DNA of 64,000 nt, from positions 970,952 to 1,034,951 of the forward strand of contig CAWHBG010000002.1 in assembly GCA_963827565.1 (NCBI GenBank), written 5' to 3'. The notes beneath the pieces were generated by a model. It made no database searches. It saw only the letters and a list, made by a program, of their open reading frames with translations, and had not been told where the DNA came from. Positions 1 through 64,000 of this stretch are shown here, in pieces. Both the position numbers and the translations under genes were made by a program. The stretch comes from Candidatus Aminicenantes bacterium. Lineage in GTDB: Bacteria > Acidobacteriota > Aminicenantia > UBA2199. Within the stretch, counting starts at the first letter, position 1; the number at the start of each line of letters is the position of its first letter.

Positions 1-1024
1 GATATATAGCAAGGGGATCCCTCACTTCATCAAATATATGGCTTTGCAGATTTGCATAAACCCAACCGCCCCCTTCCTTTCCTATATTACCGGTTATAAC
101 CGGAAGAGAAATAATTGCCCGTATAGTCTGTCCACTGTTTCTATATCTCTGGATCCCGAATCCGGCAATCAGCGTCATCGGTTTGATCTTCCCGATCATA
201 CCGGCAATATTAAACAGGTCCTTCCGGGGAACTCCGGTTATATCCTCAACTCTTCCGGAGGTAAATTTTCCCGCAACTTTTTTATATTCACTAAATCCCT
301 TCACATATTTACTGATAAATTCTGTGTCAATTGATCCATTCCTGATCAGGAGATTACCTATCCCCAGGGCAAAAGCCCCGTCTGTTCCGGGAGCAGGAGA
401 GATGTGGATACTTGCTTTCGAAGCTGTTTCTGTTCTCCTCGGATCGATCACAATAAATTTTCCGCCTTTCCTCATTGAATTTTCAATAAATTTCATCTGG
501 TGGATATTTGTTTCGGCAATATTTTTCCCCCATGATATTATCAGTTTTGCATTTTCAATATCCCATGGCGAATTATGGATGTTCTCGCCGAGGGTCAATC
601 TTGTTGCTTCCAGCCCGGAAGGCCAGCAAAGGTCACCATATGTGGAAGTATATCCTCCTGCCATCTCCCAGAATGCAGCCCCTGTACTATTCAGAAGCCC
701 TTTAGTCCCTGTGGCTGAATAATAGAGGATGGACTCGGGGCCGTATCTCGCTTGTATTTCTTTAATCTTTGCAGAAATTGTAGAAACAGCTTCCTTCCAT
801 GTGATCCGGATAAACTGCCCACCTTTCTTTTTCAGGGGAAAGAGAAGGCGGTCCGGATGGTTTACCCTTTCAAAATAACTCAGCCCTTTCAGACATATCC
901 CTTCAGATGTTGCTCTGTTATCAGGATGGGGTTCTATAAGGCCTATACGTCCGTCTTTAATGGAAACCAGGAAGGAGCAGGTGCTGTAACAGTCTCTCGG
1001 ACAGGCAGAAACTTTCACTGCCAT
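1..1024 (-). CDS. Molybdopterin (Mo/W bis-MGD) oxidoreductase catalytic subunit, N-terminal part; 3' end runs off the window
   Basis: Absent from the supplied ORF track because there is no stop inside the window. Hand translation of the reverse strand from ATG at 1024..1022 gives MAVKVSACPRDCYSTCSFLVSIKDGRI...GICLKGLSYFERV...IISWGKNIAETNIH...GGKFIVIDPRRTETA...PAPGTDGAFALG. This is an N-terminal Cys-x2-Cys-x3-Cys 4Fe-4S motif followed by molybdopterin-oxidoreductase-like blocks. The frame stays open to position 1. Confidence 0.75.
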   Translation of the reverse strand, partial: MAVKVSACPRDCYSTCSFLVSIKDGRIGLIEPHPDNRATSEGICLKGLSYFERVNHPDRLLFPLKKKGGQFIRITWKEAVSTISAKIKEIQARYGPESILYYSATGTKGLLNSTGAAFWEMAGGYTSTYGDLCWPSGLEATRLTLGENIHNSPWDIENAKLIISWGKNIAETNIHQMKFIENSMRKGGKFIVIDPRRTETASKASIHISPAPGTDGAFALGIGNLLIRNGSIDTEFISKYVKGFSEYKKVAGKFTSGRVEDITGVPRKDLFNIAGMIGKIKPMTLIAGFGIQRYRNSGQTIRAIISLPVITGNIGKEGGGWVYANLQSHIFDEVRDPLAIY

Positions 1025-1025
1025 A

Positions 1026-1439
1026 TTATAATGTTATATCGTCCCTGTTAACTGTTATAGGTGAGAAGGCAGGGATACATACTGATATATATTCGGCACC
1101 ACCCTCTTCAGGAGTGCTGTACTTCACCCACTCTCCCGCCTTGATAAGTACTGCCTGGCCTTTTTTTATCTCAAAGTTCTGTTCAACAGTTTCTATTCGG
1201 AGCATCCCTTTTAAAACAATGGAATATTCATCAAATTCAGGCCTCTGTCCCGGCTCTTCCCATCCCGAAGGAGAGGTCATCTGGGCAATGCTGATCCCAC
1301 TTTCACCTGAATTGATCATACCAAAAAACTCCCTGATGATCTTACCCTCTGTTCCGGCAGCATCGATCAGGGAAGGGGAGTCTATTAAAACAGCCATCAG
1401 CATCTCCTTGCATTCGGGGAAGGATACACCCGATGCCAT
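1026..1439 (-). CDS. Cupin-domain protein
   Basis: 137-aa ORF with a cupin-like beta-barrel core (EYSIVLKGMLRIE...GQAVLIKAGEWVKYSTPEEGGAEYISVCIPAFSP). It lies 1 nt from the start of the downstream oxidoreductase gene, so it is probably co-transcribed. Confidence 0.55.
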   Translation of the reverse strand: MASGVSFPECKEMLMAVLIDSPSLIDAAGTEGKIIREFFGMINSGESGISIAQMTSPSGWEEPGQRPEFDEYSIVLKGMLRIETVEQNFEIKKGQAVLIKAGEWVKYSTPEEGGAEYISVCIPAFSPITVNRDDITL

Positions 1440-1516
1440 TATATTTTATGGAAATACGGAAAACATGTCAACAAAGGAGAAGGGAACTCAACACTATAAA
1501 TTTATAATTTACACTA

Positions 1517-2419
1517 TTAAAAATGCTCTTTTATGCTCTTCTCCAGAATTCTTGATGATTTGAACTCCGAGATCTGCATATAATGCAATGCAGCATCGAT
1601 AAATACCTGTTCCGGGATCATACCGATCATCTCAACATCAGTTATTCTTAATGAGTATCTTGAGGACATTATTTTGATCAGTTCGATAACCTTGAAAGGA
1701 GGTGTTACACTATGATTTGAAACAGAAACTGTCATCTCTGCAAAACCGGTATCAGGAGTTTTACCTGCATGGGATTTAACATGGCTTAATCCGCCGGAAC
1801 TATATTGTATCTCTCTGCATACCTTCTTTACCAGATCTGTCCTGGTTGAATCAAAATGGACCTTAAAACTTACCAGAGGATGCCTTGCTCCGATGATGGT
1901 TGCCCCAAAATCGGGATTAAATTTGTCAGGACCCAGATCCGGTCTCCACCTTGAATCTTTAAGCCTTGCTTCCAATCCTTCATATTCACATTCTCTTATG
2001 TGATCAATATCTTTTCTAATCGGAAATTGCGCAGATTCAGCAAAGAGGTAGATCGGGATGTTGAACTTCTCTGCAACTTCATTTGCAAATTTTTTCGACA
2101 ACTCAACACTCTCCTCAATAGTTACATCCTTGATCGGGACAAAAGGGAATACATCAAGAGCTCCGATCCTCGGGTATTCACCCTTGTGAGTTCTCATATC
2201 AATATCTTTAAGTGCTCTCTCATAGAGGAGGAACCCCCCTTTAAATATTGAATCGATCTCACCTGTGAAGGCAAAAACAGTCCTGTTCCTTGAACTGTCC
2301 ATGGAAGTATCCAACAGTATCAGTCCCGGTATTGCTTTCAACTCCTCTTCTATACTCTCTATCAGTTCTTTATTTTTTCCTTCACAAAGATTAGGTATTA
2401 CGGATACGATCTTTTCCAT
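1517..2419 (-). CDS. ftcD: Glutamate formimidoyltransferase (FTCD N-terminal type)
   Basis: 300 aa. The N-terminus VIPNLCEGKNKELIESI resembles the conserved CVPNFSEGR start of formiminotransferases, and the length is typical of stand-alone bacterial enzymes. Confidence 0.8.
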   Translation of the reverse strand: MEKIVSVIPNLCEGKNKELIESIEEELKAIPGLILLDTSMDSSRNRTVFAFTGEIDSIFKGGFLLYERALKDIDMRTHKGEYPRIGALDVFPFVPIKDVTIEESVELSKKFANEVAEKFNIPIYLFAESAQFPIRKDIDHIRECEYEGLEARLKDSRWRPDLGPDKFNPDFGATIIGARHPLVSFKVHFDSTRTDLVKKVCREIQYSSGGLSHVKSHAGKTPDTGFAEMTVSVSNHSVTPPFKVIELIKIMSSRYSLRITDVEMIGMIPEQVFIDAALHYMQISEFKSSRILEKSIKEHF

Positions 2420-2447
2420 TTTATTCTCCTCTCTTGAATTCTTTCAT

Positions 2448-3905
2448 TTAAAATATCCCGAGAAATACACCTGCGGCAATTGCTGATCCGATAACTCCTG
2501 CAACGTTAGGTCCCATTGCATGCTGAAGGAGATAGTTTTCCGGATCATATTCTCTTCCGATATTGTGTACAACCCTTGCCGAATCCGGAACAGCAGATAC
2601 TCCGGCGGCCCCAATAAGCGGATTTATTTTAGTCCTGAGGAACAGATTCATCAATTTAGCGAACAACAGGCCGCACGATGTAGCGATCCCGAATGATATA
2701 ACGCCAAGTACAAAAATTGTGATCGAGGTCTTATTCAGAAAAACCTGCGCTGTTGTCGATGCCCCTACTGCCAGTCCCAGTATAATAGTTGCTATATCTA
2801 TCAAAGCATTGGAGGCTGTTTTTGCAAGCCTACCGGTAACTCCTGATTCTTTTAGCAGATTTCCGAAAAACAGCATTCCCAGAAGGGGTATTGCCCCGGG
2901 GGCAACCAGTGTCGTCAGTATAAATCCTGCTATCGGAAATATTATCTTTTCCGTCTTTTTTACTTTCCTTGAAGGCTTCATACGGATCAGCCTCTCCTTT
3001 CTGGTAGTTAAAAGCCTCATGATAGGCGGCTGGATAATGGGTACCATGGCCATATATGAATAAGCGGCAATAGCTATCGGCCCTATAAGTTCCGGTGCCA
3101 GTTTAGAGGAAAGGAAGATCGCAGTTGGTCCATCGGCCCCTCCTATTATTCCGATCGAAGCTGCTTTAGCCGGTGAAAACCCGAGCATCAATGCCCCGAG
3201 GAATGTAATAAATATTCCGGTCTGTGCTGCAGCCCCGAGAAGGATACTTTTAGGATTGGATAAGAGTGCTGAAAAATCTGTCATTGCACCTATTCCGAGA
3301 AAAATGAGTGGCGGGAGGAGACCGTATCTGACCCCGTAATAGAGGAGGCCCATAACACTGCCGCCTGAAGTATTAAAAGTATACTCCGAAGTGACCGGAT
3401 CTATCATATATACAGAAATATTATCAAAAAGCTGTAAGGGCAGAGGAATATTCCCGACAATAATACCAAAACCAATGGGTACAAGTAGAAGAGGTTCATA
3501 GTCCTTCTTAATTGAGATATATATAAAGAATATCCCGACCAGGATCATGATAATATTTTTGTATGAAAGATTTGCAAATCCTGTTCCGGATATGATCTCA
3601 TCCAGTGTTCCCGGAAAACGGAGACTGACAGCATTTTCCGGATCCTTCCCCGGTGACCGGTGGGTAAGTTCAGCTTTCAGAAAATTCTTACCCGTTTCCT
3701 TAATCCTTATCAATCCTACAACTTCACCTTTGTTATCAATCAATTCTCCCTTCAACTTCCCTTGAGGCACCAGTCCTGATTCAATTTTCACCCGGATAAT
3801 ATTGCTGCCTTCAACAATATCTGCTTTGATACTTATTGAAGAGAAAAGCATCATTCCCATTAATGATAATACTGTAAAGATTAGAAATCGGCTGATTTTA
3901 TTCAT
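2448..3905 (-). CDS. mmdB: Na+-translocating decarboxylase, beta (pump) subunit, with an extra N-terminal segment of about 110 aa
   Basis: 485-aa polytopic membrane protein. The OadB/MmdB/GcdB-like core starts at about residue 112 (KKDYEPLLLVPIGFGIIVGNIP ... GGADGPTAIF). It is the last gene of the decarboxylase operon. Confidence 0.85.
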   Translation of the reverse strand: MNKISRFLIFTVLSLMGMMLFSSISIKADIVEGSNIIRVKIESGLVPQGKLKGELIDNKGEVVGLIRIKETGKNFLKAELTHRSPGKDPENAVSLRFPGTLDEIISGTGFANLSYKNIIMILVGIFFIYISIKKDYEPLLLVPIGFGIIVGNIPLPLQLFDNISVYMIDPVTSEYTFNTSGGSVMGLLYYGVRYGLLPPLIFLGIGAMTDFSALLSNPKSILLGAAAQTGIFITFLGALMLGFSPAKAASIGIIGGADGPTAIFLSSKLAPELIGPIAIAAYSYMAMVPIIQPPIMRLLTTRKERLIRMKPSRKVKKTEKIIFPIAGFILTTLVAPGAIPLLGMLFFGNLLKESGVTGRLAKTASNALIDIATIILGLAVGASTTAQVFLNKTSITIFVLGVISFGIATSCGLLFAKLMNLFLRTKINPLIGAAGVSAVPDSARVVHNIGREYDPENYLLQHAMGPNVAGVIGSAIAAGVFLGIF

Positions 3906-3906
3906 T

Positions 3907-4368
3907 TTACAAAGTGGTCATAGCCGGACGCTTCAACTCAACCAGAAGGTCCTCTTCCGAGACGCTGTCATTTTCTGCCACATGAATTTTTCCTACTATC
4001 CCGTCATAAGGGGCCTTTATCTCATTTTCCATCTTCATGGCTTCAATAATAAGAACATGTTCCCCCGCTTTGATCCTCTCCCCCTCCTTCACTTTAACGC
4101 TGAGTACCACTCCCGGCATCGGAGCCTTAATTCCGTCTCCGGATATCAAAGTTTTAGTTCCGGTTGTTTTCACAGGTCTTGAAACAGCAATTGATTCAGA
4201 TACTGCCCTGGCAAACTTTTCAACAGGTTTAACACCATTCATTCCGAACTCTTTAATGTTGACATCATAAATATTCCCGTCAACAGATATCTTTGCAAAA
4301 TTATTATTTATCTCTAATACACTTGCACTATAATCTTTTTCTCCAATACTCAGAACATATTTTTTCAT
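3907..4368 (-). CDS. mmdC: Biotin carboxyl carrier subunit of the decarboxylase
   Basis: 153 aa with a C-terminal biotinyl domain carrying the canonical EAMKMENEI biotin-attachment motif. Confidence 0.8.
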   Translation of the reverse strand: MKKYVLSIGEKDYSASVLEINNNFAKISVDGNIYDVNIKEFGMNGVKPVEKFARAVSESIAVSRPVKTTGTKTLISGDGIKAPMPGVVLSVKVKEGERIKAGEHVLIIEAMKMENEIKAPYDGIVGKIHVAENDSVSEEDLLVELKRPAMTTL

Positions 4369-4377
4369 TTTAACCTT

Positions 4378-4659
4378 CTATTTAAATGTAAATCTCCCTT
4401 TATCGAGAAGGGACCTCATTTTAAATTCGATATCAAGTACCGTAACCAATACGGCCAGGTGATCTTCACAGATATCCGTACTTGGGACTACACTCTTTTT
4501 ATTTTCAGTCTTATCTTTTTTGCGGCGGAAATAATATACAACCTTCGGGATTGTGGAGAATAGATTGATCATTATAAAGGTTAGTATTAATCCGGCAAAA
4601 ACAACACTAATACCTATTATTGTGATCTCAATACCCTGTTTAAGAAATATATTATCCAT
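4378..4659 (-). CDS. Small single-pass membrane subunit (OadG/MmdD-like) of the decarboxylase
   Basis: 93 aa with one N-terminal hydrophobic helix (ITIIGISVVFAGLILTFIMINLF). Its position between the carboxyltransferase and biotin carrier genes matches known Na+ decarboxylase operons. Assigned from context, not from a motif. Confidence 0.5.
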   Translation of the reverse strand: MDNIFLKQGIEITIIGISVVFAGLILTFIMINLFSTIPKVVYYFRRKKDKTENKKSVVPSTDICEDHLAVLVTVLDIEFKMRSLLDKGRFTFK

Positions 4660-4661
4660 TT

Positions 4662-6218
4662 TTATAATGGTATATTACCGTGTTTTTTTTCAGGATTGCT
4701 GCTTTTTTTTCCTGAAAGCATTTTTAATGATTTAATAAGTTTTATCCGGGTATTGGCAGGGACAATAATATCATCAATATACCCCTTTTCTGCTGCATTA
4801 TAAGGATTTGCAAACATCTCCTTGTATTTGTCCATTAGCTTTACAAGCTGCTGCTCCCTCTCATTTCCTTCAAGGTCCCGCAACTCCTTTTTATATACTA
4901 TCTCGGCAGCTCCGTCAGGGCCCATTACAGCTATCTCCGCAGTAGGCCAGGCCATTACGACATCACCTCTGAGATGCTTGGAATTCATCACGCAATATGC
5001 ACCTCCATAAGCTTTTCTTAGGATTACAGTGATCTTCGGAACAGTTGCTTCAGCGAATGCATACAATAATTTCGCACCATTCCTGATAATTCCACCGTAC
5101 TCCTGTCTGGTTCCCGGCATGAATCCGGGTACATCTTCAAATACAACAAGGGGAATGTTGAAAGAATCACAGAAACGGACAAACCTTGCTGCTTTAATTG
5201 AAGCATCATTATCAATAACTCCTGAAAGGTGGGCTGGCTGATTTGCCACTATCCCGATTGAATTACCGTTCAGACGGGCAAATCCGATAACAATATTCTT
5301 TGCATAATTTTCCTGTATCTCAAAAAACAGTCCGTCATCTGTTACTCTTTGAATTACTTCCCGGACATCATAAGCTTTATTCGGATTATCAGGAACTATA
5401 TAATTCAGTTCATCATCTGTCCTGTCAAGAGGGTCATCTGTCTCAATTAAAGGGGGATTCTCTTTGCAGTTCTGAGGGAGAAATGTCAGTAGTTCCCTCA
5501 CACCTTCTATCAGTTCAGACTCATCATCATATACTAGATGAGCAACTCCGCTAACAGATGAATGGATAGATGCTCCCCCCAATTGTTCGGTTGTCACATC
5601 CTCAGCTGTAACTTTTTTTACAACTTTAGGGCCGGTAAGGAACATATATGAGGTCTCCTTTTTCATTACAACAAAATCGGTAATTGCCGGTGAATAGACA
5701 GCTCCTCCCGCGCAGGGGCCCAGGATCAGAGATATCTGAGGGACAACTCCTGAATACATCACATTCTTGAGAAATATATCAGAATAACCTGCAAGGGCAT
5801 CCACTCCCTCCTGAATCCGGGCGCCTCCCGAATCATTCAGACCAACGACAGGAGCACCGGAATTGGCTGCCATATCCATTATTTTACAGATCTTTTCCGA
5901 ATAAGCTTTTGAAAGGGAGCCGCCGAATATTGTAAAATCCTGTGAAAAAACAAAAATAAGCCGGCCGTTTATCGTTCCATATCCGGTTATGACACCATCG
6001 GTGTAAGGCTTCGAAAGATCCATTCCGAAATCGGTACACCGGTGCTTTTTGAAGATATCAAATTCTTCAAAGCTGCCCTCATCGAGAAGCATCTCAACTC
6101 TCTCTCTGGCAGTATATTTTCCGCTGTCATGCTGTTTCTTTATCCTTTCTTCACCACCACCGGATCTGGCCTCATCCTTTCTGTTCGCAAGATCCAGCAG
6201 TTTCTTATCGATTTCCAT
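4662..6218 (-). CDS. mmdA: Acyl-CoA carboxyltransferase (methylmalonyl-CoA decarboxylase alpha / PccB family)
   Basis: The ORF reads 4662..6251. I prefer the ATG at 6218 ([10 protein letters not shown]...) because GGAGGG sits upstream. Family hallmarks appear throughout ([52 protein letters not shown]). Methylmalonyl-CoA versus another acyl-CoA substrate cannot be settled by eye. Confidence 0.85.
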
Positions 6219-6369
6219 TTTCCCTCCGGAATAAACAGGTATACTTATCACACTAAGAGGGTGGAATCAACGGATTTTTGTTAAAAAAAAAATTATAGTT
6301 ATTGAATACTGACAGATCATAATCCAGTCAATATTTCTAATCTTTAAATTTCCTTATTTTCACTATGAT

Positions 6370-7053
6370 TTACAGGATATTTCTCAATTCCTGCACACTT
6401 TTAATAATATATGTGGGAATAATATTGGTTTTGTTCTCATGATTTTCAGGATTGATCCAGCAGGTATCAATACCGTAGGAAAAACCGCCTGCAATATCGG
6501 AAGAGAGGCTGTCACCAACAAGCAGAACTTCATTTTTATCCGGATTCCCCATCCTCCTGAATGACTCATCAAAAATAGCTTTATCCGGTTTTGCGGCTCC
6601 TATCTCTTCAGAGATAAAAACATCTGAAAAAAATTCAGTTATCTCTGAACCGGACAACCGCTCTCTCTGGACATCTTTTAATCCGTTTGTGATAAGGTAC
6701 ATTCTGACTGAATTTGTGGACAACTCAGTCAGAAAGGTGAGTACGCCGGGGAGGAGGAATCGCCCCTGTGACAAATTCCTCAGATACGAGACACTGAATT
6801 TATCCGGGGAAATCTCAATTCCCAAAGATTCACTGAGCCGCCTGAACCTTTCAGTTTTTAACTCTTTCTGGGTAATCGATCCTGATTCATAGTCGAGCCA
6901 TATCTGTTTGTTGATCTTTCTGTATTCGGAAAGAAAGGTGTCCCTGTGCTCAAAACCTGATTCTCTGAATGTTTGGTTTAATGCGTAACTCTCAGCTCTA
7001 TCATAATCAAAAAGGGTCCCGTCAAGATCAAAGAGGAGATACCGGTATTTCAT
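6370..7053 (-). CDS. HAD-IA family hydrolase (YjjG-like nucleotidase/phosphatase)
   Basis: 227 aa with HAD motif I (LLFDLDGTLFDY), motif II (LITNG) and motif IV (VGDSLSSDI). Confidence 0.8.
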   Translation of the reverse strand: MKYRYLLFDLDGTLFDYDRAESYALNQTFRESGFEHRDTFLSEYRKINKQIWLDYESGSITQKELKTERFRRLSESLGIEISPDKFSVSYLRNLSQGRFLLPGVLTFLTELSTNSVRMYLITNGLKDVQRERLSGSEITEFFSDVFISEEIGAAKPDKAIFDESFRRMGNPDKNEVLLVGDSLSSDIAGGFSYGIDTCWINPENHENKTNIIPTYIIKSVQELRNIL

Positions 7054-7100
7054 GAATGAATAATATCTCAGAAACAGATTTTGTTCAATGTGAAAAGTGT

Positions 7101-7143
7101 GAAGAAAACACGGCCGGGATGAGGAGGGGGAAGTTCCCGGCCG
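7101..7143 (-). terminator. Putative rho-independent terminator of the response-regulator gene
   Basis: A 9-bp GC-rich stem, cggccggga (7111..7119) paired with tcccggccg (7135..7143). On the minus strand it is followed by tgttttcttc. The 15-nt loop is rather large. Confidence 0.45.
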
Positions 7144-7161
7144 GTTTAAAATAATTATTAG

Positions 7162-8241
7162 TCAGTCAACGAGTGCTTCTTCAAAGGCCTTGATCATTCT
7201 TGGCATGGCTATGTTCAACAGGAGCCCCAATTGGGTTTTATTTCTATCGATCAGCATTCCCCACCTGAAATCACCAAGAAGTATTACAACAATCATTTTG
7301 TCACCAGCTACATCCATAATGTAATATCTTCCGAGAGGTGGGAAACCAGATTCTTCGAGTGCATTTTTCATATAGTCCGAAATCTGATTAAATAATGCAC
7401 AAGCCTGTGGGTTGGAATTGAATCCAACAATGGACTGTCCATCGGAAGAGCTGAATATATCGGTTGCAAGAAGCCCTTGTCCAAGATCATTTTTCTGAAT
7501 ATTAACAGCCTCATTTAATTTTTCTACATCCATTTTTTTCTCCTTATTGTTTGTTTTACTTTCAAATATTTCTTCATCACTTAACTTCATTGAATCCATC
7601 ATCAAAGCAACAAAAGGGACATCAATCGATCTCGGGACCACTTCGCCATTTTTTGATATTGAAAATTTCCCCTTATTCATTGCAATTATAAATTTTGCCG
7701 CTTCCAATCCTTCAAATTCACTATATTCTGCATGAATGATCTCTCCTTTCTCAAAATAGATGAATCCGATATTATCCTGATGTTCGATCTTTACCGTAAC
7801 CGATTTTTTCTCCAGATTTACCATCTGAAAGAGAGAAGTAAGATCGATTGATTCAATTGTTCCCGACACTCCCGGATCTGAAAAATATTCCAGTATCTTG
7901 TCTTTGAACCACTCCAGATTGAACGGTTTCATTATCACATCAAGACCGCCCAATTCCCGTACATTAGCAAGCAGATCTTCAGTTCCATATGCGGTCATTG
8001 CAATAAATCCACCCTTGAATTTTTTCTTCTTTAGATAAACAAAGAGATCCAAACCACTTTTTCCGGGCATTCTTATATCGGAAACTATAAGATCATATTT
8101 ATTCTTTTTATGGAGTTTTTTTGCGTCATCGACAGAGAAACATATATCTGTTACAAATCTATTACTGAATTCTTTCAATCCATCCCGGAGTCCTTCGAGA
8201 AAAAACTCTTCATCATCAACAAGTAATAATCGTTTTGCCAT
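7162..8241 (-). CDS. Response regulator: receiver + DUF4388 (PATAN) + Roadblock/LC7-like C-terminal domain
   Basis: The ORF reads to 8301, but a receiver domain normally starts at MAKRLLLVDDEEFF (ATG at 8241). REC motifs are present (DLIVSDIRMPGKSG, AMTAY). The middle segment, DLTSLFQMVNLEKKSVTVKIEHQDNIGFIYFEKGEIIHAEY..GLEAAKFI, matches the DUF4388 pattern. The Roadblock assignment of the C-terminal ~120 aa rests on general resemblance only. Confidence 0.65.
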   Translation of the reverse strand: MAKRLLLVDDEEFFLEGLRDGLKEFSNRFVTDICFSVDDAKKLHKKNKYDLIVSDIRMPGKSGLDLFVYLKKKKFKGGFIAMTAYGTEDLLANVRELGGLDVIMKPFNLEWFKDKILEYFSDPGVSGTIESIDLTSLFQMVNLEKKSVTVKIEHQDNIGFIYFEKGEIIHAEYSEFEGLEAAKFIIAMNKGKFSISKNGEVVPRSIDVPFVALMMDSMKLSDEEIFESKTNNKEKKMDVEKLNEAVNIQKNDLGQGLLATDIFSSSDGQSIVGFNSNPQACALFNQISDYMKNALEESGFPPLGRYYIMDVAGDKMIVVILLGDFRWGMLIDRNKTQLGLLLNIAMPRMIKAFEEALVD

Positions 8242-8427
8242 ATTTAATCCTGAAATAAATAAGCAATACACTTGCCAAACATATAATCCTGAAAGATCCA
8301 ATACTGCTGAGGAATTTTTTACAGCAAAAAGCCTGCCGGGTCAGTATGGACCGTCCATTCTGGCCTGCCAGTTCAAAATGAGCCGCTTTTGATTGAAAAA
8401 TAAACTATTTAAATGTAATATAAAGAT

Positions 8428-9522
8428 ATGGCTAATAATGAAAAAGAGAATACTTCTTCAAAAATAAAAAAAAAGATCAAACAGGTTGTTTCAAACAAGT
8501 CATATTGGTTCAATGAAGTATTCGAAAATATTCCACTGGGTGTTATTTTATTCAGCATGACTGACGGGAGTGTTCTATATGCAAACAAATCTGCAGAAAA
8601 ATATTCTCTGATAGAAGATAAATTTTTCCAGACTATTTACAGCAGTATTAATCATTTCACTAACTCAAGGGAAAAGATCGCAATAAACCGCGAACTCTTA
8701 TTAAGATCAAAGGAGCAAAGTACAAAACTCGGATATTCATCTTATGCGGTAAATGACCATATTTCACTTGTTCTTCTGAGTGATATTGCATCTAAAACCG
8801 TTTACTCAAACACAAAACAGGAAAACATCTTCTATGACAAATTATCTGAACTTATAGCTGAAGTTGCCCATGAAATCGGAAATCCGCTTGCAGGAATAAG
8901 CATGAGCCTTCAGGTACTACTCAGCAATGTTAATGAATGGCCCAAAGAAAAGTCATTTGATTACATATCCAGAACCATTCTTGAAATAGAAAGGCTTTCA
9001 GCATTTTTAAAGAGCATCAGGGAGGTATCAAAAGAGACAGATCTGCAATTCAAACAACTGGCCTTAAAAAAAATTGTCAGCAAACTTATTTCCAGAAACT
9101 ATGATCTGATCAAAGATAAAAGAATAAAAATTGAGAATAATATTGAAGATGATCTTATGGTTTTTCTCGATGAGAACGCTTTTTATCAGATTTTACTCAA
9201 TCTTCTCAACAATTCCCTTTATATTCTTAAGAAAAACCAAAAAATATCTATATATATAGAAAATATTGATGATCACTACATAAAAATGATTTACAGGAAC
9301 AACGGAGAACCGATCAGCAATCAGATCATCGATAAGATTTTTTCCCCTTTTTTCACAACCAGGGATAAAGGCCAGGGACTCGGACTGGCAATATCTCTGA
9401 AACTTATGACAAGAATGGGTGGAACGATCCGGGTAGAAACGCCGTTTGATGGAGCTGGTGTAAAATTCGCCATCTATATACAAAAAAGGTCGGAAAACAA
9501 TGGAAAAGAACAGCAAACATAA
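8428..9522 (+). CDS. Cytoplasmic sensor histidine kinase (PAS-like N-terminus, HisKA, HATPase_c)
   Basis: H-box EVAHEIGNPLAGI, N-box LLNLLNNSLY, G-box DKGQGLGLAIS. No obvious transmembrane segment. Overlaps the downstream regulator gene by 23 nt. Confidence 0.85.
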   Translation: MANNEKENTSSKIKKKIKQVVSNKSYWFNEVFENIPLGVILFSMTDGSVLYANKSAEKYSLIEDKFFQTIYSSINHFTNSREKIAINRELLLRSKEQSTKLGYSSYAVNDHISLVLLSDIASKTVYSNTKQENIFYDKLSELIAEVAHEIGNPLAGISMSLQVLLSNVNEWPKEKSFDYISRTILEIERLSAFLKSIREVSKETDLQFKQLALKKIVSKLISRNYDLIKDKRIKIENNIEDDLMVFLDENAFYQILLNLLNNSLYILKKNQKISIYIENIDDHYIKMIYRNNGEPISNQIIDKIFSPFFTTRDKGQGLGLAISLKLMTRMGGTIRVETPFDGAGVKFAIYIQKRSENNGKEQQT

Positions 9523-10858
9523 AGTACCACTACTGCTTGCAGAGGATGATAAATTTCTGGCAGATAGAATAAGTGATTATCTGGAGGGAGAGAATTTTAA
9601 AGTATATTACTCTGATAATTGTAAAGATGCAATTGAACTTCTTGCAAAACACACTATCAACATAGCATTAGTAGACAGAAAACTTAAAAATTCCGATGGG
9701 ACGGACATACTCGATTTTATAATCAGCCAGGGATTAAAAACCAAGATGATACTCATGACCGCATACGGGCAGGACCATACGATACAGGAGAATATCAGGA
9801 AAGGTACTTTTGATTTTCTGGATAAACCGTTCAAACTGGAGACATTGCTGAAAAGGCTTGAAAATGCTGTCAGAATGTATGAACTTGAATATTCGGATGA
9901 AGCCGCCGAAGTTTATGAAAGGTCTACTGCAAAAATTGTAGGGGAAAGCCGGGAGATCAACAACATAAGGAAAATGATATCAATGGCTGCTTCCGCCAAC
10001 AGCCCGGTTCTGATCCAGGGTGAAACAGGCACCGGAAAAGAATTGATCGCACGGAATATTCATCTGGAGAGTGACCGGAGCCGTAGACAATTCATCAGCG
10101 TGAATTGTGCTTCAATCCCGGAGACCCTTTTTGAATCGGAATTTTTCGGGTATGAAAAAGGGGCATTCACCGGAGCCATAAAAGGGAAACAGGGATTGTT
10201 CGAGATAGCCAACTACGGAATCCTCCACCTTGATGAGATAGGGGAAATGCCTTTGGAATTCCAGGCAAAGCTGCTGAGAGTGCTCGAGAGCGGCACATTC
10301 ATAAAACTCGGAGGAATCAAAGAGATCAGTGTTGATGTGAGAATAATTGCTTCCACCAATAAGAATCTGAAAGAGGAAATACTTGAAAAGAATTTCAGGG
10401 AAGACCTCTATTTCAGGATTGCAGTATTCAATATTTATGTCCCCCCGTTGAGGGAGAGAAGAGAGGATATCCCGATCATCGCAGAACATCTCTGGCGTAA
10501 CCTGGTCATAAGAATGGGAAAGAATATTTATTCCCCTGATATTGATTTTAATTCTCTGACTCAGAGAGAATGGAGGGGAAACATAAGAGAACTGAGGAAT
10601 CATCTGGAAAACAGCATAATTTATTCCGGCTTTGATGAAACTCTTCTTACTTTTCCTTCGGCCTCTGAATCAGAAGAGGAATCAAACAACGTGAATGGAC
10701 TTCTCCTCGTGGAAGATGTGGTGAGAGAACATGTACTTAAAATTCTCAAGAGTACGGATTACAATAAAACCCGAACCGCTGAAATAACGGGAATGGGACT
10801 CTCAACATTAAAAAGAAAACTTAAACAATGGGGATGGCACCGGACCGAAGATCGTTAG
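9500..10858 (+). CDS. Sigma-54-dependent response regulator (NtrC family: REC + AAA+ + Fis-type HTH)
   Basis: Walker A GETGTGKELIA, the sigma-54 contact loop ESEFFGYEKGAFTGA, Walker B ILHLDEIGEM, and a C-terminal HTH (YNKTRTAEITGMGLSTLKRKLKQW). Confidence 0.9.
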   Translation: MEKNSKHKVPLLLAEDDKFLADRISDYLEGENFKVYYSDNCKDAIELLAKHTINIALVDRKLKNSDGTDILDFIISQGLKTKMILMTAYGQDHTIQENIRKGTFDFLDKPFKLETLLKRLENAVRMYELEYSDEAAEVYERSTAKIVGESREINNIRKMISMAASANSPVLIQGETGTGKELIARNIHLESDRSRRQFISVNCASIPETLFESEFFGYEKGAFTGAIKGKQGLFEIANYGILHLDEIGEMPLEFQAKLLRVLESGTFIKLGGIKEISVDVRIIASTNKNLKEEILEKNFREDLYFRIAVFNIYVPPLRERREDIPIIAEHLWRNLVIRMGKNIYSPDIDFNSLTQREWRGNIRELRNHLENSIIYSGFDETLLTFPSASESEEESNNVNGLLLVEDVVREHVLKILKSTDYNKTRTAEITGMGLSTLKRKLKQWGWHRTEDR

Positions 10859-10866
10859 GGAACAAA

Positions 10867-10891
10867 AGCCGGACCCGCAGGCCCGGCTTTT
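10867..10891. terminator. Bidirectional rho-independent terminator between convergent genes
   Basis: aaaagccggacc-cgca-ggcccggctttt. The stem has one mismatch and is flanked by an A-run and a T-run, so it can terminate both the NtrC-type gene (+) and the VIT-vWA gene (-). Confidence 0.6.
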
Positions 10892-11017
10892 CAATAAGTT
10901 ATATATTATTCTTCATAAATATCATAGAGGGTATCATTCAGAACAAATTGAATGTTGTTACCCAGAGCCAGAAATTGTGCTGAGGAAGGGTGTTTTTTAA
11001 GAAGAGTAAAATATTCA

Positions 11018-13150
11018 TCACCACCAAATCTGATCCTCTTTTTCTGATACAAACTTTTTCACATGAACATCGGAATCTATCCAGATATTTCCATTGAAGT
11101 AGACTGCCCTTCCCTGAATATTTTTCATCTGCTGACTCAGTGTCCCCCTGTCTCCTTTACCGCCTCCGAAATTCAACCTGTCATGGCCCTGACGGGTTTC
11201 ACTAAAATTTTCAGCCTGATTCAGTCCCTGTACTTCCTTACTTGCCCTGACACTGAACCGTCCTGATTTATCCTTTAAGGAATCCGATTCTTCAGTACCA
11301 CGCCTGGAGAATCCTTCGGATTTTGCAGCGGCCGGAGCCAGAACCTGCTGGAGACTCTCTATCTCTCTTCTTCTGACAAGTTTCTTCTCATCTTCAACTA
11401 TGAGATAACTGGTATAGGGCGTTATTATTCCATATTTTTTCGCCAGCAGTATCACTTCATCTTTGACCTCCCGGCTCTCTCCATTCAGCCTGATCTGATC
11501 CAACAGGAATCCTACACGTCTCGAAGCCCAGAGAAGAGGTACAAAATCATCTTTCTCAGAGCTCCCCTCTAAACTACTTCCATATCGGAACACTACAGAT
11601 TTTCCTGAAATATTCCCCCTAAGGGAAATCTTTGTCTTGCCATAACCGGAATACCTCCCGAGAACAGATATGGAAGACCCTCTGAAAAGATCAGGAAGAT
11701 CACGAGGATACATTTTGCTCACTCTGATACCGGAACCGAAACTTAATTTCAGGTCTGTTAATACAGGAGATTCGATCTTTCTGAAAAATCCTGATATTTT
11801 AATTTCTATGTCCTCTTTTTCTGTAATATATGATCTGTAGGCCTTTGTAAGAGAGGTAATCTTGTCCAGAAGGTGGGTATTAAGATCACTTCCTATCCCG
11901 AAAGTGAACACCCTTGTACTTCCTGCGTTTTTCCCTTTTATCATACTGATCAATTTATCTTCATCGGTTTCGCCGATGGTCGGTTTCCCGTCTGTTATAA
12001 AAACAATTATATAGGGACGGCCCTTTGAATTCCTGATTTTTAATGCTTCGTCAAGGGCTTCTTCAATATTGGTCCCTCCAATAGCTCTTAGATCATCAAC
12101 AAACTTCATTGCTTTATCCCTGTTTCCGCTATTTGCAGATCTAAGCATCTTAAACAGAGACTCTGACTCAGTCGAGAACCTTATTATCTCAAACCTGTCC
12201 GCTTTCCTCAGGTTTTCGATACAAAATTTCAATGCACTTTTAGCTTTCTCAAGTTTTTTCCCGGACATACTTCCCGAAACATCCAGGACAAAGCAGACAT
12301 CCTTGGGAATAAAATTTTTGCTCTTTCCAAAACCGGGTGTCATATTAAGGAGAAAATACCCGTCTTCCCCTCTCTTCTTATAACTCCTGACCGACAAACC
12401 GATATCTTCAGCAGCTGAATCAAAATATAGTTTAAAATCCGTATCAGGTTTTACGTTCATCTCTTCAAATACTACATCCGCTTTCTTTTCACCTCTCCTT
12501 ATAATATCCACTTTATGTGTCGGACAGTATATGTTTCTAAGATCTGCACCTGATCTGATCTCAGCCCTGATCCTTACATTTTTCAGGGGTTTAGCGGAGA
12601 ACTTTTCTGTATTAAGGGGATAAATATATTCGGTAGTTGAATTATCATTGTTCAGGATCTCGGTATAAGATATCCTGACCCTCTTCTCAGAACCTGGCTC
12701 GATCGGATATATTCTGGCTTTGAAAACTGTTCTTCCACTGTATTCAAGAAGAGCCGGATCCCTCATCCGCCTGACTATATCCTCATATATCTTCCTCGCT
12801 TTTACGGCATCAAGTAATTCAGCCTTTGTCTCTTTCCCGTTGATATACATTGAGAAATTCTTAATAACCCCGTTTTCCGGGACCGGAAAAAGGTAGTACC
12901 CTTCCAGCCTGTGCCTTGTGGGATTATAAAATACCTGATCTATACTCGTGACAGCAACAGTGTCCTCTATCTTAACATCCACATAATGATATTTCACCTC
13001 CAGTGGAAACGGCCTGAATCTCGGGTGGGGACGTGGAACCGGTCTCGGATCCCTCGGGACAACAATAAAACCGTCAGAAAAAATGAATGGCCCTGCAATA
13101 AATATTAAAAGGACATTCAGTAGTATCCATCTATTTATCATATTTTTCAT
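11018..13150 (-). CDS. Secreted VIT + von Willebrand A domain protein (3' end apparently frameshifted; true end probably 10906)
   Basis: Signal peptide, a VIT-like N-terminal region (VKYHYVDVKIEDTVAVTSIDQVFYNP...YYLFPVPENGVI), and a vWA MIDAS motif (CFVLDVSGSMSG). AGGAGG lies upstream of the ATG at 13150. See the finding on the C-terminal extension. Confidence 0.8.
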   Translation of the reverse strand: MKNMINRWILLNVLLIFIAGPFIFSDGFIVVPRDPRPVPRPHPRFRPFPLEVKYHYVDVKIEDTVAVTSIDQVFYNPTRHRLEGYYLFPVPENGVIKNFSMYINGKETKAELLDAVKARKIYEDIVRRMRDPALLEYSGRTVFKARIYPIEPGSEKRVRISYTEILNNDNSTTEYIYPLNTEKFSAKPLKNVRIRAEIRSGADLRNIYCPTHKVDIIRRGEKKADVVFEEMNVKPDTDFKLYFDSAAEDIGLSVRSYKKRGEDGYFLLNMTPGFGKSKNFIPKDVCFVLDVSGSMSGKKLEKAKSALKFCIENLRKADRFEIIRFSTESESLFKMLRSANSGNRDKAMKFVDDLRAIGGTNIEEALDEALKIRNSKGRPYIIVFITDGKPTIGETDEDKLISMIKGKNAGSTRVFTFGIGSDLNTHLLDKITSLTKAYRSYITEKEDIEIKISGFFRKIESPVLTDLKLSFGSGIRVSKMYPRDLPDLFRGSSISVLGRYSGYGKTKISLRGNISGKSVVFRYGSSLEGSSEKDDFVPLLWASRRVGFLLDQIRLNGESREVKDEVILLAKKYGIITPYTSYLIVEDEKKLVRRREIESLQQVLAPAAAKSEGFSRRGTEESDSLKDKSGRFSVRASKEVQGLNQAENFSETRQGHDRLNFGGGKGDRGTLSQQMKNIQGRAVYFNGNIWIDSDVHVKKFVSEKEDQIWW

Positions 13151-13169
13151 TCTGCCTCCTTTAATTTAT

Positions 13170-13190
13170 CGGGGGGCATTCCGCCCCCCG
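13170..13190 (-). other. Intercistronic GC hairpin between the two vWA genes
   Basis: cggggggc-attcc-gccccccg, an 8-bp G/C stem. There is no U-tract on the transcribed (minus) strand. It sits 10 nt after the upstream stop and directly before the AAGGAGG ribosome-binding site of the next gene. Confidence 0.45.
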
Positions 13191-13199
13191 TTTAGGACC

Positions 13200-14321
13200 C
13201 TATTTTTTTTCAAACTTGTATTTCTTTTTTGATGCCTGCTTTTTCAGTGCACCGATTATTGCATCATCAAGGGTTTTATCTTTCGACATTTCAATCCTTT
13301 TACCCTTTACAAACTTTTCTCTCTCCTTTTTCAATTCCTGTATTTTTTTCTGAATGACTTCTCTCTCTTTGCTCTTTTTCTTCACATATGCCTTCCGCTC
13401 GTCACCACTCATGTTCTTCATCTCAGCCGGTAGTTCATCCACAGCTATCTCCTCAACTTTTACAGTCCCCTCTTTCTCTGCATCAACGAGATCCCACGAT
13501 GTATTTCTGTACTGTTTTGAAGCTTTGGCAGCTGATCTCTGGACCATTACTCCGGGGCTCATACTTCCGGCATTAAGATCCTGTTCTTTCTGACGTTCCT
13601 TCATCTCCGCACCCTTTTTGCCATAAGAGATATAGGTCTTATTCAGTTCTTTCCCAAGTTTTATTATCTCCTGATCCTGGGGGGCCTTTATATGAACTAT
13701 TTTCCGGTTATGATCTATATTCATATATGAGCCATCAGATATATCCGCTCCATCTTTCCAATTTGTGTTGACACCGGTCTGAAACGGGCCGCAGAATATT
13801 GTATTTACAATTATCCCGTTAGATATTGCTGACCTGCATGAATCTTTATAATCAACACTACCCTGAGTGAACGGTTCGTTTCCGGCAATAAAGATCACTT
13901 TATATTCTTTATTGCTCTTATTCCAGGTTAGTTCCCTGACTGCCTTATCAATAACCATACCGCAGTATTCACTCCCGCCATTGGTTCTCAGTTTGAACAG
14001 TTCTTCAGAAATTCTGTCAAGGTCGGTTGTAAGAGGAACCAGCATTTTGATATACCCTTTTGAGGCCGGGATTGAACTCTTCCCATATTCATAAAGAGCG
14101 ACTTCAAGAAGTGGGGACCTCTTCCCTCTTTTTGCTGTGGCCATTTCATTCACTATCTTCCATAACTGCATTTTGGCCTGCTCTATCAGTCCGCTCATGC
14201 TTCCGCTGGTATCAAGCAGGATGGCCATCTGAACTACCGGATCCTTCTTCTTTGAAAATACATTTGACGACATTACCATTGCCATAACAATGACTAAGAT
14301 GATTACTTTTTTTGATCTCAT
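13200..14321 (-). CDS. Secreted von Willebrand A domain protein with a Lys/Glu-rich C-terminal tail
   Basis: Signal peptide, MIDAS motif ILLDTSGSMSG, and a charged coiled-coil-like C-terminus. Confidence 0.75.
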   Translation of the reverse strand: MRSKKVIILVIVMAMVMSSNVFSKKKDPVVQMAILLDTSGSMSGLIEQAKMQLWKIVNEMATAKRGKRSPLLEVALYEYGKSSIPASKGYIKMLVPLTTDLDRISEELFKLRTNGGSEYCGMVIDKAVRELTWNKSNKEYKVIFIAGNEPFTQGSVDYKDSCRSAISNGIIVNTIFCGPFQTGVNTNWKDGADISDGSYMNIDHNRKIVHIKAPQDQEIIKLGKELNKTYISYGKKGAEMKERQKEQDLNAGSMSPGVMVQRSAAKASKQYRNTSWDLVDAEKEGTVKVEEIAVDELPAEMKNMSGDERKAYVKKKSKEREVIQKKIQELKKEREKFVKGKRIEMSKDKTLDDAIIGALKKQASKKKYKFEKK

Positions 14322-14381
14322 TTTTTTCTCCTTAATTTCACTTTCAAAATATATGTCGGAAGGCCTGGGGTTTTTCCCCGA

Positions 14382-15509
14382 TTATTTTTGATCAAGAACC
14401 TCTATGATCCTGTTACCGCTGATACCGAGGGCCAGTCTGAACCTTGCGGGAGAGTCCCCCTGAAGCTTGAATTTCCATTTTTTTACAGCTTTAACTATAT
14501 ATACAATATTTCCGGTATTTCCACTGACAAGGCACACTTTAACGACATCCCCGGTCTTGTTGGTTATAACCTCAAGTATAATATAAACAGGTTCCGTGAC
14601 CGGCTCATCCGCTTTGAAGTTCTCAGGCTGAACAAGCTTTACGATTTTCGGAAATGTATCTCTCAGAGGAATTTTTGTTATAAATTCTCTCCTTCTCTTA
14701 TACTCATCCCCTTCCCGGCTGAAACAATTCATACCTGCAACAATATCTCTGTCCTTTTCCTCACTTTCTTTAAGTTTATCTACAAGCCCTTTACCGACTT
14801 TCTTCCGGACAACAGATTGCCTCCCCGATTTATCATCAGAACTTACCTTCTCTATATCTACCGTAACGGCTGATAATCCGACAGAGGTTCGGGCCGGTTC
14901 GTTCCCTGATTGGGAAATTCCCTGAGTGTTCCGGAGAACCATTTTAGACTTGATGCCCGGGGGTTCATCCTTTACCTCCGGGACCTCGGCTTCTCTTGTG
15001 ATCTCTTCACTTTTCTTAATTCTGGCAGTTTTCCCGGGTGCAGGCGGTATGACCGGACCCTTTTTCCCCCGTTTCTTACTCACTTTCTGTTTCACCGGTA
15101 GCGCAATTTTCTGTTTGTCCGCTTTATGCTCTCCAGTGCCCTCCTTTATCAAAACAGGGCCCTTCACAAATCCGGAATCACTCTCTTCAATATCCTTAAC
15201 ACCGATATTAACTTTAAAAAAGATCACAAAGGCGACAAGTACAATGAAAATTGATGCGGCAACCGACATCGGGGAAAATATTCTGAAACGTCTTTTTTCT
15301 GAACTTTCCGTCATTTCCAATGCAGCCAAATATGTTTCATAACAGATTTCACAGGCACTGATATGGATCTGCAACTTTTCTTTTTGCTCTTTTCCGATCG
15401 TTCCGTCGATCAGAACGGAAATATCCTCTGCTGACGGACATTCACTGTTGATTTCACCGGAGATCACTCCATTCAGTTTAAAGAGGATCTTCGACCCGTT
15501 ATTCTCCAT
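14382..15509 (-). CDS. Membrane anti-sigma factor (zf-HC2 N-terminus, one TM helix, TonB-C-like C-terminal domain)
   Basis: HISACEICYETY zinc-finger-like motif, TM segment VAASIFIVLVAFVIFF, a Pro/Lys-rich linker, and a C-terminal ~80 aa resembling the TonB C-terminal fold. It starts 3 nt after the sigma-factor gene. Confidence 0.6.
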   Translation of the reverse strand: MENNGSKILFKLNGVISGEINSECPSAEDISVLIDGTIGKEQKEKLQIHISACEICYETYLAALEMTESSEKRRFRIFSPMSVAASIFIVLVAFVIFFKVNIGVKDIEESDSGFVKGPVLIKEGTGEHKADKQKIALPVKQKVSKKRGKKGPVIPPAPGKTARIKKSEEITREAEVPEVKDEPPGIKSKMVLRNTQGISQSGNEPARTSVGLSAVTVDIEKVSSDDKSGRQSVVRKKVGKGLVDKLKESEEKDRDIVAGMNCFSREGDEYKRRREFITKIPLRDTFPKIVKLVQPENFKADEPVTEPVYIILEVITNKTGDVVKVCLVSGNTGNIVYIVKAVKKWKFKLQGDSPARFRLALGISGNRIIEVLDQK

Positions 15510-15511
15510 AC

Positions 15512-16255
15512 CTATTCCCTCCTCTTCATATGTCGGACATTCCCCCTGAATTCCGTCAAAATAAAATCCTGTTCTCCGATTCCGGCACTTTCAAGTATTT
15601 TTCTGCATTTTTTTATCAGCCGGTCGACCCGGTTGTATACACCTTTTTGAGAGATCCCGAGGGCACGCGAAATCTCAGAGGTACTCAAAGGATCTCTTCC
15701 GGGATCTGACGGGAATTTCATCCGTAGAAGAAGCCTCTCCTCACCGTTAAGAGAGGAGATCATTTCAGATATAACGCTCCTCATACTCTTCTCTCTGTCA
15801 TCCCAGATAACCACAAATTCAGGAATATTCTCTTTATCAGGTACAATGAATTCCCCAGCCTCTCCGGAACTGATTCCGTTCAGAACCGGTGAGCCATCCG
15901 TATCAGGGATCTTCACTGTACGTAAAGCCCCGTTCTCCCTTCCCGGCCGCTCCCGCCCCGCTCTCTCTCTGATCAGGTCTATTGCTGTCCGGGCAATTAT
16001 TGTGGTCAGATATGTGGATAATTTAGACCGCCCTTCAAATCTCCGGAGAATTCCGAAACTGTTTTCTGTCAATTTATCAATAACCCTGTTAAAAAGCCTG
16101 TCAGCCTCATTCTCAAGGTTCAGTTCACCTTTCAGAAATCCGCCCGATTTCATTTTCACGGTCTTGAGACATTGTTTATTGATAAAGTCTATGTTCGAGT
16201 TGAGCTGTTCTCTGAAGATAGAGTCATTATCTGAAATATTCAACACTTTTTTCAT
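15512..16255 (-). CDS. ECF-type sigma-70 family RNA polymerase sigma factor
   Basis: Region 2 (FEGRSKLSTYLTTIIARTAIDLIRE) and the region 4 HTH (LSTSEISRALGISQKGVYNRVDRLIKKCRKIL). The linker between the two regions is unusually long. Confidence 0.75.
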   Translation of the reverse strand: MKKVLNISDNDSIFREQLNSNIDFINKQCLKTVKMKSGGFLKGELNLENEADRLFNRVIDKLTENSFGILRRFEGRSKLSTYLTTIIARTAIDLIRERAGRERPGRENGALRTVKIPDTDGSPVLNGISSGEAGEFIVPDKENIPEFVVIWDDREKSMRSVISEMISSLNGEERLLLRMKFPSDPGRDPLSTSEISRALGISQKGVYNRVDRLIKKCRKILESAGIGEQDFILTEFRGNVRHMKRRE

Positions 16256-16348
16256 TATAGCTTTCTGCTAATTCTGACATCCCCTGAGAATAAATTTCAG
16301 TGAATCACCTTATAGGATTGTAAATTATATCGGGAATTTATTCAATCC

Positions 16349-16428
16349 TAATCCCCCCGGCTCCGCCACCCCCCTTACCAAAGGGGGCAAAGCTGTTTCC
16401 CCCTTCTTTAAGGGGGACAGGGGGATCA
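16349..16428. repeat. Structured G5/C5-rich repeat, copy A (downstream flank of the DUF559 gene)
   Basis: taatccccccggctccgccaccccccttaccaaagggggcaaagctgtttcccccttctttaagggggacagggggatca. Nearly identical to 16892..16973. It contains the internal hairpins ccccc/ggggg and tccccctt-cttt-aaggggga, and short inverted ends (atccccc...gggggat). Confidence 0.85.
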
Positions 16429-16830
16429 AAGTTCACTATCAATTCTCTTACATATATCCTCAAAACTTTCCAACACCTCTATATTGGTAAATCTAATTAC
16501 TTTAACCCCATATAAATTTAATAAAACAGTCCTGATCTTATCATTTTCTTTTTGCTGGACTGTATTATGTGAATGTCCATCAACTTCAATAGCTATTTTC
16601 TCAGAAGCACAATAAAAATCCACAATATAATGATCAATAGGTCTTTGTCTCAAAAATCTCAATCTGTGACGAGACAGGAATTCACGCCATAATTTTCTTT
16701 CTGCCGGAGTTTCGTTTTTTCTCAAAATACGTGCTTTTTCAACATTCTCAGGATTGTAAGGCAAGTGATTCCCTCGCCACACCAAACCTCTCTCTTTCAC
16801 CTCTTCGCTGGTAATATGCAACCCTTTCAT
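16426..16830 (-). CDS. DUF559 (Vsr-like endonuclease fold) domain protein
   Basis: 134 aa. AERKLWREFLSRHRLRFLRQRPIDHYIVDFYCASEKIAIEVDGHSH...D..R...L...G..V.RF.N.EV matches the conserved DUF559 core. Confidence 0.8.
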   Translation of the reverse strand: MKGLHITSEEVKERGLVWRGNHLPYNPENVEKARILRKNETPAERKLWREFLSRHRLRFLRQRPIDHYIVDFYCASEKIAIEVDGHSHNTVQQKENDKIRTVLLNLYGVKVIRFTNIEVLESFEDICKRIDSEL

Positions 16831-16891
16831 TTTTCAATATGAAGAATAAATTATTAGTACACTAGAATCAAGAAGTATCAAATTAATTTCT

Positions 16892-16973
16892 CTAATCCCC
16901 CCGGCTTCCGCCACCCCCCTTACCAATGGGGGCAAAGCTGTTTCCCCCTTCTTTAAGGGGGTTAGGGGGATCA
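16892..16973. repeat. Structured G5/C5-rich repeat, copy B (upstream flank of the DUF559 gene)
   Basis: ctaatccccccggcttccgccaccccccttaccaatgggggcaaagctgtttcccccttctttaagggggttagggggatca. A direct repeat of copy A that differs by one 1-nt indel and three substitutions, by my alignment. Confidence 0.85.
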
Positions 16974-16983
16974 GATAAAATTC

Positions 16984-18198
16984 TTAAACTTTTTTAAGAA
17001 GGTGCCCCATCTTATCCTTTTTTATCTGCATATAAAATTTACTCTCATCATGCAGTTCAACCTCTATCGGAATCCGTTCGGTTATCTCAAGACCGTACCC
17101 ATTCAATGCTATGAACTTTGTGGGATTGTTTGTCATTAATTTCAATTTTTTCAGGCCCAGTTTTCTTAATATCTGTGCTCCGATCCCGTAATCTCTCATA
17201 TCTTCGGGAAGACCGAGTTCAAGATTTGCCTCTACTGTATCCAAACCTGATTCCTGAAGTTTATATGCTCTTATCTTGTTCACAAGGCCTATTCCACGCC
17301 CCTCCTGGTTCAGGAGATAAAGAAGGACCCCGGACCCCTCTTTTGCGATCATTTTCATCGCATTATCAAGCTGACTGCCGCAATCACATTTAAGAGAACT
17401 GAAAGTATCTCCGGTCAGACACTGGGAATGAACCCTCACAAGTACAGGTTTGGAAGGATCAGGTTCTCCCTTCACCAATGCTATATGTGTCTCATTGTGA
17501 AGAATATCCACATAGGCCTTTATCTTGAACATTCCCCATCTGGTGGGAAGGTTTGCCACGGCCTTTTCTTCAATTATAGTTTCCTCTTTTATCCTGTACC
17601 TTATTATCTCTTCCACAGTTATGATCGGTATGTCAAACTCATCAGAAAATTTTATAAGATCAGGCATTCTTGCCATCTCTCCGTCATCCTTCATGATCTC
17701 GCATATTACTCCCGAGGGATACAACCCCGCAATCCTGGCCAGGTCAAGTGATGCTTCTGTCTGGCCTGCCCTGTTCAGGACTCCCCCTTTTTTTGCCCGT
17801 AAAGGGAATATATGGCCCGGCTTATTGAGATCATACGGCCCTGTTTTTTCATCAATGATGCATCTTATTGTTGCAGCCCTGTCTGCTGCAGAGATACCGG
17901 TGGTAGTTCCCGCCTTTGCATCTACAGAGATTGTAAAGGGTGTCTCATATTTAGAGGTATTATCGTTAACCATCAGAGGAAGGTCCAGTTCGTCACTTCT
18001 CTTCTTTGTCAGAGAGACACAAATCAGGCCTCTTGCATGTTTTGCCATAAAATTAACAGATTCCGGGGTGATCTTCTCTGAGGCTATCATCAGGTCGCCC
18101 TCATTCTCTCTGCTCTCATCATCAATAATTATGACCATTTTTCCGGCTCTTATGATCTCTACCGCTTCCGGAACTGAAATAAGATTTTTATTCTCCAT
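16984..18198 (-). CDS. ribBA: Bifunctional 3,4-dihydroxy-2-butanone-4-phosphate synthase / GTP cyclohydrolase II
   Basis: IIDDESRENEGDLMIA (DHBP synthase motif) and a C-terminal GTP cyclohydrolase II half (VRVHSQCLTGD...CDCG). The ATG at 18198 (MENKNL) is preferred over 18234 because GAGGGG lies upstream. Confidence 0.9.
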   Translation of the reverse strand: MENKNLISVPEAVEIIRAGKMVIIIDDESRENEGDLMIASEKITPESVNFMAKHARGLICVSLTKKRSDELDLPLMVNDNTSKYETPFTISVDAKAGTTTGISAADRAATIRCIIDEKTGPYDLNKPGHIFPLRAKKGGVLNRAGQTEASLDLARIAGLYPSGVICEIMKDDGEMARMPDLIKFSDEFDIPIITVEEIIRYRIKEETIIEEKAVANLPTRWGMFKIKAYVDILHNETHIALVKGEPDPSKPVLVRVHSQCLTGDTFSSLKCDCGSQLDNAMKMIAKEGSGVLLYLLNQEGRGIGLVNKIRAYKLQESGLDTVEANLELGLPEDMRDYGIGAQILRKLGLKKLKLMTNNPTKFIALNGYGLEITERIPIEVELHDESKFYMQIKKDKMGHLLKKV

Positions 18199-18248
18199 TT
18201 TCCCCTCTTGAAAAAAACATCCCCGGACTGACATATTGAAATACTGAT

Positions 18249-18830
18249 TCAGGGTCTTTGATTATATATATATTTCCCTACTAAATCAAGTTCAATATTC
18301 ACCCTTTTCCCGATTGTCATGGTTCTCAGATTTGTTTTTTCAAACGTGAACGGGAGTATCTCAACTGAAAAGGTTGAAGACTGGATATCATTTACAGTGA
18401 GGCTCACACCGTTAACAGCTATGGAACCTTTTTCAATTATATATTTTCTCCATTCACGATCAGTATAGGTGAAAATGAAACGGTAACTCCCTTTCATTTG
18501 TTTTACGGACTTAACCCTCGCAACACCGTCTATATGTCCGCTGACCAGATGACCGCTTACAAGATCATTGAGGGTCAGAGGAAGTTCAATGTTCAGTATA
18601 TCTCCCTTCATCTGATCGGGCAGATTTGTCCTGCCGAGCGTTTCTCTGCTCACATTAAAGGAGAATTTATCTTCTTTTATATTTACGACAGTGAGGCAGG
18701 ATCCGTTAACTGCAACGGAATCACCGTTAACAACATCTCTTGCAAAATCCGTTCTAAGTGTCAGGACAGGATCTCCGCTTTTGTCCAGTGATAAAAATTT
18801 ACCCGTTCCTGTAATAAGTCCTGTAAACAT
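18249..18830 (-). CDS. ribE: Riboflavin synthase
   Basis: Starts MFTGLITGTG and has two internal lumazine-binding repeats (VAVNGSCLTV / IAVNGVSLTV). Confidence 0.9.
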   Translation of the reverse strand: MFTGLITGTGKFLSLDKSGDPVLTLRTDFARDVVNGDSVAVNGSCLTVVNIKEDKFSFNVSRETLGRTNLPDQMKGDILNIELPLTLNDLVSGHLVSGHIDGVARVKSVKQMKGSYRFIFTYTDREWRKYIIEKGSIAVNGVSLTVNDIQSSTFSVEILPFTFEKTNLRTMTIGKRVNIELDLVGKYIYNQRP

Positions 18831-19933
18831 CAGAACATCCCCCTTATAATATAGCCATTATCAAGTTTAAATATTTTCTTCCCGGTAAGTTTTACAGGAT
18901 CTGTTAATGGCACACCCTCCGGAAGGATATCAACAGAGTTTTCTCCTCCCAGCAATTTATCCGCAGTAAACAGAACAATCTCATCACCAAGCCTGGAGTT
19001 CAGAAAAGATCCGATCAATGCTCCTCCACCCTCTATAAGAACCGATGCGATACCTCGCTCTCCCAATATCCCGAGGACCTCATTGAGATTAAGCCCCCGT
19101 TTCCCGGAACCGACAAAAAAATGGTTCTCACACTTTTTTCCTTTATTCCTGTATTCAGTACCTGAAAAAACATAGAGAGGCCACTCTTCACCCATATTAA
19201 ACACGTTCATTTTATCACTCAGCCGGTTTCTGGTATCCAGAATAACGCGTATAAACTTTTTCCCGGACCAGCCCTGTTCTCTGATCGTAAGCATTGGATC
19301 ATCATCTTCAACAGTGGATGATCCGACTATTATTGCACCGAACTCACCTCTGAAACTATGAGACATGGACCTTGATAATTCACCTGTTATCCATTGAGAA
19401 TTCCTGTTATTATCACTAAGCTTTCCGTCAATAGTAACTCCCGCATTGACGGTAACCCAGGGGATATTTTCAGTAATGTATTTCAGATAGTGCCTGTTCA
19501 AATACCCTGCTTCACTTGCCAGAAGGCCTGTATCAACCCTTATACCGGCTGCTTCAAGTTTTTTTATTCCTGCACCGTTCACTCCCGGATTCGGATCAGT
19601 AAAAGGGATAACAACCCTGCCTACTTTTTTTTCTATTATTATATCAGTACATGGAGGAGTATGTCCGGTATGTGAACAGGGCTCCAGGGAAATATAAAGT
19701 GTCGTATCAATTTCTGCAATTTTTTCCAGTGCAGACCTCTCCGCATGTGATTCACCATACTTTTCATGATATCCTGTGGAAATTATCTTGCCGTTCTTTA
19801 CAACCACAGCTCCCACCATTGGATTGGGTTCCGTCATTCCGAGCCCTTTTTCACCAAGCTTGAGAGCAAGGTGCATAAAGAGAAGATCATCATCCGAAAA
19901 ACCATTTTTTTTTAATGAACGGTCAGGTCCCAT
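18830..19933 (-). CDS. ribD: Bifunctional riboflavin biosynthesis deaminase/reductase
   Basis: Deaminase zinc motifs HAERSAL and EPCSHTGHTPPC, plus a C-terminal reductase domain. The start overlaps the ftsY stop (TAATG). Confidence 0.9.
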   Translation of the reverse strand: MGPDRSLKKNGFSDDDLLFMHLALKLGEKGLGMTEPNPMVGAVVVKNGKIISTGYHEKYGESHAERSALEKIAEIDTTLYISLEPCSHTGHTPPCTDIIIEKKVGRVVIPFTDPNPGVNGAGIKKLEAAGIRVDTGLLASEAGYLNRHYLKYITENIPWVTVNAGVTIDGKLSDNNRNSQWITGELSRSMSHSFRGEFGAIIVGSSTVEDDDPMLTIREQGWSGKKFIRVILDTRNRLSDKMNVFNMGEEWPLYVFSGTEYRNKGKKCENHFFVGSGKRGLNLNEVLGILGERGIASVLIEGGGALIGSFLNSRLGDEIVLFTADKLLGGENSVDILPEGVPLTDPVKLTGKKIFKLDNGYIIRGMF

Positions 19934-20873
19934 TATTCCTCAACAAACGAATTTACAAACTCTTCTTTTGAAAACTCTTCGAGATCGGTTTCTCTTTCTC
20001 CTGTTCCCACAAAAAGGACAGGGATACCCATCTCCTGAATTATTCTTAAAACAGCTCCACCTTTTGCAGTTCCGTCAAGTTTGGTAAGTACTATTCCTGT
20101 TAATCCTGAGAATTCACTGAATTTTTTTGCCTGATCAACCGTATTCTGCCCCATCGTAGCATCAATAACCAATAGGGTCTCCGATGGCCCCTCCGGGATA
20201 AATTTTTTTATAATTTTTGTGATTTTCTCCAACTCACGCATAAGATTTTCTTTTGTCTGAACTCTTCCTGCTGTATCAATTATAACCGTGGTATAATCTT
20301 TGTTTATAAGTGAATTCATACCGTTAAACACAACAGAACCGGGATCGGCGCCATGCTCCCCGCCAATAACAGGGATCCCGAGTTTTTTTCCCCACATTAC
20401 CAGTTGTGAACTTCCGGCTGCCCTGAATGTGTCAGAAGCACAGAGCAGTACCCGTTCTCCCTCTCTCGCCATTCTGTATCCGAGTTTGGCAGCTGTTGTG
20501 GTTTTCCCGCTCCCATTAACCCCCACAAACAGGAAACGCCTTTTTTTTCTCTCTTTTTTTTTCCTCAGATATCTTCAGTTTAAGGTTTGAGAGAGGAAGA
20601 AGGGAATCTCCGGTATCAGCCTCTTCATAAACAGTTTCGATCACATCGGTGATCTCGCTTTTCATCACAGCAAGGAATTCATCTTTGGAGAATTGCGTAC
20701 CGAGAGAACTTCTTACCTTTACCAATTATCCTTTCAACAATCGTCACCGGTATATCGGAAAGTATAAGCTGCTCTTCAATATCTTCAAACAATTCTTCAC
20801 GCTCTTTTTTTGATGAAAATACTACTTCAATATTCTCCTTTGCACTGAACCGGAAAAGATTCCTCAATTTCAT
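19933..20873 (-). pseudogene. ftsY: Signal recognition particle receptor FtsY, split into three ORFs by two frame disruptions (likely sequence errors)
   Basis: ORFs 20679..20873, 20516..20725 and 19933..20526 together read as one FtsY. Shifting frame gives KRRFLFVGVNGSGKTTTAAKL (the NG-domain P-loop), then DTFRAA, DTAGR and LTKLDG. The span is 941 nt, which is not a multiple of 3. Confidence 0.85.
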
Positions 20874-21045
20874 GAATTTATTATATCTCCAATTGATCTT
20901 TTAAACAATAAAACCCGTTTATGCAAAAAAATACCATTATGTATAATTTTTACACACACAAATGCTGAAATATTATAAGACCAGTCTTGATATGACACCC
21001 TTTACCTGGCACAGATATTGCTGTAATACAATTTACGGGGGAATT

Positions 21046-21546
21046 ATGAAAAAGAAAAGAGGAATGACAATTATTGAGCTATTGGTAACTATGGCAGTGT
21101 TTTCCGTGACCATTGTTGTTGTTCTCGGTATGAGCAATGCCGGTATTAACCGGTCAGGACTGAAAACCACATCCAACGAGATCCTGGGCATGATCAATAT
21201 GGTTAAATCAAAAGCTGCTAAAGAGAACAGGCCGATTGCCCTCACATTTACAGACACTACTTACATGGAGCACTTTTATGAATCAGGGATATGGACACCC
21301 GATCTTACAGACAAAACCCCGATTGACGGAAAGGTGGCAGGGGGAACATCTCTAACATCCTTTTCAACGATCGCTTTTAATTCGAGGGGAATATTGATTG
21401 ACCCGAACACCTTTATGATCAATGCCGGTGTCAAACTGACACTTGAATCTAAATACGGTGATGGAATTAAAATCAAGGTCATATCATATGGCGGAGTACA
21501 GGTGAAAAACTCCTGGCGTGACACCGTTGAATATGGAGGTTTTTAA
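21046..21546 (+). CDS. GspH/FimT-like minor (pseudo)pilin
   Basis: Prepilin-type N-terminus MKKKRGMTIIELLVTMAVFSVTIVVVLG. The ATG at 21046 is preferred over the ORF start at 20962. It is the first gene of the minor-pilin operon, and its stop overlaps the next start. Confidence 0.7.
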   Translation: MKKKRGMTIIELLVTMAVFSVTIVVVLGMSNAGINRSGLKTTSNEILGMINMVKSKAAKENRPIALTFTDTTYMEHFYESGIWTPDLTDKTPIDGKVAGGTSLTSFSTIAFNSRGILIDPNTFMINAGVKLTLESKYGDGIKIKVISYGGVQVKNSWRDTVEYGGF

Positions 21547-21944
21547 TGAAATTACCCAATATTAACAAGAAAATATTATCCGGAAAAAAGGGGTCCACAT
21601 TTTTAGAAACTCTTATTGCCATCACTATCCTTATGTATGTTATAGCCGGAATACTCTCGATGACCACTGTTCAGATGAAAACCAATTTCAATCAGATAAA
21701 CCATACAAGGGCTGTAAAACTTGCAGAAGAGGCTCTGGAACGAAAAATGAGGGAAGACTTCGATACGCTAACAGGTGAAACAAATGATTTCGATTCGATC
21801 TCAGAATTCCCTCAATACTCCAGAACTATAAGAGTAACAACCATCGATGCAGACAACAAAGATATTACAGTTAATGTGACCTGGAGAGAGAGAGCGCGTA
21901 CCACAACACCTCCGATATCACTGAGATTCAGAAGGACCAGATAA
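21546..21944 (+). CDS. PilV-like minor pilin
   Basis: Prepilin methylation motif KKGSTFLETLIAITILMYVIAGIL. The size and second position match fimU-pilVWXY1 type operons. Confidence 0.6.
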   Translation: MKLPNINKKILSGKKGSTFLETLIAITILMYVIAGILSMTTVQMKTNFNQINHTRAVKLAEEALERKMREDFDTLTGETNDFDSISEFPQYSRTIRVTTIDADNKDITVNVTWRERARTTTPPISLRFRRTR

Positions 21945-23090
21945 ATGAAAAGCAAAAAAAGTATAAGCGGTTTTACCTTAATTGAGGCTATTACAGCTTC
22001 CATAATCCTCCTGATTATTGTGATCACAATGTATTCTCTCATACTGGAGACAGAATCTACTCAGGTAACCGAATCGAACAAAATGGATATGAACCAGGCG
22101 GCAAGGGCCATTGACATAATATTGTGTGAGAATATAAGAAATGCAGGTTCGGTCCTGACGCTTTTAAGGACACCCCCCTTTCTGCAGGCATCCCCGCCCT
22201 TCACCGGTATTTACCCATTGAACAATGAGGATTATCCCGACGGGATCATACTGGCTTCGGGAGATCAGGATGCTGTCACTGAGATCAGCGGAGGTTCATT
22301 CACCCCGGGGGATACTGTTGTTAACCTTGAAGGTAATGTTAACAATGAGAACGGTTCAGGAACAGTCTGGGCTAAAAATGATGCTGGTATTATTGTACGA
22401 ACAACCGGCTATTATGTATTTAAAGTGACCGGTGATGTCAACTTAAATGATTCCACCCTTACTGTGAGATCAACTCCGGTCTATTATTCAGGACTTTTAA
22501 ATGTTCCGGGAAAATATACTGATAATTCCATCACCCATCTCGGTTCAGCCGGGAACACCGGATCTTATTCGGACGGCAGCCCGGTTATCAGACTTAATTA
22601 TTTTAATATTTTTACAACAAAAACTGAAAAAGATGGAACAAAAACACTTACCCTTACAACAGATTCAGAAGGGGTCGCAAACATTCTTGCTGACGGAAAC
22701 GAAACTTCGTTCAGAGCAGTACCAATTATCCCGAATATCGAAGATATCCAGTTCGAATATATCACAAAAGATCTGCCGCCTGAGTTCTGGGCATCCACCT
22801 CAACTGCGGGGACAAGTTATGCCGACCCCTGTGCAGCCCCTGCCAGCACAGACTGTACAAATTTCATGAATACTTTTATTAACCGGAACATATCTTCAAT
22901 AAGGGTATACGCACTCCTTAAATCAGAAGATAAACACAAAAGAAAAGTTACTAAAGAGGGAATTGTCGGCCCCCCCTATGACAAACCGAGAATGGGGGAT
23001 ATCGCCGCTGTTACTCTCGGCGCGGGAAGGTTCCACTACACATATCTCACATATGAAGTATTTGTAAGGAACTTTGACATCGTTTATTAG
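21945..23090 (+). CDS. PilW-like minor pilin
   Basis: Canonical G/FTLIE prepilin motif (SGFTLIEAITASIILLIIV). 381 aa, in third position. Confidence 0.6.
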   Translation: MKSKKSISGFTLIEAITASIILLIIVITMYSLILETESTQVTESNKMDMNQAARAIDIILCENIRNAGSVLTLLRTPPFLQASPPFTGIYPLNNEDYPDGIILASGDQDAVTEISGGSFTPGDTVVNLEGNVNNENGSGTVWAKNDAGIIVRTTGYYVFKVTGDVNLNDSTLTVRSTPVYYSGLLNVPGKYTDNSITHLGSAGNTGSYSDGSPVIRLNYFNIFTTKTEKDGTKTLTLTTDSEGVANILADGNETSFRAVPIIPNIEDIQFEYITKDLPPEFWASTSTAGTSYADPCAAPASTDCTNFMNTFINRNISSIRVYALLKSEDKHKRKVTKEGIVGPPYDKPRMGDIAAVTLGAGRFHYTYLTYEVFVRNFDIVY

Positions 23091-23099
23091 GAGACGAAC

Positions 23100-23600
23100 A
23101 TGAAAAACAGAAGAAATAAAGAGAAAGGTTCAGTTCTTATACTTGTACTCTTCGGAGTTATAATCCTCTCCATGATGGGGGTAACAGGACTTAACCGAAG
23201 TAAGACCGAAATAAGTATTACAAGGAATTTTTTTGCTGACAAGGACTCATTCTTTACGGCTGAGAACGGGATCAGCATGGGAACTGATATGTTAAGGGAT
23301 TCGGTTGATCCGGCAGGTGAAATATTCGGTCCGGTTACCGACGGGACAAGGACCTTCCGGAGCGGCCCCTTGTACGATACATACGGATATAAGATAACAG
23401 ACCCCCAATATATCACACCCTTTCTTGCTTTCGATCCGCCACCGCCAATAGGGATATCACTGGAGACAAGCGGTTCCATGGGTGTGGCAGTCACACCCTG
23501 GCAGGTGATATCCTCCTCCGCGGTCAAAGTTCCCGGAGGCGGCAATGACGCAAGGAAAGAAGTAAGGTCGATCGTCGTTATGTTAAATTCCGAATATTAG
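23100..23600 (+). CDS. PilX-like pilus assembly protein
   Basis: N-terminus KGSVLILVLFGVIILSMMGVTGLNRSKTEISITRN resembles the PilX N-terminal domain. Located directly upstream of pilY1. Confidence 0.55.
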   Translation: MKNRRNKEKGSVLILVLFGVIILSMMGVTGLNRSKTEISITRNFFADKDSFFTAENGISMGTDMLRDSVDPAGEIFGPVTDGTRTFRSGPLYDTYGYKITDPQYITPFLAFDPPPPIGISLETSGSMGVAVTPWQVISSSAVKVPGGGNDARKEVRSIVVMLNSEY

Positions 23601-23609
23601 GAGGAAGAG

Positions 23610-26600
23610 ATGAAAAAAAGAATTTTAATTATTTTACTGATAGGGATATTCTCGATGATATCCACCCAATTGTACGGATGGTTCGATGAAGCGCTGTTCA
23701 ACAGCGGTAGTTCAACCTATTCGATCATGAAACCAAACATCCTCATCCTGATGGACAATTCGGGATCAATGAACAATATGATCTGGCCTACCTTTTTTAA
23801 TGCGGCAGTTTCATACCCCGATTATGATGACCGGGTCTTCCCCAATTCCGATCACCAGATCGATCAGTATAACAAGCAGTATTTCTATGATCCCCATACA
23901 GATAGCTACAAGCAGTTCCCGAAGGGCCATTACTTCGGAAGATTCAACACAACAGAGCATACTTACCCGGTCACGGAGACCGCCTATGACGATGTCTTCC
24001 TCCTGGATATCAAGGATTATCCCTATTCCAATGCCCATCCGGATTCCCATCCCATATACCTCTTTGCTGGTGAGGACACCAACAATCCGGTCAGAATGAA
24101 CGGTAACTTACTTAATTTTCTCATTTACACAGCCACTGATGAACAGAGAGATGCCTGGAATCATTTCCAGAAGCACGGGACCTGGGATGTGAGTAAGACT
24201 GCCAACATTGAAGGGAACTGGGGTGCCAACCGGAAGGTAAGGATCCGGGTCGCCCGTGAGGTCATGAAGAATGTCGTCGACGATATGTTCGCCGAATACG
24301 ATGCCGATACAAATCCCGACAAGCAATATCCCCGTTTCGGTATCGCCCGGTTCAACTCCGATGAAGGTGGTACGGTGATCCAGAGCTGCGGCGCCAATGC
24401 AAACTCCACTGCTACAAAAGGACTGGTCGACGGGATCCTGGGAGAAACCTGGACCCCGCTATCCGAAACCTACGCCGAGCTGTATGCCTACTTCAGGAAC
24501 GGCGGTGAATGTTCCATTGCAGATGACAAATATTTCCTCGATCTGGATGATCCGGGATCACAGCAAATTGCTTCAAGCACACCCATTACCAACTGGTGCC
24601 AGTTGAATTTTATCATTATAGTGACCGACGGGGAACCGACACAGGATGACCAGCTGAGGGACCTCGGTGCGAACACTATTTTTCACATTGAGGATGATAA
24701 TTCTGCCCCCTGGGGGGATACCGATGTGCAATTCATTAACGATGACGACACTGCGGATTTGCCCAGTGATGGGACCAACTATCTCGATGACCTCGCCTGG
24801 TACGCCTACAACATGGACCTCTGGCCCGATGACAAGGTCGCTATAAGTACTTCCAGCACTTTTGAACTTAAAATGCAGAACAAACAATTTATTTACACAT
24901 ATACGGTCGGTTTTGCCATAGATAATGTTTTATTAAAAGATACCGCAGAAAACGGCGGTGGTGAGTATTATACTGCAAGCGATTATGAATCACTCTCACA
25001 GGCAATGGCGAATGCATTTGCCAGTATCGACGAAAAAGTGAGGGCATACGCAGCATTTGCCGCACCGAAATATTCTCTTACTTATGGTGACCGGAGCGGT
25101 TATGTCGCCACATTTGTCCCTAAAGCAACACAAAGTATATGGGAGGGGCATCTGAAATCTTACAAACTAGATGATAATGGAGATTTCCCGGACCTTGAGA
25201 ATCCGGGGAGCGCACTTGAATGGGATGCCGGAGAAGTATTGAACAACAGGACTTCTCCCAGGGTTATTTATACCATTAAGGGGGGAAACCTTGTCAGTTT
25301 TGATACTACAGGAATCACTGCAGCTGATCTCGGTTTCGTCACCGGTGACACGACAGTGGACAATGCAAATATGGCCAAGGTGATAGATTTTGTGAATGGA
25401 AATAATACCTTCGGATGGAAGTTCGGCGATGTTTTTCATTACACACCCACCGTTGTCGGTGCTCCGTTGAAATGGAAAGCAAGTTTCGATCCCTCCTATA
25501 AGCTTTTCTTTGATGAATTAACAGAGTGGGTCACTGTAGGTGCAGATCAGGTTCTTGTCTCAAAAAGACCGGAAGTCGTATATGTGGGGGCCAATGACGG
25601 AATGATCCACTGTTTCCTGGTTGAGACCGGCGAAGAATTATGGGCATTCATCCCACCCTCATTCCTTACAAAACTCAGGGAGATGGTACCGGGTGTCCCA
25701 AATGCTGACGGGACAACTTCCGGAACTCATCAATACTTCGTTGACGGTAAAGCGATCGCTAAAGACATTAAAATTGCAAACGATTACAAATGGACAGACT
25801 GGAAGACCGTTCTGATATTCGGTTACGGCATCGGGGGAGAAAGTTATTGTGCTCTTGATGTGACAGATCCCACCAGCTTAAAGTTCCTCTGGGAATTTAA
25901 CGACCCTGTTTATTCAGCAAAAACAGAAGGGAAACCCATTATTGCCAGGCTTCAGAACGACGGGACAGGGGCACAGTTCCCGGCCGTTATCCTCTCCGGC
26001 GGTTATGACATGAATGAAGAAGCTGCAAATCCGAACCCCAAGGGGAAATCATTCTTCGTACTGAACGCTTATACAGGAAATATAGTAAAAAGATTTGTAT
26101 ATGATACCAGTAAGACGGAGAGCAAAGCCGGATCTACCTATACCCATACAAATCCCGGATTCAAATATTGTTTTGCTGCCACACCTACAGCCCTCGACTA
26201 TGATAACAACGGGTTGACAGATTACCTCTACCTTGTAGAATCGGGAGATTATACAGGTAAATTACACGAAGGCGGCAGAATATGGAAGGTAAACGTCAAC
26301 GGCGATCCTGCCGGTTGGGACCCTGTAAATATCTACCAGGCGGAAGACGGGCAGACCATGTGGCTCCCGCCCACGCTCGGATATGACTACGATTACAACC
26401 TCTGGCTCTTTGCAGGTACCGGCCATCGGACCATGCCCAACAACTCAAATAACTTAACCGGTCAATTTGTCGGGATTATTGACAGTTCTCTCTCTTCGAC
26501 ATTAACTAACACAAATCTGACCAATGTGAATACGCTCTGGACTGGTTCTGACACTTCTGTTACTTCCGGATTCTGGTTTGATTATACTGAAGGATCAGGT

Positions 26601-26939
26601 GAAACAATCTTTGAGCCCTATCCGATCTTTATCAACAGCACCATCTATTTCAACACTTATGTTCCTCAAACAACATCGACAAAAATAATCGACCCCTGCG
26701 TACAGGAAGGTAACCAGAGTATTTACAGTTTCAAAGTGAGAGCAGGCGGCGGACAGATCACACTTGAAGATCCGAAGGTTGAAGCAGGAAAGATCCAGGG
26801 TTCCGGACTTCTTTCAGGAGGAAAATATAAAATTTATAAAGGTTCAGGCGTTGTCGGCAGCACCGATGTCATCGAACAGGATACAATCGATGTGGAATCA
26901 GTATTCGGATCAATGACCTGGGAAGAGAAAAAGAGGTAG
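23610..26939 (+). CDS. pilY1: PilY1-like type IV pilus tip adhesin (N-terminal vWA, C-terminal beta-propeller)
   Basis: 1109 aa with a signal peptide, the MIDAS-like motif ILMDNSGSMNN, and the PilY1/PilC propeller signature VYVGANDGMIHCF. Confidence 0.8.
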   Translation: MKKRILIILLIGIFSMISTQLYGWFDEALFNSGSSTYSIMKPNILILMDNSGSMNNMIWPTFFNAAVSYPDYDDRVFPNSDHQIDQYNKQYFYDPHTDSYKQFPKGHYFGRFNTTEHTYPVTETAYDDVFLLDIKDYPYSNAHPDSHPIYLFAGEDTNNPVRMNGNLLNFLIYTATDEQRDAWNHFQKHGTWDVSKTANIEGNWGANRKVRIRVAREVMKNVVDDMFAEYDADTNPDKQYPRFGIARFNSDEGGTVIQSCGANANSTATKGLVDGILGETWTPLSETYAELYAYFRNGGECSIADDKYFLDLDDPGSQQIASSTPITNWCQLNFIIIVTDGEPTQDDQLRDLGANTIFHIEDDNSAPWGDTDVQFINDDDTADLPSDGTNYLDDLAWYAYNMDLWPDDKVAISTSSTFELKMQNKQFIYTYTVGFAIDNVLLKDTAENGGGEYYTASDYESLSQAMANAFASIDEKVRAYAAFAAPKYSLTYGDRSGYVATFVPKATQSIWEGHLKSYKLDDNGDFPDLENPGSALEWDAGEVLNNRTSPRVIYTIKGGNLVSFDTTGITAADLGFVTGDTTVDNANMAKVIDFVNGNNTFGWKFGDVFHYTPTVVGAPLKWKASFDPSYKLFFDELTEWVTVGADQVLVSKRPEVVYVGANDGMIHCFLVETGEELWAFIPPSFLTKLREMVPGVPNADGTTSGTHQYFVDGKAIAKDIKIANDYKWTDWKTVLIFGYGIGGESYCALDVTDPTSLKFLWEFNDPVYSAKTEGKPIIARLQNDGTGAQFPAVILSGGYDMNEEAANPNPKGKSFFVLNAYTGNIVKRFVYDTSKTESKAGSTYTHTNPGFKYCFAATPTALDYDNNGLTDYLYLVESGDYTGKLHEGGRIWKVNVNGDPAGWDPVNIYQAEDGQTMWLPPTLGYDYDYNLWLFAGTGHRTMPNNSNNLTGQFVGIIDSSLSSTLTNTNLTNVNTLWTGSDTSVTSGFWFDYTEGSGETIFEPYPIFINSTIYFNTYVPQTTSTKIIDPCVQEGNQSIYSFKVRAGGGQITLEDPKVEAGKIQGSGLLSGGKYKIYKGSGVVGSTDVIEQDTIDVESVFGSMTWEEKKR

Positions 26940-26941
26940 AA

Positions 26942-27748
26942 TTGGGCGCCAATAAATACTTAATACTGTTTTTACTCTCATCTCTGCTCACTTTCTGTGG
27001 GGGGGATGGAGGAGATGACAGCTTAAAAGTTAAAAAGAACATTGAACAGGTTCCTTTATCTGAAATAAAAACCTCTCATAGTGCTGAAAAGGTATTAAAG
27101 ATCAAAGATGTGAAGTTCAGTAAGTTAATTGATGTTCAAAACGACCTCACGGCAATACCTGTCCTCTCTGATAAAGAAGCTGAAGAGGAATTTAATTTCA
27201 GATGGTTTGTGAATGACAATGAGATCGAGGGGGAGAATGATTCATCCCTCTCCAGTGAATATTTTAATGAGGACGACTGGGTCTACTGCCGTGTCCGGAT
27301 CATCGGTGAAGGGGAAGAATTTTCCGAATATTCAAGCAGGATAGTGAAGATAATGGGGCCACTGCCTATTGTCAACCTGGATACAATCGAAAATTTCACT
27401 CCTCCCGGAATATTCAGGTATAAGATCAATGCCCATATGCCTGAAACTGCAGGCCTGGAACCTGAATATGGTGATGAAGATGAGATCGATCCTGAAAAAT
27501 CGATCAAATTCGAACTGATTTCTCCTCTTGATAAGGACATCGAGCTGAATACCCTGACCGGAGAGATTACGTGGAATATTACATCAGAACTGATCGAAGA
27601 ATTGGGAAAAGAGATCATAATAAAATTCAGTGTAATATCACCTTCAGGCAGGAAAGTGAATTCTTCAATTACTATTTCTCTGAAAGAGAGTGAAAATACA
27701 AATAATAATTCAAATAATGACTCAACATTGGGTTCTGAGATAGAGTAA
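26942..27748 (+). CDS. Acidic putative lipoprotein, function unknown
   Basis: TTG start 6 nt after AAGAGG. Signal peptide ends LLTFCGG (lipobox-like, with an atypical Phe at -1). Glu/Asp-rich. It is the last gene before the shared terminator. Confidence 0.45.
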   Translation: MGANKYLILFLLSSLLTFCGGDGGDDSLKVKKNIEQVPLSEIKTSHSAEKVLKIKDVKFSKLIDVQNDLTAIPVLSDKEAEEEFNFRWFVNDNEIEGENDSSLSSEYFNEDDWVYCRVRIIGEGEEFSEYSSRIVKIMGPLPIVNLDTIENFTPPGIFRYKINAHMPETAGLEPEYGDEDEIDPEKSIKFELISPLDKDIELNTLTGEITWNITSELIEELGKEIIIKFSVISPSGRKVNSSITISLKESENTNNNSNNDSTLGSEIE

Positions 27749-27755
27749 ATTTAAC

Positions 27756-27786
27756 AAACGGGGGAGGTTCGCCTCCCCCGTTTTTA
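27756..27786. terminator. Bidirectional rho-independent terminator
   Basis: aaa-cgggggagg-ttcg-cctcccccg-ttttt. A perfect 9-bp GC stem with a tetraloop, flanked by an A-run and a T-run, between convergent genes. Confidence 0.85.
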
Positions 27787-27789
27787 TTT

Positions 27790-30700
27790 TCAGTTCCAGA
27801 TTTTGCTTTTTTCCGCATCCTTCACTTTGTCAAGAAGCACTTCCACTCCTTTGTTAAGTTGTCTGTCAATGCCCTTTCTCTCTTCCCCCGGTAGGTTCTC
27901 AACGGGATAATCCGGCGGACATCCGTTCAGTTCCATATTTGTCATTGTTCCGTCATTAACATACCATCCCCTGAACGGGAGTCTGAGCCAGGTTCCGTCA
28001 ATAAGGGCCGTCCCGCCTGTGGAAATTACGGCACCAAAGGTCTGTTTACCAACGATAGGGCCACGCTTTAAAGTACGGATCGACCAGGGAAATATCTCTG
28101 CATTTGAATATGACATCTGGTTGATAAGAACTACTATCGGTTTTGTATATGCAAAGATCGATCTTCTCCCATGGGGATATCCTTTCCCCCCACCCCTTGG
28201 GATGGTGACAGCATGATTTTTTGTCATCAGGATCTGAAGGAGATAATCCGTTATCCATCCGCCACCGTTGTACCTGACATCAATTACAAGCCCTTCTTTT
28301 CCATAAGCTATTGAATGCAGTTCTCTCTCAAACTTCTCCAGATTCGGCCATCCCATCGACTGAATGTGAACATATGCCAGTTTACCCCCGGACAACTCAT
28401 CAACCTTCTTCTGATTGCTCCCGATCCAGGTATTGTAAATAAAATTCCGGTTACTTTTTTCAGGTATTATCTCCACATCAAGCTTGTCCTCTCCTCTCAG
28501 AACCTGAAGCATTACGGCTTCTCCGGCCTTGTCCTCCATGAACATGTAAAAATTTGCACCTGTCCCGGCATCCTCACCGTTGATAGAAGTAATGATATCT
28601 CCTTCCTCCAATCTGCTGTTCTTATGGTATGCGGGTGAATCTTTCAGCACTGTTTTCACTCTGAATCCGGGCCCCTTAAAGTTATCGTCAAAGAATACTC
28701 CGATATCACCGGTTTCCACTTTTTTCCTCTCCTTCTCCATTCTCGATTTTATCCTCAGATGGGAACCGTTCAATTCGCCGAGGATCATTGTAAAAATATA
28801 GTCAAACTCATATCTGCTGAGTCCTTCATTTATCCAGGGCCTGTATTTATTATAGATCCCGTTCCAGTCTGTTCCATGAAACTTAGCGTCATAAAAATTA
28901 TCTCTCATTGCTCTCCAGGCTTCTTCAAATTTCTGGATATTCTCAGCGCCCATGTCAATTGTAAGTTTTGCACTAAAAGGTATCGTTTTTGGTTTCCCCT
29001 TTTTTATATTCATTTGATTGAGCATTCCCGATTTAATGAAGAAAAGGTCATCGCCTTTATCACCGAAATGGAGAGACCCGAATTCGTTCCCTTTATTTAT
29101 AAGGATTTTTTTCTCTTTGCCGTCCCATCCGATCTTATAGAGGCCGGTACCTTCATCATTACCGGCAGTGAAAGCAATAGTTTTACTGTTGGGAGAAACA
29201 GCAAGTCCGAATTCATCTCCGAGGAGTTCCGTCAGATGGGTCACACGGAGGTGGATATCATTGAATTCAATGGGAAGGGGCGGGGTCTTCACCTCTGGCG
29301 CCTTTTCACCATCTTTTTCAGCCGGTTTCTTTTTCTTATTGTCCTCCTCCATTTTTTGCCATTCATCCGGTGTCATTTCGAACCACTCTTTTCTGAGAGC
29401 AAGCCTCCATATATCCATATTATTGTTACTTCTCTTCGAAATAAAATAGAGAAATTTCCCGTCAGGCGACCATATGGGGAAATAATCATCATCAGGATGC
29501 CTTGAAATATTGAAGGCTTTGCTATCCTTTAGGTCATAAATATAGACATCTGATGTAAAATTATTGTCCATATGTGAATAGCTCAGGTAATTCCCGTCGG
29601 GAGACCAGGTTATATCACTAACATTCCAGCTTTTAAGCAGAAAGTTTTCGGTCTCTTCCCCTATTGTCTTCATAACAAGGTTACCGTTCCCTTTAATATA
29701 TACAATTTTTTTATTGTCAGGCGACAGGACACCATATCTCTCTTCTGCTTCAGACCCTGTCAATTGTTTCAGCTTATATTTATATGAGTGATATATATCT
29801 CTTTCGCCCTCGGGATAGGCTATAAATATATCACGGTTCCCGTTCATGTCGGAATCGAACAATACTCCCCTGCTGTCACTTGTCCATGAAATATTTGCTT
29901 CTCTGTAGGGAGAATTTGAAATATTCTTCGCCCTCTCCCAATCTTTCTTCAAAACAAAAATTTCTCCCCTGATGACAAAAGCATAATAATTGCCGTCAGG
30001 AGAGACTCTCATTTCACTTGCTTCCGAAGTGTATGATCTTTTCACAATATAGTCATGTTTATTTTCAGTAGAAGCAGATATTTCAAGAGGATATGCATCT
30101 TCACCCTCATCCTTCCTGAAGAGTTTGTTAAGATATTCATAGATCACAAACTTCCCGTCCGGAGAAATCGCAGGGAATCTTACCTGATCGCCCTTATGGA
30201 AAGTGAGCTGGGTCTTATTTTCCCCGTCCCTTTCCATTTTCCAGAGATTAAAGGTTTCATCCCTGTCAGACACATAATATAAACCTCCCTGCCCGAACAC
30301 CGGCCACTTATCGTTCCCCGGATGCTCTGTGAGTTTGAAGTACCTGTCCTTCTCAAGATTATAAACCCAGATATCATTGTTGGCAGGGCCTCTGTACCTC
30401 TGCCTGAACTCGGGGATTCTGTTTATATTAAATGCGAGAAATTTACCATCTTTTGACAAAGAACCGTTCATTGCCATCTGCCCCATCAGTAATAGAGGCA
30501 TTCCCCCGGTTACAGATACAGAAAAGATCCCCGAATTTCCGTAATAAAAGTGAAGATCTCTTCTTGAGTGGAATATTACAGCGGATCCATCACCCTTCCA
30601 ACCGGTTACTTCATCATCAGATGACCTGTAAGTAAGCTGCTTGGCATGTCCCCCTTCAGAAGGTATGATGAACACATCATAGTTCCCGTCTCTGTCAGAG

Positions 30701-30942
30701 GAAAATGCTATCATTTTACCGTCAGGAGAGAATTTCGGCCTTACATCATTACCGATATGATCGGTCAGCCTCTCACTCCTTCCCCCTTTTACCGGTGCCT
30801 TCCATATATCACCTTTATAACTGAATACAACATATTGGGAATCCGGTGAAATATCCGGATATCTGAGCAGAGAAATATCCTCACCGGCAGTCAACAAAAA
30901 TGAGATTAATAAGATCTGAACTAAAAAGAATAATTTTTTCAT
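27790..30942 (-). CDS. Tricorn-like protease (TolB-type beta-propellers + PDZ + S41 peptidase), secreted
   Basis: 1050 aa with a signal peptide. The start LLRYPDISPDSQYVVFSYKGDIWKAPVKGG is typical of tricorn homologs. There are repeated WSPDG/SPDGK propeller blades and a C-terminal S41 region (DVRYNGGG). Confidence 0.8.
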   Translation of the reverse strand: MKKLFFLVQILLISFLLTAGEDISLLRYPDISPDSQYVVFSYKGDIWKAPVKGGRSERLTDHIGNDVRPKFSPDGKMIAFSSDRDGNYDVFIIPSEGGHAKQLTYRSSDDEVTGWKGDGSAVIFHSRRDLHFYYGNSGIFSVSVTGGMPLLLMGQMAMNGSLSKDGKFLAFNINRIPEFRQRYRGPANNDIWVYNLEKDRYFKLTEHPGNDKWPVFGQGGLYYVSDRDETFNLWKMERDGENKTQLTFHKGDQVRFPAISPDGKFVIYEYLNKLFRKDEGEDAYPLEISASTENKHDYIVKRSYTSEASEMRVSPDGNYYAFVIRGEIFVLKKDWERAKNISNSPYREANISWTSDSRGVLFDSDMNGNRDIFIAYPEGERDIYHSYKYKLKQLTGSEAEERYGVLSPDNKKIVYIKGNGNLVMKTIGEETENFLLKSWNVSDITWSPDGNYLSYSHMDNNFTSDVYIYDLKDSKAFNISRHPDDDYFPIWSPDGKFLYFISKRSNNNMDIWRLALRKEWFEMTPDEWQKMEEDNKKKKPAEKDGEKAPEVKTPPLPIEFNDIHLRVTHLTELLGDEFGLAVSPNSKTIAFTAGNDEGTGLYKIGWDGKEKKILINKGNEFGSLHFGDKGDDLFFIKSGMLNQMNIKKGKPKTIPFSAKLTIDMGAENIQKFEEAWRAMRDNFYDAKFHGTDWNGIYNKYRPWINEGLSRYEFDYIFTMILGELNGSHLRIKSRMEKERKKVETGDIGVFFDDNFKGPGFRVKTVLKDSPAYHKNSRLEEGDIITSINGEDAGTGANFYMFMEDKAGEAVMLQVLRGEDKLDVEIIPEKSNRNFIYNTWIGSNQKKVDELSGGKLAYVHIQSMGWPNLEKFERELHSIAYGKEGLVIDVRYNGGGWITDYLLQILMTKNHAVTIPRGGGKGYPHGRRSIFAYTKPIVVLINQMSYSNAEIFPWSIRTLKRGPIVGKQTFGAVISTGGTALIDGTWLRLPFRGWYVNDGTMTNMELNGCPPDYPVENLPGEERKGIDRQLNKGVEVLLDKVKDAEKSKIWN

Positions 30943-31044
30943 TCCACCACCTCTATTATAAGTTTAATGAAAAAATATAGCATATAAGTTTAAATTTGAA
31001 AATTTTTTTTGGAAATATGGAATTTAAAAACTAACAAAAAAGGC

Positions 31045-31072
31045 CGCCCCCGAAGGGACGGCCCATATGTTA
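31045..31072 (-). terminator. Rho-independent terminator of barrel gene copy 1
   Basis: The minus strand reads gggccgtccc-ttcg-ggggcggcc followed by tttttt. The sequence is identical at 37973..38002. Confidence 0.75.
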
Positions 31073-31094
31073 ATACCGTTTTTAGTTTACGATA

Positions 31095-33959
31095 TTAGAA
31101 GTTAACTCTGAATCCAAACTGGAATATCCCGGGATTAAGGATCCTCTGGATAGCACCAGTTGCTGATGTACCAAGTAACGGCTCAACACCTAATGTAATA
31201 GCATTATTTGTTACATTGTATGCATCTACAAAAAGTGTTGCTGTTACTGTGTCAGATACCTTAAAGGTCTTCTCAAGTCCCATGCTCAGCATCCAGAATG
31301 TAGGCAACCTGTCATCACCCATTTTTTTATTGGGTTGATACATGTTCGTCCAGCTGAGTCCGGAGCCTCTCTGAAATTCTTCATAGTAAGGGATGACATA
31401 ACCTTCTCTTGCCTGAAGAACAGCGGTTATATTTATTCCCCAGGGCAATTGATAAAGGCCTGACATTTTCAACATCCATCTGGAGTTAACAAAGATTCCC
31501 GTGTATCCTGATCCACCGGATTCCGGTGCCACAACCGCTTCGTTGAAAAAATCGTAGTTTGTCTTATCAAACCACTCTGAAGTATCTCTTTTTGCAATCC
31601 AATCCTGATAGGTGAATGATGCATCGAACATCCATTTGTTCGAGAATTTCTTTGTGAATACAAGCTGAAGTGCCAAATACTGGTTGTAGGTTTTCTCATA
31701 GTTGGCCATCTGTTGAGCAACACCGACTTCATATCTTTCATAATAAGGTTTGGTTGATCCGTCAGAGAATGTATAAATCCCCTTCTGATACCAGTTAGCA
31801 GCAGTTTCAAGACTGCCATCCGCCATGATATTCTTGTATCTGATCTGATTGTGTTTTTTCTTATAGAAAAGGGTAACATTCGTTGCAAAATCTTCTCCCA
31901 GCTCTTTCTCAAATGAAAGTGATAATTCATCAAGTATAGGTGAATTGAGATCTGACGCGTATGTGTTACTGCTTGTTACTCCATAAGGATTAACTGTATC
32001 TACATGCCAATAATACCAATCATCTGGATCTTCACTCCATTCACCAAGTTCAACAATACCATCGCCATCATCTGCCCAGTAAACATCAATTTCTCTCCAG
32101 TCAAGAGCCCAGGTATGATCAGCAATGGAGTTACCACTCTGTGATCCGTACCTTGCAGCAGATAATTTTATAACATTCTTCCCGTCACCGGTAATATCAT
32201 ATGAGAACGAAAGTCTTGGAGAAAACACTTCAAAAGCTGCATCTGCTTTAGCTCCAATAGCTGTTCTGTCACCCAGGTAAGCTGTGAATATGGGAACACC
32301 GTTAAGTGTTAATCCCGGAGCTGTTGCAGGATTGTGTGATCCTGATTCTTTATCATATCTGAGGCCGATGTTAGCTGTTAATTTTCCAAATGTTATTGTA
32401 TCGGACAGGTAGAATGACATCCTTTCAAATCCAACATCATACACGTAGTTGGGGTACCACCAGATCTCTCTGTAGTAACCCGGATCTCCTCTGTCCCATG
32501 AGTACAGAAACCTTTGGTTGGGATACAGTGACTGAGATGTTGTATCCGCTGTGTAATAATCAACACCGAATCTGATCTCATGGTCACCGCCGAGTACTCC
32601 CTCAGCAAAATAGTTACCGCTGAGTGAAAGGTTCAATGTATTTCTGTTGGTGAAATAATCGTACATTCCGCCCTCTACATAGAATCCGGGCTGGGAATAA
32701 TAAGTCCAGTCATCACCCACCATTTTACCGTCTTCAATAACATTGGTAGGATTATTTGAAATCAGCTCAAATCCACCGTCTGTGTAAGCGAACTTTGCTG
32801 TTAACATCAGATTGCCCATGATGTGCTGCAGTGAACCGGTGTAAACCGCGCCCGGACCATCCTGGTTGTGGAGTGATTCCTGAACTGCTGCGCCCCATCT
32901 GGCACGACCCCACTTTTTCTTTGCATCATATGAATAGTGGAAATCACCACTGGTGTTACCCAATTGGAAATTTACCTTACCATAAGCTGATACCAGCCAT
33001 GTTGCATCCTCACCGCCTGTGATCTGTCTGGCGTGAATGTCCTGTACTCCCCATGATCCGAAGAACCACAATTTGTCCTTTACGATCGGGCCACCGAAGT
33101 TAACGCCATACTGATACAATCTGAAGATTCCGGGTGATACCAATCCTTGATCCAGAATAGATTGGGGAAGATCCTGACTCATTTCCCATGCTTCATCTTC
33201 AATATAAAGATGAAAGTCTCCACTATAATTATTACCTGCTCTCTTCGAAACGAAGTTCAGCTGTACTCCACCTGTCTGAGCTGTAATATCATTGCTGCCA
33301 AGTGTGATCTGAAGTTCTTCATATGCATTAACATTCAGATAAGCAGGAGCAGATCCGATCGCTGACGGGTCTGTCATGTTAGCGCCGTCAATGTTCCATG
33401 TTGTATCATCGGAATCTGATCCATGGCCATAAAATGATGACTGCTGACCTGATTCAGCTCCACCAACATCTTCCCTGTCCATCATCATACCTGGTACCAG
33501 GTTCATGACTGTCCATGGGTTTCTTGCTGTCGGAAGTGACTGCATCATTTCCTGTGATACATTAACTGATACTGTTGTCTTTCTTGTATCAATTACATTT
33601 GCCTCTCCTGTAACTTCTATAACTTCTTTTAACTGAGAGGTCTCCATCTGAAAGGTAAAGGTCTTGTTCTTACCAACGAACAGCCTTATCGCTTTCTGAA
33701 CTACTGTCTTGAACCCTTCGAGCTCAAGCTTTAATTCATAAATTCCCGGGGGATTTGAGAGAAATCTGAAATTCCCCTGTTCAGATGTAACTGTAACTGT
33801 CTTACCGATAACATCACCGGTCAGAGTTACTGCTACTCCGGGGATTGCTGATCCATCAGGCAGTACTACTGTACCGTAGATGTCAGCTGTTGCTCCCTGA
33901 GCGAATGCCAGTCCTGAAAGAACTGCAACCGCTACGAGCAGTGTTAAAAAATTTTTCAT
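31095..33959 (-). CDS. Oar-like outer-membrane barrel (carboxypeptidase-regulatory-like domain + TonB-dependent-receptor-type plug and barrel), copy 1
   Basis: 954 aa with a signal peptide (LSGLAFAQG). CarboxypepD_reg-like segment GTVVLPDGSAIPGVAVTLTG...GNFRF..PPGIYELK.E.EGF, a plug-like region, and a terminal aromatic FGFRVNF. AGGAGG lies before the ATG. Confidence 0.8.
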   Translation of the reverse strand: MKNFLTLLVAVAVLSGLAFAQGATADIYGTVVLPDGSAIPGVAVTLTGDVIGKTVTVTSEQGNFRFLSNPPGIYELKLELEGFKTVVQKAIRLFVGKNKTFTFQMETSQLKEVIEVTGEANVIDTRKTTVSVNVSQEMMQSLPTARNPWTVMNLVPGMMMDREDVGGAESGQQSSFYGHGSDSDDTTWNIDGANMTDPSAIGSAPAYLNVNAYEELQITLGSNDITAQTGGVQLNFVSKRAGNNYSGDFHLYIEDEAWEMSQDLPQSILDQGLVSPGIFRLYQYGVNFGGPIVKDKLWFFGSWGVQDIHARQITGGEDATWLVSAYGKVNFQLGNTSGDFHYSYDAKKKWGRARWGAAVQESLHNQDGPGAVYTGSLQHIMGNLMLTAKFAYTDGGFELISNNPTNVIEDGKMVGDDWTYYSQPGFYVEGGMYDYFTNRNTLNLSLSGNYFAEGVLGGDHEIRFGVDYYTADTTSQSLYPNQRFLYSWDRGDPGYYREIWWYPNYVYDVGFERMSFYLSDTITFGKLTANIGLRYDKESGSHNPATAPGLTLNGVPIFTAYLGDRTAIGAKADAAFEVFSPRLSFSYDITGDGKNVIKLSAARYGSQSGNSIADHTWALDWREIDVYWADDGDGIVELGEWSEDPDDWYYWHVDTVNPYGVTSSNTYASDLNSPILDELSLSFEKELGEDFATNVTLFYKKKHNQIRYKNIMADGSLETAANWYQKGIYTFSDGSTKPYYERYEVGVAQQMANYEKTYNQYLALQLVFTKKFSNKWMFDASFTYQDWIAKRDTSEWFDKTNYDFFNEAVVAPESGGSGYTGIFVNSRWMLKMSGLYQLPWGINITAVLQAREGYVIPYYEEFQRGSGLSWTNMYQPNKKMGDDRLPTFWMLSMGLEKTFKVSDTVTATLFVDAYNVTNNAITLGVEPLLGTSATGAIQRILNPGIFQFGFRVNF

Positions 33960-33990
33960 TTTAACCTCCTATTTAATCTGGAATTTAAGA

Positions 33991-34010
33991 AGCAATACCC
34001 TTTCCCAGGG
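33991..34010 (-). promoter_or_regulatory. Candidate -24/-12 (sigma-54-like) promoter of barrel copy 1
   Basis: The minus strand reads ctGGgaaagggtatTGCttc, with GG and GC in the canonical 12-nt register about 33 nt upstream of the ATG. A similar element sits at the same position in copy 2. Only a partial match to TGGCAC-N5-TTGCW. Confidence 0.3.
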
Positions 34011-34031
34011 GATCAAATGCTTACAATAACT

Positions 34032-34062
34032 GGGACAAAACGATTGTTTTCGGGGACAAACG
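34032..34062 (-). promoter_or_regulatory. Direct repeats CGTTT(T)GTCCC, two copies about 20 bp apart, upstream of barrel copy 1
   Basis: The minus strand reads cgtttgtcccc-gaaaacaat-cgttttgtccc. One copy of the same motif (ccgtttgtccc) occurs at 40972..40982 at the same distance from the copy 2 promoter-like element. Confidence 0.35.
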
Positions 34063-34206
34063 ACCTATTTATGACCACCAAATATATAAAAACGATTCCG
34101 GATATTAAGATATAAAATAAATTTTGTGGCTTTATTCATTTTTACGAACTATTAAATCCAATATTTTGATTAAAGCGCTGTTGATAAAAAGAAAGATCCG
34201 GTAATT

Positions 34207-34566
34207 TTAGAGAAACAGGTCAGGGCTTATCTCTTCTTCGTTCATATTAAGCATATCCAGGTTTAGAGAGACCTTTTTCCTGATCTTTCTCAGATTGTAT
34301 TTTTTGATCTTTTCACAAAGAGAAGTTTCTTTGATCCCCAGGATCCGTGACGCATTTTTTTGATTCCCGTTTGTCAGCCCGAGTGTAAAAAGAATTATCT
34401 TCCTCTCCAGATCACTTATAAAATGTTTAAGGGCAATGTTTTCCTGAGTTATATTCTTCTGAAGATATTCTCTCACCAGAACTTCGGAAAGATCATCCAG
34501 TCCGGATAGATCATTTGAATTATACGTATTATTAATTTTATTTGAAAGTATTTGACTGCTTTTCAT
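34207..34566 (-). CDS. Small Fis-type helix-turn-helix protein (no AAA+ or receiver domain), copy 1
   Basis: 119 aa. The C-terminal NGNQKNASRILGIKETSLCEKIKKYNL is a Fis/NtrC-C-terminal type HTH. The N-terminal ~60 aa have no recognisable domain. Confidence 0.6.
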   Translation of the reverse strand: MKSSQILSNKINNTYNSNDLSGLDDLSEVLVREYLQKNITQENIALKHFISDLERKIILFTLGLTNGNQKNASRILGIKETSLCEKIKKYNLRKIRKKVSLNLDMLNMNEEEISPDLFL

Positions 34567-34577
34567 ATTTTCTCTCC

Positions 34578-34904
34578 TTAATTAGCAAGAACCCTTTTTA
34601 AGTTATTCCTGAACTTCTTCCCCCATAACACTGTCACATCATCGCTCATTACGACAAAATAATTATAGTTCAGATCTGATTCAATCTTTTGAATCTTCTC
34701 TATATTAATAATCGTAGACCTGTTCACCCTGACAAACTTATCCGGATCCAGTTTTTTCTCAAACTCAGACAAAGTATTTCTTATCAGAAAAGAATTCTTC
34801 CCTTTATAAAGCCTCTGATAATTCCTCTCTGATTCGATCCTGTCAATATCCTCACATTTCAGGACGATGAATTTTCTACCAAGCTTTACCATTAAACGGT
34901 TCAT
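34578..34904 (-). CDS. Stand-alone LytTR DNA-binding domain protein (no receiver), copy 1
   Basis: 108 aa. The pattern I..IES..NY....K..SFLIR.TLSEFEKKL....F.RVNRS.I.NI..I is the LytTR domain signature. AGGAG lies upstream. Confidence 0.75.
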   Translation of the reverse strand: MNRLMVKLGRKFIVLKCEDIDRIESERNYQRLYKGKNSFLIRNTLSEFEKKLDPDKFVRVNRSTIINIEKIQKIESDLNYNYFVVMSDDVTVLWGKKFRNNLKRVLAN

Positions 34905-34965
34905 TTCCTTTTCTCCTAAATTAGCCTGCTATATATTAATACGATCAAAAATGAACAAAATTCTA

Positions 34966-34977
34966 TAACTTTGGTTA
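34966..34977. promoter_or_regulatory. Conserved imperfect palindrome TAACTTTGGTTA (site 1, copy 1)
   Basis: An identical 12-mer occurs at 41927..41938, in the equivalent divergent intergenic region of copy 2. Confidence 0.4.
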
Positions 34978-35016
34978 TTTATTCAAATTTGTGAATTTAG
35001 TAATACACAATTCGAC

Positions 35017-35034
35017 ATATGACTTTAGTCATAT
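35017..35034. promoter_or_regulatory. Perfect palindrome ATATGACT-TT-AGTCATAT (site 2, copy 1)
   Basis: 8-bp arms. The copy 2 counterpart, TGTTACT-TT-AGTAACA at 41981..41996, keeps dyad symmetry through paired substitutions. Confidence 0.45.
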
Positions 35035-35140
35035 TCGCAGACAATTCTCCACTTTCTTTCTTAAGTTTCGTATTAACATTCATGAAAGTGAATATTTGTG
35101 AAACATTTATGAAAATTTTTTCGTTTTAAACAATGTAGAT

Positions 35141-37909
35141 ATGAAGAACTTTATTATCATAATTGTGTTTATTATCGGGATAAGTGTATTCCCTGTGTAT
35201 TCAAATGATCTTATCAATTCATTATCATTCAACCATATTTCAAAAAAGGATGGATTATCAGATGATCTTGTTTTCTCGATATTTCAAGACAGCTATGGGT
35301 ATATATGGATAGGAACATCCAATGGCCTCAACAGGTATGACGGATACAATTTTAAAATATTTGTAACTAATCCAAAAGATCCTGAGTCAATAGCTCATAA
35401 CGTAGTTACCTGGATATGTGAAGATAATGACAAAAATATCTGGCTTGCAACTTATGGCGGAGGAGTTTCAAAATTTGACAGGAGAACCAACACTTTCAGG
35501 AATTATATGTCTTTTGACAAAACAAAAGAAAATAACGGTTTAATAGTAAATCATATCAATTTAGATTCAAAAAACAGGTTGTGGATATCTTCAAAAGGCG
35601 GAGGTCTCATTTTATTTATTCCCGGGACTCAAAAGGTAAAACGTTTCGGAAATAATCCGGTTAATTCAGACTCACTAAACGAAGACAATATCATGTCTAC
35701 TTTTGAAGATTCAAGCGGCAATATATGGATCGCAACCTGGGGAAGCGGTTTGTATAAATATTGTGAAGTGAGCAAAGAGTTTAAACAAATAATATCTGAT
35801 CCCTATACAGGAAATGATGTGCAATACAAATATATTCATTCGATCCTGGAAGATCCGGAAAAAAACCTCTGGCTCGGAACCGGCAAGACCGGACTTGTAA
35901 AATATATAAAAAAAACAGGCAGTTTCCAGAGTTTCGGTATAGAACAAGACAGAGTTGTGCATATAAGAAAAAAGAAAATAAGTACAATTTTTCATGACCC
36001 CGATAACGACAACCTCATATGGATCGGCACCGAGAACGGGCTCTATATTTACAGAATTGCAGAGGACAAGTTTATTGAATACAAAAAGGAGAACAGTGAA
36101 GCCGGGCTCTCTAATAATTATGTCTGGAGTATATTAAGAGACAGATCAGGACTATTATGGATAGGAACCATTGGAGGAGGACTAAATTTAGAGAAGAGAG
36201 GCAGTGAATTCTTTTCCCTGTTCGATAAAGTGGAACAAAAAGGGAATATATTTAATTCCCCAAACATATCAGCTGTTTACACTGACAAAAGAGATGCTTC
36301 AATATTATGGGTTGGTACATTGGGAAGTGGTTTACAAAAGGTAGATCTCCAATCCGGAAAATCAGAAATGGTGAGAATTTCAGTTCATAAGAACAATTTA
36401 ATTGCAGGAAAGAACATTACCCGCATTAATCCTGATCCTGACAATCCGGATATTTTATATATTGGGACAAATTCCGGACTCAGCAAATATAATATCAGGG
36501 AAAATCTTTTTGTAAGGCTGGAATCTCCGTTAGATGAATTGAGCAAGTTTAATTCAGCATTTATTTCTACTCTAAAAACCTCTGGTCCATCTCCAAGGTT
36601 ATTGTGGATAGGATCACTTGGCAGGGGACTGTATAAACTTGATCTTGATAAATATAACCTTTCAAACTATTTGCTCCAGAAGGATTTCAGGAATAATCCG
36701 GAGAGGAATAGAGTTTATACAATATCCCCTTCATTAACAGACAAAAACACATTATGGCTTGGAACAAATGAGGGCCTCACCCGATTTGCGATCCGTTCAG
36801 GGATATTTAAATTAATTTTTCCGAAAACAACAACTAAACCCGGAATAACCGCACCGGTTTTATCAATTTATGAATCTGAACATCAACCTGGAATCATATG
36901 GTGCGGTACAAGGAAAAATGGATTGATCAGGTTTGATACCAGCAGCAATTCTTTTAACAGATTAAGTATAAATAACGGATTGCCCGATAATTCTATTGTT
37001 TCCATAGTGGAAGAACCCCGGGGTACTTTATGGCTCGGGACATTAAAGGGACTCTCACGTTTTATTATCAGCACAGGTAAATTCAGGAATTTTGACAAGC
37101 GTGAAGGACTGAACAATTCGAGTTATAATCTTAATACATCCCATGTAAGCCATGACGGAATAGTATTCATAAGCGGTTCGAACGGAATAGATTGTTTTTC
37201 ACCGGAGAGGCTGAATACTAATATGCACATACCCCCTATTGTTATCACAGGGCTGAAAATTTTCGGTAGTTCAGAACTCCCGGGAATGGATCAGATCCTG
37301 AAAAATGATATTTCTTTAACAGATGAAATTACACTTCCGCACTATTACAATACATTGACTTTAAGTTTCGCCGCACTCGATTATACCTCCCCTAAAAAGA
37401 ACCAGTTTTCATGCAGGCTTGAATCTCTAAATAGTAACTGGACCTTTCTCGGAACAAAAAATAGTATAAATTACAGGGATCTGAAACCGGGAAAATATAC
37501 TTTCATTGTAAAAGGATCCAATAGCGACTCGATCTGGAATGAGACAGGCAGGAAACTGACCATAATAATAACTGGAACTTTAATCAGTTCATTCTGGTTC
37601 TGGATAATAATTGCTGTTATTGTTTTTTTCATGGTCTTTCTTTTAAGATACCTGGTCAGAAAATTTAAAAAGAACAGTATCCCTCCGGGAACAACTATTG
37701 AACAGCTAATTCGTGATGAGATAATTACTGAAAGAGAAAAAGAGATAATCACACTTATTCTGCAGGGAAAAAGCAATAAAGATATAGAGGATGAATTATT
37801 CATTTCACTCGGAACTGTCAAAAATCATCTCTATAACATTTATAAAAAACTTAATGTTAAAAGCCGGACACAACTGGTAAGTATTGTAAGATCTGAAGAA
37901 AAACCTTAA
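35141..37909 (+). CDS. Membrane-tethered one-component regulator: signal peptide, two-component-regulator beta-propeller repeats, Y_Y_Y domain, TM helix, LuxR/GerE HTH; copy 1
   Basis: 922 aa with repeated ...IW(I/L)GT..GL..(Y/F) propeller blades. Y_Y_Y region YRDLKPGKYTFIVKGSNSDSIWNE, TM helix FWFWIIIAVIVFFMVFLL, and C-terminal ITEREKEIITLILQGKSNKDIEDELFISLGTVKNHLYNIYKKLNVKSRTQLV. Confidence 0.8.
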   Translation: MKNFIIIIVFIIGISVFPVYSNDLINSLSFNHISKKDGLSDDLVFSIFQDSYGYIWIGTSNGLNRYDGYNFKIFVTNPKDPESIAHNVVTWICEDNDKNIWLATYGGGVSKFDRRTNTFRNYMSFDKTKENNGLIVNHINLDSKNRLWISSKGGGLILFIPGTQKVKRFGNNPVNSDSLNEDNIMSTFEDSSGNIWIATWGSGLYKYCEVSKEFKQIISDPYTGNDVQYKYIHSILEDPEKNLWLGTGKTGLVKYIKKTGSFQSFGIEQDRVVHIRKKKISTIFHDPDNDNLIWIGTENGLYIYRIAEDKFIEYKKENSEAGLSNNYVWSILRDRSGLLWIGTIGGGLNLEKRGSEFFSLFDKVEQKGNIFNSPNISAVYTDKRDASILWVGTLGSGLQKVDLQSGKSEMVRISVHKNNLIAGKNITRINPDPDNPDILYIGTNSGLSKYNIRENLFVRLESPLDELSKFNSAFISTLKTSGPSPRLLWIGSLGRGLYKLDLDKYNLSNYLLQKDFRNNPERNRVYTISPSLTDKNTLWLGTNEGLTRFAIRSGIFKLIFPKTTTKPGITAPVLSIYESEHQPGIIWCGTRKNGLIRFDTSSNSFNRLSINNGLPDNSIVSIVEEPRGTLWLGTLKGLSRFIISTGKFRNFDKREGLNNSSYNLNTSHVSHDGIVFISGSNGIDCFSPERLNTNMHIPPIVITGLKIFGSSELPGMDQILKNDISLTDEITLPHYYNTLTLSFAALDYTSPKKNQFSCRLESLNSNWTFLGTKNSINYRDLKPGKYTFIVKGSNSDSIWNETGRKLTIIITGTLISSFWFWIIIAVIVFFMVFLLRYLVRKFKKNSIPPGTTIEQLIRDEIITEREKEIITLILQGKSNKDIEDELFISLGTVKNHLYNIYKKLNVKSRTQLVSIVRSEEKP

Positions 37910-37972
37910 AGAATAATTGTTTACCACAGTTCCCGGAGAATCCCGTAAGCTTCTAAATATAATATTCATTAT

Positions 37973-38002
37973 AAAAAAAAGGCCGCCCCCGAAGGGACGG
38001 CC
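37973..38002 (-). terminator. Rho-independent terminator of barrel gene copy 2
   Basis: Same hairpin as 31045..31072, with an 8-nt U-tract on the minus strand. It marks the junction between the two cassette copies. Confidence 0.75.
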
Positions 38003-38033
38003 CATATGTTAATACCGTTTTTAGTTTACGATA

Positions 38034-40897
38034 TTAGAAGTTAACTCTGAATCCAAACTGGAATATCCCGGGATTAAGGATCCTCTGGATAGCACCAGTT
38101 GCTGATGTACCAAGTAACGGCTCAACACCTAATGTAATTGAATTATTGGTTACATTGTATGCATCTACAAAAAGTGTTGCTGTTACTGTGTCAGACACCT
38201 TAAAGGTCTTCTCAAGTCCCATGCTCAGCATCCAGAATGTAGGCAACCTGTCATCACCCATTTTTTTACCGGGTTGATACATGTTGGTCCAGCTGAGGCC
38301 GGAACCTCTCTGAAATTCTTCATAATATGGAATGACATAACCTTCTCTTGCCTGAAGAACACCGGTGATATTGATGCCCCAGGGAAGCTGATAAAGTCCT
38401 GACATCTTCAGCATCCATCTGGAGTTCACAAAGATACCGGTATATCCGGATCCTTCGGATTCCGGTGCCACAACGCCCTCATTGAAATAATCGTAGTTTG
38501 TCTGATCAAAAAACTCTGAAGAATCTCTTTTTGCAATCCAATCCTGATAAGTGAAAGATGCATCGAACATCCATTTGCTCGAGAATTTCTTTGTTAATAC
38601 AAACTGTACAGCCAGGTATTGGTTATAGGTTTTCTGATAGTTTGCCATCTGGGTAGCAACACCTACTTCATATCTTTCATAATAAGGTTTGCTTGATCCG
38701 TCAGAGAATGTAAAAGTCCCCTTCTGATACCAGTTAGCTGCAGTCTCAAGACTGCCGTCAGCCATGATGTTCCTGTACCAAAGCTGTTTGCTTTTCTTCT
38801 TATAGAAAAGTGTTACATTCGCGGCAAAATCAGCTCCCAGCTCTTTCTCAAATGAAAGTGATAATTCATCAAGTATAGGTGAATTGAGATCTGATGCGTA
38901 TGTGTTACTGCTTGTTACTCCATAAGGATTAACTGTATCTACATGCCACCACAACCAGGTTGATGGATCTTCATCCCACTCACCAAGTTCAACAATACCA
39001 TCGCCATCATCTGCCCAGTAAACATCAATTTCTCTCCAGGAAAGAGCCCATGTATGGGAAGCAATTGAGTTACCACTCTGTGATCCGTACCTTGCTGCTG
39101 AAAGCTTGATCACATTCTTACCGTCACCTGTAATATCATATGAGAACGAAAGTCTTGGAGAAAATACCTTAAAAGAACCATCTGCTTTAGCTGCAATAGC
39201 TGTTCTGTCACCCAGGTAAGCTGTGAATATGGGAACACCGTTAAGTGTTAATCCCGGAGCTGTAGCCCCATTATGTGAGCCTTGTTCCTGATCATATCTG
39301 AGTCCGATGTTGGCTGTTAATTTACCGAATGTTATTGTATCGGACAGATAGAATGACATCCTTTCGAATCCGACATCATACATATAGTTCGGATACCACC
39401 AGATCTCTCTGTAGTAACCCGGATCGGTTCTGTCCCATGAGTACAGAAACCTTTGGTTGGGATACAGTGACTGAGATGTTGTGTCCGCTGTGTAATAGTC
39501 AACACCGAATCTGATCTCATGGTCTCCGCCGAGTACTCCCTCAGCAAAATAGTTACCGCTGAGTGAAACGTTCAATGTGTTTCTGTTGGTGAAATAATCC
39601 TGCATTCCGCCCTCTACATAGAATCCGGGCTTAGAATAATAAGTCCAGTCATTACCGACCATTTTACCGTCTTCAATAACATTGGTAGGATCATTTGATC
39701 TCAGCTCAAATCCGCCGTCTGTATAAGCGAACTTGGCGGTTAACATCAGGTTGCCCATGATATGCTGCAATGAACCGGTCATAACAGATCCCGGGCCATC
39801 CTGGTTCCAGAGTGATTCCTGAACTGCAGCGCCCCAAATAGGCCTACCCCATTTTTTCTTTGCATCATATGAATAGTGGAAATCACCACTGGTATTACCC
39901 AATTGGAAATTTACCTTACCATAAGCTGATACCAGCCAGGATGCATCCTCGCCGCCTGTGATCTTCTGGCGTGAATGTCCTGTACTCCCCATGATCCGAA
40001 GAACCACAATTTGTCCTTTACGATCGGGCCACCGAAGTTAACGCCATACTGATACAATCTGAAGATTCCGGGTGATACCAATCCTTGATCCAGAATAGAT
40101 TGCGGAAGATCCTGACTCATTTCCCATGCTTCATCTTCAATATAAAGATGAAAGTCTCCACTATAATTATTACCTGCTCTCTTCGAAACGAAGTTCAGCT
40201 GTACACCACCTGTCTGAGCTGTAATATCATTGCTGCCAAGTGTGATCTGAAGTTCTTCATAAGCATTAACATTCAGATAAGCAGGAGCAGATCCGATCGC
40301 TGACGGGTCTGTCATGTTAGCGCCGTCAATGTTCCATGTTGTATCATCGGAATCTGATCCATGGCCATAAAATGATGACTGCTGACCTGATTCAGCTCCA
40401 CCAACGTCTTCCCTGTCCATCATCATACCTGGTACCAGGTTCATGACTGTCCATGGGTTTCTTGCTGTTGGAAGTGACTGCATCATTTCCTGTGATACAT
40501 TAACTGATACTGTTGTCTTTCTTGTATCAATTACATTCGCCTCTCCTGTAACTTCTATAACTTCTTTTAACTGAGAGGTTTCCATCTGAAAGGTAAAGGT
40601 CTTGTTCTTACCAACGAACAGCCTTATCGCTTTCTGAATTACTGTTTTGAACCCTTCGAGCTCAAGCTTTAATTCATAAATTCCCGGGGGATTTTGAAGG
40701 AATCTGAAATTCCCCTGTTCAGATGTAACTGTAACTGTCTTACCGATAACATCACCGGTTAAAGTTACTGCTACACCCGGGATTGCTGATCCATCAGGCA
40801 GTACTACTGTACCGTAGATGTCAGCTGTTGCTCCCTGAGCGAATGCCAGTCCTGAAAGAACTGCAACCGCTACGAGCAGTGTGAATAATTTTTTCAT
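38034..40897 (-). pseudogene. Oar-like outer-membrane barrel, copy 2, interrupted by a 1-nt deletion relative to copy 1
   Basis: ORFs 38034..40007 and 39911..40960 are colinear with copy 1. The span is 2864 nt against 2865 nt in copy 1. Copy 1 reads gtgatctgtctggcg and copy 2 reads gtgatcttctggcg, at about 39964. The real start is MKKLFTLLVAV (ATG at 40897, AGGAGG upstream). Confidence 0.8.
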
Positions 40898-40930
40898 ATA
40901 AACCTCCTTTAAGTTTATCAAATGTATAGT

Positions 40931-40982
40931 ATGCATAAACCTTTCCCGTAAGCAGATCAATTATTCTCAATGGGACAAACGG
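40931..40982 (-). promoter_or_regulatory. Copy 2 counterpart of the -24/-12-like element plus the CGTTTGTCCC motif
   Basis: The minus strand reads ccgtttgtccc (40972..40982), followed about 25 nt later by acGGgaaaggtttaTGCat (40931..40949). Spacing matches copy 1. Confidence 0.3.
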
Positions 40983-41161
40983 TAAAAATTCAGGGATAAA
41001 AAAACAAATAGTTTTACTGAAAACCCAATGCATGTTCAAAAACAAATCGCCAACATTCATCGTTTTGTATATATTCCAATATTCCGTATTTTTTAGATCG
41101 GTTATATGGATTTTCGGACTATATATTGATATTTGAAAAAATTAATCGTGAGTTTCTTTTA

Positions 41162-41530
41162 TCAGACAAAGAGATCCTGACTGATATCATCTTCTCCCAT
41201 ATTGAGCATATCCAGATTGAGCAGGATCCGCTTTTTATCTTTTTTTAAATTGTATTTTTTTATTTTTTCACAGAGCGAAGTCTCCTTGACACCAAGAATT
41301 CGCGATGCATTTTTCTGATTTCCATTCGTTAGCGAGAGCGTAAAATCAATTATACGTTTCTCAAGATCTGTCATAAATTTTTTTAACGAAGTATTCTCTT
41401 TAGTAATATTTTTCATTAAATACTCACGTACAAGTATTTCAGACAGATCATTAATATTTTTCAGTCCTTTATAGTTCCTTGTTTCGTTATTATTTGTATT
41501 GTTAGTGTTTACTATAATTTCTTGTTCCAT
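41162..41530 (-). CDS. Small Fis-type HTH protein, copy 2
   Basis: 122 aa. The C-terminal NGNQKNASRILGVKETSLCEKIKKYNL is almost identical to copy 1, while the N-terminal part has diverged. Confidence 0.6.
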   Translation of the reverse strand: MEQEIIVNTNNTNNNETRNYKGLKNINDLSEILVREYLMKNITKENTSLKKFMTDLEKRIIDFTLSLTNGNQKNASRILGVKETSLCEKIKKYNLKKDKKRILLNLDMLNMGEDDISQDLFV

Positions 41531-41539
41531 TTTTCCTCT

Positions 41540-41890
41540 TTAATTATAAAGTACCTTCTTGAGATTGCTTCTGAATTTTCTCCCCCATGAAACCGTTACT
41601 TTGTTGTTCATAACAACAAAATAGTTATAATTTGGGTCTGACTCGATCTTACTGATCTGTTCAATATTAACAATAGCAGATCTGTTAACACGAACAAATT
41701 TGTTCGGATCAAGCTTTTTTTCAAAATTTGAAATTGTATCTCGTATAAGAAAAGAATTATTACCCTTATACACCCGGAGATAATTCCTTTCAGATTCGAT
41801 CCAGTCAATATCTTCACATTTCAGGATAATCAATTCCTTCCCAAGTTTCACTACCAACCGTTCCATTTTTTTCCCAGCAATATTTTCCAT
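41540..41890 (-). CDS. Stand-alone LytTR domain protein, copy 2
   Basis: 116-aa ORF. From the internal MERLVVKLG (ATG at 41866) it aligns without gaps to copy 1, with 81 of 108 residues identical by my count. Start codon choice is uncertain. Confidence 0.75.
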   Translation of the reverse strand: MENIAGKKMERLVVKLGKELIILKCEDIDWIESERNYLRVYKGNNSFLIRDTISNFEKKLDPNKFVRVNRSAIVNIEQISKIESDPNYNYFVVMNNKVTVSWGRKFRSNLKKVLYN

Positions 41891-41926
41891 ACCCTATTTA
41901 TACGCAGTTTTTCAAACTATAATATG

Positions 41927-41938
41927 TAACTTTGGTTA
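41927..41938. promoter_or_regulatory. Conserved imperfect palindrome TAACTTTGGTTA (site 1, copy 2)
   Basis: Identical to 34966..34977. Confidence 0.4.
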
Positions 41939-41980
41939 CTAATTCAATAATGTGAATAAAGTAATCAGATTTGCAGAGCG

Positions 41981-41996
41981 TGTTACTTTAGTAACA
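41981..41996. promoter_or_regulatory. Palindrome TGTTACT-TT-AGTAACA (site 2, copy 2)
   Basis: 7-bp arms. Same core, ACT-TT-AGT, as 35017..35034, at a similar distance from site 1 (54 nt against 51 nt). Confidence 0.45.
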
Positions 41997-42110
41997 TCTT
42001 AAATCTATTAAATATAAATCTGTAATAATTTCAGCATTTGTTCTAAAAAAACCTTTTTGTTAATTACTAAACTCTATATTAATTTACCCCGTATAATGCT
42101 AGTTAAAAAC

Positions 42111-44883
42111 ATGAGAACTTTACTAATAAATATACTATTACTCTTTATGATATTTCCTTCATTTGCAGAGGAGATGAATATTGATCTCTCATTTAGTCAT
42201 ATCAATAAAGACGATGGATTATCAGATGATATGATATTTTCAATTTTCCAGGACAGTTCCGGATATATCTGGATCGGTACATCCAACGGCCTAAACAGAT
42301 ATGATGGATATAATATACAAAAAATTTTTTTTGAACCTGAGTCTCCCTCTTCTCTCCCTCACAATACTGTAACCTCGATCTGTGAGGACAATGAAAACAA
42401 TATCTGGATTGCTACATTCGGCGGTGGAATATCTCGTTTTGTTCCAGATACTAACAATTTCAAAAACTATACCTTCTCCAAACAGACAAGCGACCCCGAA
42501 AGCGCAAAAATGATAAACCATATTCAAACTGATTCAAAAAACAGATTGTGGGTCTCAACGAGGGGAGCCGGAGTATTTCTTTTTAATCTTAAAACAAATG
42601 AAATAAAGAACTTCAGCAATATCTCTTTCGGCATGAAAGAGGAAGTTTTAAGCAATGTTATGTCGACTTTTGAGGATTCTAACGGCATCATATGGATCGC
42701 TGCATGGGGTGGTGGCCTGGGAAAATACATCGAAGAGAATGGAATAATAAGAAAAACAGTTCCAAAGAAATCTATAGATACTCCAGGCAGGGGGAATCTC
42801 ATTCACACCATTTTTGAGGATGCCGAAAAAAATCTATGGCTCGGCACACGAGATCACGGAATTATCAGATTTAACAGGATATCAGGGAACTATCGAACTT
42901 TCGGTTTAGAAAAGAACCGGAAAGTAAGTATGATCGGAAAAAGTATTAATTATATTTTTTCAGATCCGGGAAATCACAATCTGATCTGGATAGGCACTGT
43001 TAACGGATTATATGTTTATAAGATCTTTGAAAATAAATTTATCAGTTACAAAAATAAAGACCTCCATTCAGGCCTTAGTAATAATTATATCTGGAGTATT
43101 ATAAGGGACAGATCAGGATTGTTGTGGACAGGAACAATCGGAGGCGGTGTTTTTTTAGAGAAAAGGATAAGAGATTATTTCGGAAGTTTCAATACAACCG
43201 GACCGGAAGGTTACAACCTCAGTTCAAATGTGATCGGATCACTATATTCAAATCAAAATGATTCCGAGAACCTCTGGGTAGGGACCATCGGCGGTGGACT
43301 GAACAGAATAAACCTGAAAACAGGTAAGATCAATTCATATATCTCAAATAACAGAGAGGTCAGTTCATTTACCCCCAGATATATTAATTCTATTATTTCA
43401 GATCCGGATTCTCCGGGTTTTATATTCCTTGGGACAAGTTCTGGATTGAATAAATTCGATATCATCCGGAACGACTTCATTAAGATAACATCATCCAGAA
43501 AAAAATTAGAAGGTTTTAATTCTGTTTTTATCTCAGATCTTATGTTGTCAGAATTTCATAAGGGTTATCTCTGGATCGGCACACATGGAGAAGGGCTTTT
43601 CAAGCTTAACCTGGATGATATGTCTCTTAAAAATTATATTTTCGAAAAAAAAATACGGAACAATTTGGAGAAGAACAGAGTGTATGTGATTAAGCAGTCC
43701 CTTTTAAAAGCAAATATTCTATGGACCGGAACAAACCTTGGACTTGGTAAATTTGATACCGAAAAAGGGACATTCCGGTTTTTTAAAATAATAAACACTG
43801 ATCAATCCGATGAAAAAACATTCGTTCAGTCCTTACATGAATCAGTAACCGAACCTGGAGATATTACGGATCGGAACATGGGGAAAAGGATTGTTCCGCT
43901 TTGATGAAAATAACGGAGCTGTCAGAAGGTTTACAGTAAATGAGGGACTCCCCAACGATTATATAGTTTCAATAGTTGAGGAACCTGTAGGACGTTTGTG
44001 GATCGGGACCCAGGCCGGACTTTCCAGTTATATTATAAAATCGGGGTTTTTCAGAAATTTTAATACAGATGAAGGGCTTCAGAACACCCTTTTCAGATTA
44101 AATGTTTCATTCAAGAACTCGGAAAAAACAATTTTTCTCGGTGGATCAAAGGGGATAGACTATTTCTCCCCGGACAAATTGAGTACGAATATGGTCAAGC
44201 CTCCTGTAGTACTTACAGGATTAAAAGTTTTCGGGAGTACAGAGTTGCCAGGTATGGATGAAATATTAAAAACTGATATTTCAGTGACTGAACAAATCGA
44301 ACTACCCTACAAATACAACACAATAACGATAAGTTTCTCAGCTCTGGATTTCACTTCAACCGGAAAGAATCAGTATGCCTGTAAGATTGAAGAACTTGAT
44401 AAAGAGTGGAAATATCTCGGCACTCAGAATTTTATATCCTACTCAAAACTAAAACCGGGGAAATATACTTTTAAGGTGAAAGGATCTAACAGCGATTCGG
44501 TCTGGAATGAGAAGGGAAGAACTTTAGGCATTATTATTCAGAGTTCTTTTACAAGAACTTTTCTGTATAAAATAATCTATGCCATAATTCTGATCTTCCT
44601 TATTTCCCTGATTTTGTATCTCTGGAGGAAATTGAGACAGATATCATTCTCTCCGGGGATGACCATAGAAAAGCTTATCAGAAAATTCGATATAACAGAG
44701 AGAGAGGCAGATGTAATAAAGTTGATTATTAATGGGAAAAGCAACAAAGAGATCGAAGAGGAATTGTTTATATCACTTGGAACTGTAAAAAATCATCTTT
44801 ATCACATTTACAGGAAACTAAACATCCATAGCAGAACTCAACTTATAAAACTTTTCCGGTCTGACAATCAAAAAGAGGATTGA
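42111..44883 (+). pseudogene. Propeller / Y_Y_Y / TM / LuxR-HTH regulator, copy 2, reading frame broken once
   Basis: ORFs 42057..43904 and 43891..44883 together are colinear with the 922-aa copy 1 protein. The likely start is MRTLLINILLLF (ATG at 42111). The span is 2773 nt, not a multiple of 3. The frame switch lies within 43849..43901 (...TEPGDI / LRIGTWGKGLFRFDENNG...). Confidence 0.75.
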
Positions 44884-45007
44884 TAAACTTATGGCCTCTG
44901 TAAAAGATCCAGGCAAAAACAAGACTGCAAATTTTCCGAAATATATTGAATTAAAATGAGTTTGATTTTATAATACGCTATTGATATAATTTTTTATCGG
45001 AGGAAAC

Positions 45008-45571
45008 ATGAAAAAACTGATCCTGTTTTTACTAATTGCATCTTTTATATCTACATTTCAAGTATCCGGAATAATGATCGATCACAGCAAATTTTCTATA
45101 ACAATTGGTGCAGGAACCAGAGATGTTTCTGAAGATATATTTAAAACCGTCTATGGATCAGGTAATATCGCATTCAGCCTTGATATTGCTTTCAGACTTG
45201 GCAGTTCACTGGAAATATTCGCACATTCGGATTATCTCAAAGCAGAGGGAGAACTGGCATACGATCCGAAAAATACCACCCTTACAATTATACCGGCTGA
45301 AGCGGGACTTAGAATACTTCTGGGGAAAAACAAATTCAAACCTTACCTGGGGATAGGCGCGGGATACTATTTGTTAAAGGAAGAGAATTTTATCGGAACT
45401 GTCGATGACAATAGTATAGGATTTTTTGGAGAAGGAGGATTCAGATACTATTTCGGAAAACTTTTCCTCGATTTAAAATTGAAATATACTCAATTGAAAT
45501 ATGACGTTTCCGGGACAAATATTAATCTTGGAGGTCTCTCTTATTTCGGTGGAATAGGGATAAGATTCTAA
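45008..45571 (+). CDS. Small outer-membrane beta-barrel protein (OmpW/OmpA-barrel-like)
   Basis: 187 aa with a signal peptide, alternating hydrophobic beta-strand pattern, and C-terminal YFGGIGIRF ending in Phe. Confidence 0.6.
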   Translation: MKKLILFLLIASFISTFQVSGIMIDHSKFSITIGAGTRDVSEDIFKTVYGSGNIAFSLDIAFRLGSSLEIFAHSDYLKAEGELAYDPKNTTLTIIPAEAGLRILLGKNKFKPYLGIGAGYYLLKEENFIGTVDDNSIGFFGEGGFRYYFGKLFLDLKLKYTQLKYDVSGTNINLGGLSYFGGIGIRF

Positions 45572-45650
45572 CAACTATTTGACTTAACCTGAATTTAATG
45601 AGTTCTTCCAAACAACTTTTCAGGCCTTAATTCCATATTACACCTTTAAA

Positions 45651-46448
45651 ATGGCTGAAACTCTTATATTTAGATTAATTATTACATTTATTACCGGTAC
45701 CGTCTGGATATATATTTCTATAAGTACAGGCAGGCACTTCGGAAGTAATATAAGCGGATTTATTGCAGGCCTTCCATCTACTGCGCTGCTGGTTTTCTTT
45801 TTTATAGGCCTTAATCAATCTCCCGAAACAGCTGCGGCTGCTACAACGGTTTTTCCTCTCTCTTATTCTATGACTGGAATATTCCTGCTGGTATTCGCGG
45901 TGATGATCAGGCGGGGATTATCTATTGCAATTTTTTCAGGGCTTTTATTATGGTTCACCGGGGGCTTTATTATTTTTTTAATAAATCCTGAAAATTATTC
46001 TTTGAATATCTCTATTTATTTCCTGATACTTCCGGTTCTTTATTTCATTATAAAAAAAAATACAGGGAAAAGGCCGGTTTCAGGGAACAATATCCCTTAT
46101 TCTTCAAAATTTCTGTTTATAAGATCGGTTTTCGGAGGATTAATAATTACCACAGCTGTATTATTATCAAAGGTCTGCGGCCCGGTTTTCGGGGGAATAT
46201 TCTCTGCATTTCCTGCAATGTTCATCTCTACACTCATAATAGCTTATAAAACCTATGGAAAAGATTTTTCAAAAAGGATGACAAGGCCTCTTCTGGTAAC
46301 CGGTATGACAACAATTGTTGTTTACTCCATTGGGGTCAGGTTTTTTTATCCTCATTTCGGCCTTATAGCCGGTACAATTCTATCGATGCTGATCTCATCC
46401 CTCTCCGCAATCTTAACTCTTGTTTTAATGCGCAGAAATATTATTTAG
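45651..46448 (+). CDS. Polytopic integral membrane protein, unknown function
   Basis: 265 aa with about 8 hydrophobic segments. The two halves look internally similar. No motif that I can name with confidence. Confidence 0.5.
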   Translation: MAETLIFRLIITFITGTVWIYISISTGRHFGSNISGFIAGLPSTALLVFFFIGLNQSPETAAAATTVFPLSYSMTGIFLLVFAVMIRRGLSIAIFSGLLLWFTGGFIIFLINPENYSLNISIYFLILPVLYFIIKKNTGKRPVSGNNIPYSSKFLFIRSVFGGLIITTAVLLSKVCGPVFGGIFSAFPAMFISTLIIAYKTYGKDFSKRMTRPLLVTGMTTIVVYSIGVRFFYPHFGLIAGTILSMLISSLSAILTLVLMRRNII

Positions 46449-46488
46449 AAGGGGTTTTTATCTTTAAAGGATCCTGAGGATTTTAGAA

Positions 46489-46662
46489 TCAGAGAAAATT
46501 AATGATCCAGCTGCCTACAACAATTCCCACACTCATATAAAGAAAAAGTTTCAGGCCCTCTTTTTTTATCATCTTCATATCATCATATCTTATAGTCGCT
46601 ATGATAATAGAGACAATACCGGAGAATACCAGCATGGAGATAAGATGGCTTTTAAAGATCAT
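46489..46662 (-). CDS. Possible 57-aa membrane peptide, translationally coupled to the upstream gene
   Basis: Below the ORF-track size cut-off. Hand translation gives MIFKSHLISMLVFSGIVSIIIATIRYDDMKMIKKEGLKLFLYMSVGIVVGSWIINFL, with two hydrophobic helices. Its ATG overlaps the stop of 46659..47054 (ATGA). Confidence 0.3.
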   Translation of the reverse strand: MIFKSHLISMLVFSGIVSIIIATIRYDDMKMIKKEGLKLFLYMSVGIVVGSWIINFL

Positions 46663-47054
46663 TTCTTCCTCCTGGCAATATCAAAAGCATTCAATGCCAC
46701 AAGATAGTTCAGAAGTCCGGCTGATACCATATATGTCGTACCATAGTGGTAAGTAACAGATTCAATATTCCCTTTCGCAAATCCCAGAAGGTTCACAGCA
46801 ACATTGAACAACCCGAGGCCGAGATCACCCAGGAAACCGAGTATAAGGAGAGGGTGGAACTGCCTTTGCACTATACCATAATTGTTCGATGTTTCAGTAT
46901 AGGGAAGGAAAAACTTACCTTCCATAATAATTCCAAGAATAACAAGGAGCAAAATACCGGAAAAAAACACAAGAGCTTTAGTATGTTTCTTCTGTATAAA
47001 ATGGCCGGATCCGGGAAAAAGCCATGATAATAAGAATATTAAATAAGGTCTCAT
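46659..47054 (-). CDS. Small integral membrane protein, unknown function
   Basis: 131 aa with 4 predicted helices. N-terminus LLSWLFPGSGHF resembles TM2/DUF-type small membrane proteins. Confidence 0.5.
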   Translation of the reverse strand: MRPYLIFLLSWLFPGSGHFIQKKHTKALVFFSGILLLVILGIIMEGKFFLPYTETSNNYGIVQRQFHPLLILGFLGDLGLGLFNVAVNLLGFAKGNIESVTYHYGTTYMVSAGLLNYLVALNAFDIARRKK

Positions 47055-47171
47055 TGTTTTATTATACTAAATATAGAGGATTGATTCAATGATACTGTAT
47101 TGAACCTTTTTATATTACCTTTATATATGATAAAATGATATTTAATTGCCCACTTCCAGCAAGGAGATAAA

Positions 47172-48551
47172 ATGGAGTTTAAGAAAAAAATATTGTGTAT
47201 AGGGGCGGGATATGTCGGCGGTCCTACCATGGCAGTAATTGCACTCAAGTGCCCCGAATACAGGATAGATGTTGTTGACATTAACAAGGAGAGGATAGAT
47301 GCATGGAATTCCGAGGAACTTCCCATCTTTGAACCTGGACTATTCGAGATTGTAAAAGAGAGGAGAGGGAAGAATCTGTTTTTTTCTACTGATACAGAAA
47401 AAAATATCAAAGCTGCAGACATTATTTTTGTTTCCGTAAATACTCCCACAAAAACTTTCGGAGAGGGGGCGGGAATGGCATCCGACCTTCAATACTGGGA
47501 GGCTACAGCACATCAGATAGTAAAACATTCTGATAGTGATAAAATAATAGTTGAAAAGAGTACATTGCCCGTCAGGACTGCTGAAGCAATGGAACGCATC
47601 CTCAAAACAAGTAACAGCAATGTAAAATTTGAAGTAATATCCAATCCGGAATTTCTTGCTGAGGGCACTGCAATCACTGATCTTCTTGAAGCTGACAGAG
47701 TGTTAATAGGGTCCCATGACTCAGAGAAGGGGGAAAAGGCTGCACAGGAAATTGCGGACATTTACAGACACTGGCTTCCGGAAGAAAAGATCATCACCAC
47801 AAATTTGTGGTCATCTGAATTATCCAAACTCATTGCAAATGCATTCCTGGCTCAGAGGATATCTTCAATAAACTCTATTTCCGCTCTTTGTGAGAAGACA
47901 GATGCAGATATTTCAGAGATAGCTCATGCGATTGGAAGTGATTCAAGAATCGGCAAAAAATTCTTGCAGACCAGTGTCGGTTTCGGCGGTTCATGCTTCA
48001 AAAAGGATATATTAAATCTGGTCTATATTGCAAAAAGTTATGGGCTCACTGAAGTTGCAGACTATTGGGAATCTGTTGTGACAATGAATGAATATCAGAA
48101 ATCCAGATTTGTCAGAAAGATAATTAAAGAGATGTTTAATACAGTTGCAGGCAAGAAGATCACCCTTTTCGGATTTGCATTCAAGGCAAATACCGGGGAC
48201 ACAAGGGAATCACCCGCCATCGATATAACCAAAGCATTGCTCGAAGAGAATGTGAATGTCACAATTCATGATCCCAAGGCTCTTGAGAATGCTAAAACGG
48301 ACCTTATTGGAATTGATAAAAACATAATCTATGAACCCGATCCCTATAAAGCGGCAGCAAATTCAAATGCTATAATTATAACAACTGAGTGGAATAGTTT
48401 TAAAGATCTGGATTATTTAAAGATATATAAATCAATGGAGAAACCTGCCTTCATTTTTGACGGCAGGAACATCCTCGATCATAAAAATTTATTCGGTATC
48501 GGATTCAATGTCTACCCTACCGGTAAAAAACAATTAACTCACTTCTCATAG
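47172..48551 (+). CDS. ugd: UDP-glucose 6-dehydrogenase (long, eukaryote-like type)
   Basis: ILCIGAGYVGGPTMAVIA NAD-binding motif, the catalytic region GFGGSCFKKD, and FAFKANTGDTRESPA. Confidence 0.9.
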   Translation: MEFKKKILCIGAGYVGGPTMAVIALKCPEYRIDVVDINKERIDAWNSEELPIFEPGLFEIVKERRGKNLFFSTDTEKNIKAADIIFVSVNTPTKTFGEGAGMASDLQYWEATAHQIVKHSDSDKIIVEKSTLPVRTAEAMERILKTSNSNVKFEVISNPEFLAEGTAITDLLEADRVLIGSHDSEKGEKAAQEIADIYRHWLPEEKIITTNLWSSELSKLIANAFLAQRISSINSISALCEKTDADISEIAHAIGSDSRIGKKFLQTSVGFGGSCFKKDILNLVYIAKSYGLTEVADYWESVVTMNEYQKSRFVRKIIKEMFNTVAGKKITLFGFAFKANTGDTRESPAIDITKALLEENVNVTIHDPKALENAKTDLIGIDKNIIYEPDPYKAAANSNAIIITTEWNSFKDLDYLKIYKSMEKPAFIFDGRNILDHKNLFGIGFNVYPTGKKQLTHFS

Positions 48552-48561
48552 AGGGGGAAAA

Positions 48562-50388
48562 ATGTGCGGAATTATTTGTTATACAGGAAAGAGAAAAGCA
48601 ATCCCAATTCTGATAGACGGTTTAAAAAAACTGGAATACAGAGGATATGATTCTGCAGGACTTGCCGTTATCGAAAACGGGAAAACATTTATGGTCAGAT
48701 CCAAAGGTAAGGTCTCCAGTCTTGAAGCAAAATTGGGGGACTCTTTCTCTGATGCGAGTTTCGGTATCGCACATACCAGATGGGCCACCCATGGTAAACC
48801 ATCTGAATTAAACGCTCATCCCCAATCAGGATGCAACGATAAAGTCAGTGTTGTCCATAACGGAATTATAGAAAACTATCTTGAGATCAAGGAAGAACTT
48901 ATAAAAAAGGGACACACATTCTCATCAGATACAGATACTGAAGTTATTTCTCACCTTATAGAACAGAATTTTAGTGGTGACCTCGAATCTGCAGTCTTAA
49001 AATCTATTGAAAAACTGGACGGAGCATTCGGTATTGCCGTGATACACTCGGATGTTGATCATAAAGTAGTTGTAGTTAAGAGGGGCAGCCCGATCATTAT
49101 AGGAGTGGGAGAGGATGAATTTTTTGCAGCATCGGATTCAACAGCATTATCACCTTATACAAACAAGATGATCTATCTGAGTGACGACGAGATGGCAGTT
49201 CTCAATAGTGAAGACTATTATATAAAAAACCTCAGCAATGAAGTACTGAAAAAGAAAGTGGAATTCGTCGATTCCAATATGTATACAAATGACAAAAAAG
49301 GTTTTGAACATTTTATGCTCAAAGAGATATTCGAGCAGCCCGAGACAATAGAAAATGCATTCAGGGGGCGGATGATTGAGAGCGAGGGCGTTTCTAAACT
49401 TGGAGGTCTGGAACCGGTCCTTGACAGATTAAAGAATATTAAGAAACTTATTATTATTTCCTGCGGCACCAGTTACTATTCCGGGCTGATTGGAAGATAT
49501 ATATTTGAAGAATTGACAGAAATAAATGTTGAGACAGAGATCGCATCCGAGTTCAGGTACAGAAAATTGAAACTTGATGAGAATGTGGCGGTTCTTGCGA
49601 TTTCACAGTCCGGAGAAACTGCGGATACACTTGCCGCACTTAAAGAGGCAAAAAGGAAAGGGGCACTGCTTCTCGGTATAGTGAACGGGGTCGGAACATC
49701 TATCCCCCAGCTTACCGATGCCGGTGTTTACAATCACGCCGGGCCTGAGATCGGAGTTGCTTCGACAAAGATTTATACATCTCAACTGGTAATACTTACA
49801 CTGATCGCTCTCCTCATAGGCAGATATCAGGGAATGTCATTTACTGAAGGGAAAGAGATAATAAATGCTATAAAAAAACTCCCGGACCAGATCAGGGATA
49901 TTCTCAGCAATGCAAAAGATATCAAGAAGATAGCTCAGAAATACTCTGTTTACAGAGACTTCCTTTATATAGGAAGATTGTTCAACCATCCGACCGCAAT
50001 GGAAGGTGCATTAAAGCTCAAGGAGATATCATACATTCATGCAGAAGGATACGCAGCAGGAGAGATGAAGCACGGACCCATATCGCTTATTGATGAAAAC
50101 TTTCCGACCGTCGCAATTGCAACTGATGACCTTGTCCTTGAAAAGATAATCAGCAATATGGAGGAGATCAAGGCCAGAGATGGTAAAATACTTGCAATAA
50201 CAAATATAGGCGAGAAGAAAGTCAGGAAAATAGCCGATGATATCATTGCTGTCCCGAGAACACTGCCGCTTCTCCAGCCGATACTGAATATAATTCCTCT
50301 TCAATTGTTTGCTTACTATATTGCAAATGAGAAAGGGTGCGACATAGATAAACCGAGGAACCTGGCCAAATCTGTCACTGTTGAATAA
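48562..50388 (+). CDS. glmS: Glutamine--fructose-6-phosphate aminotransferase
   Basis: Begins MCGIICYTG (Ntn-amidotransferase Cys2). Two SIS domains (ISQSGETADT), and a C-terminal LAKSVTVE. Confidence 0.95.
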   Translation: MCGIICYTGKRKAIPILIDGLKKLEYRGYDSAGLAVIENGKTFMVRSKGKVSSLEAKLGDSFSDASFGIAHTRWATHGKPSELNAHPQSGCNDKVSVVHNGIIENYLEIKEELIKKGHTFSSDTDTEVISHLIEQNFSGDLESAVLKSIEKLDGAFGIAVIHSDVDHKVVVVKRGSPIIIGVGEDEFFAASDSTALSPYTNKMIYLSDDEMAVLNSEDYYIKNLSNEVLKKKVEFVDSNMYTNDKKGFEHFMLKEIFEQPETIENAFRGRMIESEGVSKLGGLEPVLDRLKNIKKLIIISCGTSYYSGLIGRYIFEELTEINVETEIASEFRYRKLKLDENVAVLAISQSGETADTLAALKEAKRKGALLLGIVNGVGTSIPQLTDAGVYNHAGPEIGVASTKIYTSQLVILTLIALLIGRYQGMSFTEGKEIINAIKKLPDQIRDILSNAKDIKKIAQKYSVYRDFLYIGRLFNHPTAMEGALKLKEISYIHAEGYAAGEMKHGPISLIDENFPTVAIATDDLVLEKIISNMEEIKARDGKILAITNIGEKKVRKIADDIIAVPRTLPLLQPILNIIPLQLFAYYIANEKGCDIDKPRNLAKSVTVE

Positions 50389-50481
50389 AATATAGTTATT
50401 TATTAACTTCTATTACTTATTTATCAATCAGTATTCGCTATCCCGAATCTTTGCCCTATTATTTCAATTGTTTTCGGGCCG

Positions 50482-50515
50482 GGTCAGGGAGTCATGCCTC
50501 CCTGACCTTATTTTT
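50482..50515 (+). terminator. Rho-independent terminator of ugd-glmS
   Basis: ggtcagggag-tcatgc-ctccctgacc, a perfect 10-bp stem, followed by ttattttt. Confidence 0.8.
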
Positions 50516-50579
50516 CTTAAAGCAGCCTTAAATTATTTACAGGTTTTACTGCTCCTCTCTTATCTTTATTTATCCTCTA

Positions 50580-51608
50580 TTATTTATAATCAAAAATCGG
50601 GGTATTTGAATTTGGATTAGTAACAACAACATTCCCGTTTTTTACCCGGACTACATGTAATCCCAAAGGCAGTCCCACCGGGATTCTCACTACTACTTCC
50701 GCTTCTGCAGGCCAGGTAAGCTGCGTCCATGAAATGATCGGCATCTCTGTGTTTCCGAAAAATATCTTGTTATTCCCCTGGGAAAAAAACCAGGTTAATC
50801 TCACTTTAACAAACTTTTTCTTGTTTGCTCTTCTAATACTCGACATCTTTTCAAGACTGTCCGGAGATACACTGTCAACCGATCCATAAGGTATGAATGA
50901 CTTTTTATTTGAAACCAACAATCCATTTCTCTTCAGGTATACAAGATTACTAACGCCAAGATTAAGTACACCGTCAGGCACAACTGCCAGGAAAGAAGAA
51001 TCCTCCCACATTCCACTCTGAACAATACTTGTATTAATATACACAACAGTACTGCCTACAGTGTTCCCGAAATTACTTCCATAAACAGAAAAGCATCTTG
51101 AAGTAGGGGTCCCATATCCCATACATGAATCGCCGAAAACCTGACTTATATTTGCCATTATTACACAGTTCACTTTTTTGGTCAGAGAATTATTTAACTC
51201 GTTTGATTCCATAACCACATTATTGTTATCAACTATTACTTTTAAAATAGTCCCTCCGGGAGGCAGTTTGAGGTTTGCAGCTAAGGGGAACCATACATGT
51301 GTAATCGTTCCACCAGGATTAACCAGAACTTTATTTTTATCAATAGCACCAAGACGTATCCCCCCCCAGGGTTTGTTCTTTTTATACATCTGGACAGCGA
51401 CTCCATTATGCAAATCGTATGCAGGTGCCTTCAGCTTTCCCGGCCCATTGTTTTTAATAGTAATATTGATCTGGCAATTATCTCCCAACCACATTTTAGT
51501 TACCTCCAGATCGGGATACATCCTTTTCGATTGAGAATTTAGCACTTGAGGTAAAACAAAGATCAATAAACTCACAAATAAAACTAAAATTAATTTTTTT
51601 CTTCCCAT
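50580..51608 (-). CDS. Secreted protein with CARDB-like and IPT/TIG-like beta-sandwich repeats
   Basis: The ATG at 51608 (MGRKKLILVLFVSLL) follows AAGGAGG. Signal peptide present. CQINITIKNNGPGKL resembles a CARDB domain. Function unknown. Confidence 0.5.
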   Translation of the reverse strand: MGRKKLILVLFVSLLIFVLPQVLNSQSKRMYPDLEVTKMWLGDNCQINITIKNNGPGKLKAPAYDLHNGVAVQMYKKNKPWGGIRLGAIDKNKVLVNPGGTITHVWFPLAANLKLPPGGTILKVIVDNNNVVMESNELNNSLTKKVNCVIMANISQVFGDSCMGYGTPTSRCFSVYGSNFGNTVGSTVVYINTSIVQSGMWEDSSFLAVVPDGVLNLGVSNLVYLKRNGLLVSNKKSFIPYGSVDSVSPDSLEKMSSIRRANKKKFVKVRLTWFFSQGNNKIFFGNTEMPIISWTQLTWPAEAEVVVRIPVGLPLGLHVVRVKNGNVVVTNPNSNTPIFDYK

Positions 51609-51689
51609 TTCCCCCTCCTTTTCAAACAAATTATCATTTGTTCTTTACTATTATATAGATCAGGATCAGAATCATCTCAAAAAAAATAA

Positions 51690-52406
51690 TTATAATTGAC
51701 AAAGAATATCTGACAACCAGTTTATTTTAGCGGTCTGGATGTTGGGGCTGGGATGGGAATAGAGCATGGGATTCTCAGGTGACACCACACCTGCTGTCCT
51801 GAAATCTTTAAGGTAGTTCATAGCCTTCTCTGCAAGTGGAAACAATCTCTTATCCCTTCCCCATCCGAGGATAACCGGTGATTTCTTATCTTTCAACTTG
51901 AACACACTTTCCCTCTCCATCCTCCGTTTGTCTGAAAATATTGTGTGGGCCCCGCTGAATTTATCTTCAAATTCCTTAACCCGTTTAAAGAATATCAAAC
52001 TTTTCGGTTCACGAATATCGGACAGATTCACAATTCTGACATGGTCCCATTTTTTTTCAGCCATTATCCTCATGACCTGATATTGAGTAACATCCGGCTT
52101 TGCAAATACCATTTCCAGAGAAGACAGATTCCCCGGAGAAGCATCTATGGAAATTACAGGTTCACGGAAACCGAATTGTCTCGGTTCTGAAGAGCCCGGA
52201 TTCATCATGACAAAAACAGAATCGGGTCTTGATGATGAAAGTTTTAGATGTTCGGAAAGAGTAACGTGAAAAGATCTCCGGAATATTTCAAGAATATTTC
52301 TGCATTTGATCTTCTCTCCTCCGGAGATTTGTAGGTCATAATAACTGCCGTAAACTGTAAAAATATCTTTTAACTCATCCGCATATAGAAATTTCAGCAT
52401 TATCAA
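51690..52406 (-). CDS. DUF1643-like protein
   Basis: VFVMMNPGSSEP ... DVTQYQVMRI ... VRIVNLSDIREP follows the conserved DUF1643 pattern (mlNPStAd ... D.T ... v.NLf..r..dp). Overlaps the upstream gene by 4 nt. Confidence 0.45.
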   Translation of the reverse strand: MIMLKFLYADELKDIFTVYGSYYDLQISGGEKIKCRNILEIFRRSFHVTLSEHLKLSSSRPDSVFVMMNPGSSEPRQFGFREPVISIDASPGNLSSLEMVFAKPDVTQYQVMRIMAEKKWDHVRIVNLSDIREPKSLIFFKRVKEFEDKFSGAHTIFSDKRRMERESVFKLKDKKSPVILGWGRDKRLFPLAEKAMNYLKDFRTAGVVSPENPMLYSHPSPNIQTAKINWLSDILCQL

Positions 52407-53206
52407 TTAATATAAGCACTGAGATATCCGACAACATGATCAAAATCACCGCTTGTTTCCCCGGAATTAGTGTATTCTATAACAACGCCCCTTTTTGCAC
52501 CTAATATCCCGGCAGCTGTCATCATTATATAAGTGGGAGCAACTCCACACATTGAGATCCTGTTTGAATAAACAGTTTCATACAGCAGATCGGGATCCAC
52601 AGCTTTTATTGCATCTATGGCCATCAAATCAAGTTTTTTTGCTTCTTCCGAACTTACATAATGGCTCATATCTGTCGACGCAACCATCAGAACCTTCTCA
52701 TCAATTTCTGATATTAATGCTCCCAGCTCTTCACCTCCGATCTTCATCATCTCTATGTTACCAGTGCCTATAGTTATAGGGAGGATCCTTGCATCCGGAT
52801 TAATCACCTGGATGAACGGAACCTGAACTTCCAGAGAATGTTCTTCTGCAGCAGGGATCGAATCTATTCCGAACACATCACTTTTTTCAATCAATTTATG
52901 GCGTAACTCTTCATTAACTTCAATATTACCGAGGGGTGTATTCCATTTGTCATTACCGTCAATTGCCATGGGATAACCCTCTCCTCTGTGATTAACACCA
53001 AGAATTATTATTGTATTTGGTATATTGACAGAACCGAAGCCTTTGCCGGCACACGACCCCGAATAAACATATCCTGCATGAGGAGAGATAAGGCCTATAA
53101 CGTTTAATTTTTTTCCAGTACTCTGAATCATCTCCTCAACTTCTTTTTTCAGAGGACCTTCCCGTCCCGGGTAGAACGTACCCGCAACTGATGGATATCT
53201 GATCAT
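52403..53206 (-). CDS. AmmeMemoRadiSam system protein B (MEMO1 family)
   Basis: N-terminal RYPSVAGTFYPG and SPHAGYVYSG motifs are typical of the family. 267 aa. Confidence 0.8.
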   Translation of the reverse strand: MIRYPSVAGTFYPGREGPLKKEVEEMIQSTGKKLNVIGLISPHAGYVYSGSCAGKGFGSVNIPNTIIILGVNHRGEGYPMAIDGNDKWNTPLGNIEVNEELRHKLIEKSDVFGIDSIPAAEEHSLEVQVPFIQVINPDARILPITIGTGNIEMMKIGGEELGALISEIDEKVLMVASTDMSHYVSSEEAKKLDLMAIDAIKAVDPDLLYETVYSNRISMCGVAPTYIMMTAAGILGAKRGVVIEYTNSGETSGDFDHVVGYLSAYIN

Positions 53207-53256
53207 TCTACACCTCTCATAATTGAAATTGTAACATATCAGATAAAATTTTTGAT

Positions 53257-54531
53257 TCAGAAATTAAGCTGCCCATTCTCTGCAACAATTTCGCCGGACT
53301 TAATTATTGTTCTGAACGGGTTGATCCCAAGGTGATATGCCAGGTAGCTGTAATCAGGGATATCGGCAAGGAGCAGGTCCATTTTTTTGCCGACACAAAT
53401 AGATCCCGCACTCTTTTCTCTGTCAATAGAATAAGCGGCATTTATTGTAATAGTATTAAGGGCTTCTTCAATGGTCAGACCCATTTTAAATATTCCAAGA
53501 TGAAAAATAAATAATTGAGATGAGATCATCGAACTTCCAGGATTAAAATCCGAACCGAGGGCAACTATAGAATCTGAATCTATCATTTTTCTTACAGGCG
53601 CATATTTGTCCATTTTCAGAAAAAAAGAGACTCCGGGAAGGAGAATCGCAGTTGTATCGGATTTAGACAGAACATCGATCTCTTCATCGGTAATTGCTAT
53701 AAGGTGTTCAGCAGATACCGCACCTTTCTTTACGGCAAGAATTGCCCCGTTATTTGAAGTGAACTCATCAGCATGTACTTTAAGTTTAAAACCGTTCTTT
53801 TTTAATTCCTCCAGATAAAACTCCGATTCATCATAAGAAAAATAACCGTCCTCACAGAATACATCTCCAAATTCGGCCAGGCCCTCTTCCTTTACCTTAG
53901 GAACAACTTCCCCTATAAGATATTTCAAGAAGTCCATATTTCTACCTGAATACTCTTCAGGGATCTCGTGAGCTCCGAGAAAGGTCGGGACAAGGTCAAC
54001 CGGATGAAAAGAATTTAGAACTTTAATTGCTTCAAGCTGTTTCAACTCACTTTCAAGGTTTAAACCGTAACCGCTTTTTGCCTCAATTGTTGTACTTCCG
54101 GAGAGGAGCATTCTGTTAAGCCGCCATTCACTCTGAGCAACCAGGTCATTTAGACCGGCTTCACGGGTTTTTCTTACACTTCCTTTAATTCCGCCACCAT
54201 TCGCGGCAATTTCCTGATAACTGATTCCCTGAAGTTTCTGCCTGAACTCATCCTGTCTTGTTTCTGCAAAAGGCAGATGTGTATGCGGATCCACGAATCC
54301 CGGAAATGCAACATATCCTGAACCATCGATCACAACAGCATTATCTTTAAGCACACATTTATTATTAAATTCTTCCTCAAATCCCAGAAATGTTATTATT
54401 TCTCCCGTGGAACCGATCCACAAACCTCTCGATATTCTTATTGAATTAAGAGTTTTCCCTCTAACTACTTCATCTGAAGCAGGATTAACCAGCTCCTTCA
54501 CGTTTTTGATCAGCAGATCAATCTCGATCAT
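53257..54531 (-). CDS. hutI: Imidazolonepropionase
   Basis: Amidohydrolase metal motifs GFVDPHTHLPF, KVHADEF and GSDFNPGS. 424 aa. Confidence 0.9.
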   Translation of the reverse strand: MIEIDLLIKNVKELVNPASDEVVRGKTLNSIRISRGLWIGSTGEIITFLGFEEEFNNKCVLKDNAVVIDGSGYVAFPGFVDPHTHLPFAETRQDEFRQKLQGISYQEIAANGGGIKGSVRKTREAGLNDLVAQSEWRLNRMLLSGSTTIEAKSGYGLNLESELKQLEAIKVLNSFHPVDLVPTFLGAHEIPEEYSGRNMDFLKYLIGEVVPKVKEEGLAEFGDVFCEDGYFSYDESEFYLEELKKNGFKLKVHADEFTSNNGAILAVKKGAVSAEHLIAITDEEIDVLSKSDTTAILLPGVSFFLKMDKYAPVRKMIDSDSIVALGSDFNPGSSMISSQLFIFHLGIFKMGLTIEEALNTITINAAYSIDREKSAGSICVGKKMDLLLADIPDYSYLAYHLGINPFRTIIKSGEIVAENGQLNF

Positions 54532-54537
54532 TTTTTG

Positions 54538-55827
54538 CTACTCCGATTTTTTTTCCCTTTGAAAAGTAGGGATATCAAGTTCATCCTCATTACTTTCATG
54601 ATTGTGTTTCTTCATAAGGCCCGGGAAAGTACCTTCATTTAAATAGCCCGGATTCACATCAGTAAGATCAGCTGGAGTGATACTTTTTTCAAACAGGTAT
54701 GGAGTATTTGCGGCTGCATCTTTTCTGATGAAATCCTTACTGGATACATTATCAACAGCAAGCTTCTGTGGAGTGTTCACCCGGGGTGGCGTTAGAGGAA
54801 ATATCTCCTCTTCACGCATTGTTCTTTTTATATTGTCAGACTTACCCAGGTTTTCAAATCCGGTTGCTATAACAGTAACCCTTATCATTTCACCCATATT
54901 GTCATCTTCAACCACACCAAACTTGCTCTTTACATCTGGGGAAACTTCAGCATTTATGGTCTCTGCGATTATTTTTAGTTCATCCCGTCTGAGAGGAAGT
55001 GTTGAAGAAGTGGTTATGTTAAAAAGCAGCCCTGTAGCGCCACTGATAGATATGTTATCCAGCAAAGGTGAATTAAGCGCCTTATTCACTGCTTCCTCAG
55101 CTCTGTTTTCACCTTTTGACTCACCAGTCCCCATCATGGTCATTCCCTTTTCGGACATGGTTGTCTTTACATCTGCAAAATCAACGTTCTGAAGGCCTGA
55201 TGTATTGATTATGTCTGAAATACCTTTGACAGCTCTAAGTAGTACTTCATCGACTTTTTTATAGGAATCCCTGAGAGGAATTTGTTCATCATCTAGTTCA
55301 AACAATTTTTCATTGGGTATAACAATAATTGCATCAACACTCTCAAGGAGACTTTTTATTCCTCCATCTGCAACTTCCATTCTGTGTTTCCCTTCAAATT
55401 CAAACGGCTTAGTTACAACTGCAACTGTAAGAATTCCCATAGATGCAGCATGGTTAGCAACAACCTGTGAAGCGCCGGTACCGGTACCGCCCCCCATTCC
55501 GGCTGTGATAAAGATCATATCAGACCCCTCAAGCATATCAGTAATCATCTCAGTACTTTCAAGCGCTGCTTTCATACCGATCTCCGGATTCGATCCGCTT
55601 CCCTCTTCCCGGGTTAGTTTTTCACCTATCTGAAGTGTGAGTGATGGTGATTTAATATTAGCAAGATCCTGAATATCAGTATTAATGGCAATAAACTCCA
55701 CGCCTGAAAGCCTCTCTTCTATCATTCGGTTAATGGCATTACCGCCACCGCCTCCAAGACCCAGTACTTTCAATACTGCTCCATCTTTCCTTCTCTTCTT
55801 TAAAGTTATTTTTACTTCTTCACTCAT
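54538..55827 (-). CDS. ftsZ: Cell division protein FtsZ
   Basis: Tubulin signature GMGGGTGTGASQVV. The ATG at 55827 (MSEEVKI) is preferred because TAGGAGGAG lies upstream. The longer ORF to 55899 overlaps the ftsA tail. Confidence 0.95.
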   Translation of the reverse strand: MSEEVKITLKKRRKDGAVLKVLGLGGGGGNAINRMIEERLSGVEFIAINTDIQDLANIKSPSLTLQIGEKLTREEGSGSNPEIGMKAALESTEMITDMLEGSDMIFITAGMGGGTGTGASQVVANHAASMGILTVAVVTKPFEFEGKHRMEVADGGIKSLLESVDAIIVIPNEKLFELDDEQIPLRDSYKKVDEVLLRAVKGISDIINTSGLQNVDFADVKTTMSEKGMTMMGTGESKGENRAEEAVNKALNSPLLDNISISGATGLLFNITTSSTLPLRRDELKIIAETINAEVSPDVKSKFGVVEDDNMGEMIRVTVIATGFENLGKSDNIKRTMREEEIFPLTPPRVNTPQKLAVDNVSSKDFIRKDAAANTPYLFEKSITPADLTDVNPGYLNEGTFPGLMKKHNHESNEDELDIPTFQREKKSE

Positions 55828-55977
55828 ATCTCCTCCTAGAATCCTATAAATCTCCATATCTTCTGTAAAAATGCCCTCCGTTAGAATCAGGCATAACACC
55901 TCTGTTTCTCATGTCCAGCAGTCCATACTTAATAAGCCCGAGGGAGGTTGAAAAATCAGGTGTATTGACTTTGTCAA

Positions 55978-57060
55978 TCAACCCCCCAACCCTGCAGGTT
56001 TTCCGATCCTGACCGGGGTTGAAAATATTTCATCAGCTACTTCAAGAAGGCCATCAAGCTGCGATGTCCCCCCTGTAAGGACAACACCTGCATTTATTTT
56101 GTTCTCAAGACCTTCCTGTTCGATCTTATTTCTTATCATTTCAAATATCTCTTCGGCTCTCGGCTTCAATATCTCCGTCAGCAGGGAAGGATTAATCAAT
56201 CTCATTTTTTTGCCACCAACGCTTGGTATTTCAATATTCTGATTTCTAAGGTTGGGATCCAGCCCCATTCCGTATTTCCTTTTTATGATCTCTGCTTTAT
56301 CGATCGGCGTCCTGGTCCCGATAGCAAGATCATTGGTAAAATTAAAGCCTCCGACACCGATAGTAGAGGAATATTTTAATGCACCTTTCTCATATATGGA
56401 AAAATCAGTGGTCCCCCCTCCAATATCGATCAATGCAACTCCAAGCTCCTTCTCATCAGGAGTGAGCACAGCTTCTGCAGTTGCAATATGGGACAACACC
56501 ATTTTAAGCACATCAATTTTTGCTTTTTTGAGGCATATAAGCAGGTTCCTTGTTGCAGCTTTTGAAGCAGTTACGATCAATATATACACCTCAAGACTGT
56601 TGCCGGTCATCCCAATTGGATTTTTTATATCATCCTGAGTATCAATAATAAACTCCTGCGGAAGTACATGGAGAATATCCTTATTATTGGGAAGCATTAT
56701 ACTGCTGCCATGTGTAACAGCTCTGTCCACATCATCTTTTGTTATCTCCCTGTTCCTGCCTCCCGTAATATTTATACTTCCTTTTGCACTGATAGACTGG
56801 ACATGACTTCCGGAAATATTTATATATGCAGACTCAACTTCAACACCTGCAGTCAGTTCGGCTTCCTTGACCGACCTCTTAATATCCTCAACAGTATTGT
56901 TCATGTCGACAATAACTCCTCTTTTTATTCCTGTTGAGTCTGCTATACCGTATCCGATAACCTCTATTTCGTCTCTATCGTCCTCGGTCTTTACCTGTCC
57001 TATGATAGTGCTGATTTTTTTTGTTCCTATATCAATTCCGACTATAAAATTGTTTTTCAT
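55978..57060 (-). CDS. ftsA: Cell division protein FtsA (3' end apparently frameshifted; true end probably 55844)
   Basis: IVGIDIGTKKIS phosphate-1 motif and DIGGGTTDF. The ORF stops right after a G6 run at RIGKPAGLGG. The conserved FtsA C-terminus continues in another frame. Confidence 0.9.
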   Translation of the reverse strand: MKNNFIVGIDIGTKKISTIIGQVKTEDDRDEIEVIGYGIADSTGIKRGVIVDMNNTVEDIKRSVKEAELTAGVEVESAYINISGSHVQSISAKGSINITGGRNREITKDDVDRAVTHGSSIMLPNNKDILHVLPQEFIIDTQDDIKNPIGMTGNSLEVYILIVTASKAATRNLLICLKKAKIDVLKMVLSHIATAEAVLTPDEKELGVALIDIGGGTTDFSIYEKGALKYSSTIGVGGFNFTNDLAIGTRTPIDKAEIIKRKYGMGLDPNLRNQNIEIPSVGGKKMRLINPSLLTEILKPRAEEIFEMIRNKIEQEGLENKINAGVVLTGGTSQLDGLLEVADEIFSTPVRIGKPAGLGG

Positions 57061-57064
57061 TTCT

Positions 57065-57863
57065 TTAGATTATCTCCTTCTCAAATTCAATATAAAACCT
57101 GTTCCTGAATCTGAGATCAACACTTTTAATCATTTTTTCAGAATAACCGAGTTTTTTTCTTATCTTCAGATATGTTTTTAATCTCTCAAGATCTATTTCA
57201 TTTCCCGTATAAAAAATTTCACTTGTCCCTTTAAGTTTTAAAGCTGTTCCATACGGTTCTTTAAAACTTATATATTCAATAATTTCCTGTTTGTTTAGCA
57301 ATCCTGAAAGTCCCGGAAATATATCATCGATATCTGCAGGTGTGATATCCCTTATAACCATAATACCGTCTAATCTTTTTTTTATTCTTCGAAAAGGATA
57401 ATTCCATGCTTATCAATAATATGGTATTTGCCTTTATACAGAAATTGAAATGAGGGTTGCCTCAAACTCAGCCTTACTTCTACCAGGGAAGGGAGTTTTC
57501 TGGAAATCGACACATCTTCTATCTCCTTTATACCCAGCAATTCTTCACGCAGTTTTGATGTATTCAGTGTCAGAATATTTCCGCCATATTTTTTTAATAT
57601 ATCTTTCACTCTGTTATTTTTAAAAGTTGGTGTGTTTATAAGCTTAAAGGAGCGGATATCGAGTTTTTCCCATCCTGTCAGGAACTTTCCGACCGAATAA
57701 GCAGCATACCCGGAAATAAGAAAGAGTAAGATTATAAGGATAACATGAAGGCTGCGGATCTTTAATTGTCCTTGATTTTTTTCTGCCTGTTTACAGCCCT
57801 GTTATTATTTTTCCTGAGAAACTCGATCTCAGTTACAGGTCCGTACCCCGCCAACTTTTTCAT
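57065..57863 (-). pseudogene. ftsQ: Cell division protein FtsQ (POTRA), fragmented by two frame disruptions (likely sequence errors)
   Basis: Three consecutive pieces read as one FtsQ. First, the ATG at 57863 (ATGA overlap with the murC stop) giving MKKLAGYGPVTEIEFLRKNNNRAVNRQKK. Second, LKIRSLHVILIILLFLISGYAAY (TM helix) ...KDILKKYGGNILTLN...IIDKHGIILF. Third, the 98-aa ORF 57065..57361. The span is 799 nt. Confidence 0.75.
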
Positions 57864-59245
57864 TTTTTATTTTTCTCCATCATGCCGGCAAACTTATGTG
57901 CAGTTTTTGTCAGGTCTCCTGCGGAGAGGAAAGCAACAGCATCACCATCCCTTACCTCATCCTTCAAATAGGACGTCAGCTTATCCATATCACTTATATA
58001 AATTACTTCGCCCGGATTTTTTTCCCTTATCATTTCAGTAAGAACTCCGCTGTTCACGCCTTCGATCTCATCCTGATTTGCGCCATATAATTCAGTAATT
58101 ACAATTATATCCGACCCTTCGAATGATCTTGAGAATCCTTCCATCAGGTTTTCCAATCTGGTAAATCTGTGCGGCTGGAAAACCGTTATTATCCTTCCAA
58201 AACCTTCATGAAGAAGTGTGTCAAGGGTAACTCTGATCTCAGTCGGGTGATGTGCATAGTCATCAATAACAAGCAATGAAGTGCTTTTATACAAGATCTG
58301 GAATCTTCTATCAGGAAGTGAAAATTTTGAAAGCCCTGATATCACATCTATAACTTCTATTTCAGATTCAATTGCTGCCGCAACTGCCCCGAGACTATTT
58401 ATTACATTATGATGCCCTCCAACTTCGAGTGAAACACTCCCTTTATTAATTCCATTAATTATAAGATCATACTTTGAACCAAATGTACCGGATTCAATAT
58501 TTTCCGCTCTGATATCTGCATTTTCAGAAATACCAAAGGTAATAACCTTTTTATTAATTTTTTTCAGTATTCTGCCTGAGTTAGAACAATCTACATTTAT
58601 CACTACGGCTCCGTAGAAAGGTACCTTATTGCAAAAATCGGTGAATGCCTCCATTAATTTTTCGAAATTGCCGTAGTGGTCAAGGTGGTCATCTTCAATA
58701 TTTGTCACCAATGCAATTGTAGGAAATAATTTCAGGAAACTTCCATCTGATTCATCCGCCTCAGCTACAAGGAAATCGGATTTTCCGAGTTTTGCACCAC
58801 TCTCCCCGGTTTTTAATTTACCGCCTACGACGTAGGTCGGATCTTTACCGGCTTCATTCAATATCGCAGCGATCATTGAGGTTGTAGATGTTTTTCCATG
58901 GGTTCCTGCGACAGTAATCGAAAATTTCACCCGCATTAATTCCGCCAGCATTTCTGCTCTTGGAATTACAGGTATCTTCATTGCCACTGCAGTACTGACT
59001 TCGATATTGTCTTTTGTTATCGCACTGGAATAGACAAGGGTCTCAGCTCCATTAACATTTTCACCTCTATGTCCGATAAATATCTTTATCCCGTTTTTTT
59101 TCAACCTCTTGACGGTCTCACTCTCCTGGATATCAGATCCTGATATTTCAAATCCCATATTATTCAGAACTTCAGCAATTCCGGACATCCCGGAACCACC
59201 TATCCCGGCAAAGTGGATTCTTCTGACTCTACTGTGTTCAATCAT
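57860..59245 (-). CDS. murC: UDP-N-acetylmuramate--L-alanine ligase
   Basis: HFAGIGGSGMSGIAEVL and GTHGKTSTTSM motifs. 461 aa. Confidence 0.95.
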   Translation of the reverse strand: MIEHSRVRRIHFAGIGGSGMSGIAEVLNNMGFEISGSDIQESETVKRLKKNGIKIFIGHRGENVNGAETLVYSSAITKDNIEVSTAVAMKIPVIPRAEMLAELMRVKFSITVAGTHGKTSTTSMIAAILNEAGKDPTYVVGGKLKTGESGAKLGKSDFLVAEADESDGSFLKLFPTIALVTNIEDDHLDHYGNFEKLMEAFTDFCNKVPFYGAVVINVDCSNSGRILKKINKKVITFGISENADIRAENIESGTFGSKYDLIINGINKGSVSLEVGGHHNVINSLGAVAAAIESEIEVIDVISGLSKFSLPDRRFQILYKSTSLLVIDDYAHHPTEIRVTLDTLLHEGFGRIITVFQPHRFTRLENLMEGFSRSFEGSDIIVITELYGANQDEIEGVNSGVLTEMIREKNPGEVIYISDMDKLTSYLKDEVRDGDAVAFLSAGDLTKTAHKFAGMMEKNKK

Positions 59246-60344
59246 TCATCAGCACCGTTTTTCTATGTCTCGAAATATTCAGGATTAATCCGCCAATCAC
59301 AAGACTGGAGATCAATGAACTGCCTCCGTTCGAAATAAAAGGAAGAGGAATACCTTTAGTAGGAAAAATTCCTATTGTTACCGATATATTTATCATTGCC
59401 TGAATTACTATCAGGAAAGAGAGCCCTGTTACAAACAGGTAAGTGTATCTGTTTCCCGACAATTTAGCTATATTAAGGCTGCGGACAAGAAATAAACTGA
59501 ACAACCCGACAACAATGAAAGATCCGATCAGTCCGGCTTCTTCTCCGATCACGGCGAAAATAAAATCTGAATATGCATAAGGGAGAAAATACAGCTTCTG
59601 TACCGAATTCCCTAACCCCTGTCCGAATATTCCTCCCGAACCAATAGCATAAATAGATTGCAATGCCTGAAATCCGTATGTTGCTGAATAGGCCTCAGGA
59701 TTCAGAAAAGCAAAAATTCTTCCCATTTTATCAGGATTGAGCTGCAAGATCAGGATAAAAGAGGGAAGCATAAAAACTGCAGATGCAAGAAGATACCTGA
59801 ACTTTAATCCGGCAACAAAAAGCAGTACCACCGTAATCAGTAGTATCAATGCAAAAGTTCCTATATCCGGTTCCCTCAGGATCAGTATCTCTACAATTAT
59901 TACAGGGATGAGTATGAAGAAGAGTTTTTTAAAATCATTCACATCCGCTTTCCTTCTGCTTAACATAAAAGACAAGTACAACACAACTGCAACTTTAGCG
60001 AATTCTGAAGGCTGGATACTCAGATCTCCAAATTTTACCCATCTGAAACTATTATTTATTTTTCCGGTAAAAAATACCGCTATAAGACCTGAAATTGCAG
60101 CAAACATTGAGAAGAAAACAAAATTTCTTTCAAGATAGAACGGTTTTTTTAAAGAAGTGATGAGGATCATAACTATAGTTCCAAGTACCAGCCAACCTAT
60201 CTGTCTCTTAAAATAATACAGGCTGTCCCCAAACTTTTCCTTAGCAAGGATAGACGTTGAATTGTGAACCATTATAATTCCGAATAGTGTCAGAACAACA
60301 ATAACTGCTATCAAAATTTTGTCCACTCCTATACTTTTTACCAT
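59238..60344 (-). CDS. ftsW: Peptidoglycan glycosyltransferase FtsW (SEDS family)
   Basis: A 10-TM SEDS protein with the QPSEFAKV motif. Its position between murD and murC supports FtsW rather than RodA. Confidence 0.85.
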   Translation of the reverse strand: MVKSIGVDKILIAVIVVLTLFGIIMVHNSTSILAKEKFGDSLYYFKRQIGWLVLGTIVMILITSLKKPFYLERNFVFFSMFAAISGLIAVFFTGKINNSFRWVKFGDLSIQPSEFAKVAVVLYLSFMLSRRKADVNDFKKLFFILIPVIIVEILILREPDIGTFALILLITVVLLFVAGLKFRYLLASAVFMLPSFILILQLNPDKMGRIFAFLNPEAYSATYGFQALQSIYAIGSGGIFGQGLGNSVQKLYFLPYAYSDFIFAVIGEEAGLIGSFIVVGLFSLFLVRSLNIAKLSGNRYTYLFVTGLSFLIVIQAMINISVTIGIFPTKGIPLPFISNGGSSLISSLVIGGLILNISRHRKTVLMND

Positions 60345-61715
60345 TTATATACCTTTTAGAAATTTCTCAACTTCCCTCTTGAAAATATCTCCTCTCTCTT
60401 CATAGTTCCGAAACATATCGAAACTGGAGCAGCCGGGAGCGAGGAGGACAGTCCCCCCGCTCCCGGCCAACACCTCAAAGCCTTTTCTCAACGCTTCATC
60501 CAGGGCTTCTGCCCTGGTGAAAAAATTTTTATCCGAATTTAAAGCAGCTGAGATAGTGTCAGCTGCCTCCCCTATCAGAATTATTCCTTTTATTTTATTA
60601 CCGATATAATCCTTTATAAGATCAAAATTTCCACCTTTATCCCTTCCTCCCAGGATCAGGGCAATGTTATCATCGATCCCCCTGATCGATTTTACTGCGG
60701 CTTCTACGTTAGTGGCTTTAGAATCATTGATAAATCTGACCCCGTCTTTCTCTCCACAGACTTCCATTCTGTGATCCAACCCTCTGAAACTTTTTATCGA
60801 ATCAGGGATACGTTCAGCAGGTACATCTTTTAATAAAACTGCAATCAACGAGGCAAGAATATTCTCAAGGTTGTGTGAACCTATCAGAGGATTACCTTCA
60901 AGTGATATAGATATCTCTGATCCATCAAGCCTTACAACAGCATTTTCCCCGCTTATCCATGCCCCTTCATCAAATCCTCCCCTCTCAAGAGAGAACCAGA
61001 TCTTCCTGAAATCACCCTCCTCCGAATTAAAGAATTTTTCACGTAGAAACTGGTCATCATAATTAAGAATTACAGGGTCATCCACGGTCAGATTTTTCAG
61101 AATATTCAGCTTTGCCTCAATATAGTCTGAAAGTGACGGGTACCGGTCAAGATGATCAGGTGTAACATTAAGTATAAATGTAACCTCCGGTTTAAACTTA
61201 TCTATCTCTTCAAGTTGAAAACTTGAGACCTCAAGTACAATAAGACTTCCTTCACCGATCTCTTTAATCTCCGAAATTAGTGGTATCCCGATATTCCCTG
61301 CCAGGTGAGAATCAAGTCCTGAATTTTGAAATATGTGATGGATCAGGCTGACTGTCGTTGATTTCCCATTTGTTCCCGTAACTGCAATAATTCCTGATCT
61401 GATAAAAGAGGATGCAAACTCCATCTCTGAAATTATCTTAGCTCCGGATCCCCTTAAAGGTAAGAACCTTTTATCCCTCCCGTTCACTCCCGGGCTGAAT
61501 ATGACAAGGTCGGTCTCCGCCATTTTTAATATCCCTTCATTACCGGACACAACCTTTATCTCTACATCATTTAAAGGTTTTTCAACTCCGTTCAGATCGA
61601 CTTCATTATCATCAAAGATCACTATTTCTGAAACAGAACTGTCCCTGAGCAGAAAGTGAAAGAGAGCTTTCCCTGTTCTGCCGAACCCTGCAATGCTTAC
61701 CTTTTTTTTATCCAT
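60345..61715 (-). CDS. murD: UDP-N-acetylmuramoylalanine--D-glutamate ligase
   Basis: VTGTNGKSTT P-loop, Mur ligase middle and C-terminal domains. 456 aa. Confidence 0.9.
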   Translation of the reverse strand: MDKKKVSIAGFGRTGKALFHFLLRDSSVSEIVIFDDNEVDLNGVEKPLNDVEIKVVSGNEGILKMAETDLVIFSPGVNGRDKRFLPLRGSGAKIISEMEFASSFIRSGIIAVTGTNGKSTTVSLIHHIFQNSGLDSHLAGNIGIPLISEIKEIGEGSLIVLEVSSFQLEEIDKFKPEVTFILNVTPDHLDRYPSLSDYIEAKLNILKNLTVDDPVILNYDDQFLREKFFNSEEGDFRKIWFSLERGGFDEGAWISGENAVVRLDGSEISISLEGNPLIGSHNLENILASLIAVLLKDVPAERIPDSIKSFRGLDHRMEVCGEKDGVRFINDSKATNVEAAVKSIRGIDDNIALILGGRDKGGNFDLIKDYIGNKIKGIILIGEAADTISAALNSDKNFFTRAEALDEALRKGFEVLAGSGGTVLLAPGCSSFDMFRNYEERGDIFKREVEKFLKGI

Positions 61716-63096
61716 TCCCTATTTTTTTTATTGCATCCTCTAGTCCTATACCCCGGGATGCCTTGAAAAGAATTACACTTTCCTCCAAAACATTCTTTTC
61801 TATAAAATCCCCGGCTTCTTCTGAGGTTTTAAAATTAATAATTTTTGATGATGGGAATCCCCCCGCTTCTGCCCCGCGGGCAATTGCCCTCGATCTGTCA
61901 CCAACAGTGATCAGCATCTGGAAGCCAAGCCCTGCAAATACCTTACCTGATTCAAAATGATAACTGTCCTCGTCTTCACCGAGCTCCAGCATATCACCCA
62001 ACACTGCTATTTTTTCTGTATTATATTCATCGTCCACCCATTCAAGCGTTTTTTTCAGTGCAACCGGATTTGAATTATATGTCTCATCAATTATTGTGAA
62101 ATTACCTATACGGTTTATCTCACCCCGGCCTGGTACAACTTCAATATTTTTTACTGATTCAGAAATTTCAAAATTCTTCATACCTGAATGCTGGGCAACA
62201 ATTATTGAAGCAAAAAGATTTTCTATCTGAACATTATTAATAAGGTTTGTTTCAAATCTCTCTTCTATCCCGTAAAAATCGATGAATAAACGACTATTCT
62301 CACCAATCTTCTCCACTCCCCTCAAAACTATATCATTACCGCCTTCTGATCTTCCGAAGAATACTTTCCTTCCCTTTTTACTGTTTACTTCTTCCTTTAT
62401 ATACTCAGAATCACCTGAAATAAATGAGATCCCGTCTGCTTCCAGATAATTCAGGATCTCTGCTTTCCCCCTGGCTACATTCTTCAGGGTCTTGAGAAAT
62501 TCCATATGAACGGGAAAAACATTCAGGATCACTGCAATATCAGGCCTCAGTATATCTGCAAGAAGATCAATCTCTCCTATCCCCGGGTAACTCATAGCAA
62601 GTTCAAAGACTGCAAAATCCTCATCACCATTTAATTTCAGCATTGAGAAAGGGAGACCTATCCAGTTGTTCCAGTTTTTATAAGACCTGAATACTTTATA
62701 GTTTGTTGAAAGTATCTGTGCAATAAACTCTTTTGTTGTTGTCTTACCGGCACTTCCCGTAATCCCGATATATTTTATTTTTCCAAACCTGTATCTTACA
62801 TTGGATGCCAGTTTGTGGACTGCTTTTAATGTATCATTTACAATAATAAGGGGAATAGCCGTTGAAGACGTGTCAAAATCTTTATTAACAACTGCGGCAA
62901 TACCTTTAAAATTTTTAAGCGCCGGTACAAATCTATGCCCGTCTCCACTATCGGAATTGAGGGCAAAAAAGAGAGTATTCTTTTTACTTATATTCCGTGT
63001 ATCAAATTCAAACTCAGTAAAGCTCTCTTCTCCGCTGAAATTAAGAGATTTTCCACCTGTAATATCAAGAATCTCTTTTATTGTGAACTCAGCCAT
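61708..63096 (-). CDS. murF: UDP-N-acetylmuramoyl-tripeptide--D-alanyl-D-alanine ligase
   Basis: GITGSAGKTTTKE P-loop. 462 aa, overlapping both murE and murD by 8 nt. Confidence 0.9.
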   Translation of the reverse strand: MAEFTIKEILDITGGKSLNFSGEESFTEFEFDTRNISKKNTLFFALNSDSGDGHRFVPALKNFKGIAAVVNKDFDTSSTAIPLIIVNDTLKAVHKLASNVRYRFGKIKYIGITGSAGKTTTKEFIAQILSTNYKVFRSYKNWNNWIGLPFSMLKLNGDEDFAVFELAMSYPGIGEIDLLADILRPDIAVILNVFPVHMEFLKTLKNVARGKAEILNYLEADGISFISGDSEYIKEEVNSKKGRKVFFGRSEGGNDIVLRGVEKIGENSRLFIDFYGIEERFETNLINNVQIENLFASIIVAQHSGMKNFEISESVKNIEVVPGRGEINRIGNFTIIDETYNSNPVALKKTLEWVDDEYNTEKIAVLGDMLELGEDEDSYHFESGKVFAGLGFQMLITVGDRSRAIARGAEAGGFPSSKIINFKTSEEAGDFIEKNVLEESVILFKASRGIGLEDAIKKIGNG

Positions 63097-64000
63097 TTTT
63101 CCTCTCTGTAAGTCTGGATACTACCTCATAATCATCAAAATGGATCACATTCTTACCAAGTATCTGGTAATCCTCATGACCCTTCCCTGCTATAATTACA
63201 ATATCCCCCTTTTCAGCACTTTTTATCCCTGCCGAAATTCCGGATTCCCTCTCTTCTCTAACCTGATAGGAAGTAAAACCTCTCGGGAAACCTGATATTA
63301 TCTGTTCTATAATGAGGGCAGGTTCCTCATCACGGGGATTATCACTTGTCACGATAACTTCATCTGCATATTTTGCAGCAACCTCTCCCATACGCGGCCT
63401 TTTTGTGGTATCCCTGGAACCACCTGCACCAAACACAAGTATTATCTTCCGGAAATTTAATTCCTTTACACTTTTTAAGAGGTTCTCAAGTGCATTATCC
63501 GTGTGAGCATAATCTATCATTACAGTAAAATCGTTCTCATAAACTGTATCCAGCCTTCCCTTAACCGTTGAAAATTCCTTAAGCGCTAAGGTGATATCTT
63601 TAAAGCTTATATTTTTCACAATTGAGGATGCAACAGCAGCAAGTATATTTAAAAGGTTCACCCTTCCAATAAGACTGCATTTTATCTTCAACTCACCGGC
63701 CGGGGTTGATATAACCGCTTCAATCCCTTTTGCTGAAAGTTTGTAATTGAGTGGCCTGACATCAGCCTCTTCTGAGAATCCGTATGTAATATATTTAGAA
63801 TCGATCATATCAATGATCACATCCCCTTTCTCATCATCTATATTAATAATTGCCCATTTATCAGGTGATAATGATGAAAACAGAGAGAGTTTAGAATCAA
63901 AATAGTTCTCCATATTGTGATGGAAATCGAGATGATCTCCGGACAAATTTGTATAAATAGCCTGAGAAAATTCGATACCGGTCACCCTCTCTAATTCCAA
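63089..64000 (-). CDS. murE: UDP-N-acetylmuramoyl-L-alanyl-D-glutamate--2,6-diaminopimelate (or lysine) ligase, C-terminal part; 5' end outside the window
   Basis: Mur ligase middle and C-terminal region (DYAHTDNALENLL, GAGGSRD..KRP.MG, VTSDNPR.E.P, IAGKGHE.YQ). Confidence 0.9.
   Translation of the reverse strand: MELERVTGIEFSQAIYTNLSGDHLDFHHNMENYFDSKLSLFSSLSPDKWAIINIDDEKGDVIIDMIDSKYITYGFSEEADVRPLNYKLSAKGIEAVISTPAGELKIKCSLIGRVNLLNILAAVASSIVKNISFKDITLALKEFSTVKGRLDTVYENDFTVMIDYAHTDNALENLLKSVKELNFRKIILVFGAGGSRDTTKRPRMGEVAAKYADEVIVTSDNPRDEEPALIIEQIISGFPRGFTSYQVREERESGISAGIKSAEKGDIVIIAGKGHEDYQILGKNVIHFDDYEVVSRLTERKNG

Follow-up and report, generated by a model that had tools for sequence, protein, structure and literature searches.

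Two tandem sensor–regulator–transporter cassettes of an Aminicenantes bacterium, with near-identical barrel genes and diverged predicted regulators

BguR is a demonstrated activator of the laminarin PUL of Formosa agariphila, and is a one-component regulator that spans the membrane (bioRxiv 10.64898/2026.01.10.698779). In the LytTR Regulatory Systems (LRS) HdrRM and BrsRM of Streptococcus mutans, 9-bp direct repeats 12 bp apart form the predicted binding site (PMC6193735), and the binding core of AlgR of Pseudomonas aeruginosa reads CCGTTCGTC / CCGTTTGTC (PMC4064291). A fourth relevant protein is Oar of Myxococcus xanthus, which is needed for secretion of the protease PopC (PMC6434023).

Here we compare these systems with a locus of a Candidatus Aminicenantes bacterium, lying in a 64-kb stretch of DNA that was analysed as a whole (the window). 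A sequence-only reading had proposed that the window holds a tandem ~6.9-kb duplication of a four-gene cassette. The best explanation of the region as a whole, to which we give a probability of about 0.6, is an ancient duplication with gene conversion of the barrel genes, in which each sensor would act through a LytTR–Fis pair on its barrel gene. The features are as follows.

27790..30942, minus strand: tricorn-like protease by Pfam (PD40 repeats, Tricorn_C1, PDZ, Peptidase_S41); conserved left flank of the cassette island, outside the repeat
31041..31064, minus strand: intrinsic-terminator hairpin of barrel 1, GGGCCGTCCCTTCGGGGGCGGCCT; 10-bp stem with 8 GC pairs, then a T run
31095..33959, minus strand: barrel 1, predicted Oar-like TonB-dependent receptor, 954 aa, intact (Pfam CarboxypepD_reg, Plug and OMP_b-brl_4; P0241)
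33992..34005, minus strand: σ54-type −24/−12 element of barrel 1, GGAAAGGGTATTGC; GC 32 nt ahead of the ATG; conserved in orthologues
34032..34061, minus strand: LytTR-type direct repeat of unit 1, GTTTGTCCC-N12-TTTTGTCCC (9+12+9); architecture as in the LytTR sites of PMC4064291 and PMC6193735
34207..34566, minus strand: Fis-like HTH_8 mini-protein 1, 119 aa (Pfam HTH_8)
34578..34904, minus strand: receiver-less LytTR protein 1, 108 aa (Pfam LytTR, E = 2.7e-22, residues 11–106)
34965..35032, no strand: three operator-like palindromes in the divergent promoter of unit 1 (alignment of 11 loci)
34965–34978: O1 of unit 1, ATAAC-TTTG-GTTAT
34980–34997: O2 of unit 1, (T)ATTCA-N6-TGAATT
35019–35032: O3 of unit 1, ATGAC-TTTA-GTCAT
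35141..37909, plus strand: sensor 1, 922 aa, BguR-type membrane-spanning one-component regulator as judged by Pfam architecture
37980..38003, minus strand: terminator hairpin of barrel 2, GGGCCGTCCCTTCGGGGGCGGCCT, same as in unit 1, within a ~100% identical tract
38034..40897, minus strand: barrel 2; after repair, 94% identity to barrel 1; 1-nt deletion at about codon 312; the database entry is a 622-aa fragment (P0242)
40933..41001, minus strand: LytTR-type repeat of unit 2, TTTTATCCC-N12-GTTTGTCCC, and σ54-type element GGAAAGGTTTATGC; the proximal copy contains CCGTTTGTC
41162..41530, minus strand: Fis-like HTH_8 mini-protein 2, 122 aa (Pfam)
41540..41890, minus strand: receiver-less LytTR protein 2, 116 aa (Pfam)
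41926..41995, no strand: three operator-like palindromes of unit 2 (alignment of 11 loci)
41926–41939: O1 of unit 2, GTAAC-TTTG-GTTAC
41941–41958: O2 of unit 2
41982–41995: O3 of unit 2, GTTAC-TTTA-GTAAC, with half-sites unlike those of unit 1
42096..44883, plus strand: sensor 2, predicted BguR-type, 51% identical to sensor 1; 1-nt insertion at 43859/43860
45008..45571, plus strand: 187-aa OMP_b-brl protein; conserved right flank of the island

The start codon of sensor 2 is uncertain: its ORF opens with a TTG at 42057, and the ATG at 42096 is the likely start.

Self-comparison with blastn and MAFFT gave one collinear direct repeat, 31036–35004 against 37975–41965, with 85% identity over 4 kb, which makes the proposed tandem repeat real. 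Similarity runs on through the sensor gene at 64–66%, as far as 37896/44864. The repeat has a period of 6938–6968 nt, unit 1 extends over 31036–37974 and unit 2 over 37975–44883, and the self-comparison found no second large repeat in the 64-kb window. The ORFs and Pfam domains agree with the shared gene order, strands and domains that had been described, each unit has its terminator hairpin (the two are identical), and ORF inspection found no transposase or integrase inside or beside either unit, as previously stated. We also saw the reported difference in offset between the barrel stop codons (6939 nt) and start codons (6938 nt), and traced it to the 1-nt deletion in barrel 2. Identity between the units is strongly mosaic. 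It is ~100% over the terminator and the barrel 3′ end and 99% over the 5′ ~930 nt of the barrel gene. In the middle of that gene, blocks of 100 nt range over 80–99%, with most at 84–94%, and in the three regulator genes and between the genes identity falls to 45–75%. The near-identical part is thus the barrel gene and its terminator only, a homogenised tract of ~2.93 kb (31036–~33970). The four families were found together repeatedly in other genomes, so the co-occurrence on which the idea of a cassette depended holds beyond this window. Between the same flanks (tricorn protease and 187-aa outer-membrane protein) there are two gene sets here and four in HOU_bin.0035, where an 81% identical orthologue of the protease flanks the longer island (L068, 16939–18882); the number of modules in the island varies between genomes. 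On this comparative evidence, the region probably represents two members of a multi-copy sensor/regulator/transporter family typical of Aminicenantes (Acidobacteriota).

The domain architecture of the sensor points to a BguR-type membrane-spanning one-component regulator. Sensor 1 begins with a hydrophobic signal or anchor segment (residues 1–25), followed by Reg_prop propellers (six stretches, E = 1.8e-38), a Y_Y_Y domain (E = 6.7e-14), a single transmembrane helix (806–842) and a GerE HTH (861–915), and Pfam found no HisKA, HATPase or REC domain in it. Compared by architecture only, BguR has the same order of signal peptide, tandem β-propellers, Y_Y_Y, single transmembrane segment and GerE HTH, lacks kinase and receiver domains likewise, and is of similar size (940 aa, against 922 aa for sensor 1). 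In both cases the gene adjoins that of a TonB-dependent outer-membrane transporter, and the intergenic region beside the regulator contains a conserved motif. By contrast, BguR comes from Bacteroidota and the sensor here from Acidobacteriota/Aminicenantes; outside its clade, the sensor matches GerE-type propeller proteins at only ~30% identity; LytTR and Fis-like proteins form an extra tier between the sensor and the transporter, whose promoter is of σ54 type; and the SusD partner and adjacent CAZymes are missing. No SusD-like or CAZyme gene occurs in the cassette or its flanks, no barrel in the window has a SusD-like ORF beside it, and no glycoside hydrolase or other catabolic gene adjoins the cassette; loci outside the window were scanned with the four cassette HMMs only. 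The periplasmic part is homologous to that of the Bacteroides hybrid two-component systems, matching the BT4663 sensor (PDB 4A2L/4A2M) with E = 7e-101 to 4A2L. In those systems the periplasmic sensor controls an adjacent TonB-dependent transporter, as is proposed here, but one that is SusC-like, whereas the sensor here lacks HisKA, HATPase, REC and AraC domains, has GerE as its output and is not accompanied by SusD. The palindromes O1–O3 in the divergent promoter are conserved across the 11 aligned loci despite diverged flanking DNA, and within the window the motif ACTTTRGTNA occurs only at these operator-like sites (four matches against 1.07 expected).

The two small proteins encoded opposite the sensor resemble known regulators in part. 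The LytTR proteins consist of a LytTR domain only, with no receiver and no transmembrane segment, and LytTR gene 1 ends 11 nt upstream of Fis-like gene 1; the Fis-like gene always follows the LytTR gene. Similar to the LRS, a soluble receiver-less LytTR regulator is encoded in a two-gene operon, and 9-bp repeats are separated by a 12-bp gap. The partner in the operon differs, being a soluble Fis-like HTH protein here and a transmembrane inhibitor in the LRS, and so does the position of the repeats. In the LRS they are spaced by 11–13 bp and precede the −35 of their own LytTR operon by ~10 bp (autoregulation), whereas here they precede the barrel gene and stand 25–26 nt ahead of the σ54-type −24 box, and the region upstream of the LytTR operon has palindromes instead of 9+12+9 repeats. 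The AlgR binding core closely resembles the LytTR-type repeats here: the proximal repeat of unit 2 contains the AlgR core, and that of unit R1 in a related genome (described below) reads CTGTTCGTC. AlgR itself, however, has a receiver domain and a cognate kinase, and its sites are often not direct repeats spaced by 12 bp. A GTCCC repeat pair lies upstream of 7 of the 12 barrels that have an adjacent LytTR–Fis pair and of 0 of the 19 that have none. By architecture and sequence match, the 9+12+9 repeat is a predicted LytTR-type binding site. The Fis-like protein (Pfam HTH_8, E = 5e-8) aligns with residues 28–97 of E. coli Fis (helices A–D; E = 1.1e-5) and with the last ~70 residues of NtrC, PrdR and DhaR, although it has no AAA+ domain such as the NtrC family carries. 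It is soluble, with no transmembrane or hydrophobic segment, and the core GNQxxASxILG…EKI is invariant in the family alignment. Fis is a global nucleoid protein, whereas the protein here is stand-alone, module-specific and multi-copy, and ends in a ~25-residue tail that is first basic and then acidic, the acidic C terminus being conserved.

Taken together, the parts that diverged between the units are the sensor (51% amino-acid identity) and one operator, O3. The suggestion of paralogous, insulated uptake channels is not borne out for the transporter, as the barrels are 94% identical and share the same LytTR-type repeats and promoter; a better picture is that two different sensors drive essentially one transporter type.

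Two genes of unit 2 are frameshifted. Barrel 2 carries a 1-nt deletion opposite G33026, between 39964 and 39965, giving ORFs of 657 and 349 aa, and the insertion in sensor 2 splits it into 615 and 330 aa; repairing one base in each gene yields full-length barrel 2 and sensor 2. As sequenced, then, unit 2 is not the complete functional module that had been claimed, since two of its four genes are interrupted, and it is either freshly decaying or hit by consensus errors. We put just short of an even chance on the second explanation in its full form, namely that both frameshifts are consensus or assembly errors and that the organism has two intact, functional units. The barrel dN/dS of 0.17 fits it, indicating purifying selection on the two copies up to the very recent past, as do the intact cis-elements of unit 2, its two intact small regulators and the intact orthologous unit of the relative. 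Neither indel lies in a homopolymer, but the barrel indel is at most 14 nt from the edge of a 99% tract, the likeliest spot for read mis-mapping. The sensor region, on the other hand, is non-repetitive, so repeat-driven mis-polishing cannot explain the sensor indel, although one Logan contig (L002) stops at 43858, just ahead of it, as would be expected at an allele branch. Split barrels occur in other long-read MAGs too (L090, L091); however, a barrel of the unit-2 type on another contig, of 1.28 Mb, is split at a different site (P0243/P0244), a non-systematic look at the long ORFs of the window found no other obviously split gene, and the chance that two random errors both hit unit 2 is only ~(6.9/64)^2 = 1%.

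The barrel genes are preceded by an element that resembles a σ54 promoter. A composite of the direct repeat and GG-N10-GC has two matches in the window against 0.005 expected, and in 1.39 Mb of loci all 17 of its 17 matches fall in the Fis–barrel intergenic region. At those loci with an unambiguous barrel start, the −12 element lies 33–34 nt ahead of it. The GG/GC element with its 10-nt spacing is conserved in both units of the window, in R1 and R2, and in A, L063 and L065, and the GG…TTGC and its position are conserved in orthologues. Upstream of 30 barrel paralogues, the strict pattern TGG[CT]A-N6-TTGC was found in 12 (shuffle mean 0.013) and a relaxed σ54 pattern in 25 (shuffle mean 0.78); the opposite strand gave 0 and 2, respectively. 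The −24 boxes of the window itself are degenerate, reading GGAAAG and not GGCAC. None of the barrel modules has an AAA+ σ54 activator within 8–10 kb, leaving the σ54 step incomplete as modelled; a canonical NtrC-type activator is encoded in the window at 9500–10858, and nothing ties it to the cassette. One alternative is that the GG-N10-GC element is not a σ54 element at all and that the LytTR protein activates an ordinary σ70-type promoter, for which no AAA+ activator is needed. This would account for the absence of such an activator nearby and for the degenerate −24 box of LytTR-associated barrels, and known LytTR regulators do work at σ70 promoters, with repeats just upstream of −35. Inspection of the alignment, however, revealed no conserved, properly spaced −35/−10 pair between the repeats and the Shine-Dalgarno; the conserved positions are instead the GG and TTGC, with fixed spacing and ATG distance, and the canonical form with TGGCA occurs among the 12 strict matches. 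We therefore regard the σ70 alternative as unlikely, if still worth some weight. A bolder proposal, which we hold to be fairly improbable, is that the LytTR protein and the free-standing Fis/HTH_8 protein, always translationally coupled, form an undescribed activator module for σ54 promoters with a BguR-type sensor on top, the islands diversifying the sensors and gene conversion keeping the transporter uniform. It is possible that such a module is a ‘split’ enhancer-binding system, in which module-specific DNA-binding parts recruit a shared AAA+ ATPase that has no DNA-binding domain of its own; σ54 activation without a conventional enhancer-binding protein is also possible.

The barrel is probably an Oar-like TonB-dependent transporter. 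All its Pfam matches exceed their cut-offs (Plug, 28.9 bits against a cut-off of 23.9; OMP_b-brl_4, 81.8; CarboxypepD_reg, 52.2), and the N terminus of barrel 1 is signal-peptide-like. The AF2 model is poor (pLDDT 59), with a long run of β-strands (245–953) and a poorly modelled plug. The likeness to Oar, compared in domain architecture alone, comprises an N-terminal carboxypeptidase-regulatory-like domain, a plug and a large barrel. Given the role of Oar in PopC secretion and the tricorn-type protease that flanks the island in three genomes, the barrel might be an exporter, for example of that protease, rather than a nutrient importer. We consider this improbable: the protease is a conserved flank that does not belong to every module and is absent from most of those elsewhere, the tricorn gene lies beyond the terminator of the barrel gene, and the type of sensor in the module is known from glycan-uptake loci.

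We next consider the age of the duplication. A related genome (GCA_942492175.1) has an intact orthologous tandem pair, R1 and R2, which we compared with units 1 and 2 of the window (W1 and W2). Amino-acid identities for W1–R1, W2–R2 and W1–W2, respectively, are 89%, 81% and 66% for the Fis-like proteins, 95%, 93% and 75% for the LytTR proteins, and 74%, 79% and 51% for the sensors, and synonymous sites of all three regulator paralogues are saturated between units 1 and 2. The sensor tree has two clades, each with further metagenomic members, and the regulators fall into two old clades, each with orthologues elsewhere. We take the comparison to show that the duplication is ancient and common to at least one other genome. 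The barrels show the reverse pattern, with identities of 94% for W1–W2, 86% for R1–R2 and 65–66% between the W and R barrels, and dS values of 0.22 for W1–W2 (0.07–0.34 along the gene) and 0.65 for the R pair. That the barrels group by genome and not by unit indicates repeated gene conversion or replacement: overwriting of barrel and terminator again and again would leave the barrels of one genome much closer to each other than to their positional orthologues, and would make the barrel segment alone look young. Barrels closest within a genome, flanked by regulator genes that follow orthology, are the hallmark of concerted evolution. Outer-membrane paralogues such as Helicobacter babA/babB and Neisseria opa are known to evolve in this way by gene conversion. 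Here as there, surface-protein paralogues in the same genome are homogenised as the sequences around them diverge, and conversion tracts are mosaic; the differences are that the genes here encode TonB-dependent receptors in tandem regulatory cassettes of an uncultured environmental lineage, with no evidence of antigenic or phase variation.

Strong purifying selection combined with codon bias, without gene conversion, is a very unlikely source of the likeness of barrels within a genome. Throughout the family, the N-terminal domain and the plug hardly vary, and the GC content of the barrel (43%, against 33–37% in the regulators) may indicate codon bias. But selection on the protein does not hold synonymous sites, so it leaves unexplained a barrel dS of 0.07–0.34 next to saturation in adjacent genes of the same duplicated unit. 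Nor are barrels intrinsically slower to change, since the W barrels are 65% identical to the R and A barrels, whereas the W regulators are 74–95% identical to those of R. The dS mosaic along the barrel gene, in tract-like blocks, also argues against this explanation. A small part of the lower barrel dS may come from codon bias in a highly expressed gene. In both long-read MAGs, some artificial homogenisation by cross-mapped polishing reads is possible; as the main cause, it is contradicted by the grouping at the protein level, by barrel-only contigs from short reads and by a genome with a single copy (L006).

The collinear repeat, near-constant offsets and identical terminators could suggest a recent segmental duplication of the whole 6.9-kb unit whose regulators then diverged very fast, but this is highly improbable given regulators saturated at synonymous sites beside a barrel dS of 0.22, the closer kinship of each unit's regulators to orthologues in another genome than to the sister unit, and the two old clades with their further metagenomic members. 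The earlier proposal of a segmental duplication thus stands as a true tandem duplication of a complete module, though one that is not recent. An assembly artefact, with one real unit and the other a mis-join or uncollapsed haplotype, is barely credible even for a metagenome-assembled genome from populations with many close strains, because the regulators of the two units are 25–50% different, so that these are not haplotypes. In an independent Logan assembly of run ERR11523668, the unique regulators of each unit are matched at 100% by contigs of their own, of which one (L001, window 33932–38000) runs from sensor 1 across the junction to the terminator of unit 2, and the tandem pair of the related genome is followed by the same downstream genes.

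Returning to the preferred explanation of ancient duplication with gene conversion of the barrels, we propose the following mechanism. The periplasmic propeller/Y_Y_Y domain of the sensor would bind a ligand, most likely an oligosaccharide, and its GerE HTH would act on the palindromic operators in the divergent promoter, switching on the LytTR–Fis operon. The LytTR protein would bind the 9+12+9 repeat upstream of the barrel gene, centred at ~−55 and −76, and together with the Fis-like protein, acting as a DNA-bending or adaptor protein, would stimulate the σ54-type promoter of the TonB-dependent barrel; an AAA+ σ54 activator encoded elsewhere would have to take part. The barrel would import the substrate, and two distinct signals would thus be tied, one through each unit, to almost the same transporter.

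Numerous ~2.95-kb contigs from metagenomes carry only the barrel gene, and eight related contigs end inside the barrel 5′ end. Homogenisation of the barrels fragments short-read assemblies at these genes, so copy number and linkage would be systematically lost in Aminicenantes MAGs. If our interpretation is true, the recently described BguR-type one-component sensors reach beyond Bacteroidota into Acidobacteria. It would also reveal a new wiring, in which a sensor acts on a small LytTR and Fis-like pair and through it on a TonB-dependent transporter gene that has a σ54-type promoter but no activator ATPase nearby, and this poses the testable question of how σ54 promoters can be served. The cassettes would then be a case of modular evolution, in which sensors are free to diverge while gene conversion keeps the transporter uniform.

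The only large direct repeat found when the window was compared with itself pairs 31036–35004 with 37975–41965 at 85% identity; further blocks align at 64% (35225–36198 and 42189–43165) and 66% (37175–37875 and 44143–44843), and this self-comparison returned no second repeat of comparable size. Open reading frames and Pfam searches bore out the sequence-only reading: the two units share their four genes, with order, orientation and domains as given there, and likewise mobile elements do not flank them, as neither a transposase nor an integrase lies in or beside the units. The terminator hairpins of the two units are identical. No tRNA is present in the window, and an Rfam scan of it matched no known RNA family. 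An independent Logan assembly (run ERR11523668) contains contigs that are 100% identical to the unique part of each unit. The units and contigs are as follows:

31036–37974, unit W1: barrel, Fis-like HTH_8 and LytTR genes, all (−), and a divergent sensor gene (+)
37975–44883, unit W2: the same four genes in the same orientations
33932–38000, Logan contig L001: from the barrel-1 start through sensor 1 to the unit-2 terminator
40889–43858, Logan contig L002: within unit W2

These contigs end where the near-identical barrel sequence starts, which is how a repeat should behave in a de Bruijn graph. The tandem repeat is real and not an assembly artefact: on whether there are two units, contig L001 crosses the junction between them and a related genome also has the pair. 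Elsewhere in the window, an 82-nt direct repeat rich in G/C runs (16348–16428 and 16892–16973, 95% identical) brackets an ORF at 16426–16830 (−), a 134-amino-acid DUF559 endonuclease-like gene; the arrangement resembles either a small insertion or a selfish gene flanked by repeats.

The related genome, GCA_942492175.1 (HOU_bin.0035, contig CALODR010000004.1), has the same tandem pair (units R1 and R2) with all eight genes intact, followed by the downstream genes of the window, and GCA_039714475.1, an Acidobacteriota metagenome-assembled genome (MAG), has one cassette only. Amino acid identities group the regulators by unit rather than by genome:

Fis-like protein: W1–R1 89%, W2–R2 81%, W1–W2 66%
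LytTR protein: W1–R1 95%, W2–R2 93%, W1–W2 75%
Sensor: W1–R1 74%, W2–R2 79%, W1–W2 51%

A neighbour-joining tree of the sensors contains two old clades, both with additional metagenomic members, and synonymous sites are saturated between the W1 and W2 regulator paralogues. The duplication is thus far older than the split between the genomes, and the earlier impression of a segmental duplication does not hold as a recent event, because the regulators are saturated and each unit has its own orthologues in GCA_942492175.1. Used as a single-protein query against species-representative genomes, sensor 1 gave no match, so that an alignment-based search was required.

The barrel genes have a different history. 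Identity along the units is a mosaic: approximately 100% at the terminator and the barrel 3′ end, 80–99% per 100-nt block in the barrel middle, 99% over the 5′ ~930 nt of the barrel, and just 45–75% in the intergenic regions and the three regulator genes. The two window barrels are 94% identical in amino acid sequence and R1 and R2 are 86% identical; the barrel of the single-copy genome is 86–89% identical to those of R1 and R2, whereas the identity of the W barrels to any of these three is only 65–66%. For the W1–W2 barrel pair, dS is 0.22 and dN/dS is 0.17; by segment, dS is 0.07 over the 5′ 930 nt, 0.34 over the middle and 0.08 over the 3′ end. For the R1–R2 pair, dS is 0.65, and the 5′ part is again the lowest. 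Because barrel and regulators were duplicated together and the barrel is many times younger at synonymous sites, gene conversion or replacement is required, repeated in both lineages. In the window lineage, this history also involved switching to a divergent barrel allele, which later spread into both units. The homogenised tract is ~2.93 kb long (31036–~33970) and comprises the terminator, the coding sequence and the ribosome-binding site. Many members of the barrel family sit alone on ~2.95-kb metagenome contigs, and eight related LytTR–Fis–sensor contigs end shortly ahead of the barrel or no more than 50–100 codons into it; both patterns are consistent with a barrel that, across the lineage, is multi-copy and homogenised (or variable between strains) and has unique flanks. 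The differences between the W1 and W2 barrels were not enriched in predicted loops (p = 0.15), and the AlphaFold model is poor (pLDDT 59), so we claim no surface-loop diversification. Over 31000–45000, GC content is ~43–44% in the barrel genes and 33–37% in the cassettes' regulator genes and intergenic DNA; the excess in the barrels could stem from GC-biased gene conversion or from the codon bias of a strongly expressed gene.

The 1-nt gap between the offsets quoted earlier for the barrel ends (6939 against 6938) reflects one base missing from unit 2, opposite G33026, a deletion that cuts barrel 2 into two ORFs; a 1-nt insertion at 43859/43860 likewise divides the sensor-2 gene, and a one-base repair in each makes both proteins full length. 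Real decay and a consensus error or polymorphism are almost evenly matched as explanations. Neither indel lies within a homopolymer, the sensor region is non-repetitive, a non-systematic look at the long ORFs of the window revealed no other obviously split gene, and the chance that two random errors would both fall in unit 2 is only ~1%; moreover, the W2-type barrel of another 1.28-Mb contig is broken at a different place, all of which favours decay. On the side of error or polymorphism, the barrel dN/dS is low, the remaining features of unit 2 are intact, as is the orthologous unit of the relative, the barrel indel lies at the edge of a 99% tract, the independent contig L002 ends one base ahead of the sensor indel, and other long-read MAGs also show split barrels. 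Phase variation or programmed frameshifting is ruled out, as there is neither a repeat tract nor a slippery sequence at either site. The other contig (1,277,211 bp; from the same genome or a relative) carries proteins P0121, P0243 and P0244, among them one intact barrel that is 90% identical to barrel 1; its W2-type barrel (P0243/P0244) breaks at about residue 400, and no sensor close to those of the window was seen from it. Two-ORF barrel paralogues also occur in two long-read MAGs (L090 8001–10878, HOU_bin.0035 contig_17881; L091 8001–10911, MFD05942), reflecting either frequent gene inactivation or a recurrent consensus problem.

The module belongs to a multi-copy family. In HOU_bin.0035, barrel paralogues are spread over four contigs, and the island between the orthologues of the tricorn-like protease gene and the gene for a 187-amino-acid outer-membrane protein (OMP) carries in ~30 kb four copies each of the barrel, the LytTR–Fis pair and the sensor gene, compared with two of each in 13.9 kb between the same flanking genes in the window. 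The order LytTR–Fis(–LytTR–Fis)–barrel is found in other Aminicenantes MAGs (loci L067, L069, L070, L077 and L078). From these arrangements in several genomes, the four families co-occur repeatedly, and the number of sets varies (two versus four). The Fis-like gene is always directly 3′ of the LytTR gene, with a gap of 1–20 nt except in L070. The tricorn protease was rejected as a module member, being a conserved flank present once per island. In some relatives, a 500-amino-acid gene that matches no Pfam family separates the last sensor gene from the OMP gene (L004 19804–21306; L065 4324–5826); the corresponding interval in the window (44884–45007) is just 124 nt, and locus L063 is similar.

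The sensor has a hydrophobic N terminus, Reg_prop repeats, a Y_Y_Y domain, one transmembrane helix (806–842) and a C-terminal GerE HTH, and its periplasmic part shows homology to the domain with which a Bacteroides hybrid two-component system senses glycans (4A2L/4A2M, E = 7e-101). This is exactly the architecture given in a recent description of BguR, a one-component regulator that spans the membrane, from the laminarin PUL of Formosa agariphila (bioRxiv 10.64898/2026.01.10.698779). The LytTR protein is a DNA-binding domain alone and the barrel is an Oar-type TonB-dependent receptor (Pfam), for which the PDB contains no sequence relative at E ≤ 0.001. The Fis-like protein (119/122 amino acids) aligns to nearly all of E. 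coli Fis and also to the C-terminal DNA-binding region of NtrC-type activators; it is soluble, with a conserved tail that is basic and then acidic. All 23 relatives found are stand-alone proteins of 116–125 amino acids, and none of the 23 is a LytTR–HTH_8 fusion or bears an AAA+ domain.

Three palindromes in the divergent promoter, between the LytTR and sensor genes, are common to an alignment of 11 loci despite diverged surroundings:

O1: (A/G)TAAC-TTTG-GTTA(T/C)
O2: AATTCA-N6-TGAATT
O3: ATGAC-TTTA-GTCAT in W1, R1 and L065; GTTAC-TTTA-GTAAC in W2 and R2

The sequence of O3 varies with unit type, consistently among orthologues, and a distance of 54–56 bp separates the starts of O1 and O3. The window contains four copies of the core ACTTTRGTNA (1.07 expected), all of them in the divergent promoters. 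Upstream of each barrel lies a 9+12+9 direct repeat, GTTTGTCCC-N12-TTTTGTCCC, which fits the known architecture of LytTR sites, in which 9-bp repeats are described as lying 12 bp apart (PMC6193735). It also resembles the AlgR core CCGTTCGTC / CCGTTTGTC (PMC4064291), and the proximal repeat of W2 contains that core exactly. Of the 12 barrels with an adjacent LytTR–Fis pair, 7 have the repeat pair upstream; of the 19 without one, none does. GG-N10-GC, within …TTGC(A/T), follows 25–26 nt past the repeat, its GC 32–35 nt ahead of the start codon. The composite of repeat and GG/GC pattern matches twice in the window (0.005 expected) and 17 times in 1.39 Mb of loci, always between Fis and barrel; where the locus has an unambiguous barrel start, the −12 element precedes it by 33–34 nt. 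That these elements exist and are specific is shown, as are the gene histories and domain assignments.

A window-wide count of σ54 patterns is uninformative on its own. To assess the GG/GC element as a σ54 promoter, we scored 30 distinct barrel paralogues:

Strict pattern, TGG[CT]A-N6-TTGC: barrel strand 12/30; shuffled mean 0.013, maximum 1; opposite strand 0
Relaxed pattern: barrel strand 25/30; shuffled mean 0.78, maximum 5; opposite strand 2

σ54 machinery is present in the organism: the window encodes an NtrC-type activator (9500–10858) next to a histidine kinase (8428–9522), both (+). The 8–10 kb around each module contain no AAA+ σ54 activator. A canonical motif, TGGCAAGTGTATTGC, at 8263 (−) is upstream of a gene (7162–8301) that diverges from the kinase and activator genes, and the arrangement is probably a conventional σ54 regulon unit. 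Another, TGGCACAGATATTGC, at 21007 is near or inside the first listed ORF of a type IV pilus minor-pilin operon (20962–27748 (+); PilW-like 21945–23090, PilY1-like 23610–26939), so the true start of that ORF may be further downstream. A strict σ54-like motif, TGGTAACTC[C/A]ATTGC, also occurs inside both barrel coding sequences at equivalent positions (32122 and 39061, (−)), and may be due to chance or an internal promoter. In other lineages, the propeller/Y_Y_Y sensor is fused to a σ54-interaction AAA+ domain (proteins P0029 and P0067, which also have HTH_8, and L030 3–3260), giving membrane-spanning one-component σ54 activators; sensor and σ54 control can therefore be coupled.

The best-supported model, inferred as to its binding partners, regulatory direction, ligand and dependence on σ54, is that the BguR-type sensor would detect a periplasmic ligand and act on the palindromes, thereby controlling the divergent LytTR–Fis operon; the LytTR protein would bind the direct repeats, and together with the Fis-like protein would stimulate the σ54-type promoter of the barrel, which would take in the substrate. 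The chief gap in this model is that no AAA+ σ54 activator is encoded near the modules. Each component comes from a known family, and BguR and the hybrid two-component PUL systems share the logic of a sensor beside a transporter. Neither a LytTR/Fis-like pair nor σ54 control of Oar-type receptors in Aminicenantes is described in the literature searched, an absence that is not proof. That literature likewise contains no account of an obligate pairing of LytTR and Fis-like proteins, of such a pair standing between a BguR-type sensor and the σ54-type promoter of a transporter with no activator ATPase, of this module family in Aminicenantes, or of concerted evolution among its barrels. The two units had been read as possibly insulated uptake channels, a view at odds with their shared LytTR repeats and nearly identical barrels, the divergence being in the sensor and O3. 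With the same repeats and nearly the same barrel behind different sensors and O3 sites, the pair instead looks like two inputs that feed one kind of transporter.

Follow-up and report, generated by a model that had tools for sequence, protein, structure and literature searches.

Why should two neighbouring copies of a gene module carry almost identical transporters when the regulators beside them have diverged? The stretch of DNA analysed here (the window, 64,000 nt of contig CAWHBG010000002.1 from a Candidatus Aminicenantes bacterium) contains two such units in direct orientation, 6.94 kb apart. Each is composed of a gene for a TonB-dependent-transporter-like barrel, two genes for small proteins (HTH_8 and LytTR), and a divergent gene for a regulator with Reg_prop, Y_Y_Y and LuxR domains (table 1). 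A first-pass annotation, made by reading the sequence, had attributed the contrast to gene conversion rather than to purifying selection. We examined this proposal through the identity profile of the two units, their silent sites, and related loci in other genomes.

Organization of the two tandem units

Barrel A consists of a signal peptide, a CarboxypepD_reg domain, a plug, and a 22-strand TonB-dependent-transporter-like barrel. The best Foldseek matches of its AlphaFold2 model (pLDDT 86.4, pTM 0.83) were the TonB-dependent transporters FusA and YddB (E from 1e-31 to 1e-28), and the matches to FusA, YddB, PirA, and Fiu together spanned E values from 1e-31 to 1e-23. The hallmark of these transporters, an N-terminal plug within a 22-strand β-barrel, was thus recovered by Pfam, AlphaFold2, and Foldseek. 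A profile search against PDB sequences matched the N-terminal domain alone, and the barrel itself was placed by the fold search. Barrel A shares with FusA and YddB the domain order, the plug inside a 22-strand barrel, and the long extracellular loops, but it is only 13–14% identical in sequence to the solved transporters. In contrast to SusC/SusD pairs, the units have no adjacent SusD-like partner: no SusD family match was found beside either barrel, where the neighbors are the HTH_8, LytTR, and regulator genes and a gene for a tricorn-like protease. The window was also scanned for Rfam families and tRNAs, with no matches.

Table 1. Coordinates of the two units in the window.
Feature	Position	Strand	Remarks
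3'UTR and intrinsic terminator of barrel A	31036..31094	−	Homogenised tract stops at 31036
Barrel gene A, intact, 954 aa	31095..33959	−	Pfam CarboxypepD_reg, Plug, OMP_b-brl_4
3' high-identity tract of barrel A, last 252 nt of CDS (nt 2614–2865)	31095..31346	−	
Central tract of barrel A, CDS nt 1048–2613	31347..32912	−	Barrel strands and long predicted extracellular loops
5' high-identity tract of barrel A, CDS nt 16–1047	32913..33944	−	Aligned with 39852–40882 in B; covers N-terminal domain, plug, and first strands
First 15 nt of CDS A and paralog-specific upstream region	33945..34206	−	Not homogenised
HTH_8 (Fis-type) small protein A, 119 aa	34207..34566	−	Pfam
Stand-alone LytTR DNA-binding protein A, 108 aa	34578..34904	−	Pfam
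Regulator A, 922 aa	35141..37909	+	Pfam Reg_prop β-propellers, Y_Y_Y domain, LuxR/GerE HTH; hydrophobic segment
3'UTR and terminator of barrel B	37975..38033	−	Between convergent regulator A and barrel B
Barrel gene B, colinear with A, frame broken	38034..40897	−	
First 15 nt of CDS B and paralog-specific upstream region	40883..41161	−	
HTH_8 small protein B, 122 aa	41162..41530	−	Pfam
LytTR protein B, longest ORF 116 aa	41540..41890	−	Pfam; 108-aa form from 41866
Regulator B, split in two ORFs	42111..44883	+	Pfam; 1-nt insertion at ~43860

Two genes of unit B are interrupted. The insertion in regulator B lies in the context GGA[G]ATA; when the base is removed, a 923-aa protein is regained that is 79% identical to the intact unit B regulator of a second genome, L002, described below. 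The two barrel genes are colinear apart from one base, as first reported: the C at 33026 in A is absent between 39966 and 39965 in B (context CCAGA[C]AGATC, not a homopolymer). This deletion breaks the frame of barrel B at codon 311 and leaves ORFs of 349 and 657 aa, so that one of the two copies looks inactivated. A search for homopolymers and short tandem repeats in the barrel genes, frameshift site included, found none, and this absence of simple repeats speaks against the frameshift having arisen by phase variation.

The 3'UTR of barrel A comprises a 9-bp hairpin followed by an intrinsic terminator, whose 10-bp G+C stem is capped by a UUCG loop and precedes a U-run. This 3'UTR, which is also listed as terminator-like, has a predicted RNA folding energy of −29.7 kcal/mol (z = −5.25). 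Upstream of barrel A we identified a GG-N10-TGC element (33992–34007) and two GTCCC boxes 21 bp apart (34032–34036 and 34053–34057), motifs that are invariant in seven loci. The equivalent region of barrel B contains a GG-N10-TGC element (40933–40948) and two (G/A)TCCC boxes.

Extent and internal divergence of the putatively homogenised segment

Barrels A and B are 97.7% identical over CDS nt 16–1047, 89.0% over nt 1048–2613, and 97.6% over nt 2614–2865. The near-identity initially ascribed to the whole gene therefore holds for its 5' and 3' tracts and not for its center. In the 5' tract, 24 differences are scattered over 1,032 nt, which argues against a collapsed or copied assembly consensus. 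At the protein level, exactly five differences separate the first 310 residues (positions 3, 4, 5, 68, and 87), the number originally counted. The 3' end is likewise close to identical, with six differing sites in the last 252 nt of the CDS, and the adjoining 3'UTR and terminator (31036–31094 against 37975–38033) show no difference at all, identity stopping right past the T-run.

The edges of this segment are sharp rather than gradual. At both ends (33945 and 31036), identity shifts within ~20 nt. In 100-nt windows it passes from 95–100% to 40–60% where the barrel CDS begins, and A and B are 40–60% identical over the upstream region and the initial 15 nt of the CDS. The first-pass annotation had located this collapse just upstream of the ATG. 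The drop itself is real, but the break lies 15 nt inside the coding sequence, the outermost 5' differences being at CDS nt 9, 12, and 15.

Silent sites reveal the same contrast. Between the barrels, dS is 0.08, 0.37, and 0.06 in the 5', central, and 3' tracts, respectively, with a dN/dS of ~0.17 in the center, whereas saturation is reached in the pairs of LytTR proteins (pS of 0.81), HTH_8 proteins (0.83), and large regulators (0.79). The synonymous divergence of the barrel genes is thus clearly unequal to that of the regulators. It is also heterogeneous along the gene: 83 of 450 comparable codons carry silent differences within codons 345–872 versus 17 of 395 outside, and the two-breakpoint maximum chi-square at silent sites (40.3) was matched by none of 500 permutations. 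As for sub-tracts within the center, the longest identical run is not significant (P = 0.12), and the sum of the top three runs gives P = 0.02. Amino-acid differences are enriched in the predicted extracellular loops (36 of 358 residues versus 19 of 351, P = 0.024).

Positional orthology of regulators and barrels

A syntenic locus with both units intact is present in L002 (GCA_942492175.1). Positional orthologs in the window and L002 share 94–95% protein identity for LytTR, 81–89% for HTH_8, and 74–79% for the regulator, against 73–75%, 59–66%, and ~50% between paralogs. Unit A is 95%, 89%, and 74% identical to its L002 ortholog for these three proteins and 75%, 66%, and 50% identical to its paralog B; LytTR and HTH_8 of unit B are 94% and 81% identical to those of L002 unit B. 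The 81 identical residues previously counted in the LytTR pair (~75%) and the impression that the large regulators are more diverged (50%) are both borne out. The barrels behave differently, with 94% protein identity within the window, 86% within L002, and ~65% in all four cross-genome comparisons. The barrel is therefore the fastest-evolving gene of the locus between species, at ~65% identity versus 95% for LytTR.

Quartet-informative sites lead to the same distinction. Orthology is favored for the regulator (492:33:22), as well as by 42 sites in LytTR, 52 in HTH_8, and 39 in the upstream region (1:39:8). In each of the two genomes, the first 15 nt of the barrel CDSs are also still of the type, A or B, that orthology predicts. 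For the rest of the barrel, within-genome grouping prevails (467:17:9), in the 5' tract (130:1:0), the center (282:15:9), and the 3' tract (55:1:0). In the comparison of the two gene types that the first-pass annotation had called for, regulators thus group by position and barrels by genome. On this evidence, the regulators are ancient paralogs, and the window barrels were homogenised after the split from L002. A recent tandem duplication of the whole unit does not agree with regulators that are 50% identical, are saturated at silent sites, and have their own orthologs in L002.

Between the window and L002, the flanking genes show a dS of ~0.9–1.0, which is exceeded by the central tract of the barrels (1.65–1.9). 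Across the barrel segments, pS is 0.5–0.75 between species compared with 0.05–0.29 within the window. In L002, dS between the two barrels is 0.37, 0.90, and 0.82 for the 5', central, and 3' tracts, with saturated flanks. Judged by dS, the L002 pair may have been homogenised as well; the quartet fits homogenisation in one or both genomes. The 3'UTR and terminator are almost invariant between the window, both copies of L002, and a further locus, L005. Because of this conservation between species, the identity of the A and B terminators, which had been put forward as a sign of conversion, does not constitute independent evidence for it.

The barrel tree is discordant with the regulators between other genomes too. 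The L005 barrel is 86–89% identical to the L002 barrels (dS 0.4–1.0), whereas its regulator is only 62% identical, with saturated silent sites. At L008, the barrel lies beside a different type of regulator (LytTR 37–40% identical) and is yet 70–71% identical to the window barrels; for the L002 barrels this value is 65%. Exchange is therefore not confined to the two tandem copies. The L005 discordance, together with a central dS above that of the flanks, indicates that import of a foreign or third-paralog barrel has also occurred. Part of the A/B similarity could accordingly stem from parallel replacement instead of direct A–B conversion.

Four short-read contigs (L003, L004, L006, and L007) break off within the 5' part of the barrel CDS. 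For one organism, the distance is 142 nt at k = 127 and 156 nt at k = 141; for another, it is 292 nt at k = 141 and 278 nt in the remaining contig. Such ends would be expected if a second, near-identical copy began at CDS nt 16 (or ~152). When a collection of genome contigs that does not include the window genome was scanned with barrel A, a single distant relative, L001 (51% identical), was among the matches listed. A protein search with the concatenated LytTR and HTH_8 sequences gave two HTH_8 hits, without the window's own proteins, and yielded no orthologs. Another contig, that of P0026 and P0029, carries two barrels in a different gene context.

Two further barrels, P0001 and P0124+P0123, belong to the same 90% cluster as those of the window. 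Compared with this pair, copy A agrees in residue type with B at 66 sites and with P0001 at 21, and the two types are patchily distributed (23 runs versus 32.9 expected, P = 0.003). Over residues 6–344, copy A is no nearer to B than to P0124. P0124+P0123, located together with P0001 on another contig of 1.28 Mb, is 97.8% identical to copy B. We had regarded P0001 and P0124+P0123 as positional orthologs from a sister genome, which implied conversion from B to A. This interpretation was withdrawn: none of the eight neighborhood proteins looked up, housekeeping genes included, had a cluster-mate at ≥90% on that contig, and the regulator search found no A- or B-type regulator from it. That contig could come from elsewhere in the window genome or from an unrelated one. 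Judging from its residue pattern, copy A still appears to be a mosaic after this assumption is dropped.

Probable gene conversion, alternatives, and known systems

The dS contrast, the sharp edges, and the L002 phylogeny support the original preference for gene conversion over purifying selection. We consider it likely that interlocus gene conversion repeatedly overwrote the barrel gene within two ancient tandem regulator-plus-transporter modules. The data show the identity profile, the dS contrast, the sharp edges, the orthology of the flanks, and its loss in the barrel; from these we infer how recombination proceeded, in which direction DNA was transferred, and why the tracts end where they do. 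Repeated nonreciprocal homologous recombination between the copies would overwrite the barrel and leave the regulators and the promoter region of each barrel unaffected. The convertible segment would begin at CDS nt 16 and take in the terminator up to the final base of the U-run; past the ends of the segment, an identity of 40–60% would be too low for extension or resolution of a heteroduplex. Its ends would correspond to the conserved region coding for the N-terminal domain and plug and to the 3'UTR conserved across species. As both ends stay similar and can seed new events, the process would be self-sustaining. The mosaic probably reflects events of differing age, with a dS of 0.06–0.08 in the 5' 1 kb and 3' 0.25 kb and 0.37 in the center. 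All of them would postdate the split from L002 (flank dS ~0.9–1.0), and by far the A/B duplication, for which dS is saturated. Differences persisting mainly in predicted extracellular loops may indicate that conversions in these regions were rarer or took place longer ago, or that they were selected against. The frameshifted copy B could act as a silent donor.

There is some chance, though a small one, that the barrel is an exchangeable cassette, anchored by its 5' coding region and 3'UTR, that shuffles among regulator modules within and between genomes, frameshifted silent copies included. If so, the locus would represent a diversity-generating recombination system and not passive homogenisation. 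The surface loops of the transporter would diversify, for example to escape phages or bacteriocins or to change substrate range, and each chromosomal slot would retain its own sensory input.

Another proposal, which we find distinctly unlikely, is that a horizontally transferred or third-paralog barrel replaced both copies independently, with the conserved 5' coding region and the 3'UTR as anchors. The similarity of A and B would then reflect a shared foreign donor rather than direct conversion between them. This would account for the decoupling of barrels and regulators between genomes (L005 and L008), for the closeness of P0124+P0123 to copy B on a contig without neighborhood cluster-mates, and for the preservation of the 3'UTR across species. 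However, a single replacement with later conversion is more parsimonious than two independent events that share their end points, and the dS mosaic (0.06–0.37) and the patchiness of copy A require several exchanges between resident copies in any case. Moreover, a paralog that replaces a resident copy is itself an instance of gene conversion.

Gene conversion also accounts for the data better than a single recent duplication of the barrel alone that landed beside a pre-existing second regulator module, with no ongoing conversion. Such an event would explain why high identity covers precisely a single transcription unit (codon 6 through the terminator), but it predicts a uniform dS, in conflict with the roughly five-fold and significantly heterogeneous spread between segments. 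It is made highly improbable by L002, where barrels with the same flanks occupy both positions, which were therefore filled before the species split, and by the A or B type that the first 15 nt of each CDS still display in the two genomes.

Constraint (purifying selection, or codon bias in a highly expressed gene) or an assembler or polisher copying one repeat onto the other is scarcely credible. In its favor are the conservation of the N-terminal domain, plug, and 3'UTR across species, an apparent plateau of pS at ~0.5 in the 5' third even between distant genomes, and the susceptibility of repeats to polishing errors, with the copy B indel falling inside a near-identical tract. Against it, between-species silent divergence is far too high for constraint to explain the low values within the window, the tracts are 97.7% and not 100% identical, and the within-genome signal recurs in the 89%-identical center, in the independent L002 assembly, and in the contig breaks of four others.

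The process is already known from tuf and from the bab and hom genes of Helicobacter pylori, and the barrel pair is a clean new example of it. In H. pylori, outer-membrane paralogs at separate loci (babA/babB, homA/homB, and sabA/sabB) swap segments by RecA-type intragenomic gene conversion (PMC3960876). There too, within-strain similarity affects part of the gene only, while the rest and the flanks keep locus identity, and chimeric genes result (PMC3960876). The present genes differ in encoding TonB-dependent-transporter-like barrels and not Hop-family adhesins, in being arranged in tandem, each with its own set of three regulator genes, and in being homogenised at both gene ends and the 3'UTR and less so in the center. 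They are devoid of phase-variable repeats, and conversion is here deduced from sequence.

Wang and Chen (2018) described 26 prokaryotic genes under "recurrent concerted evolution," mostly in core complexes or pathways, and proposed dosage balance or functional uniformity as the rationale; in their text, "TonB" is absent and "outer membrane" occurs once (PMC6053082). As for tufA/tufB, within-species paralogs are closer to each other than to syntenic orthologs, and differing flanking genes mark the loci (PMC6053082). The evidence in that survey comes from more than one lineage (PMC6053082), and for the barrels it may do so as well. Unlike tufA/tufB, the barrel evolves faster between species than any other gene of its locus, and one copy seems inactive.

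The locus provides a clean natural case in which recombination acts on one gene within a module that has been duplicated. Its sensory and DNA-binding proteins, ~50–75% identical between units, track the species tree, whereas the transporter that they presumably control has been repeatedly overwritten and has lost its history. In this uncultured lineage, sequence does not suffice to sort transporter paralogs into orthologous groups, and trees built from barrels will be misleading; the locus is instead marked by its regulators or by the promoter and the initial 15 nt of the CDS. The homogenised 5' end of the barrel also breaks short-read assemblies at this point. With this pair, the TonB-dependent-transporter family joins the few prokaryotic genes for which concerted evolution has been documented, and the question arises as to why two differing regulatory inputs are maintained for near-identical transporters.

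Identity, silent-site divergence and coding capacity of the two units

Units A and B, each comprising a gene for a TonB-dependent-transporter-like outer-membrane protein (the barrel) and three regulatory genes, are arranged as direct tandem repeats at a distance of 6.94 kb. Regulator A combines Reg_prop propellers and a Y_Y_Y domain with a hydrophobic segment and a LuxR/GerE HTH. A type IV pilus operon precedes the tricorn-like S41 protease gene in the window, and unit B is followed by genes for a small OMP_b-brl protein, a DUF3147 protein, UDP-glucose dehydrogenase and GlmS.

Coordinates of the two units and of related features in the window and in loci of other assemblies
Feature	Locus	Coordinates	Strand	Remarks
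NtrC-type activator	window	9500-10858
Tricorn-like S41 protease	window	27790-30942		downstream of unit A
Tricorn-like S41 protease	L005	12609-15854		adjoins barrel unit
Barrel A	window	31095-33959	minus	954 aa
HTH_8 protein A	window	34207-34566	minus	119 aa
LytTR protein A, stand-alone	window	34578-34904	minus	108 aa
Regulator A	window	35141-37909	plus	922 aa; divergently transcribed
Barrel B	window	38034-40897		gene order as unit A
HTH_8 protein B	window	41162-41530		gene order as unit A
LytTR protein B	window	41540-41890		gene order as unit A
Regulator B	window	42111-44883		gene order as unit A
Barrel 3′UTR	window	31036-31094, 37975-38033
Barrel 3′UTR	L002	5840-5929, 12810-12899
Barrel 3′UTR	L005	4870-4964
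GG-N10-TGC element with (G/A)TCCC boxes	window	33992-34057, 40933-40996		upstream of barrel
500-aa gene	L002	19804-21306
500-aa gene	L003	4324-5826
500-aa gene	L008	7152-8657
LytTR + HTH_8 pairs, third and fourth type	L002	1725-5638		no adjoining barrel
LytTR + HTH_8 pair, third type	L008	9013-15650		ahead of barrel; regulator next, same strand

The first-pass annotation described the barrel genes as nearly identical and sharply bounded, next to diverged regulators, and proposed gene conversion between the barrels. Near-identity holds for the two ends of the gene (97.7% for nt 16-1047 and 97.6% for nt 2614-2865) but not for the central 1.57 kb (nt 1048-2613, 89.0%). In 100-nt windows, identity reaches 95-100% in the 5′ kilobase and 96-100% at the 3′ end, with 80-97% in between. 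As reported, the barrels are colinear but for one base (the C at 33026, missing between 39966 and 39965), their residues 1-310 differ at five positions, and their 3′ ends are almost the same, with six differing sites in the last 252 nt and none in the 59-nt 3′UTR; the LytTR proteins have 81 residues in common. The boundaries are indeed sharp: identity drops to 40-60% within one 100-nt window at either side, and, to the nucleotide, the homogenised segment is delimited by CDS nt 15/16 (33945/33944) and by the final base of the terminator T-run (31036).

Silent sites were expected to differ between barrels and regulators, and they do. Using Nei-Gojobori estimates, dS between the barrels is 0.08, 0.37 and 0.06 in the three segments (dN 0.01, 0.06 and 0.02), whereas pS is saturated for the LytTR (0.81), HTH_8 (0.83) and regulator (0.79) pairs. 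Silent differences affect 83 of 450 comparable codons in codons 345-872 against 17 of 395 elsewhere, and the two-breakpoint maximum chi-square is 40.3, the highest among 500 permutations being 28.6. This contrast and this heterogeneity cannot be explained by purifying selection on the protein, which had already been judged the poorer fit.

The barrel contains CarboxypepD_reg, Plug and OMP_b-brl_4 Pfam domains. The fold of its AlphaFold2 model (pLDDT 86.4, pTM 0.83) matches TonB-dependent transporters, the best being FusA (E 1e-31) and YddB (E 1e-28); a sequence search against the PDB matched the N-terminal domain only. FusA imports a protein substrate, and both FusA and YddB are paired with periplasmic proteases. 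Together with the protease gene neighboring the barrel unit, these folds hint, purely speculatively, at uptake of peptides or proteins. Strand numbers were assigned on the model, with long connections counted as extracellular loops. Among the 60 amino-acid differences between copies A and B (the barrels of units A and B), 36 occur in the 358 loop residues and 19 in the 351 residues of strands and short turns; the 125-residue plug has none, and the other 5 affect the signal peptide and N-terminal domain. The differences are enriched in the predicted loops (Fisher P = 0.024). At this resolution, the central dN/dS of about 0.17 does not point to positive selection.

Unit B looks as if it were decaying. 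Barrel B has a 1-nt deletion at 39965/39966 and regulator B a 1-nt insertion at about 43860; without the inserted base, the latter is a 923-aa protein 79% identical to its intact L002 ortholog. Neither indel lies in a homopolymer or simple repeat. Sequencing or polishing errors are also possible, and no further gene in the 64-kb window looks split; the one overlapping gene pair checked comprises a histidine kinase and an NtrC-type activator. The barrel deletion is at a distance of 14 nt from the border of the region with the highest identity (33027-33164, devoid of differences), as might be expected of a very recent mutation or of an error made in a repeat.

Comparison with a syntenic locus

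The closest regulator homolog led to L002, on a 1.13-Mb contig of GCA_942492175.1, which has the same two units and the same right-hand flank, with every gene intact. Between the window and L002, positional orthologs are more similar than paralogs for the LytTR protein (95% for A and 94% for B vs 73-75%), the HTH_8 protein (89% and 81% vs 59-66%) and the regulator (74% and 79% vs about 50%). Conversely, the barrels of the four cross-genome pairs are 65-66% identical, against 94% for the paralogs in the window and 86% in L002. The regulators therefore track position and the barrels group within each genome.

Informative sites in a four-way nucleotide alignment of units A and B of the window and L002, by the grouping supported
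Segment	Within-genome	Orthology	Cross
Regulator CDS	33	492	22
Regulator-LytTR spacer	3	47	1
LytTR	2	42	3
HTH_8	2	52	5
Barrel upstream region and first 15 nt	1	39	8
Barrel nt 16-1047	130	1	0
Barrel nt 1048-2613	282	15	9
Barrel nt 2614-stop	55	1	0

The change in history thus falls at the identity boundary. The duplication that gave A and B is far older than the window/L002 split. As dS between the window barrels (0.06-0.37) is below that of flanking genes between the two genomes (about 0.9-1.0), the window barrels were homogenised well after this split. The quartet counts fit homogenisation of one pair or of both, and the case for L002 rests on dS (0.37, 0.90 and 0.82 for its barrel pair, with saturated flanks). 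Differences between the L002 barrels cluster within roughly 75 nt of the CDS start. Window CDS nt 16-142 (33818-33944) is 97% (copy A) or 94% (copy B) identical to L002 barrel B (15619-15745); over these first 127 homogenised nt, similarity to L002 barrel B equals that between the window copies, despite the flank dS. From nt 143 on, L002 barrel B resembles L002 barrel A instead (141/150).

Barrel sequences, 3′ ends and modules in other genomes

Four independent short-read metagenome contigs with related units all end within the 5′ barrel CDS: L003 (1-142; assembler k = 127) and L004 (1-156; k = 141) after 15 + k nt, L006 (1-292; k = 141) after 151 + 141 nt and L007 (1-278) after 151 + 127 nt. 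From the behavior of de Bruijn contig ends, we infer that these genomes have a near-identical second copy starting at CDS nt 16 or nt 152. These contig ends also show that the barrel gene breaks assemblies. The promoter, 5′UTR and signal-peptide start are locus-specific in every case, L002 included.

The 90%-identity cluster of barrel A also holds P0001, a protein intact at 954 aa, and a split barrel (P0124 + P0123, broken at another codon, about 400), both on another contig of 1,277,211 bp. The split barrel is 97.8% identical to copy B, and P0001 is 88-90% identical to it and to the window barrels; P0001 and the split barrel differ at 69 loop positions and 21 in strands and turns. Copy A has B-type residues at 66 sites and P0001-type at 21, in 23 runs where 32.9 are expected (P = 0.003). 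This patchiness makes copy A a composite of two or more parental types. Conversion from B to A in the window lineage was considered and withdrawn. None of eight looked-up window neighborhood proteins, housekeeping ones included, has a cluster-mate at ≥90% on this 1.28-Mb contig, and the regulator homolog search returned no A- or B-type regulator from it. It may be part of the window genome or of an unrelated one, with horizontal transfer a possibility, and the outgroup test is compatible with each alternative.

The only unit in L005 (GCA_039714475.1) is of the A type. The regulator of this unit shares 62% of its residues with the L002 A regulator, silent sites being saturated, while the barrel reaches 86-89% identity to the two L002 barrels (dS 0.4-1.0). 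For the regulator, L002 is nearer to the window (pS 0.53) than to L005 (0.79); for the central barrel, L005 (0.56) is the nearer and the window (0.67) the more distant. L008 (GCA_054039435.1) has a single unit with another regulator type (LytTR 37-40% identical) and a barrel 70-71% identical to the window barrels, nearer to them than are the L002 barrels. Finally, the window and L002 have a central barrel dS of 1.65-1.9, above the flank dS. It follows from this discordance and excess that barrel sequence moves among modules, probably also among genomes. For the window pair, conversion directly between A and B explains the data best, though it does not account for everything.

The LytTR + HTH_8 pairs of further types in L002 and L008 indicate that the module is combinatorial across genomes. 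In L002, L003 and L008, a 500-aa gene without Pfam match separates the last regulator unit from the small OMP_b-brl gene; it is missing in L006, L007 and the window, where 124 nt (44884-45007) lie between regulator B and that gene.

The barrel 3′UTR consists of a 9-bp hairpin and a G+C-rich GGGCCGTCCCTTCGGGGGCGGCC terminator (-29.7 kcal/mol, z = -5.25), without Rfam match. It is almost invariant in both copies of the window, both of L002 and in L005, genomes whose flanking genes are at or past silent-site saturation; L005 has one change, from G-U to A-U in the first stem, and in L001 the sequence is different but the two-hairpin arrangement is the same. Either the element is itself constrained or it travels with the barrel, and its identity between A and B, put forward as a sign of gene conversion, is not independent evidence of a recent event. 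It may serve as a 3′ homology anchor. Upstream of the barrel gene, a GG-N10-TGC element is invariant in the seven loci examined, its spacing being that of a sigma-54 -24/-12 promoter; the barrel units encode no AAA+ activator, but the window has a gene for an NtrC-type activator at 9500-10858. All seven also have two (G/A)TCCC boxes spaced by 21 bp, as is typical of LytTR-type direct-repeat operators.

Mechanism and known systems

The data show the pattern, its limits and its timing with respect to the species split, whereas the enzymes involved, the donor copy and a possible part played by selection are inferred. The most likely process would be RecA-type homologous recombination between the direct repeats, resolved without crossover. 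Tracts could start anywhere within similar barrel sequence and would terminate with the homology itself, at the paralog-specific promoter region on one side and just past the terminator on the other. Since conversion keeps the copies similar, it could go on indefinitely; the regulators would long ago have fallen below the similarity needed.

The closest described systems are the Helicobacter pylori outer-membrane paralogs babA/babB, homA/homB and sabA/sabB, which show within-strain similarity in part of the gene and chimeras produced by intragenomic recombination (PMC3960876). The survey of Wang and Chen lists 26 genes, tuf among them, and its text does not contain the word "TonB" (PMC6053082). 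Our literature search found no paper joining gene conversion and concerted evolution with paralogous TonB-dependent genes. In the operational sense of the term, the barrel pair evolves in concert, and it is well supported as a further, tidy case of a known process, with a few unexplained extras.

Follow-up and report, generated by a model that had tools for sequence, protein, structure and literature searches.

We find that the stretch of DNA analysed here, from an uncultured Candidatus Aminicenantes bacterium and 64,000 nucleotides in length (the window), contains a tandem array of paralogous cassettes, in which an Oar-like TonB-dependent barrel with a likely sigma-54-type promoter is accompanied by a bare LytTR protein (LytTR-mini), a Fis-like protein (HTH8-mini) and a one-component regulator that spans the membrane and is of the recently described BguR type. 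Our tentative reading, possible rather than probable, is that a modular Aminicenantes uptake cassette occurs here twice and that in it the sensor might act on the small-regulator operon and this operon, in turn, on the barrel promoter. The combination of transporter, sigma-54-type promoter, mini pair and BguR-type sensor is undescribed, and we found no literature description of a LytTR-mini/HTH8-mini operon.

Table 1. Features of the two cassettes and of their neighbours, in positions of the window
Feature	Position	Strand	Basis or remark
Tricorn-like S41/PD40/PDZ protease	27790..30942	-	Pfam; 3' of barrel 1, own upstream region
Strong intrinsic terminator after barrel 1	31041..31064	-	
Oar-like TonB-dependent barrel 1	31095..33959	-	CarboxypepD_reg + Plug + OMP_b-brl_4 (Pfam)
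Likely sigma-54-type -24/-12 element GGGAAAGGGTATTGCT	33991..34006	-	47 nt 5' of barrel 1 ATG
Direct repeats GTTTGTCCC - 12 bp - TTTTGTCCC	34032..34061	-	21-bp period; candidate LytTR-mini site
Upstream block TTGGAT-N7-(A)TYCGN-N6-TGRAT	34134..34161	-	alignment A7, columns 165-195
HTH8-mini	34207..34566	-	119 aa, HTH_8 only, Pfam E 5e-8
LytTR-mini	34578..34904	-	108 aa, bare LytTR, Pfam E 3e-22
Putative -10 GTATTAA of LytTR-HTH8 operon	34936..34942	-	inferred
Palindrome P1 TAACCAAAGTTA	34966..34977		
16-bp palindrome ATTCA-N6-TGAAT	34981..34996		
Palindrome P3 TGACTAAAGTCA	35020..35031		
Second ATTCA-N6-TGAA palindrome	35078..35093		near start of sensor-regulator gene
BguR-type sensor-regulator	35141..37909	+	922 aa; Pfam, hydropathy, AF2, Foldseek
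Oar-like barrel 2	38034..40897	-	1-nt deletion near 39960
Cassette 2 -24/-12 element	40932-40946	-	sequence match
Cassette 2 direct repeats	40972-40997	-	sequence match
HTH8-mini 2	41162..41530	-	122 aa, Pfam
LytTR-mini 2	41540..41890	-	116-aa ORF, Pfam, tblastn
Cassette 2 operon promoter region	41897..41994		
Cassette 2 operon -10	41897-41903		
Cassette 2 P1	41927-41938		
Cassette 2 ATTCA-N6-TGAA	41942-41957		
Cassette 2 P3	41983-41994		
BguR-type regulator 2	42111..44883	+	Pfam; 1-nt insertion near 43855

The preliminary description had placed three DNA-binding proteins beside each barrel, none with a phosphorylation domain, and both cassettes do carry this trio. LytTR is the sole Pfam domain of LytTR-mini, covering profile positions 2-97 of 98, and its PDB match is the LytTR domain 3d6w. 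HTH8-mini has a disordered N-terminus, HTH_8 at residues 50-90 as its only domain, and a conserved acidic/hydrophobic C-terminal tail (LNLDMLNM-EEEISPDLF). The NCBIfam Fis model matches it (E 2.6e-6), its profile finds residues 16-97 of E. coli Fis in the PDB (E 1e-8), its AF2 model has four helices (21-40, 46-64, 69-76 and 80-89), and Foldseek ranks Fis first, followed by the DNA-binding domains of NtrC1 and NtrC4. Outside the minis, it is most closely related to HTH_8 domains from NtrC-type activators whose genes lie directly 5' of Oar-like barrels in other lineages. The two genes form an operon, LytTR-mini first, with an 11-nt gap; hydropathy gives no hydrophobic segment and Pfam no recognisable activation or ATPase domain in either product, and a search for LytTR and HTH_8 fused in one protein found none. 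The third protein comprises a signal peptide, tandem beta-propellers, Y_Y_Y, one transmembrane helix, a short linker and a GerE HTH (Pfam: Reg_prop repeats, E 2e-38; Y_Y_Y, 747-810; GerE, 861-915). Hydropathy places an N-terminal signal/TM segment at 1-25 and a single TM at ~815-842, consistent with the ToxR-like topology previously proposed. Its AF2 model (pLDDT 84) has as best Foldseek match the periplasmic sensor of BT4663 (4A2M, E 6e-62, 28% identity), the sensor fold of Bacteroides hybrid two-component systems to which it had been likened. With a cut-off of E<=0.01, Pfam matched none of the three proteins to HisKA, HATPase_c or Response_reg, and the large regulator has only ~80 cytoplasmic residues left, too few to conceal a kinase or receiver.

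The large regulator had been presented as part of an unrecognised system; it is, in fact, of the BguR type. BguR regulates laminarin utilisation in Formosa agariphila, its architecture is a precedent for direct activation, and it is reported to be 94-98% Bacteroidota (bioRxiv 10.64898/2026.01.10.698779). Both regulators have the domain order given above and lack HisKA, HATPase and receiver domains, and the gene of each adjoins one for a TonB-dependent transporter. In contrast to BguR, the regulator described here comes from Aminicenantes/Acidobacteriota, neighbours an Oar-like barrel and a tricorn-like protease rather than a SusC/D beta-glucan PUL, and occurs together with two small DNA-binding proteins and a transporter that has a sigma-54-type promoter. 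The Bacteroides hybrid systems (BT4663, PDB 4A2L/4A2M) have the same periplasmic sensor fold, whereas the regulator here lacks their kinase, receiver and AraC-type output and continues from the TM directly into a GerE HTH.

Barrel 1 is monocistronic, with its terminator directly 3', and barrel 2, whose N-terminal third is 98% identical to that of barrel 1, has an identical 3' hairpin (37980-38003). The second cassette (38034-44883) is frameshifted in its barrel and in its sensor gene, by one nucleotide each, and its LytTR-mini probably starts at 41866. A tricorn-like protease neighbour recurs in four loci (L040, L059, L140 and L161), and its presence beside barrel 1 suggests a protein or peptide substrate. 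Oar of Myxococcus xanthus, which has been implicated in protease secretion, shares with these barrels the CarboxypepD_reg-Plug-barrel architecture and a protease link (PMC6434023).

The preliminary description, sound as to domains, topology and barrel linkage, overlooked the barrel promoter, which by its sequence is likely of the sigma-54 type. All nine aligned cassettes (9/9) keep GG-N10-GC unchanged, 47 to 52 nt 5' of the ATG, while the flanks drift; across these nine diverged cassettes, GG and TGC are the sole invariant bases of the -24/-12 stretch. The window-type -24 is a degenerate one, with GGGAAA or AGGAAT where TGGCAC is expected, and one subclade (L010/L011) has TGA in place of TGC at -12. 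L027 (LytTR type), L058/59 (REC-LytTR type) and all REC-type loci have a textbook TGGCAT-N5-TTGC[AT] in the corresponding position. That the genome uses sigma-54 follows from a GAFTGA activator encoded at 9500-10858 and a perfect TGGCACAGATATTGCT 5' of a pilin gene. Sigma-54 promoters require an AAA+ activator, and most AAA+ enhancer-binding proteins are phospho-regulated. If the barrel promoter is of this type, it must therefore depend on an AAA+ protein of the enhancer-binding class that is encoded elsewhere; the LytTR-type loci, searched over up to 20 kb, contain none, so that the ATPase of the proposed model is hypothetical.

Upstream of the -24/-12, direct repeats in a 9 bp, 12 bp, 9 bp layout with a GTTYGTC core occupy about -78 to -49 relative to the inferred start site. 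GTCCC-N16-GTCCC is found in 10/10 cassettes; the repeats also occur in L010/L038, where no sensor is adjacent, and are absent from LytTR-less loci. LytTR systems show the same geometry of 9-bp repeats with a 12-bp gap, including HdrRM/BrsRM of Streptococcus mutans, where a receiver-less LytTR regulator is likewise encoded in a two-gene operon and the repeats lie 5' of the regulated promoter (PMC6193735). Here, however, the partner is a soluble Fis-like HTH_8 protein instead of a membrane inhibitor, and the repeats are at the target (barrel) promoter, itself of sigma-54 type, instead of the operon's own. The core also resembles the sites CCGTTCGTC/CCGTTTGTC of the LytTR protein AlgR at Pseudomonas algD/algC, which have a CCGTT(C/T)GTC core with one copy at ~-45, in complex promoters where RpoN, an NtrC-family activator and DNA-bending proteins also act (PMC4064291). 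AlgR, unlike LytTR-mini, carries a receiver domain and is paired with a cognate kinase, and its sites do not form a tandem pair with a 21-bp period. About 140 nt 5' of the -24/-12, a conserved block contains enhancer-like palindromes of HTH_8 geometry, which HTH8-mini may bind. Together, the -24/-12, these palindromes and a small Fis-fold protein recall NtrC-type enhancer-binding proteins with Fis/IHF helpers, and full REC-AAA-HTH_8 activators occupy the equivalent place 5' of Oar-like barrels in other lineages; the cassette, in contrast, holds the DNA-binding module only, without AAA+ and receiver modules.

The intergenic region shared by the mini-operon and the sensor gene has a fixed, conserved site architecture. 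In window-type loci the putative operon -10 is fixed at -38 from the ATG, P1 is kept at -73 (11 loci) and ATTCA-N6-TGAAT at -92 (12/12). P1 would thus be centred about -42 of the putative promoter, a class II activator position. ATTCA-N6-TGAAT is also the motif of paired upstream sites at the sigma-54 promoters of HTH8-only sister loci, and its second copy is found in three loci only. P3 in cassette 2 reads TTACTAAAGTAA, with both arms altered. Related palindrome motifs occur 5' of pairs without an adjacent sensor as well. HTH8-mini, rather than GerE, could bind these palindromes, which would run counter to the cascade set out below.

As a module, the LytTR-mini/HTH8-mini operon is conserved: we found 39 distinct pairs, usually with a gap of 2-17 nt, all on Aminicenantes-type contigs, and other genomes share the neighbourhood. 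Downstream of the pairs with enough sequence lies an Oar-like barrel in 11/24 and another pair in 4/24; a BguR-like gene adjoins 9 of the 19 pairs with enough flank, in three gene orders (divergent, upstream and downstream). The pair has expanded into many paralogues, each adjoining its own barrel. Barrel and trio had been taken for one system. Their linkage does recur, but the trio is not obligatory: among 80 BguR-like loci in Aminicenantes, ~10 have the pair and ~12 more an HTH_8 gene only, and the sensor can therefore do without the pair, as in ~70 of the 80. Some sister loci encode an HK, an NtrC-type REC-AAA-HTH_8 activator and REC-only proteins, others a full REC-LytTR regulator. Given these loci and the mostly phospho-regulated AAA+ proteins that sigma-54 needs, the phosphorylation-independent circuit suggested earlier is not established.

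In the cascade that we tentatively favour, the tandem-propeller/Y_Y_Y region would sense a periplasmic ligand and the membrane-tethered GerE domain would bind DNA at the three conserved palindromes between the sensor gene and the divergent mini-operon, of which one would lie close to -42 in the sigma-70-type promoter of that operon, thereby turning on LytTR-mini and HTH8-mini. HTH8-mini could feed back on its own operon via ATTCA-N6-TGAAT. LytTR-mini would then occupy the two GTTYGTCCC repeats just 5' of the barrel -24/-12 and a Fis-like HTH8-mini dimer the palindromes ~140 nt upstream, both shaping or marking the promoter so that an AAA+ protein encoded elsewhere could open the sigma-54 complex and express the output gene, the Oar-like barrel.

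The same sites would serve an opposite logic, which we consider unlikely, in which the minis are DNA-binding-domain-only remnants that sit on the enhancer sites and the promoter-proximal ones and thereby prevent firing of the sigma-54 promoter by an unlinked NtrC-type activator, induction needing their removal or dilution, and the BguR-like regulator acts in parallel or represses the mini-operon. HTH8-mini does look like a DNA-binding domain split off from barrel-linked activators, no activation or ATPase domain can be recognised in either mini, and sister loci with a complete REC-AAA-HTH_8 activator also hold HTH8-mini, which is dispensable there for DNA targeting since the activator has its own HTH_8. 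However, the tight conservation of the pair and its many paralogues with their own barrels fit cassette-specific positive control at least equally well, and the repeats lie at a typical LytTR activator position. At sigma-70 promoters, LytTR activators occupy this position (~-49 to -78) as well, and AgrA- and HdrR-type promoters are precedents for direct LytTR activation. The window-type -24/-12 might accordingly be a decayed relic, with LytTR-mini directly activating a sigma-70-family holoenzyme from the repeats; the degenerate -24 hexamer, the TGA of one subclade and the absence of a nearby AAA+ gene agree with this. We nevertheless find it quite improbable, given the invariant GG/TGC, the canonical spacing and the same ATG distance as in the perfect sigma-54 promoters of relatives, and any conserved -35/-10 pair would cut the conserved Shine-Dalgarno from the transcript (inspection of A7).

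Two further readings concern the sensor. In one, which builds on the phosphorylation-independent trans-envelope circuit of the preliminary description, its short cytoplasmic tail would act as a switch by keeping LytTR-mini and/or HTH8-mini at the membrane until ligand frees them, much as streptococcal LytTR regulators are restrained by their membrane inhibitor. Membrane-protein-controlled LytTR regulators are known (PMC6193735), the sensor-pair linkage persists in three gene orders, and the C-terminal tail of HTH8-mini is conserved. We very much doubt this switch, however, as the cytoplasmic part, with only ~80 residues, already amounts to a whole GerE DNA-binding domain, BguR is a direct activator without such partners, and most BguR-like genes lack the pair. 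The latter point, together with the great number of BguR-like genes in Aminicenantes and the richness of this island in such paralogues, arrayed as tandem cassettes, could also mean that the BguR-like regulator has no tie to the mini-operon and controls other genes, such as the tricorn-like protease or itself. Such loose co-location seems to us very improbable, since adjacency in 9/19 assessable pairs survives gene-order rearrangement and the shared intergenic region keeps its conserved arrangement of sites.

We show that the barrel gene of cassette 1 and its three regulatory genes form a set that is found again at 38034-44883 (cassette 2), so that, as the preliminary description had proposed, every barrel is accompanied by three different DNA-binding proteins. 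The domain assignments behind that proposal also hold: HTH_8 is the sole domain of the 119-aa protein (HTH8-mini), the 108-aa protein (LytTR-mini) contains one complete LytTR domain covering 2-97 of 98 profile positions, and the 922-aa sensor-regulator combines many Reg_prop repeats with Y_Y_Y at 747-810 and a GerE HTH at 861-915. Barrel 1 has the CarboxypepD_reg N-terminal domain, plug and large barrel of an Oar-like TonB-dependent transporter (Pfam), and a strong terminator lies directly 3' of it. Because tricorn/S41 proteases recur among these loci, and sister loci carry SBP_bac_5 and peptidase genes, the neighbouring genes indicate that the substrate is probably proteinaceous.

Features of the window, with elements of the mini-operon promoter placed relative to the LytTR-mini start codon
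Feature	Position	Strand	Source
One-mismatch sigma-54 site TGGCAAGTGTATTGCT, facing divergent gene 7162-8301	8262-8277	-	
Histidine kinase and REC-AAA(GAFTGA)-HTH_8 activator	8428-10858	+	
Perfect sigma-54 promoter TGGCACAGATATTGCT before pilin-like gene (N_methyl motif)	21007-21022	+	
Tricorn-like S41/PD40/PDZ protease with its own upstream region; next after barrel 1 and terminator	27790-30942		Pfam
Terminator hairpin GGGCCGTCCCTTCGGGGGCGGCC, identical after each barrel	31041-31064, 37980-38003	-	
Oar-like barrel 1 (CarboxypepD_reg, Plug, OMP_b-brl_4)	31095-33959	-	Pfam
HTH8-mini	34207-34566	-	Pfam/NCBIfam
LytTR-mini	34578-34904	-	Pfam
Sensor-regulator	35141-37909	+	Pfam
Palindrome TGACTAAAGTCA, both arms changed in cassette 2	-128 from LytTR ATG		
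Palindrome ATTCA-N6-TGAAT	-92 from LytTR ATG		
Palindrome TAACCAAAGTTA	-73 from LytTR ATG		
-10-like GTATWAA	-38 from LytTR ATG		

The sensor-regulator has only two hydrophobic segments by hydropathy, residues 1-25 (signal/TM) and ~815-842, and its AF2 model places a helix at 818-844; the ToxR-like topology suggested earlier, a single TM followed by the GerE HTH, is therefore borne out. Its cytoplasmic part, ~80 residues occupied by the HTH, leaves no space for a kinase or receiver, and a Pfam check for cryptic ones found no HisKA, HATPase_c or Response_reg at E<=0.01. The AF2 model (pLDDT 84) matches the periplasmic sensor of BT4663 (Foldseek, E 6e-62), with BT4663 and BT3049 as best matches, in agreement with the claim that the fold is common to Bacteroides hybrid two-component systems (HTCS). 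In contrast to those systems, the window regulator lacks the combination of HisKA, HATPase_c, receiver and AraC-type HTH after the TM.

This architecture is that of a BguR-type membrane-spanning one-component system, an already known type. BguR of Formosa agariphila comprises a signal peptide, two propellers, Y_Y_Y, one TM, a linker and GerE, is devoid of phosphorelay domains, and has homologues reported, in a 2026 preprint, to be 94-98% Bacteroidota and to lie invariably beside beta-glucan PULs (bioRxiv 10.64898/2026.01.10.698779). The window protein shares the signal peptide, the single TM dividing a periplasmic sensor from a cytoplasmic output, the tandem beta-propellers with a membrane-proximal, HTCS-sensor-like Y_Y_Y, and GerE after a short linker, likewise without phosphorelay domains. 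However, its relatives are found in Aminicenantes MAGs rather than in Bacteroidota, and it has an Oar-like barrel and a tricorn-like protease for neighbours instead of a SusC/D beta-glucan locus; neither SusD nor glycoside hydrolases occur among the scanned neighbour genes in the window. Aminicenantes hold an expanded set of BguR-like genes (80 loci, with several in a genome), which lie beside Oar-like barrels and proteases; ~10 of the 80 carry the LytTR/HTH8 pair and ~12 more a divergent HTH_8 gene only. BguR-type sensors are thus widespread and expanded beyond Bacteroidota, and the TonB-dependent transporters to which they are tied there belong to another class. The propeller/Y_Y_Y module is elsewhere fused to kinases, SpoIIE phosphatases, cyclases, GGDEF or a sigma-54 activator module. 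Two 1196-aa proteins of the last kind, P0149 and P0187 (loci L193 and L194), read sensor-TM-Sigma54_activat plus HTH_8 and are membrane-tethered one-component sigma-54 activators; their hosts have type IX secretion, and their genes do not adjoin barrels.

Searches with HMMs built from the loci recovered 39 distinct adjacent LytTR-mini/HTH8-mini pairs, typically separated by 2-17 nt, and with barrels and BguR-like genes adjoining them the neighbourhood proves to be conserved outside this genome. Almost all related loci are in Aminicenantes (Acidobacteriota) MAGs. Among the 24 pairs with enough downstream sequence, an Oar-like barrel follows directly in 11, another pair in four and a BguR-like gene in two. 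Where both flanks are long enough, a BguR-like gene adjoins 9/19 pairs, and it may be divergent, upstream (L112) or downstream (pair 4 of L001, and L040). L001, the closest relative (95% for LytTR-mini), holds four pairs in 20 kb. Its third pair (14128-17126) stands at the head of an operon with DUF5128-like six-bladed propeller and AAT-like proteins, without a barrel, and is preceded by a CRP-like inverted repeat, TGTGA-N6-TCACA.

The HTH8-mini profile matches E. coli Fis across residues 16-97, and Foldseek ranks Fis first, followed by the DNA-binding domains of NtrC1 and NtrC4. Its AF2 model has a four-helix core, a C-terminal HTH, a low-confidence C-terminal tail and a disordered N-terminus, residues 1-17, where the N-terminal beta-hairpin arm of Fis proper would be expected, being modelled without secondary structure at pLDDT <50. 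The protein is soluble, with no hydrophobic segment by hydropathy. A family search gave 773 matches at E<=1e-5, full-length activators among them; the best 120 of these are almost all ~100-150 aa, with HTH_8 as the sole recognised domain family and only generic annotations. An exhaustive phmmer search with LytTR-mini found no LytTR-HTH_8 (Rosetta-stone) fusion, and ten of its matches carry an N-terminal LytTR with a long C-terminal extension and no second Pfam domain. LytTR-mini resembles the regulators of LytTR regulatory systems in being a LytTR protein without a receiver domain, but its operon partner is a soluble HTH_8 protein rather than a co-transcribed transmembrane inhibitor, and the 9-12-9 repeats, which in LytTR regulatory systems directly precede the operon's own promoter (autoregulation), lie at the barrel promoter, whereas the upstream region of the LytTR/HTH8 operon has palindromes. 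The preliminary description had regarded the whole as an unrecognised system, which does not apply to the large regulator but stands for the LytTR/HTH8 combination: the searched literature, including searches on LytTR-sigma-54, on Aminicenantes-TonB/sigma-54 and on Fis-like proteins or activators without a DNA-binding domain, yielded no description of the pair. Each part is of a known kind; it is the whole, a conserved operon of LytTR-only and Fis-like-only proteins at sigma-54-type transporter promoters that is coupled to a BguR-type sensor and has no local ATPase, of which the searched literature gives no description.

Alignment of the barrel upstream regions of ten window-type cassettes (mean identity 42%) brought out three conserved blocks. 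A GG-N10-GC element with TTGC[AT] at -12 is present in 9/9 window-type cassettes, 47-52 nt before the ATG; the spacing of the -24 GG and -12 GC is canonical, with an otherwise degenerate -24 hexamer. Among more distant relatives, textbook sigma-54 promoters occupy the corresponding place in the LytTR-type locus L027 (TGGCATTTAAATTGCA), in L058/59 (TGGCACGGATCATGCT) and in all receiver-only-type loci (TGGCATGNTATTTGC[AT]). In 10/10 aligned cassettes two GTCCC copies lie exactly 21 bp apart which, read as 9-bp units GTTYGTCCC, are separated by 12 bp. LytTR regulators use this 9-12-9 geometry (PMC6193735), and the repeat core is similar to the AlgR site CCGTT(C/T)GTC (PMC4064291), GTT[CT]GTC lying inside 8/20 repeats; repeat 2 of cassette 2 is CCGTTTGTC. 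A further block, TTGGAT-N7-ATCCGG-N6-TTGGAT, lies ~140 nt upstream. Counts of GTCCC-N16-GTCCC, ACTTTAGT and TGGCAY-N5-TTGCW within the window do not exceed chance; the case rests on conservation across loci. A generic promoter scan gave no more matches than in shuffled sequence, and Rfam had no match for the window, nor for two sister loci.

In twelve window-type loci, the elements of the intergenic region between the LytTR and sensor genes stand at fixed distances from the LytTR ATG. Palindrome TAACCAAAGTTA would lie near -42 of the putative operon promoter, a class II activator position. The 16-bp palindrome ATTCA-N6-TGAAT is also found paired ~100 nt upstream of sigma-54 promoters in HTH8-only loci, and its presence at both kinds of promoter makes it a promising candidate for the site bound by HTH_8 dimers.

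A sigma-54 promoter requires an AAA+ activator, and neither the cassette nor any LytTR-type locus encodes such a (GAFTGA) protein. The only one in the window (9500-10858) lies 25 kb from the cassette. It is a doubtful candidate for the missing ATPase: with a kinase of its own and a sigma-54-like site at the divergent gene, it probably serves that gene. Together with the perfect promoter of the pilin-like gene, this activator gene lends indirect support to the use of sigma-54 in this genome. That promoter falls just within the annotated start of the pilin-like gene, whose true start codon is probably downstream; the cluster (20962-27748) ends in a PilY1-like protein.

The best-supported model, which we favour tentatively, is a cascade from the sensor through the mini-operon to the sigma-54-type barrel promoter. 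The BguR-type sensor would activate the mini-operon, LytTR-mini would occupy the direct repeats and the Fis-like HTH8-mini the upstream palindromes at the barrel promoter, and an unlinked AAA+ activator would open the sigma-54 complex. A less likely reading takes the GTCCC repeats for GerE (DosR-like) sites. Against it, the repeats, which are confined to loci with LytTR-mini, are retained in L010/L038, and there the 10 kb preceding the pair showed no sensor gene. There is a small chance that the barrel promoter is of the sigma-70 type and the -24/-12 element a relic, a reading opposed by alignment A7, in which no conserved -35/-10 pair is compatible with the conserved Shine-Dalgarno.

The remaining alternatives concern the small proteins and their tie to the sensor. 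That they act as decoys or anti-activators is unlikely, if worth keeping in mind. A more doubtful proposal is a split enhancer-binding system, in which the small proteins would be cassette-specific DNA-binding adaptors replacing the DNA-binding (and signal-input) modules of NtrC-type proteins. They would direct one shared, unlinked AAA+ engine, possibly without a DNA-binding domain of its own, to many paralogous sigma-54 transporter promoters, with a dedicated membrane one-component sensor turning on each adaptor pair. Sequestration of the small proteins at the membrane by the sensor tail is as improbable as the sigma-70 reading, and mere co-location of the sensor and the mini-operon is the least probable of all. 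If the small proteins do bring a remotely encoded ATPase to particular promoters, this would be a new wiring of sigma-54 regulation; if they are decoys, they would represent a natural case of dominant-negative regulators that arose from the domains of activators. Under either reading, the proteins and cis-elements are so small and well defined that they lend themselves to direct testing in a surrogate host. Sediments and digesters harbour Aminicenantes as abundant, uncultured degraders.

Outside their own family, the nearest relatives of HTH8-mini (45-56% identity) are the C-terminal HTH_8 domains of full NtrC-type activators, whose genes directly precede those of Oar-like barrels in other lineages. 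The gene that immediately precedes HTH8-mini in Aminicenantes takes three forms: LytTR-only, as in the window; receiver-only, in loci that also have an SBP_bac_5 protein, a kinase and a complete activator; and full REC-LytTR (L058/59). The claim that kinase and receiver are absent therefore holds for the window sub-variant and fails for the system as a whole. In one lineage, as the comparison shows, two DNA-binding proteins of domain size have taken the place of an adjacent NtrC-type activator. Many non-Aminicenantes metagenome contigs (L064-L108) have an NtrC-type activator directly upstream of an Oar-like TonB-dependent barrel, which points to a widespread sigma-54/Oar-like transporter module across several lineages, of which we found no description.

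Several minor observations concern the cassettes and their relatives. The terminator hairpin GGGCCGTCCCTTCGGGGGCGGCC also occurs at ~13880-13905 of L001 and is recurrent in related MAGs. In cassette 2, the barrel has a 1-nt deletion near ~39960 and the sensor-regulator a 1-nt insertion near ~43855; its two small regulator genes are intact, and the barrel and sensor orthologues in a related MAG have no frameshift. These frameshifts could reflect an error of assembly or the onset of pseudogenisation. In its N-terminal third (39962-40897), barrel 2 is 98% identical in protein to barrel 1 (33024-33959), with 97% DNA identity over a sampled 180-nt stretch, and the remainder 91% identical in protein; recent gene conversion between the paralogues is suggested. 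Finally, receiver-type loci (L014 ~7700-7860, L015, L016 and L020 ~6060-6130) share a conserved terminator-like hairpin, AGAGGCTGTTTGAGGC...GCCTCAAGCAGCCTCTTTTTTTTT, for which Rfam has no match. It is situated in the long leader that separates the sigma-54 promoter from the start of the barrel, and may act as an attenuator or be a small RNA.
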